The notes under the pieces: generated by a model | The model's database searches: none | Told to the model about the DNA's origin: nothing | Seen by the model: the letters and a program-made list of their open reading frames with translations, nothing else | Assembly (NCBI RefSeq): GCF_006345805.1 | Contig: NC_043002.1 | Span: forward strand, 5,890,001 to 5,954,000 | DNA: 64,000 nt | Source: Octopus sinensis | Taxonomy: Eukaryota | Direction of reading: 5' to 3' | Made by a program: the position numbers and the translations under genes | Shown: positions 1 to 64,000 of the stretch, one piece after another | Layout of the letters: each line of letters opens with the position of its first letter | How positions within the stretch are numbered: the first letter of the stretch is position 1

Positions 1-330
1 CACAGACTCGTATGGTACACACACATGCGCACCCACATATACTCCAAAATAGATGCACATATGTATTCAACCATGCATGTACACGTATACAAAACCACAC
101 ACGCACACACACACACCACACACAACACACACACACACACACACACTCACGTGCACATACCCATACGCGTACAGTTATAATCAAATACACACGCGCGCGC
201 ACACACATATGTGCACAGTTATATTCAAATGCACGTCTAAAAACATACATGTATATATATATATACATATCCGCACACACGCACACACACTATGCGCGCG
301 ATACATGTCTACATACGCACATGCACAGGA
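1..330. repeat. Compound (CA)n/(AT)n microsatellite mosaic
   Basis: Runs of CA and AT dinucleotides; ORFs here are HT/YI repeat artefacts. Confidence 0.9.
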
Positions 331-708
331 AAAATGCAGGGTGGAAGTTAAAATACAGGAAAAAAGGGGTAAAAATATATGAAGCAATGAAAATATAAAA
401 ATATATCTCTATAAATATGTAAAAAAATATTTTAAAAATATATAAGAAACATATATAAAAAATATAGCGAGATAAAATGCTTGTAAGTGGACACAATACA
501 AAAAGCAAGTTCTATCTGTGATCTTGCGGGGACCAAAACGTAATAAATATTTAGCGACGTATGGACATGATCCAAAAAGTTCAGTTCTTGAATTCAGCCA
601 TGTAGCGGAGTCTAAGCTGCTTTTCCCGATGAGCCACCTTTCCATATGACAATGACCGCACTTACCACTGCCGTTGGTATATATATATATATTACTCTCT
701 ATATATAT

Positions 709-917
709 TACTTGTTTCAGTCATTTGACTGCGGCCATGCTGGAGCACCGCCTTTAATCGAGCAACTCGACCCCGGGACTTATTCTTTTGTAATCCCAGT
801 ACTTATCCTATCGGTCTCTTTTGCCGAACCGCTAAGTAACGGGGACATAAACACACCACCATCGGTTGTCAAGCAATGCTAGGGGGACAAACACAGACAC
901 ACAAAACACACACACGC

Positions 918-965
<48 letters not shown>

Positions 966-1136
966 CAATATACGACGGGCTTCTTTCAGTTTCCGTCTAC
1001 CAAATCCACTCACAAGGCTTTGGTCGGCTCGAGGCAATAGTAGAAGACACTTGCCCAAGGTTCCACGCAGTGGGACTGAACCCGGAACCATGTGGTTGGT
1101 AAACAAGCTACTTACCACACAGCCACTCCTGCGCCT
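709..1136 (-). mobile_element. tRNA-derived SINE, family A (octopus OR/CORE-like), full length with internal (AT)n
   Basis: Minus strand: AGGCGCAGGAG-TGGCTGTGTGG (A box), GGTTCAGTCCC (B box), ACCTTGGGCAAGTG CORE-like motif, tail CCAGCATGGCCGCAGTCAAATGACTGAAACAAG; matches copies at 12968, 31769, 37579, 47276. Confidence 0.85.
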
Positions 1137-1137
1137 G

Positions 1138-1190
1138 TATATATATATATATATATATTATAATATATATATAGATATAATATATATATA

Positions 1191-1248
<58 letters not shown>

Positions 1249-1262
1249 TATATATATATATA
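1138..1262. repeat. (AT)n microsatellite
   Basis: Near-pure AT run. Confidence 0.95.
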
Positions 1263-1264
1263 TT

Positions 1265-1460
1265 AAGTACAATCAACCAATTACTCGCTAGCAAACACTG
1301 GTAACGTGTACCACGGTTTGGTACAAAAAGAAACAAAGCAAAAAGATACAACGACAAGGAAAAAAACAAAAGAACAAACAGGTTGTATCAAGGTTGACGT
1401 TCAGGAAAACAGGAAGAAGTGCTTAATGTTCCGAGCATACGCTCGTCTACGGAATGGATT
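1265..1460 (-). mobile_element. Penelope-like short repeat (pLTR-like) with degenerate hammerhead-like core
   Basis: Plus-strand ACGTTCAGGAA...ATGTTCCGAGCATACGCTCGTCTACGG layout shared with 13523, 29947, 35246; adjacent to (AT)n. Confidence 0.4.
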
Positions 1461-1760
1461 GGCTAGTAGAGAGAAAAATAAAGAGATGCTTAAGTATATT
1501 GTAGTGAGTGCCTGTAAAGTCACGAAGGAACGTTGGCATCCTTTCGCCCCATCCCCACACCTCACTCAGGTTTGACACTGTGGAGCATCCAAGAAAGAAT
1601 CGGTGGGAGGACAGGCTGTAGCAAAAGCCGGTTGGTATCATTAAAGGTGAGTAGTCTGTAAGAATGTGGATGAATGGGTCTTACCGCCCGATTCAGGAAC
1701 TGAACCCATGAGTCAAACTTTAAAACCGTTAAACCACGTAACTGTTCTATGCACGCGCAC

Positions 1761-1810
<50 letters not shown>

Positions 1811-2923
1811 TATATATATAATATATATATATATAATATCCATCCATAGGTATGTGTCTGAGCATATATATATATCTGTGTGTATGTGTGCGTGTGTGCG
1901 CGCACATTCAAAAACACAAACATGCATACATATATACATATATACACACACATATGGAGATATGTTTGCATACATATAAACGTGTTTAGGTACATAAGCG
2001 TGCATACACTACACACGTACGCACGCACTTACCCCCCCCCACACACACACTATACAAATATAGCTGTATGGAAACGATAACAGAAACAAACGATATATAA
2101 AGACGGAGCGCACCTTATTCAAACTGTTACCATTCAAAGGCTTTGGTTGTCTTCCTCTGCTTTCTTATTTGTTAGAAATATTCGGCTACAAACACAATCA
2201 AATCCCAAAGAATATAAGCCCATTAGGTTTGCTGTTGTATGAATGGAGTAAAAGCCACGATAAACGCAAACACACAGAGATACATACGCACACACGTTAT
2301 CATAGTTTGATAGCCACGCTGTTTGGCTTATGTTCTGTATTTGGCGAGTTGTTCCATGTGAACAGGCATTGGTGATTGGTTGTTTCCATGAATATAGAGA
2401 GGAAGAAAGAGTACAGAGATATAACACACACACACACACGCGCAAACATAGACACACACACGCACACATATGCACACATATTCATTCAAACATACATATG
2501 TACATACATACATAAATATATATACATTACGCACACACACACAACTAATATTTATATGCATGTGTGTGTGCGTATGTGGTGTGTGTATGTATGTAAATAT
2601 GTGTGTGTGTGTATATTATAATATATATATATATATATATATAATATATATATATATTATATATATATGATATATATATATGTATATATATACGTGCACA
2701 TGCACACACCACATATGTAAATGCATATGTACGTATATATATATATATATATACATTTATATACATATAGGTGCATATATACACACATATACAAAAATAC
2801 AACACACACACATATATATTAAATACCTATACATTCATATATATTATTATACACGTCTGTAAACCAGTTACAAGCGCGCACACATACATACATACAGACA
2901 CACAGACACACAGACACACACAC

Positions 2924-2963
<40 letters not shown>

Positions 2964-3056
2964 CTGTATGTATAGACAAAAGAAAGAAGATAATTCTGAT
3001 TGTAGCCATGACAATTTGCTGTGATAGCTAAAGAATCGATCATATATATTACCTGG

Positions 3057-3277
3057 GGCAGAATCGTTAGCACGCCGGGCGAAATGCTCAGCGGTATTTC
3101 GTCTGCCGCTACGTTCTGAGTTCAAATTCCGCCGAGGTCGACTTTGCCTTTCATGCTTTCGGGGTCGATAAATAAAGTACCAGTTTCGCACTGGGGTCGA
3201 TGTAATCGACTTAATCCGTTTGTCTGTCCTTGTTTGTCCCCTCTGTGTTTAACCCCTTGTGGGCAATAAAAGAAATA
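3057..3277 (+). mobile_element. tRNA-derived SINE, family B
   Basis: GGCAGAATCG (A box), GAGTTCAAATTCC (B box), GAGGTCGACTTTGCCTTTCAT...GGGGTCGATAAA body, tail CCCCTTGTGGGCAATAAAAGAAATA; about 20 copies or fragments in window. Confidence 0.85.
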
Positions 3278-3412
3278 TATATTAACTGAGGAAAGTTTAG
3301 AAACCAATGAATTGTTTATATATTGTTTTTTTTTTACGAAATGAGTGAAAGCCTGTGTAAGTAATATTTCTATAGAAGGAAATTGGACGCAGAAACTGTT
3401 TGATATTCAAAC

Positions 3413-3668
3413 TGGCACTCCGTCGGTTGCGACGACGAGAGTGTCATTTGATCTGACCAACATACAGCCTGCTCGTGAAATTTACGTGCAAGTGGCTGAA
3501 CACTCCGGAGACACTGCGTACCCTTAACGGGAGATTTAACGTGACGTAGAATGCGACAAGGCTGCTCTTTGAAATACATGTACAAGTCATTTCTGCCAGC
3601 TGAGTGCACTGGAGCAGGTAAAATGTCTTGCTCAAGGATACAGCGCGTCGCCGGGAATCGAACTCACA
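3413..3668 (-). mobile_element. tRNA-derived SINE, family C, partial
   Basis: 3' part matches 40650-40820; 5' part matches the CCTTGAGCAAGACA...CCAGTGCACTCAGCTGGC block of 12548; B box GAGTTCGATTCCC on minus. Confidence 0.7.
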
Positions 3669-3717
3669 ATTTGTTTTATTTCAATTTAGCTATGATGGAG
3701 CAGGTTTATGTTTTATC

Positions 3718-3903
3718 TATTTCTTTACTACCCACAAGGGGCTAAACACAGAGGGGACAAACAAGGACAGACAAAGGGGTTAAGTCGATTACATCGACCC
3801 CAGTGTGTAACTGGTACTTAATTTATCGACCCCGAAAGGATGAAAGGCAAAGTCGACCTCGGCGGAATTTGAACTCAGAACGTAACGGCAGACGAAGTAC
3901 CGC
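3718..3903 (-). mobile_element. SINE family B, 5'-truncated
   Basis: Reverse complement of family B body and tail. Confidence 0.85.
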
Positions 3904-4089
3904 TTTGTCAAACTGCGTTTGTGTCCATCTGAGTTTATGTTGATGTTTCGGCTTATTCTCTAAAAAAAAAATGGTATTTGCTGCCCTGGCGGTTTGACAG
4001 ATCGATAAAATAAACATTAAACTAATATGATCGGGGTCGATATGATCGGCTAAAACAGTTAGAGGCAGTGTCCCAGGAAGGCTGCAATC

Positions 4090-4231
4090 ATACATACATA
4101 CGGACATACATACGTACATACATACGTACGTACATACATACATACGTACATACATACATACGTACGTACATACATACATACAACATACATACATACATAC
4201 ATACATACATACATACATACATACATACATA
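4090..4231. repeat. (TACA)n microsatellite
   Basis: Direct inspection; a second (TACA)n lies at about 5090-5240. Confidence 0.95.
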
Positions 4232-5078
4232 CGATGTTTGGTCTTGCTGGATTTTCATAATTGCCACAGCAAGTTGGCATGGTACTCTTCATTGATGGTG
4301 CAGTCCTTTTGAAAATAGCCAATAAACACTATGGCTTTTGTATCCCTCAAAATCTGAGACCATCACCTTCCCTGCGGATGAAACGACCATGACCTTCTTT
4401 AGAGAAAGTGAGGAAGGGTGTTTCAGCCCACATACTGTCATTGTTTCTGGCTCAAAGTGAAGCCAACACTCATCATGGGTTAAGAAACGTTTAAGGAAAC
4501 CAGCTGGATTTGCCTCAAACGATGTCAGATTTTCCTGTTATGAGATAAGCCAGTGCACTTTTGATCAGGTGTCAGAAGACGTGGCGCCCACCAAGCAGAA
4601 ATCTTCGTCATGCCAACTTCATTGTTCAGAATATCCTCAACTCTCTCACAGGATATGCTAACAACATCGGCTATTTGATTTATAATCAATCGCCTGTCTT
4701 CCATCACCATCGATCAATGTTTTCCTCGGCAGTGGCGGTTGCAGGCCGTTCAGACATTGGGTCATCTTCAACGCTCTCCATTCCCTTCCAAAATCCACTG
4801 CCCACTTTTGAACTGTTGATCAAGCTGGGGTGTCATCCCCTAACATAGCAACCATATCAACATGAATGTCTTTGGGGGCTAAACCCTTTTACTGCAGGTA
4901 CTTGATATCATCACGATGCCAAAATTTCAAGAGAAGTCGCCATTAGTTATTTCTGAAGTATTTCTTTGAACAGTCAAATGCCAGTTCACCTGGAATGAAG
5001 CAATGCAGTTATTAAGGAGATCTGGAAAATAATGCCCGCCAGATTTCACAGCATGAACTTTTCAGCCCACATTCGTAC
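4232..5078 (-). mobile_element. Decayed mariner (DD34D-type) transposon, 3'-truncated
   Basis: Peptide MVMEDRRLIINQIADVVSISCERVEDILNNEVGMTKISAWWAPRLLTPDQK (HTH plus WVPRLL-like motif); TIR-like TACGAATGTGGGCTGAAAAGTTC at 5078-5056; frameshifts. Confidence 0.85.
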
Positions 5079-5333
5079 AAACTTACAAAACATACATACA
5101 TACATACATACATACATACATACATACATACTGGGATGCATACATACATACATACATACATACATACATACATACATGCATGCATACATACATACATACA
5201 TACATACATACATACATACATACATACATACATACATGCATACGTGTGTGCATATGTATGTGTGTGTGTGGTGTGTGTGTGTGTGTGTGTATGTAAGGAA
5301 AAAGAGAAATAGAGAAAGAAAATAGAAATACAA

Positions 5334-5667
5334 AATAGAGATTGTTTTAACATCGAACAAACGCTGACATACGAAACGTACACGCAACCAGACACAAATA
5401 CATACATGCATACATACATGTATAAAAGTATATACTTATGTACGACCGTGCATAAGACTATCGATATTAGTGGGTGGCTAAAGAGAATTTATAAAAGTGA
5501 AACCTATGTAAATGAGACGTAAATTTTTTGGTGGTGGAATGGAAGGTAGAGGTATACAGCTTGCAACAAAATTATGCCGCCGACAACGAAAATGAAAGAT
5601 GATGAAGAAGAAGAAGAAGAAGAAGAAGAAGAAGAAGAAGAAGAAGAAGAAGAAGAAGAAGAAGAAG
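5334..5667 (+). repeat. About 330-bp segment ending in (GAA)n, duplicated in inverted orientation at 58808-59135
   Basis: Direct alignment by eye: six substitutions and one 4-nt indel in about 265 non-repetitive nt. Confidence 0.9.
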
Positions 5668-5899
5668 GGGAGAAGAGAAAGAGGGTGGAGGAAGAGACTT
5701 GCAAGTGCTGCTATGTGAGATTGTAAAAAGGAAAGGAATTGTCCTAGGTTTGTGGTTTATGTTGATGGTGGAAATGGTTCTGATTAGGATGAAAGTCGTT
5801 GTTGCGATAGGTTTTGTTAACATTTTTGTTAGCATTTGTTGCGATCACGCGGTCGTTATAATGACGGGAGTGTTTGACAGAAATCATGACAGTGATGAT

Positions 5900-6300
5900 T
5901 ATCAATAAGATGTCGGTGGTGGTGGTCACTGTGGATATGTTGGCGGTGGTGTTGGTTGAGGGTAGTGTTGGTTGTGGTCATAATAACGTTGCAGATTGCT
6001 GATTACCGTGGCGGTGGTAGTGTGATAGTCTTTCTAATAGTATGGTTGTGGTGAAGGCGATGATGGTGGTGGTGGCGGTGGTGGGGTGGTGTTAGTGGCG
6101 GTGGTGGTGGTAGTTATGGTGTTGGTGTTGGCGGTGGTGGAGGTGGTGGTGGTGGTAGTGGCGGTGCTGGTGGTGATGTAGGTGTTTGCGGTGGTGGTGG
6201 TGGCCATACTGGTGGCAGTGGTGGCGACAGTGGTGGTAGTGGTGGCGGCGGTGACTACAGTGTAGTATGAGTAGGAGTGACGGCAGTGGTAAACACAGCC
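5900..6300. repeat. GGT/GGC-rich low-complexity tract
   Basis: Degenerate (GGT)n triplets. Confidence 0.8.
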
Positions 6301-7049
6301 AGCCCCTATGTCGGTCGGTCAGTCGGTGGGTCAGGCGGTCGGTGCGTCGACTGACCGGTTAGTCGGTTGGTCAGAGAGTAATTCGAAGCTGTCTTTATTG
6401 GTGTTGGTTACAATTGTTTCACTTCTTCCATCTTCGTACGTATTCGGTGGCGGCGGCGGCGGCGGCATCGGGGCTTCAGGAATTCCTGGGTGATAACTGC
6501 TTATTTGAAAAACCAAAATTGCAAATGTGATCGAATAACGAAAAAAAAAAAAAAAAAAAACCTTACAAAACTTCCCTCTTCTCCTCTTCCCCTCTCCTCT
6601 TCCTCCTCCTCCCTCCTCCTCCTCCCCATCTCCCTCTCAAACAACATCAAGCTGGTCTTGGAAACTTCTGTTGACATGGCAAGTTTCCTAATAGAATAGA
6701 GAGCTTTGTTCAGTTGAAAATGGTTACGCTTTTGTTAAGCTCTTTCTAACAACATTTCCCTGGTCAAACTATTTGCTTCAGAGGATACACACGATCTGAG
6801 ATTAATTATTATTATTATTATTGTCGTTGTCGTTGTAGCTATTGTTGTTGTTGTTGTTGTCGTTTGTTGTTCGCATTCATACAAATACTATATATTATAA
6901 GTTGGTTTTCTCCAGTCGATTCCAATCTTCTCCCCAATATAAATCGCTTCGCTTCGTGGCGGTGACAATGTTATTTTTGTCGACATAGCTTCATTTCGAT
7001 CACTCACACACGTACGCGTGCGCACGCATTCACACACACACAACACACA

Positions 7050-7109
<60 letters not shown>

Positions 7110-7358
7110 GACCTTTTACCACACATGTACCTATATATTTGTGTGAAACAATTACATATAGCGACCTACTCTCTCTCTCCCTCTTTATATGTATATATGT
7201 ATATGTATATACATATATATGTACACACATATTTACATAAACGTATATATATACATACATATATACATATATATTTATGTAGATATATATTAATTTATAC
7301 TTTACATATGTGCGTATATCATATATATTTGTGTGCGTATATACATACATATATACAC

Positions 7359-7389
<31 letters not shown>

Positions 7390-7422
7390 TGTATGTATGT
7401 ATGTATGTATGTATGTATATAC

Positions 7423-7467
<45 letters not shown>

Positions 7468-7525
7468 TATGTATGTATGTATGCAAATCCGTTAGCGTGT
7501 GTATGTGTGCGTTTGTATACACACA

Positions 7526-7565
<40 letters not shown>

Positions 7566-8364
7566 CACTCATTCTATCTTTTCTGTCGCTCTCTTTGTCA
7601 CATTCAAACTCCTCCCCCACATTCCGCAACCTCCACCCCCACCTCACTCACTCGTATTTTTCACTGATTGCAGATAATGAACAGAACCAGAACGAGTGTT
7701 GTTTATCTTCCTAGACAATAACAACAGCAGCAGCAGCCGCAGTAGCAGCAGTAGCTTCACCACCACCACGAGCAACAACAACAACAACAACAACAACACT
7801 TCTTGCTGTTACATACCAATGGACAAAGGTATTTAAACAGTATGGTAACATATGCAATGTAACGACGAAACAACGCAATGATGACAATGGCAATGATGAC
7901 GATGACAACGACGCCACCGCCGCCTATGATGATGACGATAACGACTTCACTGACGACGGCGATGGAAACTGCAATTACATCGGACACACAGCAACAACAA
8001 CAGCAACAGCAACAACTATAAAGCAGCGATTGGCATAGAAAGTTGATGATAAAACTGCAACGAATAAGAAATAGTGTTTGCAATGAAACCAAATCCATTT
8101 CTGAGCGCAATTTACTTAGGATTTTTCGATTAGCTATGCACCAAATAACGGTAATATTGGGGAGGAAATCGGATGAGGCAGTATTATGTTTGATATTACT
8201 TAGCAGAGATAATACTTTTAACTAATATTAAAAAAACGGCAACAACAACAACAAATGAGAAAAGCGTTTGTAGCTGTAATATTTGATTTGAAAATTTAAT
8301 GATTTACATAACCAATCGCCTTTTAAACTGACAGATAATATGAGTGTGTGTGTGCGTGTGTACA

Positions 8365-8461
<97 letters not shown>

Positions 8462-8470
8462 GTCTGTTTG

Positions 8471-8541
<71 letters not shown>

Positions 8542-8570
8542 GTTTGTCTGTCTATCTGTCTCTCTCTATA
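8365..8570. repeat. (TATC)n microsatellite
   Basis: Direct inspection. Confidence 0.95.
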
Positions 8571-9965
8571 GGTGTGCATATGTGCACATGTTCGTGGGTG
8601 TGCGCTTGTGATTGTGTGTATGTGTGTTAGAAAATAATATTTTTACATCAGACACACACCTCACTGATAGACACCCACCAATAGCTTTTCCTACATATAG
8701 ATAAAATACAGGCGTTACAAAGATAAAGATGGCGTATTGAGATCTCTTTTCTCGGAGTTCAAACCTAGAGGGACATGAAAACAAGGTTTGATAAATAAGG
8801 TATTAGTTTAACACTTTAATGAAAAGAGACACTGTCCCAATGTTTCGGACGTTAGTTATTCATCAGAAAAAGAAAAAGAACGAAAGAAAGAAGCATAGGA
8901 GAAGTGTAAAAGAAAAATAGTGAAATATGCAAAACAAACAAAAAATGAAGGTTTAAAACCAGGTAAAAATGCTCTTCTATGTGAGGGGAGAGTTAAGAAG
9001 GAAGAAAGGATTGTGTAGATGCAAGTGCCAGCGTGTATATGTGTCTGGATGCGAGCATTAGTGTGAATGTGGTGTGTGTGTGTATCTTAGTGTGGTGTAT
9101 GTGTGTAAAGATGTGCAAATGTGAAAGTACGGTGGCGTTGATGATATGAAAGCGTGTGAGTCCCTGTATATAAGCATGTATTGTAGGGAGTGAATGGTCA
9201 TATAGTGGAAGGCATATGTATGAGAGTGTGAGTGAGTGTGCATGTGTGTGTGTATGTAGGCGTGCGCGGGCATGTGTGTGTATGCAAAGAGTAGGTGTGT
9301 GTCGGCGTACCGGTATGTGTGTCTATGTGTGTCTGTGCATGTGTTAAGGAGATAAAACAGGGGAGGGTGTGAATAGCAATATGTGTGTTTATGTGCGTGT
9401 GCGAAGAACGTACGTGAGGGTACGTGCGTGATCACATATGGATGTGTGAGCCAAAGAGACAAGACGTAGATGAATAAAGGTATCTCCATGTGTTTATATG
9501 CGTATGAGTGTGAGGGGAGGGGTGCGACGAAAGGAAGGTGTGTATGTAAATGTACGTATGTGGATGCTGTGTTAGTGTGTTCTGGGTACGTAGGTAAGTG
9601 TGGAGAAGGTGATAGGAGAGATACGGATAGTTTAGGAGGGTGGGTAGGCTGTACGTTGGATTGCGGTGGAGCTGCGGGGAGAAGATGGGGGGGGGAAGGG
9701 AATCGGTATTTAATTCTGGAGTAGATGGGGGAAGAAAAAGTGAGTTGGTGACTTTAGACCAAAGGGTGTACAACTTTGAGAAAGAAGATGAGCACTTGGT
9801 TCCACTGCAAACAAGTGGTGGCGGATCTGCTGATGTGTGAAGTTATTCATGTACTTTAAACTAATATACATTCACCAATACATATACAAACTTATATGTA
9901 TTCGCCAATACTAATTTAGTCTATGTATTTCAACACAATGGATATATGCACACACACATATATAA

Positions 9966-10057
<92 letters not shown>

Positions 10058-10117
10058 TACATGCATATGTATTCGTATATATGTGTATGTGTATATATAT
10101 TTATACATATATATGTT

Positions 10118-10152
<35 letters not shown>

Positions 10153-10386
10153 GTATGCGGGAGTATATGTATATATATGTATTCTATACGCAGCTGATGA
10201 TTGCTCGACATTTTAAAACTGATGTAATACTTACAGTGTTTAATAAAATGAAGTAGCATGAAACAATTGTACTACTCTACCTTGGATATCCTTGTTGCTT
10301 ATTTTGATTATAATCACCCCATTTGATTTATATGGATAATACCATATAAAATTCTGGTGCTTTTAACTTAAGTACCATATTCATAT

Positions 10387-10447
<61 letters not shown>

Positions 10448-10475
10448 GGAAGGTTTGGAGATGATGTACAGGTAT

Positions 10476-10903
10476 TATATATTAGAAGAAATGAGGTACT
10501 CAGAAAATCGGATGGTTTATACTTACAGATATTCATTTGTATATTACATTTTTTATATATCATATAACTTAGATCATGTATTAGCGCTTTCTCCCATTCT
10601 AGTGGGGTTTTCAAATCAAACTAAGTTCCTGTGTGAGGAGTTTTGACCATTTTATAGTGGTATTGAGTTTGTGGTGGTGGGGAGGAATATTGTACTGTCT
10701 TATATTCCTCCCCACCACCACAAACTCAATACCACTATAAAATGGTCAAAACTCCTCACACAGGAACTTAGTTTGATTTGAAAACCCCACTAGAATGGGA
10801 GAAAGCGCTAATACATGATCTAAGTTATATGATATAAAAAAATGTAATATACAAATGAATATCTGTAAGTATAAACCATCCGATTTTCTGAGTTCCTCAT
10901 TTC

Positions 10904-10915
<12 letters not shown>
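10476..10915. mobile_element. Foldback/MITE-like palindrome, about 215-bp arms, 11-nt spacer
   Basis: 10476-10690 is the near-exact reverse complement of 10702-10915; spacer TGTACTGTCTT; TA-rich termini; internally deleted relative at 20820. Confidence 0.85.
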
Positions 10916-10945
<30 letters not shown>

Positions 10946-11419
10946 ATATATAAATTTGAGAAAAACCACTATTATGTACGCCTTGCTTTTCGTCCATTGC
11001 GAGATGCAAATTAATAGCAAAATTACGCGGGTTAATGAAAATGGAAAACAGTTTACCAGTACACGGCAGTGTACAATGACTTTAAAGCAGAAAATGAACA
11101 AATATTCTGGAGTCTGTTCGAACGGCGATACCTCCTCCCCGTTGCAACATTTTCGTGACCCCGTGTCTTTGTTCAAAGAAATCGATCAAATAACATTTAC
11201 AAGAAAGTGAGATACATTAATTATTTCTCGAAAGACAGATGGGTCTTCATCAATCTTCGATGGAAACATCAAAACATCTTGCTTTTTATACAAACCTTCT
11301 CATTTGGGGGTTGAGGTATTTATATTTTGAAAATACCTCCTGGACTTTTAATCTGTCATTATCTAGAAGATTAGTTTACTTTTTCAAGTTGGCAAGACAA
11401 ATACTAAGTAACAATTAAT

Positions 11420-11450
11420 CACGATAATACAATTAAATAATAATAATAAC

Positions 11451-11485
<35 letters not shown>

Positions 11486-11511
11486 TAATAATAGCAATAA
11501 CAATAACAATG

Positions 11512-11564
<53 letters not shown>

Positions 11565-11630
11565 GATGATGACAACGATGATGATAAAAATAATAAAATT
11601 GATAATGATAATAATAAGAATAATCAAAAG
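11420..11630. repeat. (ATA)n/(ATG)n trinucleotide tract
   Basis: Direct inspection. Confidence 0.9.
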
Positions 11631-11702
11631 CTCACAAACATTGCAGTTCCTTTTCTTATTTTTATGTTTTACCTTCTATTTTTCATATTTTTATTAGTAT
11701 AT

Positions 11703-11734
<32 letters not shown>

Positions 11735-12547
11735 GTGTATTCCATGAAGCGGGAGTGGTGAAATCTGCAATTCTGCTCGTCATTGTGAATTTGAAGAATG
11801 CTGTTTATCTTACACTTAAAGAATAAGTTTCCGACAAGCCAATGAGAGAATCTACATGCGGTCATTTGACTTGCTAGAAATAGTAACCGAATCGAAACTA
11901 AATCACACACTTCTGTTTTTAAAAGAGAAGAGGAAGGTTACGCTGGAAAATGCAGTCTTAGATATATAAAACAATGAGATGGTAACAAAAGGGACGTCTT
12001 CAACCTCGTTGCTAACGTGTTTATTCGTTGCTAACCCAAGTGTCCATCAACAATGACCAAAAATTCTATTGAAATCATTCCAATTGATTTCTTGAACTTA
12101 AGCTATTCTTAGTGAAAAAGAATATCTTTAAAAGGCTGAATAAATCGGTCGACGTGTGTTAAGTTCTCAAGCCAAAATTCGATTTGTTGGCATCTTCTTT
12201 CCGCTTCTCATAGAAACGTTCTCTCTTCGGAATATCATCATAAAGGTTTCCGGTAGTTGCACCAAATATTTAAAGCAATTTTCATGGTTGGATTCGAAGT
12301 ACTTTTGGTTCAAAAATCTATTTTCTGTTTATGCAAGTAATAGTTCCTTGAAAGGTGAATAATATTTGGCTGGAATACTATCAAGTAAAGGAGTAAAAAT
12401 GTCAAGATACCAAGTTTAGGGAAACTGATAACAGATTAACAAATAAAGTAAAACGAAATAAATTTTGAAAAAAATGAATAAAATGTTTGTCCATTGCGAC
12501 TGGCTGTATATATACACGTATATATACATATGTGTATATATACAAAT

Positions 12548-12695
12548 TCCTGGACCGGGCGACGTGTTGCGTTTTTGAGCAAAACACTTCATTTCACGTT
12601 GCTCCAGTCCACTCAGCTGGCAAAAATGAGTAACGCTGCGATGGACTGGCGTCCCGTCCAGCTGGGGAACACATACGCCACAGAAACCGGGCTAG
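12548..12695 (+). mobile_element. SINE fragment with V-domain-like motif
   Basis: TTGAGCAAAACACTTCATTTCACGTTGCTCCAGTCCACTCAGCTGGC followed by GCGATGGACTGGCGTCCCGTCCAG, which resembles the V-SINE central domain as recalled. Confidence 0.55.
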
Positions 12696-12967
12696 GCTAG
12701 GCTCTAAAAGGGCGCATTTATTATTTTATAGAAATATAGACAAAATCGAACACAAATACACAGGGTATATGCGGTTTTTAGTTTGTGGGTCGGCTGCGAT
12801 TTTTAGGTGTAAGAGAATATATTCTCCATGCGCCTGGTGCAAAAACTACCTGAAAGTAAGCCACGCTCAAGCGAGACAGACATCGATGTCTCGCCATTGT
12901 TTTGACTTATCAAGACCGCATACCGAACAAGGCCAGCTGCAAGCTATATCGCCGACTATGACTATCT

Positions 12968-13360
12968 GCGTGGCTGCGTGGTAAGACGCTTGCTTCCCAA
13001 CCACATGCTTCCGGGTTCAGTCCCACTGCATGGCACCTTAAACAAGTGTCATCTGCTATAGCTTCGTGCCAACCAAAGATTTGTGAGTGGATTTGATAGA
13101 TGGTAACTGAAAGGAGCCTGTCGCATATATATCTATGTGTGTATGTGTGTGTGTGTGTGTGTGTGTTCCTGTTTGTCTCCCCTCCACCGCTTGACAATCG
13201 GTGTTGGCGTGTTTACGTCCATAAAACTTAGCGGTTCAGTAAAAAGAAAACGATAGAATCAGTACCAGGATTGGGAAAATAAGTCCTAGGGTCGTTTTAT
13301 TCGAGTAAAAGCATTAAAAATGGTTCCCCAGCTTGGGTGCAATCAAATGACTGGAGCAAA
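12968..13360 (+). mobile_element. SINE family A, diverged
   Basis: A/B boxes and body match 709-1136 with many substitutions. Confidence 0.8.
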
Positions 13361-13522
13361 ATATAAAATATGAAATATAAAATATGATATATATATATGT
13401 GTATATATATATATATGTGTATATATATATGTATGTATATACATATGTATATATATATATTTATGTATGTATGTACACACACACACACACACACACCACA
13501 CACACACACATATATATATATA

Positions 13523-13711
13523 GGGAGAGTTCACCTAAAAAAACAAAAGACGAAGACAGGTGGTGTACAAAACAAACAGATGTATTAGTACAACGCTCAG
13601 GAATAGAAAAATCGTTTACGTTTCGAACCTACGCTCTTCTACAGAAAGGGACACAGAAAAAACAAGGAGAAAAAATGTGTGTAGTGGCTAACAATCTATC
13701 ATGGCAACTAG

Positions 13712-13715
<4 letters not shown>
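13523..13715 (-). mobile_element. Penelope-like short repeat with hammerhead-like core
   Basis: Closely similar to 35246-35430; minus-strand CTGTAGA-A-GAGC-GTAG-GTTC-GAAAC-GTA at 13644-13617; (AT)n flanks. Confidence 0.55.
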
Positions 13716-13754
<39 letters not shown>

Positions 13755-14151
13755 TATTTATATATATATACATATGTATATATATGTAAATATATAATAT
13801 ATATATATACATGTATATATATAAATACATGTATATATACTGATGTATATGTATAGCTGTATATGTATAGATGTACTTCTATAGATATACATGTATATGT
13901 AAACATGTATGTCTAGATGTATATATAGATGTACATGTAATATGTACACATATATATATACACATATATACATGCATACATATATACACCCATACACACA
14001 TACCGATACACCCAGCCACCCACCCACCCACACAGGTGCAGGTGTGGCTGTGTGATAACAAACTTGGTTCCAAAACACTTTGTCCTCAGTTCAGTCCCAC
14101 TGTGTGGTAACTTGGCATGTGTCTTCTGTTTTAGCATCATACCAGTCAGAG

Positions 14152-14257
14152 CGACTGTACACAGCTACCAGCCCACAGTCGACGCTATAGCGACCAGAGC
14201 TCGCTCTGGGCGACAGTGGCCGACTGTACACAGCTACCAGCCCACAGTCGACGCTAT
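14152..14257. repeat. Perfect 37-bp direct repeat x2 separated by 32 nt
   Basis: CGACTGTACACAGCTACCAGCCCACAGTCGACGCTAT at 14152-14188 and 14221-14257. Confidence 0.95.
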
Positions 14258-14740
14258 GGCATTGGCGTCACTATTACACACGGGTTGGGTTGGGTTGGGT
14301 TGGGTTCTGAAGGAGAGGAAAGAAAGAATTTCAATTATATATATAGAGAGAACTATAGCATTAAGGCAGCATAAAAAACAACCCTTCCTCAATTGTTGGC
14401 AGATTTACCTACTCCGCATTGCGAGCAGTGGAGCAAGATGCGTCTTCGTCAAAGCAATTGCTCCTGCAAAGCAAATTAAATAAAATTTGAGATACGTGGA
14501 ACGTCAAAGCTGCTAACAAAAACAGGACAGTGAAAACATTCGGTAAGGGCTGTTTAACCCTAACGAGGTGAAGTGGTGAACGCTGGAGAAAAAAAAAAAC
14601 TTTGTCAAGAGACAGACAAGAATGCGTGTTATAGTTATAAACACGCATTTAGAAATAGAGATCTATAATTATTGAGGACAGAATTTCAGTTAGAAATAGA
14701 GAACTATAAATATTGTATTATGCATAAAGTGGTGGCTTAC

Positions 14741-14881
14741 ATTCGGGGCTTCCAATTTCTCTGTAAAATATAAGATAGTCGCAAAATCATCGCACATGTC
14801 ACCATCGATTACAAACACCGGTGGAAGTTCCAGAGGACATTCTTGTTCTTTCGTTTGTACAAGGATCGTATTATGTTTCGG
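14741..14881 (-). CDS. Candidate internal exon, unknown protein (47 codons)
   Basis: TTTATTTTAAG acceptor, GTAAGC donor, 141 nt phase 0/0, one open frame: PKHNTILVQTKEQECPLELPPVFVIDGDMCDDFATILYFTEKLEAPN; no family recognised. Confidence 0.35.
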
Positions 14882-15185
14882 CTTAAAATAAATTATAGAT
14901 ACAAATATAATGAATAGAAATATATAAAAACCACAATAGAAAATAAACGTCTTCGGCATATAAAATGAGATAACATGAGATATCAAGGTGTTATAAACTT
15001 GAAACCTACTAGAATATCATAGATTATATATATCAAGTCATCCAATCAGTTCTGTCTAATTTTACCTCTCTTTTTTAGATTTGAATGAAATTTAATAGTA
15101 TTTTCAAATGTCTAATTCAATTAAAAATTATTTTTATGCATTTGTGTACGTTTAAACTAATTCAATATTGTTTTACAAAATAATA

Positions 15186-16510
15186 GAGGGTGTCCACAAA
15201 GTCTGCGTACATGAGGATTAACACATACTTTTAAAACAAACCAATTTTATTTAATTATAATGTTAATAACTAATATTTTCAAAGTGATTTCCATCATTTT
15301 TCAATGCATAACTTGATGCGCCATGTAAAATTCAGGTGAACTTGATTAAAGAAGTCTACATTACCATCAATTGCAGCACACTGACTGGTAACGCGTTCTC
15401 TCATGTGTTTTCAATCTGTAATCTTTATTGTAATCTTTCTCTTTCAACATACCCCAGAAAAAGAAATCAAGGGGAGAAAGGTCTGGTGAACGAGGGGACC
15501 TTTCCATATGAGCCCTTCTTCCAATCCAGTGAGGAAAAGTGTCATTAAGCCAATCTCTAACAGTTGTGGCAAAATGGGTAGGGGCCCCATCCTGCTGAAA
15601 CCAATTCGGAAGGCCCTCGCCTAGGCGCTCAATTTGAGATATTAATTTGTCTCTCAATATGTTTACATAAGTCTTATCCGTTACATGTTCAATGAAGAAG
15701 GGTCCTAGAACATGAGCTTTCCACAACCACACCATCACCTTTTTGCTGCCTTGCTGTTTGGATGGATCCATCCAATGTGGATTACCTCGAGACCAGTATA
15801 GAAGATTCTGTCTGTTGACCTCACCATTTACATAAAACGTAGTTTTATCACTGAACAACACAAAGTTTTTCGTAAAATTGATATTTTCATCCAATTTATT
15901 TGAAAACCATTCGCACGTCTACATTCGTCTATCAGGGTCGTCTTCATTTAAGTGATGCAATATCTGTAGGTTGTATCGATGAAACTTTTCCTCAACCAGC
16001 ATTTTGTGGATGGTTGGTTTTGGAACACCTAACACCGTGGATGTCCAACGAAGTGATTTCTTTGGGCTAGCAGAAACTTTAGCCATGTCAGCCTCTTTCG
16101 TTTCATCTGAAGTCTTTGGTCGCCCGGAACGGGGTTTATCCAAAACACTGCCTGTTTCTTTAAATTTCTTGATCAATTTCCCGACGGCAGTAAAAAAAAA
16201 TAGGTTACCTATAAGGGTGTCGAAGATTAAATTCTTCCGCAATTTTGCGATAAGACCATCCCTCTCGTTCACTTAATAATACTAACTCGATTCTTTCTTC
16301 TTTAGACAGATCCATCATTCGATCTGGGATTCTTTCTTCTTTAGACAGAGCCATCATTCGATCATCTGTAGAAAAAATAACAAATAAATTTAGAAAAGTA
16401 AAGTTTTTTTTTATTTAATTTAAACAAAAGTAAAAAAAAAAAATTATTATTTCTTATATTTATTTATGTTATGATTTTATTCCATGTACCCAGACTTCGT
16501 GGACACCCTA
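15186..16510 (-). mobile_element. Tc1/mariner superfamily transposon, rosa (DD41D)-type, decayed, both TIRs present
   Basis: TIRs (A)GGGTGTCCAC(A/G)AAGTCTG(C/G)GTACATG at both ends; peptides KFKETGSV.DKPRSGRP, FSDKTTF, WFQQDGAPTH, SPRSPDLSPLDFFFWG; 40 residues between 2nd and 3rd Asp. Confidence 0.9.
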
Positions 16511-16527
16511 GAATTGCTTTGATTAAA

Positions 16528-16735
16528 ACCCTTTCAACATGGAAGTATCCAAGGAGCATTTAAGGCACATATAATTCTTTATGAGTACAATAAAGGTAAC
16601 TCTGCAGCCGAAGTGACTCGAAACATACACTCAGTTTATGGGAAAGTGCTTGAATGAAAGAACTTGCAGGAGATCGTTTGCAAAATTGAAGATGAAGATC
16701 GAATAGGATGTCCAGTTGAGTTTGATGATAAGCAC
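16528..16735 (+). mobile_element. Mariner transposase N-terminal fragment
   Basis: ATGGAAGTATCCAAGGAGCATTTAAGGCAC gives MEVSKEHLRH..YEYNKGNSAAEVTRNIHSVYG; ends near EDEDR.GCPVEFDD. Confidence 0.75.
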
Positions 16736-17565
16736 CCACAATTTTATTTTATCTAAGCAAAAACGAATACAGTTGTGCTCTTGGAAGCTGTAGGGTTACC
16801 CGAGCATAAAAGTTGGGCATTATTTCTAATTCAATGGTACAACAGTGTAACAGTTTGCTTTGACATACACTTACATTTTGATTTCTGCAATGTGGTGCAT
16901 AAATTGTTAAGTAAATGAGAGACATCTTTATCTCCACTGATTCAGTTGCAAAGTGTTGAGTAAAGTTATTTGATTGCAGACCTCCTTTCAGTCTTTTTAT
17001 TATCACTCGGTCACACATAGTCCCCAGATGGTAACATTGATTACAAGGCCTTTCCAGATGAGTGAATGGTTATTCAAAGACATTTATAGATTTTAAATTC
17101 ATTCTGTCCAGTTACGTATCAGTATAGTGGTCATTTGCAAACTCCAGAGGTAACACTTTAATTTCTCCTAAGCCCTCACGTCACAAAGTTGTTAATGTTG
17201 ATTTCAGTTGGATCACGCCCTTCCAATTGCTATAGATTCATAATGCATCTTACGGCTGTGCCTGTCACCTGGATTGTGAGGAATCCTACGTTGGGAGTGG
17301 TAACGACTAGGGAAGGGTAACTGACTGCTTATTGTGATCATTCGTCTTTTGGTCTTGTGGCACGATTACAATTTTTTAGGGTGTGTAAAGAGGGAAATAA
17401 CCCTCATCTGCAATTTTGATGAAATTCCAAACAAAGATATCCCAGTTCATACAGAAAATATAACAGAAAAGTCTAATTCTTCAACTGAATGTAACCGGGC
17501 AACGCCGGGTATCTCTGCTAGTATATATATATATTTGTAAATAGTAAGGGAATCATTGTTATTGT

Positions 17566-17637
<72 letters not shown>

Positions 17638-18487
17638 TACATACATACATGCATATATATATATATATATGTATGTATGTATGTAAGTATGTATGTATGT
17701 ATGTATATATATATATATTATATATATATATAAAAGTTAGCATATATATATACGTTGATAACATCGTCATCATCCAGTGTTTTAAATCCGGATCTACCTC
17801 AATGCCATAGCAACCTAGGTAGAAAGGTGCAGTCCACTCCAACCTTTGGGCTGGCTGGTGTCCATTCTTCTTTGCTACCATGAAACTTTTTGGGAGCTTG
17901 ATTTTCTACAGGGAGCATGTCCTTGTTTACCCCCAACCTCGGTTTCTAGACATGAGTGATCCTGTGACCAAGGCCTCCACCACGATTTTTAAGAAATGTG
18001 GTGGAAAACTAGCTCAGGAAGGCAGGGACGCTACTCCCTGAGACTCCTTCGTAGTCCCCTACCTACCTACCTACCTACCTACCTACCCACCTACCTACCT
18101 ACCTACCTACCTACCTACCTACCTACCTACATACATACATACCTATCTACCTATATATATATACACACATATTATAAAAAGGGTTGAATGAGGATTCGTC
18201 CTTTAATTGGAGTAGTTTCCAAAAGATCTCTAACGTTGATCCCTCATACTGAACTTTGTATTTACTGGAGTAAAATGGTGTAAATTAGATGTTAATATGG
18301 GATTAAATATTTATTCAATTCGCTAAAAGATCGTTTCGCACAGAATGACAATAAGTTCATTTTAAGAATCAGAGTTGTCAAAGAGTACTTATCTGTAGTA
18401 CAATAAGAAAAAAATAAGAACTTAATAAAGAAAAAGGTAGACTTAAGAATTACACGGGTATTGTGTTCTTACAAATTTTTAATGGGA

Positions 18488-18558
18488 AGTTGTTCTAGGA
18501 GTCATGTCTATTTAAAACACGAGTCGTGTTTTGAATAGACATGACTCCTAGAACAACT
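18488..18558. repeat. 71-nt near-perfect hairpin
   Basis: 35-bp arms, one T/G mismatch, 1-nt centre. Confidence 0.9.
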
Positions 18559-20819
18559 ATACATGTCAATCCATGGAATAAACTACATCCTGATTTTTTT
18601 TTATTCACCATAAAGGTTATACATAGAATTGGACAGCACATCCGGGGAACTTAAAATAACAAAAGCGAATGACAAGACAAGAAAAAATAAAATTAATAAT
18701 GAATCATGAATAGATAATTACAAATGAGGTGTAAATGTCCACTCGATCCCCGGAATCGAGAGGTTACATTTTCGTCAGTTTTTTTCCACAGTACAATATA
18801 TTTCACCGAATTTCTAAATATATTTTCAGAATATTTTTCATAAAATTCCAGCAAACAGAGTTTCAAAAATACCTATTTCAACATTTTAAAATACATTTTC
18901 AAAAATTTCGAATATACGTATTCCAAAACTTCAACAAACATTTTACAGAGGTTCAAAAATTACTTTTCTCAAATCAAATATGGAATAAACTACATCCTCT
19001 AAAAGTTTTTCTAAAAAATCTGTCTTGCTAAGGACGTCTAATAATTTTGGAACGTGTCAGTAGTTGTTACTATATTCATCAAAGATCAGAATCAATTTCT
19101 TCATTAGTCTTTGTTTTCCTGAGGAGGTGTAATAAATTTGAAACGTTCTAGGAGTTGTCATTGTATGCACCAAAGATCAAACTAAATTTTTACTGTTTTT
19201 TTTTTCTTCATTTCAGTTTTAATTAATTTAAATCTCGGAGTTCTCCGCTTTGGCATAAATATTGTCATCAGTACTTTTCTTCTCATTTTAAAGTATGTTA
19301 GCCCATACTTAATTACATGTATGAGAACTGAATAAAATTTTTTAGATGCTTAACTGTAATGTTTTGTGGTTTAGTAAGTATTATGAGAAGTGTATCTTAA
19401 GCTTCACTCATTAGTAATGGAGTGAATTAATAAGAAGTTTGTGTTTTAGCTTATTAGTGTTAATTAATTGATAAACTTATTTAATCTCTTCTAATTCATA
19501 AGTTTTGTAAATTAATAATGTTCAATGTCTTAGTACAAGTTGATAATTTTAATGTTACATGGTCACGACAAGCATCTATGTTGGGATTGCTGGTAGTTGA
19601 GTAGTGGATTCAGATGTTTTAGTTCTTCTCCACTGGGTACAAAGAACCCAGGATGTAGAAGGAACTAACAAATAAGTTGTGATTTAAATAGATTTTCTCA
19701 ACGACATCAGAGACAAAGGAAATGAATTTATTTAAAATCCCCTCGAAACTGCATTGTCCATTCTGCCCTTGCTTTACAACTTGAGAAATTTGAGTTCATA
19801 AAAGGTTAATGTAGCGTAGTTGCTTCGATTCGGAATCGAAACTGTATCATGGATTCACTTCAGCATAATTTTAAAGCTTATTTTATTCAAATTTATATCC
19901 TTGGTCTATTTGAGTTGTTTCCCTTTGCTCGTTCTATTTTTAAAGAAACTTTACTGGGAAAAAATTATTCGTATCTATTTTTTTTTTTTAGATATTAAGG
20001 TCTATAAACAACTATTATCAAACAAACGGGTAAGCCCCTTTATAATCCTCTTATTTGCCAAGAACAGCCACAAAACGGCAGAGGTTGATTTTGCCTTTCA
20101 TCCTTTAGAGATCGATAAAATAAGTACCAGTTGAGCAGCACTGGGGTCGGTGTAAACGACTTACCCCTCCCCCGAAGTTGCTGGCCTTGAGCCAAAATTC
20201 GAAACCTTTATTATCTCACAAACCAAAAATCATATTTTCCACCATGGCCCTCTTTTCTTTTAGACAGTAGGGTGAAATTTGAGAGAGATTTGTTTGCTAA
20301 GTCATGCAAGTTGAGCGACCGCGTAGAGGTTCTCTTGTTAACTTGTTCGGCAGTGTGTGAATAGATCAAAAGTAAATGGACTTCTATCGGTTTCAACACT
20401 GACCATTCCAGTTGTTCCTTGAACTGAACTACCCACTTATCACAGTAGATGAGTATTCCACACAAATGTGTATCTTTAATATAATCCTCAGACAGAACCA
20501 GCGTGATATGATATGGGATAAGGCTGTCCATTTTGAATTACAAGTAGAATTTACCCTTCAGATTCCTTCACAGTTTCCATCTGTACAATTTCGTATATAA
20601 GGCATGGATTAAGCTGAAGTTATGGTAAACACTCTCACTTACAGGCACAGGCGTTACTATGTGGCAAGAAGTTTGCTTCTTAACACATAGTTCCGGGTTC
20701 AATTCTACTGTGTAGGACCTTGGGTGCCTTCTTTTATAGCCTCGGGTCGACCAAAGGGTTGTGATTAGATTTGGTTGACCGAAAATGAAAAATGTCCGTC
20801 GTATATTTTATATATATAT

Positions 20820-20995
20820 ATATTAGAAGAAATGAGGTACTCAGAAGATCGGATGGTTTATATTTACAGATATTTATTTATATATTACATTTTTTATATA
20901 TATATCATATCACTTAGATTATTAGCGCTTTCTCCCATTCTAGTGGGGATTTGAAAACCCCACTAGAATGGGAGAAAGCGCTAAAGATCTAAGTG
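20820..20995. mobile_element. Internally deleted copy of the 10476 foldback element
   Basis: Same left end TATATTAGAAGAAATGAGGTACTCAGAA; residual hairpin TAGCGCTTTCTCCCATTCTAGTGGGG/CCCCACTAGAATGGGAGAAAGCGCTA. Confidence 0.85.
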
Positions 20996-21113
20996 ATCAC
21001 AACCTCACGATCGTAAGCTCGACGCTCTAACCACTGAGCCATACGCCTTCACACACACACACACACAGACACAGACACACATACATACATATCTATCTAT
21101 CTATCTATCTATC

Positions 21114-21293
21114 TATTTTTTTATTGCCCACAAGGGGCTAAACATAGAGGGGACAAACAAGGACAGACAAAGGGATTAAGTCGATTACATCGACCCCAGT
21201 GCGAAACTGGTACTTTATTTATCGACCCCGAAAGGATGAAAGGCAAAGGCGACCTCGGCGGAATTTGAACTCCGCTGAGGTCGACTTTGCCTT
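21114..21293 (-). mobile_element. SINE family B, truncated, ending in a short inverted segment
   Basis: Family B tail and body on minus strand, then 23 nt of the body in opposite orientation. Confidence 0.8.
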
Positions 21294-21361
<68 letters not shown>

Positions 21362-22129
21362 CTTCGTGTGTCTTCGTGTCTGTGTTTGTCCACCACCACC
21401 ACCACCACCACCACGGAAAAGGTTGCATGTAGCAATAAGAGAGTGTTGGCAAATAAAAACAATTGTTTAACCAAATTAAACGAGCAATCGATTAGTTAGT
21501 TGGATCTGTAACCAAGTAACTAATTATATAGGAGTGGAATTTGAACTTGTGCGTGTGGTAATAATATTGGGATAATGACCCTCCCGTGACACAACAAAAC
21601 TGTGTAGAAGCCAATCAGATCGATTTTACTTGTCATATGTTGTGCTATACCGATTGTTTGAGAATTACATAAATGGGTACATACGTCTGTGGAATACTCA
21701 GCCACTTGTTAATTTGATGAAACAGCTCAGCTGATTAAACAACTAAATACTTATTGCTGAAACGACAGTGGAGTTTGAACTCAGGACCCAAATAGCCGAA
21801 ACAAATACCGCACAGTATCCAGACAGACGCTCCTACAGTTCCGCAAATGCTCCGTCCTGGATTGTTACTATTTTTTTTTTAAAGGTCCCCGAAAGGATGA
21901 AAGACAAAGTTGACCTCACCGGTATTTGAACTTAGAGTGCAGAGAATCAGAACAAATACACCGAGACATTATATCCGATGCTCGAACATCTCTGCCAATT
22001 CACCGTCCAATACGACCGACTGCATTCGCTCTTAAAAATTTTTAATCGTGTGTTTAAATTAGAAATCATTATTAACGAGGCCAGTGTATTGGGGGAATCG
22101 GTAGAGTGTCTGACTTACGGTATTTAATT

Positions 22130-22605
22130 AAGGCGGTGAGCTGGCAGAATCGTTAGCATGCCAGGCGAGATGCTTTGCGGTATTTCGTCTGCCGCTACGT
22201 TCCGAGTTCAAATTCCGCCGCGGTCGACTTTGCCTTTCATCCTTTCGGGGTCGATTAAATAAGTACCATTTACGCACTGGGGTCGATGTAATCGACTTAA
22301 TCCGTTTGTCTGTCCTTGTTTGTCCCCTCTATGTTTAGCCCCTTGTGGGTAATAAAGAAATTGGTATTTAATTAAGGCGGCGAGCTGGCAGAATCGTTTG
22401 CACGCCAGGCGAAATGCTTTGCGGTATTTCGTCTGCCGTTACGTTCCAAGTTCAAATTCCGCCGCAGTCGACTTTGCCTTTCATCCTTTGGGGGTACCAG
22501 TTACGCACTGGGGTCAATGCAATCGACTTAATCCGTTTGTCTGTCCTTGTTTGTCCCTTCTATGTTTAGCCCCTTGTGGGTAGTAAAGAAATAGGTATTT
22601 AATTA
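22130..22605 (+). mobile_element. Tandem pair of SINE family B with a 12-bp site repeated three times
   Basis: GGTATTTAATTA at 22119, 22363, 22594. Confidence 0.9.
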
Positions 22606-23459
22606 CAGTTATGAGGTCATATCCTGCATCGGGTTAGCTATCTTTAGTCTTCTGGGGATCGATACCAGTCAGATACTAGGGATTGGTTTAAGCGATTATA
22701 ATCTCCCCCAATCAACTGTCGATTTTTAAAAAGATTTGCCGATTGCCTATGAAAAGTCATTAATTAGTATTATAATTATTATTAGTAGTAGTATTAGTAT
22801 TTTAATGTCCGTGGAACGTTAAATAAGAAATTAGTCGAGTCAAATAATGAGTTTTTAATAATGTGGGAGGAACGGTTTCGGTTGTTGTTCTTCTTATTCT
22901 TAGTTTAATAACATTTATTTTTAGTTATATTTATTGTTGACTTATTTACAGTTAGTGTTCAGGGGGAGATAAAGAGACCAAATAAATAAATAAATAAAAG
23001 TGGGAAGGAAAGACTGTATGAGAGGCCCCCCCGTTTGAATTCTGTAGGCGGGGTTAGCGAATTCTCTCGTTCACTGACCCCAGTAACCTGTTTAGTTTTG
23101 TTTCCATGCACACTTAACCCAATCAAACGACCTCCATTTCTGTAGATGCACACTAGCATCGACTGCTGTTACAAGTCCTTCTCTCTTTCCGTGAGTTAAT
23201 CACTAATTGCCTTGCAGATTCTAATTAAATGTCTATGATCACTCATAGATGTTATTGCATTAATATTTCATAATACGTCTACTTCCCTCCAATTGAACGC
23301 TTCCCTGCTCTTTATTTAGCTTAAAAGCTAAAACTAGAACCAAAGCCATCTCGACTCTTTACCCCCCACCTCTCTCTCTCGTTCTTTCTTTCTTTCTTTC
23401 TTTCTTTCTCTCTGTCTTATGTTAATGGTAAGAACAGCAGTGGCAATGTGACGATGTGG

Positions 23460-24350
23460 CACACTCTTCTAGTACAGGCAGTACTGTGGAAGGTAGAGGC
23501 GGTGATGGCGGTGTCGGCGTTGCTGTGAAGATAGTATAATGGTAGTGGTGGTGCTGGTGGTGGTGGTGATGAGAGTAGTGAATGACTGTGGTGGTGGTGG
23601 TGGTGGCGGCGATAGTGTTGATAGGTTGTAATGGTGATTAAGGTAATGGTACTCGTAGTGTGGACGACAGCGATGGTGATGGCAGCCATGTTACTGCTGT
23701 TGTTGTTGTTGTTGTTGTGGTAGGCATTATATAGGTGATGGTGCTCCTGGTGGTGGGGATAGTGGTTGTGCGATGGTGGTGACGGCGGCGACGAGTCGGT
23801 TTGCAGTGGTGGTAGTTGTGTTGAAAAAGCGAAGATAACATTGGTTGGTAGCGACATATATATATATATATGTATATATGTATATAGATATATAGATAGA
23901 TGGATAAATAGATAGATAGAGAATTGGGGTAGGCAAGGTAAATGGGGTGAGAAGTGACAGACATGATGCTGGGGGGAGGGCGGGGAGCGGGGGGGGGCAA
24001 TGATAATCTTCAATTGACTGGACGTAGTCAGCACGCGAACTCTTCATGTCAAGTTCTGTAGATAGGAGTTATGGCGGGGGGCGTGTTTCTTCAAACGGCT
24101 TTTTCTGTGGTTTGTTGTTTTAGTTATTATTGTCGTTGCCGTTGCTGTCGTCGTCGTTGTTGTTGTTGTTGTCTGGGCGTTCTTGGCCAGCCCGTGTTAA
24201 ACACTGTTCACGTTATTGCGATGATGATGATGATGATGACGATAACGAAGATGACTATGATGATGATGATGATGGCATTCAAAGAAGGTATGTTAGCGGT
24301 GGCGGTGGTGGTGTTGGCGTTGGTGGCGGCGGTGGTGGTGGTGGTGGTGT
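23460..24350. repeat. GGT/GAT/GTT low-complexity tract
   Basis: Mixed triplet repeats; ORFs are compositional artefacts. Confidence 0.8.
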
Positions 24351-24822
24351 GCCAGTTTACTGCTGATTAAAGGATATTTCATTGTCAAACATCACGAATC
24401 GAAGATCTATCGTGCCAAATGACCCTAACATGTGTCCACTGAAGCCCGTACAAGCGTTGAAGAACAACAGATGATTAAGTTGGCTTCTTGATAGTGGAAA
24501 GAGAGTTTGATCGAAATAGAGAGTAAGGAGGAAGTGGGGCAGGAAGAACAGGTTTAGGTGGGCGCATGGTATGGTAGAGAGAAGGAACGGAAAGCATGTA
24601 GAAGCAGCCACGATATAAATGAAATACCAATTGTTTAAATTATTTGTTTCCTATTTTCAGCTTTTATTTGTGAAACAAAGAAAAATTATTCAATATTTTT
24701 ATATTTTTAAAGACATTGTTTTTTTTTTTTACTCCCTTCCTTTTTGTTACTCTTCTTCTTCTCTCCCACCTCTTCGCAATTCTTGTCAAATTTTCTGATT
24801 AGAATCTAAATTGTTAACTTAC

Positions 24823-24984
24823 ATCTCCAATTTCGATTGATGCTAGCGAATCGATGCGTGCCCCGATGTCATAAGTATCACCCTCCGCCTTTCTCTTATA
24901 CAATGAATAGCTTTCCGCATGCACGATTCGAAAATGTGGTCGAGCAGTCATATATTTATCTGGCGATGCACCAGCATATTTGGT
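24823..24984 (-). CDS. Candidate internal exon, unknown protein (54 codons)
   Basis: Consensus donor GAT|GTAAGT; only weak AAG acceptors; open frame TKYAGASPDKYMTARPHFRIVHAESYSLYKRKAEGDTYDIGARIDSLASIEIGD. Confidence 0.3.
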
Positions 24985-25791
24985 CTTTCTTTGAATGGAA
25001 CAGCATAGATGGGGCAGTGGTCGCATTGTTATTATTATTATTAATTACATTTTGTTCTTTAAAGCCACGGGTCACCACGAGCTGCCATATATCTCTATAG
25101 AATTGTAAAATAATTGACTAAGGTATAGAAAAATGAAATTAAACGAAATTTTATTGATAAAACTCGAGAGAAACGACCCCGTTTCGCTATGAGCCCCTCT
25201 AATCCTGAAGATAAAAATCGGATGATCAGCAGCAATTGTATTCCCTTAGTTCCAAATGGTTGGCCACCAAACTGGAATCCCTTGCTTATCAATATTAACC
25301 ATTTATCTACAATACTAATAGAAACGATTAGAATTCCCTGTGATAAATGACATGTTATGTAAAATAACAACAACACATGTTAAATATGGCGAATCATGTT
25401 TCGTATGTTCATTGATTTCATGCATTCAAAAATAGCGAATTATAAATATTTAGTCACATATGACTACATCAGACGACACAGAGTCCACTGCTATTTGTTT
25501 CAATAATTCACCCGCTACAATTTTTATCGTCTTTCTTTAAAAGTAAAATACATATTTAGTCATATAGATTAATTTGATATGTAAAGTTTGGACGCTCGAG
25601 TTAGTTGGTACATACGATGATAGAAAAAGCGATTAGATTATTTCATGAGAGAATAGATAACACATTTGGCGCTTAACGGTTGTGATTTCAGATCTCACCC
25701 AGATCGGCTATGAATTTCGTTCCCCTTACCCTGATAGCTTAAAGAAGAAAGAACAGTTTATATGAGAGTTCTAGACTGTTTTTCTTTTCAG

Positions 25792-25846
25792 GTAGAGGCC
25801 TTTCGGGTTTTATTTTTGCAACAACACCAACAGCACTTCAAGCATT
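25792..25846 (+). CDS. Candidate 55-nt internal exon, unknown protein
   Basis: Strong acceptor TGTTTTTCTTTTCAG, donor GTAAGC; phase 1/2 reading (G)RGLSGFIFATTPTALQA(L). Confidence 0.5.
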
Positions 25847-26883
25847 GTAAGCTGCTTAGAATAAAATGCATCTTATATCAAACATTGACTGATATACCGT
25901 TTAATATTCATTTTAATTCGCTTGGGAAAGAGTATAAATGGTGTAAGTGAAGTTAACTTGCTTTTTCTACTAAAGGGAAAAAAAGATAGAAAATAAAGGA
26001 TAAAATCATTTCACTTATAATGAATTGTCAAAATACCTGACAACTAATTTAAATCAAATCAATAGATTTGATTTAAATTAATTACAAATTACTCAAAACT
26101 TTAAATGAGGTTTTCTTCTTTAGTATTGCTGAAGTTTAAAAAGGAACCTTACCTCTACCAACATAATAAACTATTAAAATTAGCAAGGAAGTTTAAAGCA
26201 AACAAACAATACTTTTGTTAAGTTATGGAACTTTCAAGGACGAGAACTAGAAAATTAAAGAGCTGACTACCTAAATTAAGTGGATCCGCAATCAGAAATC
26301 GAAAGCAGGCGCGAACTGTTTTGTCAAAATCTTATTGGTGTGTCACGGTCGTCACCCTTCACGGAAAAACGACAACTTTACATAGATGTATAAAATGTTT
26401 GAGCTTTAGTTATAGGAGAGGGAAGAAAACAATAAGTGAGGTTTCTGTGATATTCATATAATTTTAAGAATGGTTTTAGTAACTGGGAATTAAACCCCGG
26501 GAGCGAAAACAAAAGATAGAATTAATTATAAATTAAAATAAAATTATATTGTTGTTTAATTGACTTCTCCCGCAAAAGTTTACTATAAAGGGAAGTAAAC
26601 TATTTCTTCCTATACAAACCTCAAGGTTTGGCTCATTCCTGATTACAATAACGAAAATACTTCGAGCTGTGTAGTTTACCTACCATTGTCATTGGCAAGC
26701 AGCATTTATTAATACTGACACTATTTCACCTAAAGCAAGAATGGAGGATCGAGAGTAGATGTTCATGTTTTTTTTTTCTAATTATCATTACTGAACTTTT
26801 TCTCATTTCATAGTCACGTTTACTCTGTTATTGATACTGATTTTTTTTTTATTTCGATTATCTTTTGTGATATGAATTTTGTT

Positions 26884-27468
26884 TTAGAGCAAATTTCTGA
26901 GATCAGCTGGTAAAGGAAGATCAATGAATGGCTGCACTCCTGAAGCTATAGCAAATTTGTCGGCTCTAGTCTTTATGAATATAAGGAGTCGGTTGCTTCT
27001 AAACCGATTAACGGTGGATCGGTCCGAGTCTTTTGCCGCTAATAGGGTGTCGTAGCGTAGCCACGAATAACTATTCGGATAGGTATTCGTATACAAATAG
27101 ATCCGGCAATTCAGCAACGTAGCGAGAGCTTGAAAGATAACATCTAAATCGATTGTTCTCCCAGAGCTAAGATTTTTCAATGCAGTGTTGGGATTCATAC
27201 TATGCCAGTTGAAATTGAGGTTTCGAAAGATGTCCACAAATGTTGTCAGCAATAGACGGAATTTGAGGAAATGATCTTCGTTTCCCGTCAAAATTTTGCT
27301 CACAACGCGAAATAGTGAATTCACGCCGGTCACCTCGGCATACGTAACCGTTCTGTCCGCTAAATCTATACGAGTGCGTCCAATTGTAGGGCATATAATG
27401 AAGTCAGTGAACTGTTTTCTTCTTCCTCTCCGATTTCTCGTCGTGTGATAAGGTGTATTAGCATCCAT
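26884..27468 (-). CDS. OTU-like (ovarian tumour protease fold) protein, 194 aa, catalytic residues apparently lost
   Basis: Longest ORF in the window not made of repeats; OTU-like motifs in order: VTGVNSLFRVVSKILTGNEDH (cf. GDGNCLFRA.S..LTG.ED.H), FQALATLLNCRIYLY, SWLRY, LLIFIKTRADKF (cf. IYL....NHF/Y). Confidence 0.75.
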   Translation of the reverse strand: MDANTPYHTTRNRRGRRKQFTDFIICPTIGRTRIDLADRTVTYAEVTGVNSLFRVVSKILTGNEDHFLKFRLLLTTFVDIFRNLNFNWHSMNPNTALKNLSSGRTIDLDVIFQALATLLNCRIYLYTNTYPNSYSWLRYDTLLAAKDSDRSTVNRFRSNRLLIFIKTRADKFAIASGVQPFIDLPLPADLRNLL

Positions 27469-27687
27469 CGATATAAAGAATGAAATCTGTAGTCTCTCGC
27501 AATTATTTAAAATAATAATAGTAATAAATTACGAAGCTTTGTTTAAAAAAAAAATCAACGTTTGAAAACGACTGATCTTGATGCAAACAGCATCAACAAC
27601 CTTCAAGAATTATTACTTTAAACAAAACTGTTGCTGTGGTCGAAATTTCGCTTACCTCGGCAAAGATTCAAAAAGCAGGTTTGTCTT

Positions 27688-27699
27688 TATGACGTCATA
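27688..27699. promoter_or_regulatory. Full CRE palindrome upstream of the OTU-like ORF
   Basis: TATGACGTCATA containing consensus TGACGTCA, about 220 nt upstream of the ATG. Confidence 0.4.
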
Positions 27700-27844
27700 G
27701 TGATCAGTTTCTCTTTGTAGCATTTTAATTAATAAAGGAAGCTGATAGATTGGTTTGCAATTTAAACCTAATGATTTCTTATGTTGGTACAAGGAGTACC
27801 GTTGATTTATTCGATTTCTTCCTTACTCTAGTAGAATATGTAAG

Positions 27845-28312
27845 GCAGGTTTCAAATTTTGTCACAAGACCTGCAGTTTGGAGGCGGTGGTGGTGAGTTG
27901 ATCACATCGACACCAGTGTTCAACTGGTACTTAATTAATCGACCCCGAAATAATGAAAGACAAAGTCAACCTCAATGGAATTTGAACTCAGAACTTAAAA
28001 CCGGACGAAATACCTATTTCTTTACTACCCACAAGGGGCTTAACACAGAGAGGACAAACAAGGACAGACAAACGGATTAAGTCGATTATATCGACCCCAG
28101 TGCGTAAGTGGTACTTAATTTATCGACCCCGAAAGGATGAAAGGCAAAGTCGACCTCGGCGGAATTTGAATTCAGAACGTAACAGCAGACGAAATACCGC
28201 AAAGCATTTCGCCCGGCGTGTTAACGTTTCTGGCAGCTCACCGCCTTATGCCAGCTCGCTGGACGAAATACCGTTAAGAATTTTGTCCGGTGTGCTAATG
28301 ATTCTGCCAGTT
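27845..28312 (-). mobile_element. Cluster of SINE family B copies and fragments
   Basis: Variant-tail copy 27845-28010, standard copy 28014-28250, head fragment to 28312. Confidence 0.8.
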
Positions 28313-29087
28313 TTTTGCTTTAGTAGAGTGTAAGACAGCAAGCGAAGTCGATCTTGATGGTTTTGTAACTCGAGAATATAGAAATATGAAAGAGATTCAC
28401 CTTGCGCTTTTCTATTTCTAGTAAGTTACCACTTATCAAACTATTATAAGTAGTTTCGATTTGCATGTTTTATCGTTGTCCCGGGTCACGTCTGATTAAG
28501 CAGACCTATGATCAAAACATATTGCAACAGCGATCATTTCGTCCTATCTGTGTTCTATATACAGTATATTTAAGATCATATTCATGTTTTTAAGGTGGTA
28601 GGGTGTAAGTTAAGATATATTGAACTGCTATTTCGAGCAACAACGTAGTTTTGTGATGACGAACCTGTACTCCACATGTTGGCTGTAACACGCCATAAAT
28701 GTTTAGGTAACACGTGATGGACTTTGAAGAAGAATTTCTTGCAATACACGTAAGTGACACTGTAATATCAGGATTGTTAAAGAAACTAAAAGTTCAGCAT
28801 GTTGGGCTAAAAGGTTTTGCCATCATCGGCGTAAAGTCTCTCTCCATTCTGTGTTTATTATTGCTTGTGTTCAACGTTATGTTGTATCTTCATGCAAAGA
28901 AATTTAGAATTACCTCACAAATTGCGTTGTGTTGACAGTTTTCTGTGCAAGATCTCTGTTGCTATTTCGCTGAACCACTAAGTTACAGCGCGTAAACAAG
29001 CAGACATGGTGCCAAGCGGTGATATGCAAAAACTACACACACACACACACATGTATGTGTGTGTGTGCGAGCTGGCAGAAATGTTAG

Positions 29088-29295
29088 CACGCCGGGCGAA
29101 ATGCGTTGCCGTATTTCGTATGCCGCTACGTTCTGAGTTCAAGTTCCGCCGAGGTCGACTTTGCCTTTCATCCTTTCGGGGTCGATAAATTAAGTACCAG
29201 TTACGCACTGGGGTCGATGTAATCGACTTAATCCGTTTGTCTGTCCTTGTTTGTCCTCTCTGTGTTTAGCCCCTTGTGGGTAATAAAGAAATATG

Positions 29296-29326
<31 letters not shown>

Positions 29327-29472
29327 TTCTTTACTACCCACAAGGGGCTAAACACAGAGAGGACAAACAAGGACAGACAAACGGATTAAGTCGATTACAT
29401 CGACCCCAGTGCGTAACTGGTACTTAATTTATCGACCCCGAAAGGATGAAAGGCAAAGTCGACCTCGGCGGA
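29088..29472. mobile_element. Tail-to-tail inverted pair of SINE family B
   Basis: Plus copy 29088-29293, minus copy 29324-29472, separated by about 30 nt of (TA)-rich sequence. Confidence 0.9.
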
Positions 29473-29657
29473 GGCGACTCCAGGTCATCAGCGTCACTCG
29501 GGCTCATCCCGGATTTCGTATAAGACATATATCAAGAAGGTAAGAGACGTAATGCACACCGCAAACTTATATGTGCATTGATAACTCAACAGTAAGTAAG
29601 TTTTCTGCTTCTAACGAAAGAATGCAACAAAAATATAGTTTTAATATAAAAATTACT

Positions 29658-29890
29658 TCATTTATACACGAACTCCAGTCGTTTTGGTTTCATGGCGAAC
29701 TCGTGTAATATTCTGTCATGCAGCTCCTTCTTGTTGTCCAAGTCGTTCAAAATGCTTTTCTCGATGGAAATACGAGCCAGTGAAGACAGCCGTTCTTGGG
29801 CCATTGTGCTTCTCAGATATGAGCGGATTCGATCCAGTGTTGAGAAACTTCTCTCATTTGCGATTAATGTTAAGGGGATGGTCAGCACTA
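29658..29890 (-). mobile_element. hAT transposase C-terminal dimerisation domain fragment
   Basis: LTIPLTLIANERSFSTLDRIRSYLRSTMAQERLSSLARISIE matches the ERSFS.L..I.TYLRSTM.QERL..LA.ISIE motif. Confidence 0.85.
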
Positions 29891-29904
29891 GCTGAAATCA
29901 CTGG

Positions 29905-29946
<42 letters not shown>

Positions 29947-29951
<5 letters not shown>

Positions 29952-30140
29952 TAATCCAAACAAGAAAACACAACAACGCGAGGACGTGGAACAAATAAAG
30001 TATTATTGGACGCTCAGGAAAGAAGGGAAGAAGGAGGGTTTAACGTTTCGAGCGGAGCTCTTCGTCGGAAACATAGGAGAAGGAAAGATCCCGAGAAGGG
30101 AAGACAGGAAAAAAAATCGCTGGCGGTACTCACGAGGTTG
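29947..30140 (-). mobile_element. Penelope-like short repeat with hammerhead-like core
   Basis: Minus strand CCGACGA-A-GAGC-TCC-GCTC-GAAAC-GTT at 30068-30042; preceded by (AT)n. Confidence 0.5.
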
Positions 30141-30389
30141 GCTCATTCACTAAGCTTTTACAGTCAACAATATATGGATGCTAGTTTTCTAGAGAGTTTG
30201 CATGTTGTATGGGAAACGAATCAGCAAACTCTTCAAACTTATTAATGTCTAGTAATTCAAAAAATGCATACTTCTGAATGCCAGAAAAATCTCTATCGTA
30301 CGGACATTAGAATGTTAGCAATTATTTCAAAATAGGTAGTTTTGTAATTAATTTGTGCACCTCTGACTCTTTATCTAGGAGGAGGATCG

Positions 30390-30730
30390 AACAACAAATT
30401 TTGAACAGGGACACATTGCAAATATGGATAAAGCTCTCGTGAGGTTTCATATACTGACCAATAAGTGTGTTGACGAGAAAGATAACAAAACTGTGGCTAT
30501 CAAAACCTCCGGTCGTGAGAAATGACATTTTACATGTGCATTGGCCTGCACTGGTAACACCGAATTACCACCTTTGCTCATATTCCAAACGGAAAACAAT
30601 GCCAAAAGAAAATATTCCACCGGGTATTATCATCCATGTTCACTCTAGATGATGGATAGATGAGGATGAAATAAAATTCTGGTTAGAAACAATGTGGTCA
30701 TGGTTTCTCGGTGGACTTCTCAAAAGCCAT
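30390..30730 (+). mobile_element. pogo/POGK-like transposase fragment, inverted copy of 39117-39698 without the SINE
   Basis: GHIANMDK, IKTSGREK, PPLLIF, KTMPKENIPPG motifs; high identity to the 39 kb copy. Confidence 0.85.
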
Positions 30731-31263
30731 CAACAACAGCAGCTGTATCGTGCAGAATGTTTTTATTCCGTTCGTCCTTATGATAGATAACCTTCAACAC
30801 AATGAATGAAGTCGTTTACTTTACTCTGACCATGCTTTTTGTCGAGTAGTTTACACTGTAGGATATCAAAGACATTTCCAGCCAGAGAAAGAATGTTATG
30901 AAAGCAATTGATAAAAAACGTGAATGTGAAATCATTCAATGTTGGCAAAAGATTGTCTGTTTGACAAGTGTAGCTTCATCCCCAGAGCCTAGAATACTTG
31001 TGAAGGCATTTTTCCAAGCTTTCATGCAATAGTTTTAAGGCTGACACAGTTCTTGATCTATAGCAACCTATTTCTTTCGCACAGGGATGGAATACTGACA
31101 TTAAATTGCCTGAAAACGTTTTTTCTGCTCGGTACTGGAAGATGTAAATTTACTAAATAAGAAAAAAAACATTTTTACTCCACTCATTTTCTCGGCACTT
31201 TTACTCAAGACTAAGTTAAGTTTATGCGCATAGCAGTGAATGAAGAGCGCATGTTTAAATCCT

Positions 31264-31490
31264 TATTTCTTTATTGCCCACATGGGGCTAAACATAGAGG
31301 GGACAAACAAGGACAGACAAAGGGATTAAGTCGATTACATCGACCCCAGTGCGTAACTAGTACTTAATTTATCGACCCCGAACGGATAAAAGGCAAAGTC
31401 GACCTCGGCGGAATTTGAACTCAGAACGTAGCGGCAGACGAAATACCGCTAAGCATTTCGCCCGACGTGCTAACGTTTCTGCCAGCTCGC
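31264..31490 (-). mobile_element. SINE family B
   Basis: Reverse complement of near full-length family B. Confidence 0.85.
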
Positions 31491-31494
31491 TGCC

Positions 31495-31680
31495 TTGCAT
31501 GTTTAAATCCTTTATCTTTTGCTTGCTCTGTACTCCGTTTAGCATTCCTGCCATTACAGCTGCTCCATCGTATGTCTGGCTCACTAATTTATCTGTAGCG
31601 TCACTGAAGGAATTCAACGCATTTGAGATCACATCAGACAGTCTTGTAGTACTTTTATCATCACTGACTCCATAGAATCC
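31495..31680 (-). mobile_element. hAT transposase central fragment
   Basis: DKLVSQTYDGAAVMAGMLNGVQSK, the Q.YDGA..M.G...GVQ motif of ZMYM1-like hAT transposases. Confidence 0.8.
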
Positions 31681-31768
31681 AAGAAATCGCTAACATGTTT
31701 TGTCTTCATATACATATCTTATGATCGACAGTTGGGCACGCATTGCACAGTCTGTAGTTTCGTCGGCG

Positions 31769-31963
31769 TACTCTTTTACTCTTTTACTTGTTTCAGTCAT
31801 TTGACTGCGGCCATGCTGGAGCACCGCCTTTAGTCGAGCAACTCGACTCCGGGACTTATTCATTTGTAAGCCCAGTACTTATTCTATCGGTCTCTTTGGG
31901 CAAACCCCTAAGTGACGGGGACGTAAACACACCAGCATTGGTTGTCAAGCAATGCTAGGGGGA

Positions 31964-32051
<88 letters not shown>

Positions 32052-32055
32052 TATA

Positions 32056-32128
<73 letters not shown>

Positions 32129-32321
32129 ATATATTATAATATATATATATATAGATATATATATATAATATACATATATATATATATATAAACATATATA
32201 TATATATTATATTATATATATATACGACAGGCTTCTTTCAGTTTCCGTCTACTAAATCCACTCACAAGGCACTGGTCGGCCCGGGGCTATAGCAGAAGAC
32301 ACATGCCCAAGATGCCACGCA
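31769..32321 (-). mobile_element. SINE family A, head-truncated, with about 260-nt internal microsatellite
   Basis: Tail with (TACTCTTT)-type repeats, body matching 709-1136. Confidence 0.85.
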
Positions 32322-32339
32322 TGCACAAATATAAACGGA

Positions 32340-32640
32340 GTCCCTGAGGCATTTTCGATGGATGTTGAATAGCTTTGGGCCCTTGAAACCCACGCCGTTG
32401 CAGTATCTGGTTGAGATCCTTGGCACCATGCACTGGCGTCCTGTCCTGTTTGTGTACCTCACGACAGGATACAGAGATGAGGGCAGCAGCATCAAACTTC
32501 CTCACTCACCAAATGCCACATATCAGAGGAGGCTTTCAAATAATAGAGGAGCTTCAAAGCCAGCGGTGATGCGCCAGCATGACCGCGGCTTTCAAGTTAA
32601 AGAGTAAATGAGTATGACTGCGGCTGAAACTAGTTAGAAA
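32340..32640. mobile_element. CR1/L2-clade LINE 3' fragment, apparently with 5' inversion
   Basis: Minus: RTGRQCMVPR...GFKGPKLFNI..KCLRD; plus from about 32455: TSRQDTEMRAAASNFLTHQM then a tail similar to SINE A. Confidence 0.55.
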
Positions 32641-32645
32641 GTTAA

Positions 32646-32682
<37 letters not shown>

Positions 32683-33543
32683 AAACACACACACACACAC
32701 ACACACATGTGTATGTATGTGTGTGTATGTATGTATGTATGTATGTATGTATGTATGTATGTATGTATGTATGTATGTATGTATGTGTGTTCTAACTACT
32801 TAATTCAACGTAATACTCGAGCTCGGGAAGTATTCCTGCTTTCATTTCTTTCTATAGGTAAAAATATAAAAACACTATTTACTTTCGTCTCAGGAAAAAA
32901 AAAAAATAAAATAAAGCAACACCAACAAAAGACCCCAGAGTAATTCCATCACCATATGACAAAAAAAAAGAACCCACAAAAAACACAAAGCAAAGCAAAA
33001 CAAAATACTAAAGAAAACAACCTGCACTAGAAAGAACACACGACAATATAATTACCATTATCAGGCGAGTACTTGACTAACTGGGGAATTAAATAAAGAC
33101 ACTCGAACACAAAGAACAACGGAGATAGCATGATGTGAGTTGAAGAGTACTAAACACTTATGTTGTAATTACTGGTACCAACAGTACTGATACACGAGTG
33201 CTTTTTACTGGAGAAACCGGAGAAAAGAAAAGTCTGCTCACTTTATATATCAATCTATCTTTTCTCCTGCTTACATAAAACACACGAATACATGCACATA
33301 TACAGACCTCCCACATACATACACGTGTGTGCGTGTGTGTGTGTGTGTATACATACATATGTCGTATTTGGATTTGGTTTGCAGGATTCTTTATGTGAGT
33401 TCGTGCATTGAAGCATATTCTGTTGTGTCTGGGGAGAGTCATTCTCTTTTAGTGCCTTATAATTTAGCACATTCACCGGTAAAATTTCCACTTATTTCTT
33501 TTTTAATTTTCTAAAATTTTCGTTGCATCTTGTAGCCTTTTCA

Positions 33544-33589
<46 letters not shown>

Positions 33590-33707
33590 TGGCCTGGTCG
33601 CTTAGCCAGCGGGGTGGCGTTATTTGAAAGCTAAAACAATGCGAAGAGCATTGTGATCAGCAATGTTTAGCAACATCTGATAGCCTGGTCGGTCACGTGA
33701 TCTCGTG

Positions 33708-33710
<3 letters not shown>
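33590..33710. mobile_element. Unclassified 120-bp GC-richer element embedded in (AT)n
   Basis: Sharp (AT)n boundaries on both sides; GCCTGGTCG repeated near both ends; recalled as a common octopus repeat. Confidence 0.4.
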
Positions 33711-33750
<40 letters not shown>

Positions 33751-33751
33751 T

Positions 33752-33852
<101 letters not shown>

Positions 33853-33880
33853 TATATATTATATATATATATATATATAT

Positions 33881-35085
33881 ATCTAGCTGAGTAAAAAGTA
33901 AGCAACGTTTTGAAACATGAAATTCATCACAATATATTTCAACAGAGCGAAAATTTTATTCGTCAAAGTACCATTACAATCAACATATTTTTGTTAACGA
34001 GATACGAATTTGTTTATTCCGGTAACATAAAAATCTGGAGTTCTGGAGCTGAGGAACTCTTTGAATGCACTTTCAGCATCGGTTTGATATTTGAGCTTCT
34101 TCTCTCACAGAAAACCATCAAGGTGCTTGAAAAAGTGGTAGTCGGTAAGAGAAAGATCTGGGGAAAAAGCTGGGTGGGGAAGAACTTTGTAGCCAAGTTC
34201 CTTCAACATCTGGAGCGTCATTAGTGAAACGTGTGGTCGAGCATTGTCATGAAGAATGACTGGCCTTCTTCTGCTGACCAGTCTGCGACGGAGAAGTAGC
34301 AGTTTTTCGTTCATTTTGGCAAATTCATGGCAATATGTTTCTGCAGTAATAGTTTTTCCGGGTTTTAAGAAGTTATAGTGGATGAGTCCAGTAGTACACC
34401 ACCAAACAGTCACCATAATCTTCTTTTTGAAGAGCTCGGGTTTAGAGAAGGTTTTCGGTACTTCATTTTGGTTCAACCATCGCGAAGAACATATTTTGTT
34501 ATGGATTGGTCTGGTTATAGAGAAGAAGCGACGAGCAAATTTCATATCTGCACATTTTCTGATTTTCATTCAAATCGTGTGGTACACATTTGTCGAGCTT
34601 TCTTGATTTTCCGATCGCATGCAAATGGTTGCTGGCAGTTTTCTGGCTAACTTGAAATTCTTTTGCCAGTTCACGAGTGGTTTTACGTGAATCTTTCTTA
34701 ATGACGGTCTTTAATTGATCGTCATCGATGACAGATGGGCGTCCACTACGCTCACGATCTTCAAGGCTCAGGTCTCCACTGTGAATTCGTTTAAACCATT
34801 TTCTCACCAAACGTTTCGTTTCAGCTGCTTTACGTCCTTTTTTGAAGTTAAATAGCAAAATTGTACGAATATCGCGCTTTGAGAGTTCCATTTCAGATGA
34901 TTGTAACAACGGTGAAAAAAACATCAATGTTGATTTATTGATGCGTTTGGGCAAGTCTATGTCTGTATTATCAGACAATTGCAAACAAATGCTTAAAAAA
35001 ATTCAAAACTCTGCAAAAATCCGGTACAAATTCTTCATGGTTCGAAACGTTACACTATTTCTTCAGATCGGCTACTACCTATTTA
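33881..35085 (-). mobile_element. Mariner DD34D transposon (Hsmar1/Mos1-like), near full length, decayed
   Basis: MELSKRDIRTILLFNFKKGRKAAET, RSGRPS, CVPHDL, MVTVWW, HDNARPH...FSPDLSLTDYHFF with 34-residue spacing; degenerate TIR cores AACGTTT(T/C)GAA(A/C)CATGAA at both ends. Confidence 0.92.
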
Positions 35086-35245
35086 TAAAACATTTTATCT
35101 AATTTTTTCTTCAATTTAATTGTTTTTCTTGTTTTATTCTGAGTTGAAAAAGCCGAAAAGACTGAAGTCAGTACTAACCTTTACAAAATGTACTTCATGA
35201 TAAAATTATATAAGCATTTCTACCTTTTTTTCTTTATATATATAT

Positions 35246-35430
35246 AGGGAGAGTTTTCGAAAAAAACAAAAGACGAAGGCAGGTGGTGTACAAAACAAAC
35301 AGATGTATTAGTATAACGCTCAGGAATAGAAAAAGTATTTTACGTTTCGAGCCTATGCTCTTCTACAGAAAGGGACGCAGAAAAAAACAAACAAGGAGAG
35401 AAATAAGGAGAGAAAAAAGGAGAGAATGTC
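35246..35430 (-). mobile_element. Penelope-like short repeat with hammerhead-like core
   Basis: Minus strand CTGTAGA-A-GAGC-ATAG-GCTC-GAAAC-GTA at 35368-35341; same family as 13523. Confidence 0.55.
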
Positions 35431-36654
35431 TATATATATATATATATATATATACATTCAGATATATGTACATACATAAACTCACTACAGACATGTATAT
35501 ATGTGCGTGTACTTGTACACACACACACACACACACACACACGTATCTGTATTTATATATTTATATATTGTGACCACCATCCTGGTTCCTTGCAAACCAT
35601 TTACACCCCAAAACATTATCTGTACGAGAAGAAAGCAACGAATGAGGTAAGAGTGTCTGCGTGGATGTTAGCATAAGACCAAATATCTCTTGAGAAGAAT
35701 AGACCATTATTGCTGCAGGAAGATGAAACAAACACGTCCGTGGGTCAGAAACAGGAGCGTATCTGTGAGTAAATTTAGACTATCAGTCGTAGGGGCCATT
35801 TTCTAGATGCGTCTAAGGTGTCTGAGGGTGTAGTGTCTGCACCGTCTCATAGTATAAAACTCGATTACATTAGGCCAGTATTTTTCTTTTTATGTCTAAC
35901 TTGAAGTAATGAAAGTCGAAGTAGCCATGGCTGTGATTTTGAATTTAGATCATAACAAAATGGTATTTTCTTCACTGCTTTATAGATTTTGCAAGTCTGC
36001 GGCTACGTCAAGGGAATTGCTGTTATGAGTTGTCTCAGTTCTTACTGAATTACATTTCTTCTTTTGTTATATTTTGTAATCTTCAGCGAATGTTTTTTTT
36101 CTTTAAAATAAATAAAATACAGTAAAAATAAATAAAAAAAGTTCTTCGTTTTGTTTTTTGTCTCTTTTCATCTCCTAAGTGTTTTACGATGGCATCTTCT
36201 TGTTGCTAATTGTAGCTGGCTTTCAAGAATAAAAGAAATGAAAGATAAGAGCGACGAAAACAAAACGAAATGATACTGATAATGGTAAACGTTTCACTCA
36301 CTCCATCATAATTTTACGACTTACTTCTGCTTCTATTTATCATCCATCTTTTATATATTTTCTTGTTAATTTTTTTTTATATCTTAAGCTTGTGCTTCAA
36401 AGAGAAAAAGTCGACTCTTTAGATTACTAAGATGCTAAAAGGACTAAAGAACAAAACAAAAGAAATCTCAATTGGAATTCTTTTTTTTATCCACTCAAAG
36501 ACTTGCATGTTAAGTAAAATGTAAATTGGATCGTATTGCTCTCGGGTTGTCCAACGAGCTTGTTAGGAATGGTGTTTTGCGATTGAGACAGGAAGTAGAG
36601 AGATAGGTAACCATATTGCAAACGAGTGGCAACGTTCTAAATATGGGACTCTAT

Positions 36655-37170
<516 letters not shown>

Positions 37171-37578
37171 GTCTGTATGTGTGTATGCCGTATTTTCGGG
37201 ATTCGGGAATGAAGGTGCACGGGTAGGCTCACCCCAATTTTGCCTAAGTAACTGCAGCTACCCTCGAGTCCTCTAGCTGCATATCTCACACATTTTCATG
37301 TACAGAACCATGAACTTTTAGACTGAGGCCCTTCGGTAAGCTATTATGGTAAGCGGAGTTACACTACTTATCTTAACTCTATCAAATATCCCCACTGACC
37401 CCTACAGCATTCTCCATCGTTAATAAGACTAGTCACTACCAACCAACAACACTAAAATTATATCAAGAATCACCATTATATTATCAAGAATCACACTGCT
37501 ACTAACTACCATCCCTAATATAAAGTTATCATCATTGCTCAAGCAATACGCACCATCATCCATCATCACTTGTAGACA

Positions 37579-37973
37579 AGGCGCAGGAGTGGCTGTGTGG
37601 TAAGTAGGTTGCTTGCGAACCACATGGCTCCGGGTTCAGTCCCATTGCGTGGCATCTTGGGCAAGTGTCTTCTGCTATAGCCCCGGGCCGACCAATGCCT
37701 TGTGAGTGGATTTGGTAGGCGGAAACTGAAAGAAGCCTGTCGTATATATGTATGTGTGTGTTTGTGTGTTTGTGTTTGTCCGCCTAGCATTGCTTGACAA
37801 CCGATGCTGGTGTGTTTATGTCCCTGTTACTTAGCGGTTTGGCAAAAGAGGTCGATAGAATAAGTCCTGGGCTTACAAAGAATAAGTCCCGGGGTCGATT
37901 TGCTCGACTAAAGGTGGTGCTCCAGCATGGCCTCAGTCAAATGACTGAAACAAGTAAATGAGTAAATGAGTAA
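37579..37973 (+). mobile_element. SINE family A, full length
   Basis: A/B boxes, body, tail with GTAAATGA repeats. Confidence 0.9.
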
Positions 37974-39410
37974 GCATGGTTTTTTCTTTATTATAGGCAT
38001 GTAGCCTGAATATAGAATGGGCATTACAATTACATACAAAACAATACAAAATTTGGGGCACATAAAAGAAATAATGAATCTGAGATGAGTTCTGTGTAAT
38101 GGGAAATGGAATGGTTTACGAGTCCCCCCAGCTCGCAGTTTCGTTTTACAGTTCCTTATACATTTTGTAATACAGTTTGTAATTGTTCTATTTATTTATC
38201 AGTTATAAATTCAATTACGTCATCCAGTCCAATCACGTTGGACAAATTATCAGAACGAATATATAGTTGAGTTATTTTAATCTTTTCTTTAAATGTCTCT
38301 ACTAATTTATCCATTTTTTCTTTTTCCACTAACACCGCTCTATAGCTTGGTTGGATGTTGTAGCATCATCAGAACTTGCGATGACGAAAGAGTACTGCTG
38401 AATATTTACCGTAGTTTAGCCGTCTTAGTAACTAGAATATGTTTGCTTAATTATGTAAGTTATTTTCCTACAAATTTGTGAGAATTGTGATACATATTTT
38501 ATTATAATGAACTGCCAGTAAACACAAGCAACACAGTACGATAAGAATCATATTTACAATGCAAATAGATATTTTACTTATATTTATTAAAACTTATAAA
38601 ACATGAGAAAATATGAACTATTTTTGTATGATAAAAGTGAGAATGTTAAAACCATTTTTAATATATTACTTTCAAAGCGCCACCAAAAACCATTACTGAC
38701 TTATCATAACGTAACGCTCATCAAATTCACTGTCGCTGTATCTTCAACCATGCCCTCCTCCTCGGGATCCTCAATGCCATCTGAGTCAGAGGTGTCTGAA
38801 TCCTCATATAAAAAGCCATCATCTGCACTATCGAGAGAATTGCTATTGTCTTTGTTTTAACTGCACCCCAAGCATTTTCCAGCAACTGGTAAACTTGAAC
38901 TGTTGTAGGCTTCTTCATCCGGCCTGTTGGTGTTTGCTCAGATTGGAGTATTATCCATTTGTTCTGTTCTTTACGCATATCGTCATTAAGATTTATTGAT
39001 AATCCAGAGGTTGCAGTTGATCTCCATGTATTACAGCCACTTGAATGTTTAATCTGTTTATTCTACTCTTGATGGATTTTGTTACACGAGCCCGGAACTG
39101 ATTCAACATAACAAGCGATGGCTTTTGACAAGTCTACCGAGAAACCATGACCCCATTGTTTCTAACCAGAGTCTTATTCCATCCTCATCCATCCATCATC
39201 TAGAGTGAACATGGATGATAATACCCGGTGGAATATTTTCTTTCGGCATTGTTTTCCGTTTGAATATGAGCAAAGGTGGTAATTCGGTGTTACCAGTGCA
39301 GGCCAATGCACATGTAAAATGTCATTTCTCACGACCGGAGGTTTTGATAGCCACAGTTTTGTTATCTTTCACGTCAACACACTTATTGGTCAGTATATGA
39401 AACCTCACGA

Positions 39411-39633
39411 AGGCGGCGAGCTGGCAGAATCGTTTGCACGCCGGGCGAAGTGCTTAACAGTATTTCGTCTGCCGTTACGTTCTGAGTACAAATTCGACTT
39501 AGCCTTTCATCCTTTCGGGGTCGATTAAATAAGTACCAGTTACGCACTGGGGTCGATATAATCGCCTTAATCCGTTTGTCTATCCTTGTTGGTCCTCTCT
39601 GTGTGTAGCCCCTTGTGGGTAGTAAAGAAATAG
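39411..39633 (+). mobile_element. SINE family B with 18-bp TSD
   Basis: GTATATGAAACCTCACGA at 39393-39410 and 39634-39651. Confidence 0.93.
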
Positions 39634-40259
39634 GTATATGAAACCTCACGAGAGCTTTATCCATATTTGCAATGTGTCCCAGTTCAATATTTGTTGTTTT
39701 TCTGATATTTAAAGCAAATCGATGAAACTCACCAGTTTTGATTTCATACTCTGCTATTTTTTTGGTGCTGTTTTTGTTTTTGTTCGCATGGCTAATCCGT
39801 TTCGTTTTATGAATCTTTAGTACCACCTGGCGGCACCAGAAAAATCATTATGAGCTCCTGCAGCCGCTCATACTTTGGTATCGTAAATGATTTGTTTCGC
39901 CGACGCTGCAAATATCTTGGCTTCGTTGATTTGAAACCCAGGTCTTTATCTCATTCCATCCATTTAGGTTTCGGTTTGCGAAGGTGCTGTTTAGGTCTTC
40001 CTGTTTGCTGAAGTTTCTTTTCTTGTTTACGCCAATCACAGACCATATTCTCTGTAGGGAGAGGCCTGAAATGCCTTGCAGCAGCTCGGTTGCCATGTTC
40101 CTTTGCGAATGTTACTACCTGCAGTTTATAAGTAACTCTGTAGGCATGTCGTATCGTTGACTCCGTAATGGGATTTTGATAATTTTAAAATTTGTCTGCG
40201 TAAGCGCTGGCAGTCGCCGGTACACTGAGACCGACGTCATAACCACCAAAACAAATACC

Positions 40260-40499
40260 TATTTCTTTACTACCCACAAGGGGCTAAACACAGAGAGGAC
40301 AAACAAGGATAGACAAACGTATTAAGTCGATTACATCGATCGACCCCAGTGCGTAACTGGTACTTAATTTATCGACCCCGAAAGGATGAAAGGCAAAGTC
40401 GACCTCGGCGGAATTTGAACTCAGGACGTAACGGCAAACGAAATACGGCTACGCATTTCGCCCGGCGTGCTAACGTTTCTGCCAGCTCGCCGCCTTACT
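40260..40499 (-). mobile_element. SINE family B with 15-bp TSD
   Basis: ACCAAAACAAATACC at 40245-40259 and 40500-40514. Confidence 0.93.
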
Positions 40500-40642
40500 A
40501 CCAAAACAAATACCGCTACTAGTTAACAGCTACCTAAACTTTAGACCCCCTGATTATTCTTTACAATTCCACCACACACCAATTCTTTTTTATAAAAGTT
40601 TCCGAAGTGGTAATTTATATCAAAGAAGTACTCCTGGCATGT

Positions 40643-41015
40643 GGAAGCACTCCGTCGGTTACGACGATGAGGGTTCCGGTTGATCCGAATCAACGGAACA
40701 GCCTGCTCGTGAAATTAACGTGTAAGTGGCTGAGCACTCCACAGACACGTGTACCCTTAACGCAGTTCTCGGGGATATTCAGCGTGACACAGAGAGTGAC
40801 AAGGCCGGCCCCTTGAAATACAGGTACAAGAGAAACAGTAAGAGAAAGTTGTGGTGAAAGAGTACAGCAGGGATCACCACCATCCCCTGCCGGAGCCTCG
40901 TGGAGCTTTTAGGTGTTTTCGCTCAATAAACACTCACAACGCCCAGTCTGGGAATCGAAACCGCAATCCTATGACCGCGTGTCCGCTGCCCTAACCACTG
41001 GGCCATTGCGCCTCC
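40643..41015 (-). mobile_element. SINE family C, full length, 13-bp TSD
   Basis: Minus: TGGCCCAGTGG (A box), GGTTTCGATTCCC (B box); ACTCCTGG(C/T)ATGT at 40630 and 41016. Confidence 0.88.
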
Positions 41016-41838
41016 ACTCCTGGTATGTACTGTGTTAATTAATAACTAATGTTAACGATCCTCTCAAGTGAACAAACAACAGCACACAGCTGCTGGAGAC
41101 ACAGATTTGATTATAATATACTGAATAAATATATTTTTAATTCATTACTATAACTGCATGTGTATAGCTATATTTTTAATTTACTATATTTAATTGCTAA
41201 CCATTCTAAAAATAGATGCCAGTAGGCCTACCACAGCACTTGTAAGTTACCCAAGTTTACCTAAAGCCTGATCTTCAGCATATAATACGCAGGGTGATTT
41301 TTTTGAGGATAGTTTTGGAGAAAATAGTGCGCCTTATATGCCGGAAAATATGGGGCCTGACGAGCTAGGTTCCCGTTACAAGCCTACGATACCTTAAGTT
41401 CTATGGGGCCTGAATCAAACCGTTTTTTAAAATAATAATATACGTAAATCCAACATGATGTCTAGAGTTCCTCTTTCTTTCGTTTGTCCAATCACACGTC
41501 TGTCTTTCTGTCTGTTTGTCTGTCTATTTATCATTTTTAAAATAGTCACAAAATCGGAAATTTTGGAGCTGAGGTTAGATGAACAAAAATATTTAACAAA
41601 CAGTTATTTTATCACTCCCGGAAATATCAAAAGTGAAATTGAACTGAGCGGGATTCGAACTCAGAACGTAGGGAAATGCTGCAACAGTTACGCTCTAGTA
41701 ATTTCTGATAATCTACTGCCTACATTCACGCGCGCACGCACACACGCATGCGCGAACACGCACACATACATGTATATACACACGTGCATGTACAGACGTA
41801 TAAAACTATACATATATAAATATAAACACACACATACA

Positions 41839-42010
41839 TTATTTCTTTACTACCCACAAGGGGCTAAACACAGAGGGGACAAACAAGGACAGACAAACAG
41901 ATTAAGTCGATTACAGTACCAGTACTTAATTTATCGACCCCGAAAGGATGAAAGGCAAAGTCGACCTCGGCGGAATTTGAACTCAGAACGTAACGGCAAA
42001 CGAAATACGA
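41839..42010 (-). mobile_element. SINE family B, truncated
   Basis: Reverse complement of family B tail and body. Confidence 0.8.
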
Positions 42011-42099
42011 TACACACACATACATATGTACGTGCATGTATGTAGGTATGTAAGTAGTTAGGTGTCCGTGTGTGTGTGTAGTGTGTGTGTATGTATGTG

Positions 42100-42136
<37 letters not shown>

Positions 42137-42501
42137 GTATATACATATGTGTATGTGTGTGTGCATGCATATATATATATTATATACTGTGTGTGTGTTT
42201 ATGTCTGTGTGCATGTGTCTATGTGTGTGTGTGTGCATTTGTATGTGTGCGCGCGCGCATGCCTGTTTGTATATAGTTTGTGGAACAATGAAATAAGTGA
42301 CATATACAACGGAAATCCCTTTTCGGTGTTCGTGAGGTAATTTATAACTCAAAATGTTGGAGCAACCATAGGCTTCCCCTAGAACTCACTTTGATTGCAT
42401 TTTATCTAGACACAATATAGAATGATGTAACATAAGCACAAATATAATATATAAGAGATACAGGAACGACACACACACACAAACACACACATGCATAACA
42501 C

Positions 42502-43287
42502 ATGTATGTATGTGTGTATGTATGTATGTGTGTATGAATGTATGTGTGTATGAATGTATGTATGTATGTATGTATGTATGTGTGTATGAATGTATCTATG
42601 TATGTATGTATGTATGAATGTATGTATGTATGTATGTATGTGTGTATGAATGTATGTGTGTATGAATGTATGTATGTATGTATGTATGTATGTGTGTATG
42701 AATGTATGTATGTATGAATGTATGTATGTATGTATGTATGTATGTGTGTATGAATGTATGTGTGTATGTATGTATGTATGTATGTATGTATGTGTGTATG
42801 AATGTATGTGTGTATGAATGTATGTATGTATGTATGTGTGTATGAATGTATGTGTGTATGTATGTATGTATGTATGTATGTATGTATGTATGTGTGTATG
42901 AATGTATGTATGTATGTATGTATGTATGTGTGTATGAATGTATGTGTGTATGAATGTATGTATGTATGTATGAATGTATGTATGAATGTATGTGTGTATG
43001 TATGTATGTATGTATGTATGTATGTGTGTATGAATGTATGTATGTATGTATGTATGTGTGTATGAATGTATGTGTGTATGAATGTATGTATGTATGTATG
43101 TATGTGTGTATGAATGTATGTGTGTATGTATGTATGTATGTATGTGTTGATGATGTATGGTGTATGAATGTATGTATGTATGTATGTATGAATGTATGGT
43201 ATGTATGTATGTATGTATGTATGTATGAATGTATGTATGTATGTATGTATGTATGTATGTGTGTATGAATGTATGTGTGTATGTATG

Positions 43288-43319
<32 letters not shown>

Positions 43320-45398
43320 TGTGTGTATGAATGTATGTATGTATGAATGTATGTATGTATGTATGTATGTATGTGTGTATGAATGTATGTGTGTATGAAT
43401 GTATGTATGTATGTATGTATGTGTGTATGAATGTATGTATGAATGTATGTATGTATGTATGTATGTATGTGTGTATGAATGTATGTATGTATGTATGTGT
43501 GTATGAATGTATGTGTGTATGAATGTATGTATGTATGTATGTATGTGTGTATGAATGTATGTATGTATGTATGTATGTATGAATGTATGTATGTATGTAT
43601 GTATGTGTGTATGAATGTATGTGTGTATGAATGTATGTATGTATGTATGTATGTGTGTATGAATGTATGTATGTATGAATGTATGTATGTATGTATGTAT
43701 GTATGTGTGTATGAATGTATGTGTGTATGTATGTATGTATGTATGTATGTATGTGTGTATGAATGTATGTGTGTATGAATGTATGTATGTATGTATGTGT
43801 GTATGAATGTATGTGTGTATGTATGTATGTATGTATGTATGTATGTATGTATGTATGTGTGTATGAATGTATGTATGTATGTATGTATGTATGTATGTGT
43901 CTATGAATGTATGTATGTATGTATGTATGAATGTATGTGTGTATGTATGTATGTATGTATGTATGTGTGTATGAATGTATGTATGTATGTATGTATGTAT
44001 GTATGTGTGTATGAATGTATGTATGTATGTATGTATGTATGTGTGTATGAATGTATGTGTGTATGAATGTATGTATGTATGTATGAATGTATGTATGAAT
44101 GTATGTGTGTATGTATGTATGTATGTATGTATGTATGTGTGTATGAATGTATGTATGTATGTATGTATGTGTGTATGAATGTATGTGTGTATGAATGTAT
44201 GTATGTATGTATGTATGTATGTGTGTATGAATGTATGTGTGTATGTATGTATGTATGTATGTATGTGTGTATGAATGTATGTGTGTATGAATGTATGTAT
44301 GTATGTATGTATGAATGTATGTATGTATGTATGTATGTATGTATGTATGTATGTATGTATGTATGTATGTATGTATGTATGTATGTATGTATGTGTGTGT
44401 GTATGCATGCATGTATGTATGTATGTATGTATGTGTGTGTGTGTATGTATGTATGTATGTATGTATGTATGTATGTACGAATGTATGTATGTATGTATGT
44501 ATGTATGTATGTATGTATGTATGTATGTATGTATGTATGTATGAATGTATGTATTGTATGTATGTATGTATGAATGTATGTATGTATGTATGTATGAATG
44601 TATGTATGTATGTATGTATGAATGTATGTATGTATGTATGTATGTATGTATGTATGTATGTATGTATGTATGTATGTATGTATGTATGTATGTATGTATG
44701 TATGTGTGTGTATGCATGCATGTATGTATGTATGTATGTATGTATGTGTGTGTGTATGCATGCATGTATGTATGTATGTATGTATGTATGTATGTATGAA
44801 TGTATGTGTGTATGTATGTATGTATGTATGTATGAATGTATGTATGTATGTATGTATGTATGAATGTATGTATGTATGTATGTATGTATGTATGTATGTA
44901 TGTGTGTGTGTATGCATGCATGTATGTATGTATGTATGTATGTATGTATGTGTGTGTGTATGTATGTATGTATGTATGTATGTATGCATGTATGTATGTA
45001 TGTATGTATGTATGAATGTATGTATGTATGTATGTATGTATGAATGTATGTATGTATGTATGTATGTATGAATGTATGTATGTATGTATGTATGAATGTA
45101 TGTATGTATGTATGTATGTATGAATGTATGTATGTATGTATGTGTGTGTGTATGCATGCATGTATGTATGTATGTATGTATGTGTGTATGAATGTATTGT
45201 GGATGAATGTATGTATGTATGTATGTATGATGTATGTATGTATGTATGTATGTATTATGTATGTATGTAGTATGTATGTATTATATGTATGTATGTATGT
45301 GTGTGTGTATGCATGCATGTATGTATGTATGTATGTGTGTGTGTGTGTATTATGTGTGTATGTATGTATGTATGTATGTATGTACGAATGTATGTATG

Positions 45399-45430
<32 letters not shown>

Positions 45431-46188
45431 TGTATGTATGTATGTATGTATGAATGTATGTATGTATGTATGTATGTATGTATGAATGTATGTATGTATG
45501 TATGTATGAATGTATGTATGTATGTATGTATGTATGTATGTATGTATGTATGTATGTATGTATGTATGTATGTATGTATGTATGTATGTGTGTGTATGCA
45601 TGCATGTATGTATGTATGTATGTATGTATGTGTGTGTGTATGCATGCATGTATGTATGTATGTATGTATGTATGTATGTATGAATGTATGTGTGTATGTA
45701 TGTATGTATGTATGAATGTATGTATGTATGTATGTATGTATGAATGTATGTATGTATGTATGTATGTATGTATGTATGTATGTATGTGTGTGTGTATGCA
45801 TGCATGTATGTATGTATGTATGTATGTATGTATGTGTGTGTGTATGTATGTATGTATGTATGTATGTATGCATGTATGTATGTATGTATGATGTATGAAT
45901 GTATGTATGTATGTATGTATGTAATGTATGAATGTATGTATGTATGTATGTATGTATGAATGTATGTATGTATGTATGTATGAATGTATGTATGTATGTA
46001 TGTATGAATGTATGTATGTATGTATGTGTGTGTGTATGCATGCATGTATGTATGTATGTATGTATGTATGTATGTATGTGTGTGTGTGTATGTATGTATG
46101 TATGTATGTATGTATGCATGTATGTATGAATGTATGAATGTATGTATGTATGTATGAATGTATGTATGTATGTATGTATGTATGAATG
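42502..46188. repeat. 3.7-kb compound (TATG)n satellite with TGAA, TGTG and TGCA variants
   Basis: Direct inspection; source of the 919- and 1237-aa spurious ORFs. Confidence 0.95.
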
Positions 46189-46189
46189 T

Positions 46190-46560
46190 CAGGTCACTTT
46201 CGAGTGCTACTGGTAACATGTAACCCAGTACAACCTGTTGCATGGTCGGGTCGTCGGCAACTAAACCGGCAACCCCACCAAGCATGCATGATGTGGGGGG
46301 TGTTTATTGGACACCCAGCGGGATGAAAAACAAAACCCGTCAAAGGGCGGAGGAACTCTTGAGACTCAACGGCCATCCAATAAATGTCTTAAGGCTGTAT
46401 CATGCGCGGGGAAATAGAAATCATCGGACTGAATACCCGATCGCGCGGTTAAACCATTGGGAGTGAGGACTCCTAGCCTTTGTGAGGGCATATTTCATTA
46501 TAGAAAGGTAATCAGGTAACTGGTAAACTCCGACATAAAACCTGTGGCTCAGTGGTTACC
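46190..46560 (+). mobile_element. Unclassified interspersed repeat, possibly an RTE-type LINE 5' region
   Basis: GC-richer non-coding block; assignment from recollection only. Confidence 0.25.
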
Positions 46561-46904
46561 GATGATGTTGACTTGTTCTTCTTTTCGGATTATGGCTGCT
46601 GTTGCTTAGTGAGTGGGATTGACTCAGTGCACAGCCTTTCCTCACTTTATAAAAGATATCTTCTTGCACAAGCATGGCACGATAACAACATCGATTAAGC
46701 TTCGTGCAATGGCCATACTCGATAACGAGGGGGCAGACACCATGTATGTATGTATGTATGTATGTATGTATGTACGTATGTACGTCCTTCCAGGGTGCAA
46801 AAAGGAAATTTCTGTCTACATTTTGATGTTGTGTTATTCGTCGGGATGATTTAAGGTCGGTATCCTTTATTTCCATCTCGCCCCAACACCAGCTTCTGTT
46901 GATA

Positions 46905-47090
46905 ATATTGATTTCAAATTTTGGCACAAGGCCAGCTATTTCAGCCTCAGTGCTTGACTGGTACTTAATTTATCGACCCCGAAAGCCCGAAAGGATGAAA
47001 GGCAAAGTTGACCTCGGCGGAATTTGAACGGATGAAATGCCGCTAAGCATTTCGCCCGGCATGCTAACGATTCTGCCAGCTCGCCGCCTT
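46905..47090 (-). mobile_element. SINE family B, variant tail, internally deleted
   Basis: Head CTGCCAGCTCGCCGCCTT and tail TTTCAAATTTTGGCACAAGGCCAGC on plus strand. Confidence 0.8.
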
Positions 47091-47275
47091 CACTACTGTC
47101 GGTAATACTAGAACTACAAACACGTGGTTGCTCTGGAGACTGATATTCAAGAGGAGAGAATCTCTCCTAGCTTTAAGCATGTTCAAGTATATATATCTGT
47201 TGAACTGAATATTGCAGACGACATCGAGAAATGAAAGGAATATCTAGTAAATAATTTCTAACTAAAATTTAACAT

Positions 47276-47690
47276 AGGCGTAGGAGTGGATGTGTGGTAA
47301 GTAGCTTGCTTACGAACCGCATGGTTCCGGGTTCAGTCCCACTGCGTGGCACCTTGGGCAAGTGTCTTCTACTATAGCCTCACGGCGATCAAAGCCTTTT
47401 GAGTGGATTTGGTAGACGGAAACTGAAAGAAGCCCGTCGTATATATATATGTATATATATATATATGTGTGTGTGCGCGTATGTTTGTGTGTCTGTGTTT
47501 GCCCCCTTTGCTTGACAACCGATGCTGGTGTGTTTATGTCCCCGTCACTTAGCGGTTCGGCAAAAGAGACCGATAGAATAAGTACGCGGCTTTTCAAATA
47601 ATAAGTCCCGGGGTCGAGTTGCTCGATTAAAGGCGGTGCTCCAGCATGGCCGCAGTCAAATGACTGAAACAAGAAAAAGAGTAAAGAGAG
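47276..47690 (+). mobile_element. SINE family A, full length
   Basis: A/B boxes, body and tail match 709-1136. Confidence 0.9.
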
Positions 47691-48489
47691 AGAATCTCTT
47701 ATAATAAAGATCCAGAGAGAAAGGAACAGATGCATCGCATCCATGAACACCAGAGACATAAATAAAGATATAATATCTACATTTTGACACCTCTACAAAT
47801 TACCAGTGGTAAAAATCCAATATATAAGTTCGTGTAGGTTCTCACCTACAAACGAAGATCTAATTAAAGAAACCCATTGAATAAAACAACCGCTAATTAA
47901 CAAAGCATATTTTAATAGACTTAGTAGATCGAGCTACAGAATATATGTGCATAAAACACAAATATATTAGGCGTTACACACCATAAAGTTGACAAGTCCT
48001 ACATAAAATATATTGTATGAATCAAATACATACTAATAATCTAAAAACCGCTCATGAAACGGAACATAAAACGCATCCCACAAAACTATAAAATAACACC
48101 CATAAAACCATTACAAAAATGTTGAAATGAAATAAAAAACCTTATCAACAACAATGTAATTTATAAATACGATTAGAAGCAGTTGTAAACTTCATGACTC
48201 CGGCTGTTCGTTGCCCAAACAAGTACAACATCCTCTCGTAGGATCCCCAGACAAAAGGAACAATTGTAAGACACAACGTCACACAACACAAAACAAAGTT
48301 AGATAGGAAGACATTTGTTGTTAACGTAGCCATACTATGCGGAACCACACAACAATAGATTCGCGATTAATGATGGAAGCATTACTCATAATACAGCACA
48401 ACGCGCCAAAATAAACAGAGAGAAAATATGCACACGTCACAAAACAAAATGAACGTCGTGTGATTGATGACGTTTAAATATATAAGGTA

Positions 48490-50850
48490 TTTCTTTATTA
48501 TGATTATAAAAATCGATTACACAGAAGGACAAATACAGGACATACATACAAAAAATTTAAGAGATTCGTTTAAAAATTTTCATTTACATTTGGGTATTCA
48601 TTATAACATAAATGTCCTTACATGACCAGTAGAACAAACAACAGTACATGAACTTATAATCTCACTGGAGTTTTTACACCCCGGCAATTTATGAGGCCCT
48701 GCAGCTTTTATTCCTCTCTCTCCTCCATGGTCAAGCTGGGTTTCTGACACCCACCTTTTTTTCCACTTCCTTCCATCTTTTCTCATACACACCCCGTGGT
48801 AAGATCCTCTTTTCCAGCCCCATTTTGCTCTTCAGATGATATCTGAAGTAAGTGAGCAAGCCGGGGCCGGAGACAAAGGATCCTATCGCGGCTCCTTCCA
48901 TCCTTGTTCTCCACATGCATTCTTTTACTACTGCAACCGTGCAGTGAAAACATGCCTCACCTTCCTTCGCGAGTCCAGTTGGCGGTATCATCTTAATCAT
49001 AGACTCAGCCGACAGCTGTACTCGTCCCAGATGCGATAACACGTGTTCTGCGTAACTTATCAAGTCGGACAACTTCCGACAGTGAACAAAAGCGTGCTGG
49101 ACGGTTTCATCGTCCAACTCGCACCTTGGACACGTCGGTGGCACTGAAACTCCGTGCCGCGATAACTTCTCGCGAACAGGTAAAGCATTCCTATAGCACT
49201 GCCAGGCCAGGGATCTTTGGAAATTATCCAAATACCCCGACCTGAAAGTTTTTTTAAACAGGTTGGTAAGCTGGTCTTCGTCAAACCCCAGATCCCCTCC
49301 TAGGACGTCGTCGTTTTTGCCTCTACCAGCCCTCTATAAAATACCGACGGTGGTATTCCCGCAGCCGGCTTGCCCGCCTTGTGGATCAGCGTGAGTGCCT
49401 GTCGGCACTCCTTTTGCCATGGAGTCAGTTTCCATCTTTTGATGTAACCGGGTTTAAAATTCACTAAGGAGGCCGGTCTCGGGAAAAATCCCCCTGCCAG
49501 CGGACTCCACACCTTATCACCTCCAGGTGGGCCAGAGATGCCTTAGCCTCAACGCATGTCTGCGCATCATCAACCAAGGCATTCCTAACCCACCCTTTAA
49601 CGGTTCCTGGCAGCAAACGGAGCGCCTCACAAGTGGCCTTCCTCCTTTCCACAAAAAGCGGAAAAGAATTCGCTCCAACTTGTTAAGCCATGAATCGGGG
49701 CAAGGGACAACGGTCAGGCGGTAGGTGATACAGATGCAATGAACATCTGCACACCACCTCCGCCTTTCCTTTCAAGGACAGAACCTTCCGGACCAGGTCC
49801 GTACTACGGTCCTTCCACCTTGCTTGTCACCTCCTCTCATTGTTCTCCGTTTGGGAGTCTGTTGGCCCAAACCAAACTCCCAGCAACTTAACAGGGCCAT
49901 CCGTCCAGTGTCCCACGACACTGGACGATATCGACTTGCTCCTCTAGGTGCCGAGGCGCAAGCCAACAGATTTGTCCTTGTTAACATTTGCTCCTGCCAC
50001 CGCCTCGTATCCTCTGATAGCCTCCTCTACACAAGGTAGTTGGGCCTCTTTGGACACGATGAGGGTGACGTCATCCGCATAAGCAGTAACCGTCCTCCCA
50101 CCTCCGATTTCATCCGAGTTACTCCCTAGCCTCTCCAACTTCGCAGCAATGGCTCAAGAGCCAATACGTACAAAAGTGGTGACAAGGGGCACCCCTGACG
50201 CACTGAACACTCGATCGAAAACGGTTCCGTTAGGTAACCGTTTATCTGGACGGTGGACTTGATGCCGCTATACATAGCGGAGATCCACCCGCGAAATTCA
50301 GGGCCCAGCCCAGCCGCTTCGAGGACCGTCGCCAGGTACCCATGGTCTACCTATCGAAGGCTTTACTTTGGTCTAATGGACCATTACCCCGCCTTTGCCG
50401 GCTAATTTACCACCCTATCTAAGGTGTAGCGTATAAGGTGAAGGTTGTCCTGGATCGACCTGCCTGGAATTGCACATGTCTGTGCTCTCCCTACAAGTTT
50501 CTCCACGACAACCGTCAACCTTTTTGCCAACACCTTGGCCAAAATCTTTAACTCTACATTAAGTAGAGTTATGGGCCTGGTAATTACTAATGTTATCCCC
50601 TTGCTCGGGTCTTTCTGGATTAGCGTCACCACTCCCCGGCTTACAGAACGGGAATTCTCCCATTCTGCTGCCAGTTCGTGTAGACGCCCGCCAGTATTCC
50701 CCCGAACAAGTCCGGCATTTTATTTCATTTGCCCAGCTCTCTCTCCCTGTGTGGATGGCTGTTCTTTTGGTAAAAGTAGGAAACCATAGCTCTCATCGGT
50801 GCTTCTTGCTTTCACGTAGCTTCGTCTGGGATATTAGCCAGAAAAAGGTT
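48490..50850 (-). mobile_element. L1/Tx1-clade LINE, ORF2 reverse transcriptase and C-terminal zinc finger, 5'-truncated, frameshifted
   Basis: RPITLLNVELKILAKVLAKRL, QTCAIPGRSIQDNL, KAFDRVDH, VRQGCPLSPLLY, AYADDVT, CPRC...ETVQHAFVHC; AATAAA near 48500. Confidence 0.93.
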
Positions 50851-50884
50851 TATATATATGCGTGTGTGTTTGTGTGTGTGTATA

Positions 50885-51097
50885 TATATCCACCAATGCA
50901 GTGTTGAGCACTCATTTTCATCGTTCGACATTTACGTATATATACACGTATAACATACACATATATATAAGGTTATAATGGACACAGTTTGTGTGTCAAA
51001 TAGCTAGCTTAAGGCGATGGCCTCATGGAGCTAATCAGCGACATCTTTAGTCTTATATCTATAAGACTGCATATTAATATGGCGATAACATTAATGG

Positions 51098-51168
<71 letters not shown>

Positions 51169-51256
51169 GCAGATATATGTGTATGTTATATGTGTGTATA
51201 TATACGTAAATGTCGAATGATGAAAATGAGTGCTGAACACTGCATTGGTGGATATA
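50885..51256. mobile_element. MITE-like element with about 80-bp inverted arms
   Basis: TATCCACCAATGCAGTGTT(G/C)AGCACTCATTTTCATC... mirrored at 51175-51256; TA-rich ends. Confidence 0.7.
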
Positions 51257-51609
51257 ATTTCTTTATTTGTGAATTAAGGCTACCATTGGTTTCATGTTCA
51301 GAAAAGTAGAAAAGTATCCTAGTGTCTTAATTTTTCAAGCCGATCATATGGAGAAAGGTGTTCGCCTCCATTTTGGAAAATACAGACTCGTTTAGTTCGC
51401 GAGGATTCTCGTGAACTCTCGTGAACAAAACAATGAATCAAGGAACGTTACTCTTGGGTGACATCTTTTGAATATCAAGTTTCTGTTATTTATTTATAGG
51501 CTTTGAATCATTAGGTGAAATGGAAGAAAACTGAATTTCAAATATCCGAAAAATCCTAATATGGAACACTTGAAAACCCGAACACTTTGAATATCGAAGA
51601 CTATAACAT

Positions 51610-52020
51610 CGGTTTCAAATTTTGGCACAAGGCCAGCAATTTGGGGGAAAGTGTAAATCGATTACATCGACCCCAGTGTTCAACTGGTATTTATTTTATC
51701 GACCCCGAAAGGATGAAAAGCGAAGTCGACCTTTGCTAAAGACGGACGAAATGCCGCCTAGCACTTTGCCCGGCAAGCTAACGATTCGAAGACTATATAT
51801 TGATTTTAAACTTTGTCACACAAAGCCAGCATTTCAAGGGAGGGGGACAGTCGATTACACCGACCCCTAGTACTCAGCTGGTACTTATTTTATCGACCTC
51901 GATAGCACGAAGGGGAAAGCCAACCCCAGTGACATTTGTCTCAGAACATTAAGTCGGAAGAAATTCCGCTAAGCAATTTGTCCAGGGCGGTAACTTTTCT
52001 GTCAGAAAGCCGTCTTATCG
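51610..52020 (-). mobile_element. Two diverged SINE family B variant copies
   Basis: Family B body with GGCCTTGTGCCAAAATTTGAAACC-type tail. Confidence 0.7.
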
Positions 52021-52355
52021 AAGACAATAACTTGATCGATGAATTTTAAAATATTATAAAGAAAAATTAAGAAAACGGTCTTAAATGATCTTTATTCACA
52101 TCTTTAAAAGTGAGTCCATTTGAAGATCATATAACGTATTTACTTTAACGAGTATATTGCATTTCTTACCAGTTCCAACCAATCTTTGCTCTGCTTCTTC
52201 TGGAAGCGGAGATAATTTCAATATATCAAAATCTTTTGTTTTGAATTATTTCATATATTCCTTATTCATCTTTGTGTTCAAATACAGACTCTGGTTCTCT
52301 GACTTATTTCTTTTGTTTTCATTTTTCTTTCATTTGTATATATATATGCTTGTAT

Positions 52356-52401
<46 letters not shown>

Positions 52402-52551
52402 GATTATCGAGTATGTATAAAGGTATTATCGAGTAGTTGATGATTCAAAGAATATCTTCCTCCATTTTCTTATTTTGTATATATATATTATATATGCTTG
52501 TATACATACATGCATACATAAATATATACATATATGTATATATATATATAT

Positions 52552-52629
<78 letters not shown>

Positions 52630-52665
52630 AATTCAAATTGCGATAAAATAAAATAATTATAATCG

Positions 52666-52752
<87 letters not shown>

Positions 52753-53324
52753 GGAGGGTGAGGTGCGTGTGCGTGAAACTGATTTGCGAGGAAAGAAATT
52801 AGTTTAAATAAACTATACATCTGTAGATAGATATACAGATTCACACTGACACGCAGACGCACACATACACACGTACATACACATAAACATACATACACAC
52901 ATATACAGAAATACAGGCTATATATATATATATATATATATATATTATGAGTGTGTGAGTACACAGATATTCTGTATTCATACAAATACACACGCACATA
53001 CACACGCGCTCACATATAAAATATATAACTATATACTGTTGTATTAAAGGTCGCTGCGAGGGCATTGGTGAAACAGATTGGCCTGGTTACGCTCCTTGAA
53101 ATTCAAGTAGGCTGCTCACTAATCTCAACCATCCGTTTTATCTGTTTGCAGTAAGCTTCTCAAACGTCCGGAAATATATTCCCAGCACGGGCCATCTTAT
53201 TAAAAAAAAAAATAACGCAAAAAGCACACGCACACACATATACAAAATTAGTGCATATGATTGCTTCGAATGGAAACCGTCACCAAACTAACTGGACGTC
53301 AATGTTAAGGTCGTAAAGTCGGCG

Positions 53325-53745
53325 AGCTGGCAGAATCGTTAGCACGCCGGGCGAAATGCTTAGCAGTATTTCGTCTGCCGCTACGTTCTGAGTTCAAATT
53401 CCGCCGAGGTCGACTTTGCCTTTCATCCTTTCGGGGTCGATTAAATAAGTACCAGTTACACACTGGGATCGATATAATCGACTTAATCCGTTTGTCTGTC
53501 CTTGTTTGTCCCCTCCATGTTTAGTCCCTTGTGGGCAATAAAGAAATAAGAATCGTTAGCACGCTGGGCAAAATGCTTGGCATTTCGCCCGTCATTATGC
53601 TCGGAGTTCAAATTCTGCTGAGGTCGACTTTGTATTTCAACCTTTTTAGGTCGATAAAATAAGTACCAACTGAATACTAGGGTCGAAGTAATCGACTTAT
53701 CGCGTCCCTCGAAATTGCTGGCCTTGTGCAAAAATTAAAAATCAA
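53325..53745 (+). mobile_element. Two adjacent SINE family B copies (standard and variant tail)
   Basis: Heads at about 53325 and 53549. Confidence 0.85.
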
Positions 53746-53824
53746 TATTAATAAGATTGTAAATAAGTCAGGCAGTGAATTTGCAAAACTGATAATCATG
53801 CATGGCTGCAAACATACAACCAAT

Positions 53825-53863
<39 letters not shown>

Positions 53864-54657
53864 CATACTTATATGCCTACCTAAGTAAATATCTTTATAT
53901 AATAAAAAGTAGTCATGTACAAAAATGTTTTTTTTTTTTTTGCAATCGGTGTGTCCCAGAAGAAAAGCATTGTACATGCATGGGACAAAACCAGGTGAAG
54001 CTACTGCCGTGTTTTGGTCATCATTGGATTGCATTATTCAACCAATGAAATCAATTTTCATCGTTAAATCACATTGTTTCCTTCAGGCCTTCCCAAGTTT
54101 TTTGAATCGTGATCACCTTTTTAAAGAGATTTGTCTTGGCCCACGCTCCGTTTGGTAAAAAAGATTCGACCTCTTTTCTGCTTGAAGGACCTCGCATATT
54201 TCCAGAAAAAAAGAAAGAAAAAAAGTCAACGACCTGCAAGTTTCGTTACGAAAGATCAAACGCATAAAAGTTTCCTCTGTTAGAAAGCTATATATGAGAT
54301 TTTTCATCGGAGGAAACACTCCCTTAAGACAATTCCATCTTATTTCGAAGAAAATGTTAACTAAGTAATGTTTATTCTTTCAGCGAACTAAATTCTATTG
54401 TTCATTTTCATTCGGCAAATTATTTACATATATTTAGCAAAAATTAATAATAAATACATTGATTTCCTTTATCGAAAATAACTAAATAGCTGTTTTTTTC
54501 CAGCCAAATATTGAAATAAATAAGAATCAACAGCAGCTACTGAGTCTTGAAAAATTAAATTAAAACTCAACATTGTTGATATATGGAAAAAAAAAAAAAA
54601 AGAGTTTGAAAGTAATAAATATAAAGCGAAATGTTTTTAAAGAATAGAAAATAATTA

Positions 54658-55076
54658 GGATCTTTTCGGTTTGAACGGCATTTTTTTCTAGCGGTGTCAT
54701 ATGAAATTGTCACCCACAATTATGACTCTAGTATCGATCTATTGCATTTCAATCTGTTTTAGGGTTAGGGTTAGGGGTGGGGGGAAGGGTATCTATTTTC
54801 TTCACAAATGTAAATAAACCCTATCTGTTTCTTAAACGAGGGACATATTCATATGGCACAGAATGTTTTTACCTCAATAGACGTCATTGATTGGTTGAAA
54901 TTGCAGAAATTGAAGAAAAAAAACAACAACAAATATCTTAGAAACTATAGAATTTTCTCAATAAAGCCAAGAGAAAAAGATGTTTTATAAACACATTCTA
55001 CCAGTATACGAAATTTAAAAGTGTTTAGTTACGGGGAAATTATTTTTAAAAACTGCTGTTCAAACCGAAAAGATCC
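54658..55076. mobile_element. 419-bp MITE with about 28-bp TIRs, TA flanks and internal TTAGGG repeats
   Basis: GGATCTTTTCGGTTTGAACGGCA...TGCTGTTCAAACCGAAAAGATCC; TA at 54656-57 and 55077-78. Confidence 0.85.
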
Positions 55077-55262
55077 TAGAAAATAATTATCTCAAATGCA
55101 ACGTTTCCTTGGAAGAAAATTCAAGCTAAAAGTTAGTCTTAAAATAAAAATATTTCACGTGGTTTATTTTAACTGGACAGATTTTGGACCCCTTACAATT
55201 AGTTATTGCATGATTTTTTACTAAAAGATGTTCTTAAAAGTTGCTTTCCAGACTCTCTAAAT

Positions 55263-55418
55263 CAATGGTTCTCAACCATTTTTTTTACCTATGAATACCT
55301 TTGATTCCTATTTTAACTTGGGTGGACCTTCATAGCCATTCAATGTTTAAAACATACTAATATTATATTTTTATGATTAGATATTATTAGGAATTGTATA
55401 AAAGTTGTTAAAATATTC
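55263..55418 (+). mobile_element. hAT-type non-autonomous element left end
   Basis: CAATGGTTCTCAACC resembles CAGTGGTTCTCAAC-type hAT TIRs; no right end seen. Confidence 0.4.
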
Positions 55419-55626
55419 GGATCTTTTCGGTTTGAACGGCAGTTTTTTCTAGCGGTGTCATATGAAATTGTCACCCATAATTATAACCCTAGTATCGATC
55501 TATTGCATTTCAATCTGTTTTAGGGTTAGGGTTAGTTAGGGTTTGGGGTGGAGGGAAGGGTATCTTTTTTTCTTCACAAATGTAAATAAACCCAATCTGT
55601 TTCTTAAACGAGGGGCATATTCATAA

Positions 55627-55629
<3 letters not shown>
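55419..55629. mobile_element. Truncated second copy of the 54658 MITE
   Basis: Same left TIR and body, cut off by (AT)n. Confidence 0.85.
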
Positions 55630-55688
<59 letters not shown>

Positions 55689-55999
55689 TTTTTTAAAATT
55701 ATTTCTCTTTGCAATTTACTTAATCATTGATATTTTATTGTTATTTTAATTTTAATATTTCTGTTATATGTAATTTTCTAGATGGTGTAATTTAATTGTT
55801 CATTTTGAATTGATAAAATGTGTTTTTTTTCTAATTTTTCATATATATATATATATATATTATATTGTGTGAATATATTATTTGATTTAGTATTTCTAAA
55901 TTGAATTTTTTTCCCTGTAAGTTTGGATTTATATTCACTCAAATAATATATATATAGAATGGTTGTATACTGTCAATCTAACACGAACGTGACAGTAGG

Positions 56000-56032
<33 letters not shown>

Positions 56033-56039
56033 TGTACAG

Positions 56040-56139
56040 GAAAGAAGGTAATATTTCGAATGCAGAGCAGAAAGATTGTGTATTATTCCTCGGAGAAAAA
56101 GGTTTCCGTGGCTGTTCATCAACAATTTTTTCCCGTCTT
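56040..56139 (+). CDS. Candidate 100-nt internal exon, unknown protein
   Basis: CTTGTACAG acceptor, GTAAGT donor; phase 2/0 reading KEGNISNAEQKDCVLFLGEKGFRGCSSTIFSRL (a second frame is also open). Confidence 0.4.
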
Positions 56140-56291
56140 GTAAGTGTAATGATACAGGTCTTTCGTCTGTTTTCACGGCTATACCGCGTCTGTACAATAC
56201 AATACATATTCGACACTTCTAAAAACAAATTGAAAGAGTTTTTGCCACTATAAAATGGCTGTTCTATAAAGTTTGTTTACATATATTATTG

Positions 56292-56350
56292 TTCTATACC
56301 GGGAATCGAACCCGGGCCGCCGGGGCGAAAGCCAGGAATCCTAATTACTA
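56292..56350 (-). pseudogene. tRNA-Glu(TTC) pseudogene, 5' acceptor strand missing
   Basis: TAGTAATTAGGATTCCTGGCTTTCGCCCCGGCGGCCCGGGTTCGATTCCCGGTATAGAA closely follows metazoan tRNA-Glu(UUC) from the D arm to the 3' end. Confidence 0.75.
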
Positions 56351-57089
56351 TTATTGTTGCATATATATATATATATATATATATATAATGTATGAAGAAT
56401 ACCACTGTATTGTGCTGGGTTACATATAACTATTCTTCTGAATATTCACCATCACATTGTTAAGTAGCCCCAGACAGCACCAATCGAATAGCTCTTAAAT
56501 AAAAGCCAGCCACGAGTGACTAAAAACCTAAACTTTTTAAGTGCGAACTGTGTTACATTGTCCAATGTGTCTCTTCCTTATAGAAAAATTCAGAATATGA
56601 TTTGAGGAAAATTTGGCTGCTATTACTAGTATGGAAATTAACCACATAGACGCACTTTCATCGTCGAAATCGTTCATCCGCTGTGTAGACATTGTTAGAA
56701 GTTATTTTTTTCAGTTCTCATCTCTTGTTTTGATCTTCCATTAATTTTCTTTGCGCTGTGTCTGTCTGTGTGTCTGCCTGTCAGCCTGTCCCTTTTTTTT
56801 CCTTTTCACTGTCGTTCCCTATTCCAAGTGCAATGACGGAAATATCGCAATGTCTGCTATATCAATTACTGGTTCCGTTCTTTTGATTCCCATGTATCTT
56901 TTGCAAAAAGTTCAGTCGCAAAATTTTGAAAGAAGATTGGATTGCAAAAAAATCCCCGTTCGCTACTGGTGGCGCGAGAAACTGACGCCGCCTCCTCCCT
57001 GCTTGCTGAATGCCGAAACCAAATTCTTGTTTCTGGATTAAGACCCCTTACACCCACATATATTCATAGGTACAAACATACTTTGTGTG

Positions 57090-57800
<711 letters not shown>

Positions 57801-58807
57801 ATGTGAGGGCGGTGTTTGTGTGTGAATCATTCATATGCTAATCATAATTTAATCATGCGCTCATTTGGTAAGAGAAGCGAACACAAGTGTTTTGATGATG
57901 GTAACTCTAGAGATGATGGTGTCGGAGGTAGTGTTGGAGATGGTCCTCATGATTAGGTTTGAGACGGTACTGTTGGCAGTTATGTCTCGCAGGGTGGCGA
58001 TGGTTGTAACACTGAGATTGTGTGAAGGCAGGACATTGTAGTAATATTAGCAGTTTTCTTCTTCTTCTCTTTCTTCTTCTTCTTCTTCTTCTTCTTCTTC
58101 TTCTTCTTCTTCTTCTTCTTCTTCTTCTTCCAGCTCGATTGCGGCAGGTACTGTTTCTACTCGCGAGTGAAAGCAGAGTGGGGTGAACGCTAGGGTCAAA
58201 TATTTTCAAATTTGTAAACTGTATTAAGGGAGAATAAATATCCTCATCACGTTTAATCTACCGCTCTCTCCCTCTCCCCTCTCTCTCTCCCCCCTATATC
58301 TTCCCCCTCTCTCTCTCTCTATATATATATATATACACATATTCACACACACACACACATACATACACATGTACGGAAACACACCTACCTGTAGCTTTTC
58401 ATCTCGATCATTACCAACGCTACCACCATAATACATTCATTCGTACATACAATATTTCCTAGAACTCAAGAGAAAAAAAACAAGCAATGACTACAAAATA
58501 AACCAGCAAAAACACAATACAAGAATTTTGCCCCAATATATATACACATCAGTTTAAAATGAAAAAAATGTGGTCAATAATGATTTTTCCATCAGCTACG
58601 AAAACGAACCCTTAATAATATATATATAAAAAAAAGTGTGGCTTTTCATTTTGATGATTTTGTTTTTGTTTTTCTTTAATAAGCTTTTTTTTTTTTTGAT
58701 ATTCGTTGAAACGTCAGAAGCCAGGCCAACAATTCAACCTCATCATACCAAGTCTTTGCACTTTGAATCTAAACTTTAGGCTCCACCTATTATTAAAATT
58801 AATCTCA

Positions 58808-59135
58808 TTCTTCTTCTTCTTCTTCTTCTTCTTCTTCTTCTTCTTCTTCTTCTTCTTCTTCTTCTTCTTTCATTTTCGTTGTCGGCGGCATAATTTTGTT
58901 GCAAGCTGTATACCCCCACCTTCCATTCAACCACCAAAAAATTTACGTCTCATTTACATAGGTTTCACTTTTATAAATTCTCTTTAGCCACCCACTAATA
59001 TCGATAGTCTTATGTACGGTCGTACGTAAGTATATACTTTTATACATGTATGTATGTATGCATGTATGTATTTGTGTCTGGTTGCGTGTACGTTTCGTAT
59101 GTCAGCGTTTGTTTGATGTTAAAACAATCTCTATT
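58808..59135 (-). repeat. Inverted copy of 5334-5667 including (TTC)n
   Basis: Reverse-complement alignment by eye. Confidence 0.9.
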
Positions 59136-59709
59136 GGGTGACGACTAAGTTCAAAGTTTTTTCTTCGTTAAACTATTTGTCCAATCAGAACATAGACTTG
59201 CTATTATAGTTGTGGCGATGGTAGCAGGAAATGTTATTAATTTTTCATATTTCATTGGTCTGTTGTCATAGTTATTGTGGTTGTGTAAACCCGATTCAGC
59301 CCTGATTGAACAAACATATGATCAAAGACTTTTCGGCCATGACCATCCGGTGTATATTTCTAGATTTAATGCTCCCATTCCCACGAACGTCATCCAATGT
59401 ATTCTTCATTTAAATCGGTAGGATGTGCTTTGAGGGGGCATTTGGTGGTTATTTCTTGTGAGTTGAACGACTGTACAGAGATCATCTCTGTATAGGCCGA
59501 AATTTCATTGGATAAAATTCGGAATCAGAGGAAATTGACGAATGCTTTGAGATTTCATTGGTTTATCTAATGGCTGGAAGAGTGGTGTATACAACATCAA
59601 AGATTTCATTTGAATGTTTGCGATGGTATTCTACTATTGTCGGTACTATTAATGGTGATTGTTCTTATTCTGTTTTCTTTTAATTTTATTTATGCTTCTT
59701 AAATCGCGA

Positions 59710-60555
59710 CAAGTTTGCATAATAGTTAGCATGCCGGACAAAATGCTTAGCTGCTTTTTGTCCGTCTTTACTTTCTGAGTTTAGATTCCGCCGTGGTCAA
59801 CTTTGTCTTTCATCTATTAGGAGTCGATAAAATAAGTACTTGTTGAGTACTGGGGTCGATGTAATCGACTTAGTCCCCACCCGCAAAATGTTTGGCTTTG
59901 TTCTTGGCATCAGGAGATTATTTATGTTTCTTGGCATCAGAAGAAAATAATTTTGCAGTATTCTCCTGGCATTTTATCTTCTAAATTCAAATCCCGTCGA
60001 GGTTAGCTTTGCTCTTCATCCATTCGGATTCGATAAAATAAAGAACTAGTTCAGTACTGAGGTCGGTGTTATTGATTACTCTCCTCCCCTTCCCCTCAAA
60101 ATTGTTGGCTTTGTGCTTAAATCAGAGCTAATTATTTACGGCTTTTTAAGTTGTGATGGAATTGCAGAATTGTTAGCTCGTCGGTCAAAATGCCTTGTGA
60201 TATTTCTTCCGGCTTTAAATATACTGAGTTCAAATCCTATCGAAATCAGCTTCGTCTTTCACTCCTCGAAGATCGATAAATTTAGGGTTCCAGACAAGTA
60301 CCTGTGTCAATTTAATCAACAAACCCAGGATTTTACCAATATTGGTTTCAAATTTTGGCACAGAGCCAGAAATTCCGAGAGGGGGAGTCGATTACATCGA
60401 CCTCAGTGCTTGAAGGGTACTTATTTTATCAACTCCCGATAGAATGAAAGGCAAAGTTGACTTCGGCGGAATTTGAACTCAGAACATAGAGACGGACGAA
60501 ATGCCTCTAAGCATTTTGCCCGACATGCTAAAAATTCTGCCGAGCTCGCCGCTTG
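59710..60555. mobile_element. Cluster of diverged SINE family B variants (three plus, one minus)
   Basis: Repeated degenerate head/body motifs at about 59710, 59960, 60170 (+) and 60340-60555 (-). Confidence 0.7.
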
Positions 60556-60914
60556 ACCTGTACTTAAATTAGAAATAATTATATGTTATTGTTGTTGTTA
60601 TCTTTCCACTCGATCTAAAAACCTGATCATTTCTTGTTTGTTGTTTTATTGTGTTTTACTTTTGTACTGTCCTCAACGTCGTGATTATTATTAAATTGGC
60701 AAAATCGTTAGGTCATCGAACAAAATACTTTAGGGCATTTAGCTACGGTGCTATACGTTAAGCGTTGAAATTCTGCCGAGTACGATTTGGCTTTCCGCCT
60801 ATTCAGCGTCGATAAATAGCTACCAGCTGAGCATCGAGATCGATGTAATCGCTTAACATCTTCCCCACTAAAATGCTGGCCTAGCGCTGGCCTTGAAACT
60901 ATTATCAGTATTGA

Positions 60915-61455
60915 GTGAGAGAGCAGCGCATGCCATCTAAGTGACATTGGGGTACAAATAACGAAGCCCAATATACCCATCATGACTACTCGTCTGATAA
61001 AGGTGCACCAGGCACGTGCATCACAACCATATGTGCGCGACATGGTGTTCACATATCGAGATTAACAGCGCATGAACTTGCAGGTGGGGCCCAGTTAGAA
61101 TTTTCTTCGGTTCGAGTAGCTCGTCTCACTCAAAAGGTCCCCATGTTTCCAGAGGTGAATTACTCAAACCCCAAATAATTCCACTCAACACATGGCTATG
61201 ATGCTCCTCCGCTACTTCTGCTCGTGATCAGAGATGCATATATCGTCAGCTACTAACATACTCAACTGGTTACGGTCAAGCAACTGACAAACATATCTGT
61301 TGTATTGAGCAGAATATTTGCTGTAGCCCATCTTTTATACGAAGACAAAACATATACATGATAGCACTTCTAATCAGCTAAGTTGAGAGGCTATGAAAGC
61401 CATTACCTGGCACTGCATCAGGGCATAGCCACTGCCTGGTACTGCATCAGGGCAT
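60915..61455. mobile_element. Unclassified interspersed repeat with terminal 28-nt tandem duplication
   Basis: GCCA(T/C)T(A/G)CCTGG(C/T)ACTGCATCAGGGCAT twice at the right end; recalled as an abundant octopus repeat. Confidence 0.35.
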
Positions 61456-61905
61456 TTATTATCACCATCATCATCATCATCATTATTATTGTAAAATCGG
61501 TGAACTGGCAGAATCGTTAATACGCCAGGCAAAATGTTTGGCAGCATTTCGTATGCCTCTACGTTCTGAGTTCAAATTCCCTTGATGTATTCAGAGCTAA
61601 ATTCCGTCGCTTTGAAAAATACTAATGTAGAGACGATGCACTCTGATATTAAGGAAACTAAACCCCGACAACAAGGTGAAAGGTTTTGGGTAATCCTACA
61701 TGTCTTACTGTTAAAGGTCTTAGCTCCCGGATTTCTGTTGATTATGAGCGAAAAATGAGAATTTCCCTCGACTAAACTGGACATTCTCATGCATCATCAA
61801 CGTAGTTGAGTACTTCTGAAAGGGGATTATGGTCGGGATGTGACGAACTAGTTGTCAACATTTGATAGCTGATGAAGAAATGACTTGCGTGTGAACCATT
61901 ATATG

Positions 61906-61958
<53 letters not shown>

Positions 61959-61981
61959 GTGTCAAGTCTATTTGCCAACAC

Positions 61982-62336
61982 AATGTGGTAGTCTTACACA
62001 GGACGATGTTACTACTTTTTAGCCCCAGGAAAACATCTTTTCTAGCTGGCTACCGACACATGGTCTGTGTCCGTATAGTGATAGCAAGGGAGTTTATTGC
62101 TTCCTTTCAAGTATTAGCGATACCTGTAGACCAATGGTCTCTGGGTTATTTCCCTTCCGCGGTACAGGACAATCGCGGCACACAGTCGTTGATCGCGTAA
62201 AAAGAAAAACAACAAATTCTAAGTCCCTGACTTTGCTCACAGTATACGGACACAGACCAAGCGTCGGTAGCCAGTTGGAAAAAGATATTTTCCTGGGGCT
62301 AAGAAGTAACATCGTCCTGTGTAAGACTGCCACATT
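61982..62336. mobile_element. MITE-like element with about 110-bp imperfect inverted arms
   Basis: AATGTGG(T/C)AGTCTTACACAGGACGATGTTACT...AGCCCCAGGAAAA mirrored at the right end; no TSD recognised. Confidence 0.75.
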
Positions 62337-62682
62337 CTAGAAACTGTTTTGCTTTCGTATCAAGCGTTGGACCACAAAATACAATAATTTTAGAGTATAT
62401 TCAAGGCTTTACAAATCTCTGTCATCCGACGAAACTCAACTCAAAAGGGAACTGTCTGTCTGTGTGTCCGTCAGTCACTCCCTCTCTCCCTCTTTCTCTC
62501 CTCTTTCAGAAATAATATTTATTGAAATAACAAACTTTCTTACTTTGAATTATCAACCTTTGACTTTTTTCTCCTCTAAACTTTCTTTTATTTCTAATGT
62601 TCTAAAAGACATCTAAAGCTAGAAATTATTTTCATTTTAATTGTTTGTCTAATTTCGAAATGTCACCGTGTTTGTAGTGTGT

Positions 62683-62724
<42 letters not shown>

Positions 62725-62892
62725 CGCGTGTGTGCGCACGTATGTGTGTACACGACTGTCATCCTTTTGCTTTGAAGTTCTTTGTCTTCGAAGACAATGG
62801 TATACAACAAAATTATAGCATTTTTTTCAATTGAAAACCCATAGTAATAAACAATCTCCCGTTTTTATTCTGTTACATACATGACGATTACA

Positions 62893-63235
<343 letters not shown>

Positions 63236-64000
63236 TTTGTCTCTCTATCCATCCAGTTATTTGCTCATTCTTTTATCTGCTTTTCGAAACGAGCCAAAAG
63301 GGACCTCTGCGTAGATGATCATCCAACTAGAAATAGTATAAATCTCCCTCAAATCCCACTCTACTTTGTTAAAAATTAGGACATATAGAGCAATGCAGTT
63401 TTAAATAAGCTGTATGTCTACCACAACCACTTAACGGCATGATGATCACCACCGGAACGCTTCTATTCATGGACATGCGCGATCAATGCTCATTTAAGAC
63501 TAATCAATACCAAAAAACAACTATTCGACAAGTTTATTACAGAAATAAGCCAAAAATATTCCACACTGAATTGCTTAATTAAATATTAAGAAATTGTTTG
63601 CCAAAATAATGCTTCACGGTATTTGTTCCAGCTATTTAAATTCAGAATTAAAATCCCGTCGATGTCAATTTTGTTTTTCATCAAGTATTAATTTTAGTAT
63701 TGGGGTTGATAAAGTCAACGAACCCACATCCCTTAAAAATTGCAGGCTTTGCGTTTAAATCATAAATCATTATTGTGGCAGTTTAATCCCAGATCAGCTT
63801 TGATCGAGTGGCCGTGTTCCACATCCGCAACCGTTCCATGATTTTATGTATCGAGGACTCGGTCACTATATCTAGCACGGTGAGAAACCTGGTAGAAGCT
63901 TCTTTGTTGACTCGGAAATCGGAAACACACATTAGTTTTACAGTGCTGGTGCTGTAGTACCTAATTAGCGCTAATTTGCTGATGCTATTAGTACCCAATT

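What the first reader, a model, noticed from the sequence alone, without database searches (positions are those of the whole stretch)
26884..27468. Intact OTU-fold gene with both catalytic residues replaced: candidate pseudo-deubiquitinase
Seen: an uninterrupted 194-codon non-repetitive ORF in a window where the transposon ORFs are broken. OTU motifs occur in the right order, but the nucleophile position is Ser (TCA, 27316-27318, in GVNSLFR), the GDG Asp is absent, and the His position appears to be Lys (AAA, 26956-26958, in ADKF). Each change needs at least two substitutions from Cys/His codons, so sequencing error is unlikely. A basic N-terminal patch (RNRRGRRK) could be an NLS. Established: OTU proteases use a Cys-His-Asp/Asn triad; inactive OTU proteins (OTULINL/FAM105A) exist; OTU domains also travel in Helitron-type elements and viruses. 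Inference: a lineage-specific, possibly TE- or virus-derived, non-catalytic ubiquitin-binding or scaffold protein. The His alignment is by eye and less certain than the Cys.
Basis: partly seen in the sequence, partly recalled or inferred. Interest (0 to 1): 0.75.

Follow-up and report, generated by a model that had tools for sequence, protein, structure and literature searches.

The report
Octopus OTU-fold gene lacking catalytic triad
A small, intact octopus gene encodes a protein with the fold of an OTU deubiquitinase but with Ser, Lys and Ala in place of the catalytic Cys, His and Asp/Asn; it is kept by purifying selection, so it is a real, previously unclassified probable pseudo-enzyme and not transposon debris.

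Summary
Window 26884-27468(-) is an uninterrupted 194-codon ORF, unique within the window. Pfam does not recognise it, but a family profile hits only OTUD5/OTUD1 in PDB. hhalign to canonical OTU proteins gives 99.2% probability. An AlphaFold model (pTM 0.62) returns only OTU domains among the top 50 Foldseek hits.

S51 (TCA, 27316-27318) lies in the catalytic-Cys column. K171 (AAA, 26956-26958) lies in the His column and A173 in the Asp/Asn/Glu column. The protein has no His after residue 89.

The gene is under purifying selection:
- dN/dS is 0.34 against another octopus-like sequence (0.25 for the core).
- dN/dS is 0.05 within a distant clade that also has Ser+Lys (44% identity).
- dN/dS is 0.075 within a paralogous Ser+His clade.
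- The Ser is kept through all four TCN codons.

No transposon protein domains or repeats cover the locus, and no viral structure match beats the cellular ones.

Best reading: a lineage-restricted, probably non-catalytic OTU pseudo-enzyme with a basic, NLS-like N-terminus and a conserved DLPLP tail. A Ser-Lys hydrolase is not excluded. Expression, binding partners and the taxa of the distant homologues remain untested.

The parts
26884..27468 (-). Complete 194-codon CDS (ATG to TAA) of the OTU-fold protein. It appears to be a single coding exon.
   Evidence: Full-length 194-aa homologues at 94% and 89% identity. No indels in the CDS, while the flanks carry indels. dN/dS 0.34, p=0.001.
27307..27330 (-). 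Degenerate Cys loop T47-G-V-N-S-L-F-R54, corresponding to canonical G-D-G-N-C-L-F-R. The Asp is lost and there is a one-residue insertion.
   Evidence: Alignments. HMMER alignments to OTUD5 and OTUD1. N50 is invariant and R54 nearly invariant (90% or more) in the 20-sequence alignment.
27316..27318 (-). Ser51 codon (TCA) at the position of the catalytic Cys.
   Evidence: Ser is kept in all three clades using TCA, TCG, TCC and TCT.
26956..26958 (-). Lys171 codon (AAA) at the position of the catalytic His.
   Evidence: MAFFT alignments. Global hhalign pairs DKF with [E/N]H[F/Y]. It sits just before strand 172-175 of the model's beta hairpin. Lys is kept as AAA or AAG in the 44%-identical clade.
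26950..26952 (-). Ala173 codon (GCT) at the position of the third triad residue (H-x-D/N/E in canonical relatives).
   Evidence: Ala, Ser, Ala, Ala in the Lys clade; Tyr in the Ser+His paralogues.
27415..27438 (-). Basic patch R11-N-R-R-G-R-R-K18 in a predicted disordered N-terminal tail; candidate nuclear localisation signal.
   Evidence: The distant clade has RRRPKKSNRKRNK at the same place. pLDDT is below 50 for residues 1-38. The NLS function is an inference.
26908..26922 (-). Conserved C-terminal D183-L-P-L-P187 motif beyond the OTU core; possible short linear interaction motif.
   Evidence: Identical in the octopus sequences and in the 44%-identical clade. There are zero non-synonymous changes in residues 177-194.
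27690..27697 (-). TGACGTCA (CRE-like palindrome) 222-229 bp upstream of the ATG; candidate promoter element.
   Evidence: Present at -232 in L001, -180 in L003 and at -192 and -176 in L010. The L003/L010 similarity begins at this motif.
27487..27655 (-). Candidate 5'-UTR intron, based on motifs only: donor GAG|GTAAGC at 27656/27655 and acceptor CTACAG| at 27487.
   Evidence: Read directly from the sequence. Both motifs are kept in L001. L003 and L010 have a polypyrimidine tract plus AG directly before the ATG. No transcript evidence.
26416..27756 (-). Extent of the single-copy locus that aligns colinearly (89%) with the homologous contig L001.
   Evidence: It is unique within the window, and a SINE-like repeat starts at about 27848.

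Best explanation
This is a real, lineage-restricted protein-coding gene in an octopus genome (94% identical to the Octopus bimaculoides protein A0A0L8HUG8). Its product has three parts: a roughly 135-residue OTU-fold domain (about residues 41-176), a disordered basic N-terminal tail, and a short conserved DLPLP C-terminal tail. All three residues of the OTU Cys-His-Asp/Asn triad are replaced (Ser51, Lys171, Ala173), and the Asp of the DGNC Cys loop is lost. It therefore cannot carry out thiol-based isopeptide cleavage.

The most likely mode of action is non-catalytic. The preserved OTU scaffold would serve as a binding module for ubiquitin or a ubiquitin-like protein, an E2~Ub conjugate, or another partner. 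The basic tail would direct it to the nucleus or nucleic acid, and the DLPLP tail would recruit a partner. In short, a pseudo-deubiquitinase acting as a reader, decoy or scaffold.

Shown: gene integrity, homology, fold, residue replacements and purifying selection. Inferred: absence of catalysis, the nature of the ligand, and localisation.

The confidence given (0.65) is for the whole statement including 'non-catalytic'. For the shown part alone (a real OTU-fold gene without the canonical triad) it is about 0.9.
For: Gene reality:
- Full-length 194-aa homologues exist.
- The CDS is 92.5% identical with no indels, against 88% and 85% with indels in the flanks.
- dN/dS is 0.34, p=0.001, and 0.25 for the core.
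- The 44%-identical clade has dN/dS 0.052 at dS 0.93, p=8e-27. The paralogous clade has 0.075, p=4e-22.

OTU homology and fold:
- In the exhaustive search, six of the seven hits weaker than P0004 (P0005-P0011) are PF02338 proteins above the gathering score; the seventh, P0005, is the Ser+His paralogue.
- The PDB profile search hits only OTUD5 and OTUD1.
- hhalign gives 99.25% probability.
- The AF2 model has pTM 0.62, and all of the top 50 Foldseek PDB hits are OTU domains, best TM 0.64.

Triad loss:
- Alignments place Ser51, Lys171 and Ala173 in the triad columns.
- There is no His after residue 89, and the only Cys residues are 26 and 121.
- There is a gradient of degeneration. The paralogue clade keeps DGN-S plus His but has Tyr at the third position. 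The Lys clade has also lost the DG, the His and the acid. This is the pattern expected once catalysis has gone.

Precedent: OTU-class pseudo-DUBs exist (OTULINL with Asp139/His350/His352; PMC7862380), and about 13% of DUBs are pseudo-DUBs (PMC10919355).
Against: - No biochemical or expression data exist.
- The nucleophile position is never a non-nucleophile. Ser is maintained through synonymous codon turnover in all three clades, and the base position is always His or Lys. That is more conservation than a dead active site strictly needs, although it could be structural.
- OTULINL, the closest precedent, does not bind ubiquitin, so ubiquitin binding cannot be assumed.
- The model's confidence is moderate (mean pLDDT 61; 56-69 around the His loop). 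Its alignment included canonical OTUs, which favours the OTU fold.
- dN/dS among octopus-like sequences (0.34) is looser than in the distant clade.
Confidence: 0.65

Rival explanations
1. It is an active hydrolase that has switched chemistry. Ser51 would be the nucleophile and Lys171 the general base (a Ser-Lys dyad, as in signal peptidase I, LexA and Lon). The paralogous clade would use Ser-His. The OTU scaffold would then cleave an isopeptide, peptide or ester bond without a thiol.
For: - The two replacements are exactly the pair that forms known Ser-Lys dyads (own knowledge of clans SF and SJ).
- Ser is retained in three clades with four different TCN codons. Lys is retained as AAA or AAG across 44% identity. 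The paralogue keeps His as CAC or CAT.
- N50 is invariant and R54 nearly invariant in the Cys loop.
- There is strong purifying selection.
- The literature warns that some 'pseudo-DUBs' turned out to be active, such as USP53 and USP54 (PMC12037411, seen; discussion in PMC10919355).
Against: - To my knowledge no papain-like or OTU protease naturally uses Ser, and engineered Cys-to-Ser OTUs are inactive substrate traps (own knowledge).
- The Cys loop that builds the oxyanion hole is altered by loss of Asp and an insertion.
- The stepwise decay of active-site residues between paralogues looks like relaxation, not a redesigned site.
- The Lys alignment has only moderate confidence.
- The geometry was not testable.
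Confidence: 0.13
2. Its origin is a domesticated transposon-borne or virus-borne OTU domain, of the kind carried by Ginger1 transposases and animal Helitrons, captured as a host gene. This concerns origin and is compatible with the best explanation for function.
For: - OTU domains occur in Ginger1 transposases, including in the mollusc Aplysia, and in animal Helitrons (PMC2836005; PMC11417382 and PMC4067079, listed).
- The nearest canonical relatives are short OTU-only ORFs from large eukaryotic assemblies. One cluster has 19 members on many contigs, and one relative is fused to zf-CXXC.
- The gene has an intronless CDS and lies in TE-rich DNA.
Against: - The locus is single-copy in the window and has no terminal repeats around it.
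- There is no transposase, Rep/helicase, integrase or RT domain within about 7 kb.
- Only one copy per species was recovered from 5.8 and 1.84 billion-protein libraries.
- Viral structure matches are no better than human OTUDs.
- The apparent multi-copy locus L008 is a 99-100% fold-back duplication, probably an assembly artefact.
Confidence: 0.25
3. It is a decaying transposon fragment or pseudogene whose open frame survives by chance.
For: - ORF length alone is only modestly improbable (3 of 200 shuffles).
- The surrounding DNA is repeat-rich, with broken mariner and RT remnants.
- There is a 0.18 probability that 44 random substitutions introduce no stop.
Against: - dN/dS is significantly below 1 in three independent comparisons, down to 0.05 at dS 0.93.
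- There are no indels in the CDS while the flanks have many.
- Start, stop region and length are conserved across 44% identity.
- A conserved upstream motif is present.
Confidence: 0.03
4. The OTU resemblance is coincidental, and the protein belongs to an unrelated alpha/beta fold.
For: - Pfam gives no hit at E<=10, and single-sequence PDB search finds nothing.
- The first AF2 model was uninformative, with pLDDT 37.
- The second model's alignment contained canonical OTUs.
Against: - The profile search of PDB returns only OTU domains.
- Library-wide E-values of 2e-4 to 7e-4 go to proteins that independently pass the PF02338 gathering score.
- hhalign gives E 5.6e-20 over 119 columns.
- Motif order and secondary-structure order match OTU.
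Confidence: 0.02

Closest known systems
OTUD-type OTU deubiquitinases (human OTUD1, OTUD3, OTUD5/DUBA; Pfam PF02338)
   Same: They are the best structural matches (4bou, 4bop, 3tmp; TM up to 0.64 normalised to target) and the only PDB profile hits. The element order is the same: Cys-loop helix, helical arm, central sheet and C-terminal beta hairpin carrying the His position. The conserved N-x-L-F-R, LTG-ED and W-x-R-Y motifs are shared.
   Different: Cys is replaced by Ser, His by Lys and the third residue by Ala. The DG of DGNC is lost with a one-residue insertion. There is an insertion of about 13 residues before the His hairpin. The protein falls below Pfam detection. It also has an extra basic N-tail and a DLPLP C-tail.
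OTULINL / FAM105A, the characterised OTU-class pseudo-deubiquitinase
   Same: It has an OTU fold with a disrupted triad (Asp139/His350/His352) and no DUB activity, and is thought to act through protein-protein interactions (PMC7862380).
   Different: It is not orthologous: no OTULIN or OTULINL sequence or structure appears among the sequence or top structural hits. The substitutions differ: OTULINL keeps His, whereas this protein keeps a hydroxyl nucleophile and replaces His with Lys. OTULINL has a membrane-targeting motif, whereas this protein has a basic NLS-like tail. OTULINL does not bind Ub, so Ub binding cannot be transferred by analogy.
OTUB1 non-catalytic inhibition of E2 enzymes (own knowledge)
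   Same: It is a precedent that an OTU domain plus an N-terminal extension can act stoichiometrically, independently of its catalytic Cys, by binding E2~Ub and free Ub.
   Different: OTUB1 retains an intact triad. No specific sequence similarity to otubains was seen: Peptidase_C65 matched only the canonical relatives and only below threshold. 2zfy ranks only 30th.
Transposon-borne OTU domains (Ginger1 transposases, animal Helitrons/Helentrons)
   Same: They are small OTU domains dispersed in invertebrate genomes, including molluscs (PMC2836005). The closest canonical relatives found here are short stand-alone OTU ORFs, some of them multi-copy.
   Different: This locus has no associated transposase or Rep-helicase, no terminal repeats and no additional copies. 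It is under host-gene-like purifying selection. TE OTUs keep the catalytic Cys and His.
Ser-Lys dyad hydrolases (signal peptidase I, LexA/UmuD, Lon; own knowledge)
   Same: They use the same pair of residue types that occupy the nucleophile and base positions here.
   Different: Their folds are unrelated, and there is no evidence that Ser51 and Lys171 are in contact or activated. This is only a chemical analogy.

Membership tests
OTU superfamily (Pfam PF02338 / MEROPS C85-like fold) | Sequence match to the PF02338 profile at the gathering score | tested here: not met
   There was no Pfam hit at E<=10 for the window protein. Among 8 family members only 2 touch PF02338, with best E=0.13.
OTU superfamily (Pfam PF02338 / MEROPS C85-like fold) | Detectable homology to bona fide OTU domains by profile methods | tested here: met
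   In the exhaustive hmmsearch the weaker hits P0006-P0011 all pass PF02338. The family profile against PDB hits only OTUD5 and OTUD1, E 0.0045-0.0084. hhalign gives 99.25% probability, E 5.6e-20, and the local re-run gives 98.2%.
OTU superfamily (Pfam PF02338 / MEROPS C85-like fold) | OTU three-dimensional fold | tested here: met
   The AF2 model has pTM 0.62 and a core pLDDT of about 65-85. All of the top 50 Foldseek PDB hits are OTU domains, best E 1.3e-5 and TM 0.64. Caveat: confidence is moderate and the alignment contained canonical OTUs.
Active OTU deubiquitinase | Catalytic Cys at the N-terminus of the first core helix (DGNC motif) | tested here: not met
   The residue is Ser51 (TCA) in the window, and Ser in all 3 clades.
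Active OTU deubiquitinase | Catalytic His at the start of the C-terminal strand (H-[FY]-x motif) | tested here: not met
   Lys171 lies in the His column. There is no His anywhere after residue 89.
Active OTU deubiquitinase | Third triad residue (Asp/Asn/Glu two residues after His, or the Asp of DGNC) | tested here: not met
   Ala173 lies at His+2, and TGVNS replaces GDGNC.
Active OTU deubiquitinase | Isopeptidase activity on Ub or Ubl conjugates | not testable with these tools
   This needs recombinant protein, probes and diUb panels.
Pseudo-deubiquitinase (OTU class, e.g. OTULINL) | DUB fold retained with catalytic residues lost | tested here: met
Pseudo-deubiquitinase (OTU class, e.g. OTULINL) | Maintained as a functional gene (purifying selection, conservation) | tested here: met
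   dN/dS is 0.34, 0.052 and 0.075 in three comparisons.
Pseudo-deubiquitinase (OTU class, e.g. OTULINL) | Demonstrated lack of catalytic activity and a non-catalytic role | not testable with these tools
   This is a biochemical question. Orthology to OTULINL itself is not supported.
Ser-Lys dyad hydrolase | Ser O-gamma and Lys N-zeta within hydrogen-bond distance in a substrate cleft | not testable with these tools
   Model coordinates are not exposed, and the His-loop pLDDT is only 56-69.
Transposable-element-encoded OTU (Ginger1 / Helitron) | Physical linkage to a transposase or Rep-helicase, terminal repeats, multiple copies | tested here: not met
   The locus is unique in the window. No flanking TIR or LTR specific to it was found. 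No TE domains lie within about 7 kb. The whole genome was not searchable.

The most novel reading that the evidence does not exclude
The family is not dead but is a natural OTU-fold hydrolase that has exchanged its Cys-His pair for Ser-Lys (Ser-His in the paralogous clade). That would make it the first serine-nucleophile member of the OTU/papain-like deubiquitinase fold, possibly acting on an ester-linked or non-ubiquitin substrate in cephalopods.
Probability: 0.12. Interest if true: 0.8.

Novelty: new member of a known kind. Interest (0 to 1): 0.42.

Why it matters
Pseudo-enzymes of the ubiquitin system are few, and only one OTU-class example (OTULINL) has been characterised. This is an independent and much smaller OTU pseudo-enzyme family that databases list as uncharacterised with no domain. 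It shows that standard Pfam annotation misses it.

The family offers a natural series: DGN-Ser plus His in one paralogue, then Ser plus Lys in the other. That series can be used to study how an OTU active site decays or is repurposed. The strict retention of a hydroxyl nucleophile makes a simple, cheap probe experiment informative either way.

For genome annotation, it separates a genuine host gene from the surrounding transposon debris in a repeat-rich cephalopod region.

Tried and rejected
1. Direct Pfam, NCBIfam and single-sequence PDB searches found nothing useful.
2. The first AF2 model, built from 3 near-identical sequences, had pLDDT 37 and was unusable.
3. P0004 was the best non-family hit in the exhaustive search (E 1e-6). 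It was rejected as an artefact: five repeat stretches of at most 12.7 bits summed together, and no OTU domain.
4. TE context: ORFs within about 7 kb have no Pfam domains. The nearest TE proteins are a split mariner at 34105-34984 and a zf-RVT fragment at 48731-49231. Self-BLAST and tblastn found no second copy in the window.
5. L008 appeared to carry three OTU ORFs. These are 99-100% inverted duplicates, probably a fold-back assembly artefact, so it is uninformative about TE origin.
6. Viral origin: BFVD matches are generic OTU domains (baculovirus VP80, nairovirus L, iridovirus) and no closer than human OTUDs.
7. Synteny between the window and L010 or L004: only the gene itself matches.
8. 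Expression from the Logan contigs: contig ends are not diagnostic, there is no poly(A), and no spliced 5' part could be mapped. Inconclusive.
9. Taxon identification for SRR11869391/94, ERR14857105, ERR12921339/40, SRR9969974 and ERZ21867824 through the paper library found nothing.
10. RNA editing as a rescue (own knowledge of coleoid A-to-I recoding): A-to-I can turn TCA only into TCG (Ser). It can turn AAA only into Lys, Arg, Glu or Gly codons, never Cys or His. Rejected.
11. Alternative catalytic residues: the only His are at 8, 66 and 89 and the only Cys at 26 and 121, and none is conserved across the clades.
12. Rfam and tRNA scans of 24-31 kb found nothing.
13. The exact window protein and P0001 are not on record in the contig index.
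Full report
**1. What is in the sequence**

The minus strand of 26884-27468 carries an uninterrupted 194-codon ORF from ATG to TAA.
- GVNSLFR, with Ser51 = TCA at 27316-27318.
- ADKF, with Lys171 = AAA at 26956-26958.
- RNRRGRRK at residues 11-18.

The window is AT-rich eukaryotic DNA (about 37% G+C). The best protein hit is the Octopus bimaculoides uncharacterised protein A0A0L8HUG8, which is 94% identical, has the same 194 residues, and carries no precomputed Pfam domain. The window is therefore from an Octopus-like genome.

ORF length alone is only moderately unusual. In 3 of 200 shuffles of the window, a stop-free run of at least 194 codons appeared.

**2. It is a real gene under selection**

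A second full-length homologue (P0002, 89% identity) lies on 1.4-kb contigs L001 and L002. The window aligns colinearly with L001 over 26416-27756. Within that alignment:
- The CDS is 92.5% identical with no indel columns.
- The 5' flank is 88.1% identical with 13 gap columns.
- The 3' flank is 85.3% identical with 43 gap columns.

Nei-Gojobori dN/dS is 0.34 (dS 0.165; binomial p=0.001). By region:
- The core, residues 41-176, has a ratio of 0.25.
- The 18-residue C-tail has no replacement.
- The N-tail changes fast but keeps its basic cluster.

The exhaustive profile search of 1.84 billion representatives found only 10 proteins at E<=1e-3. One of them, P0003, is 44% identical. Its true ORF is 188 aa, because the gene caller read through TGA codons.

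A relative of P0003, P0016, lies on a 406-kb contig (L010). Between L003 and L010, dS is 0.93, dN is 0.048 and omega is 0.052 (p=8e-27).

A third clade is represented by P0005 and P0033 (182 aa, about 24% identity). It has omega 0.075 at dS 0.87 (p=4e-22). P0016 and P0033 come from the same assembly, ERZ21867824, so the second and third clades are paralogues within one organism.

The 'decaying TE fragment' alternative is therefore rejected.

**3. It is an OTU-fold protein, but only profile and structure methods show it**

Pfam, NCBIfam and single-sequence PDB searches are negative or meaningless. Only two family members touch PF02338, with best E=0.13. Positive evidence comes from four sources:
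- P0006-P0011, the remaining weak hits of the exhaustive search apart from P0005, pass PF02338 on their own (E 1e-9 to 2e-12). They carry GDGNCLFR where the query has TGVNSLFR.
- A profile of the Ser-bearing family, searched against all PDB sequences at E<=10, returns only OTUD5 (3tmo, 3pfy) and OTUD1 (4bop), with E 0.0045-0.0084. Ser aligns to the catalytic Cys.
- hhalign of the family against the canonical hits gives 99.25% probability and E 5.6e-20 over 119 columns. A local re-run gives 98.2%.
- An AlphaFold2 model built on a 20-sequence alignment reaches pTM 0.62, with pLDDT of about 65-85 across residues 41-145 and 160-176. All 50 top Foldseek PDB hits are OTU domains. OTUD3 (4bou) is best at E 1.3e-5 with TM 0.64 normalised to target, followed by OTUD1, OTUD5, nairovirus vOTUs, OTUD2, Cezanne, A20, Otu1 and OTUB1.

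Two caveats apply. The alignment contained canonical OTUs, and the model's confidence is only moderate.

The best non-family hit, P0004 (E 1e-6), is an artefact. It sums five weak repeat matches of at most 12.7 bits each.

**4. The active site**

In every alignment, Ser51 occupies the Cys column. It sits at the N-terminus of helix 49-61, as the OTU nucleophile does.

Lys171 falls in the column of the catalytic His of P0006 (DHF), P0010 (NHY), P0011 (EHF) and P0034 (NHY) in two MAFFT runs. Global hhalign also pairs them, though with low local confidence. Lys171 directly precedes the second strand of the C-terminal hairpin (strands 161-166 and 172-175), where OTUs carry the His.

Ala173 occupies the His+2 position, where the canonical relatives have Asp, Glu or Asn. 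The Asp of DGNC is lost, with a one-residue insertion giving T-G-V-N-S.

Independently of alignment, the protein has His only at residues 8, 66 and 89, and Cys only at 26 and 121. None of these is conserved across the clades. Canonical thiol catalysis is therefore excluded.

A-to-I RNA editing is abundant in coleoids (own knowledge), but it cannot regenerate Cys or His from TCA or AAA.

**5. Pattern across clades**

| Position | Lys clade, four loci | Ser+His paralogue clade, two loci |
|---|---|---|
| Nucleophile | Ser: TCA, TCA, TCG, TCC | Ser: TCT, TCC |
| Base | Lys: AAA, AAA, AAA, AAG | His: CAC, CAT |
| Third residue | Ala, Ser, Ala, Ala | Tyr |

The paralogue clade still has K-D-G-N-S. 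The residues have been held through synonymous turnover, so selection is acting on the residues themselves.

The order of losses cuts two ways. It runs from Cys-to-Ser plus loss of the acid, to additional loss of His and DG. That looks like progressive relaxation of a dead site. On the other hand, the nucleophile and base positions are never occupied by chemically inert residues. This keeps a Ser-Lys or Ser-His hydrolase reading alive (about 0.12).

**6. Surroundings**

The interval from about 26100 to 27847 is unique in the window. A SINE-like element of about 240 bp with many copies starts at about 27848. No ORF within about 7 kb has a Pfam domain. The nearest TE proteins are a split mariner transposase (34105-34984) and a zf-RVT fragment (48731-49231). 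Rfam and tRNA scans of 24-31 kb are empty.

Upstream, a TGACGTCA palindrome lies at 27690-27697, that is 222-229 bp before the ATG. The same motif occurs at -232 in L001, -180 in L003, and -192 and -176 in L010. The L003/L010 similarity starts exactly at this motif, even though dS is 0.93. I read this as a conserved promoter element, which is an inference.

Two further motifs suggest a 5'-UTR intron: GAG|GTAAGC at 27656/27655 and CTACAG| at 27487. L003 and L010 also have polypyrimidine-AG tracts abutting the ATG. There is no transcript evidence.

All clades start at the same Met-Asp (or Met alone in the paralogue), so the ORF appears to be the whole protein.

**7. Mechanism proposed**

Shown:
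- An OTU scaffold is retained.
- The triad is replaced.
- Selection is strong.
- The basic N-tail is conserved in character (RRRPKKSNRKRNK in the distant clade).
- The DLPLP tail is invariant.

Inferred: the protein acts stoichiometrically as a binding module, serving as a reader, decoy or scaffold for Ub/Ubl, E2~Ub or another partner. It is probably nuclear.

Precedents are the OTU pseudo-DUB OTULINL (PMC7862380), pseudo-DUBs in general (PMC10919355), and the Cys-independent E2 inhibition by OTUB1 (own knowledge). Because OTULINL does not bind ubiquitin, the identity of the ligand is open.

**8. Origin**

OTU domains are known cargo of Ginger1 and Helitron elements, including in a mollusc (PMC2836005). 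The closest canonical relatives are short stand-alone OTU ORFs, some of them multi-copy. However, nothing at this locus is TE-like. L008's 'copies' are a fold-back artefact, and viral matches are generic. A TE or viral origin is possible (about 0.25) but unsupported.

**9. Verdict**

This is a new, tiny, lineage-restricted family within a known kind, the OTU-class pseudo-enzymes. Interest is moderate. It would rise sharply if the Ser/Lys pair proved to be catalytic.

The following remain undone because the tools do not allow them: expression, biochemistry, taxon assignment of the distant homologues, and active-site geometry.

Noticed in passing
window 42502-46189: A 3.7-kb (ATGT)n microsatellite with about 926 copies at 88% match. 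It explains the extreme GC skew (0.76-0.92) and the spurious 919-1237-aa ORFs listed there.
   Followed up: partly
window 27848-28248, 22129-22612, 29069-29472, 31255-31496, 40253-40497, 3059-3283, 3714-3903, 21110-21272, 39410-39637, 41840-42008, 53316-53740 and others: A SINE-like repeat of about 240 bp has at least 15 copies in 64 kb at 76-98% identity. Its copies generate short ORFs such as 'WYLIYRPRKDERQSRPRRNLNSER'. One copy starts 380 bp upstream of the OTU gene. ARAGORN finds no tRNA-like head.
   Followed up: partly
window 29145-29472: A near-perfect palindrome: 164-nt arms, 98% complementary, with zero spacer. It is formed by two head-to-head copies of the SINE-like repeat (I5).
   Followed up: no
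window 34105-34984 (-): A mariner/Tc1-type transposase remnant is split into two overlapping ORFs. One matches HTH_48, HTH_32 and HTH_Tnp_IS630, and the other matches Transposase_1 with E 5e-23.
   Followed up: partly
window 48731-49231 (-): An ORF fragment carries the zf-RVT domain (E 3e-10), so it is a non-LTR retrotransposon remnant.
   Followed up: no
window 27690-27697; L001 82; L003 497; L010 about 9809 and 9825: A TGACGTCA (cAMP-response-element-like) palindrome is conserved 176-232 bp upstream of the ATG in both Ser+Lys clades. It is absent upstream of the Ser+His paralogues.
   Followed up: partly
L003 677-1309; L010 10001-10594: The database proteins P0003 (210 aa) and P0016 (197 aa) are over-extended because the gene caller read TGA as sense. 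The real ORFs stop at ...DLPLPTRE* and ...DLPLPTRT*.
   Followed up: yes
L008 249-1085 vs 2169-3005; 3805-4907 vs 6440-7542: The contig carrying canonical OTU relatives consists of 99-100% identical inverted duplications. This is probably a long-read fold-back assembly artefact and not true multi-copy genes.
   Followed up: partly
window 23417-24370: A GGT/GTT-rich low-complexity tract produces 100-205-aa ORFs on both strands with no Pfam match.
   Followed up: no
P0009 (234 aa, ENA contig of 1.1 Mb): One canonical relative fuses a zf-CXXC domain (E 2e-11) to the OTU domain. This architecture is worth checking for a TE or chromatin link.
   Followed up: no
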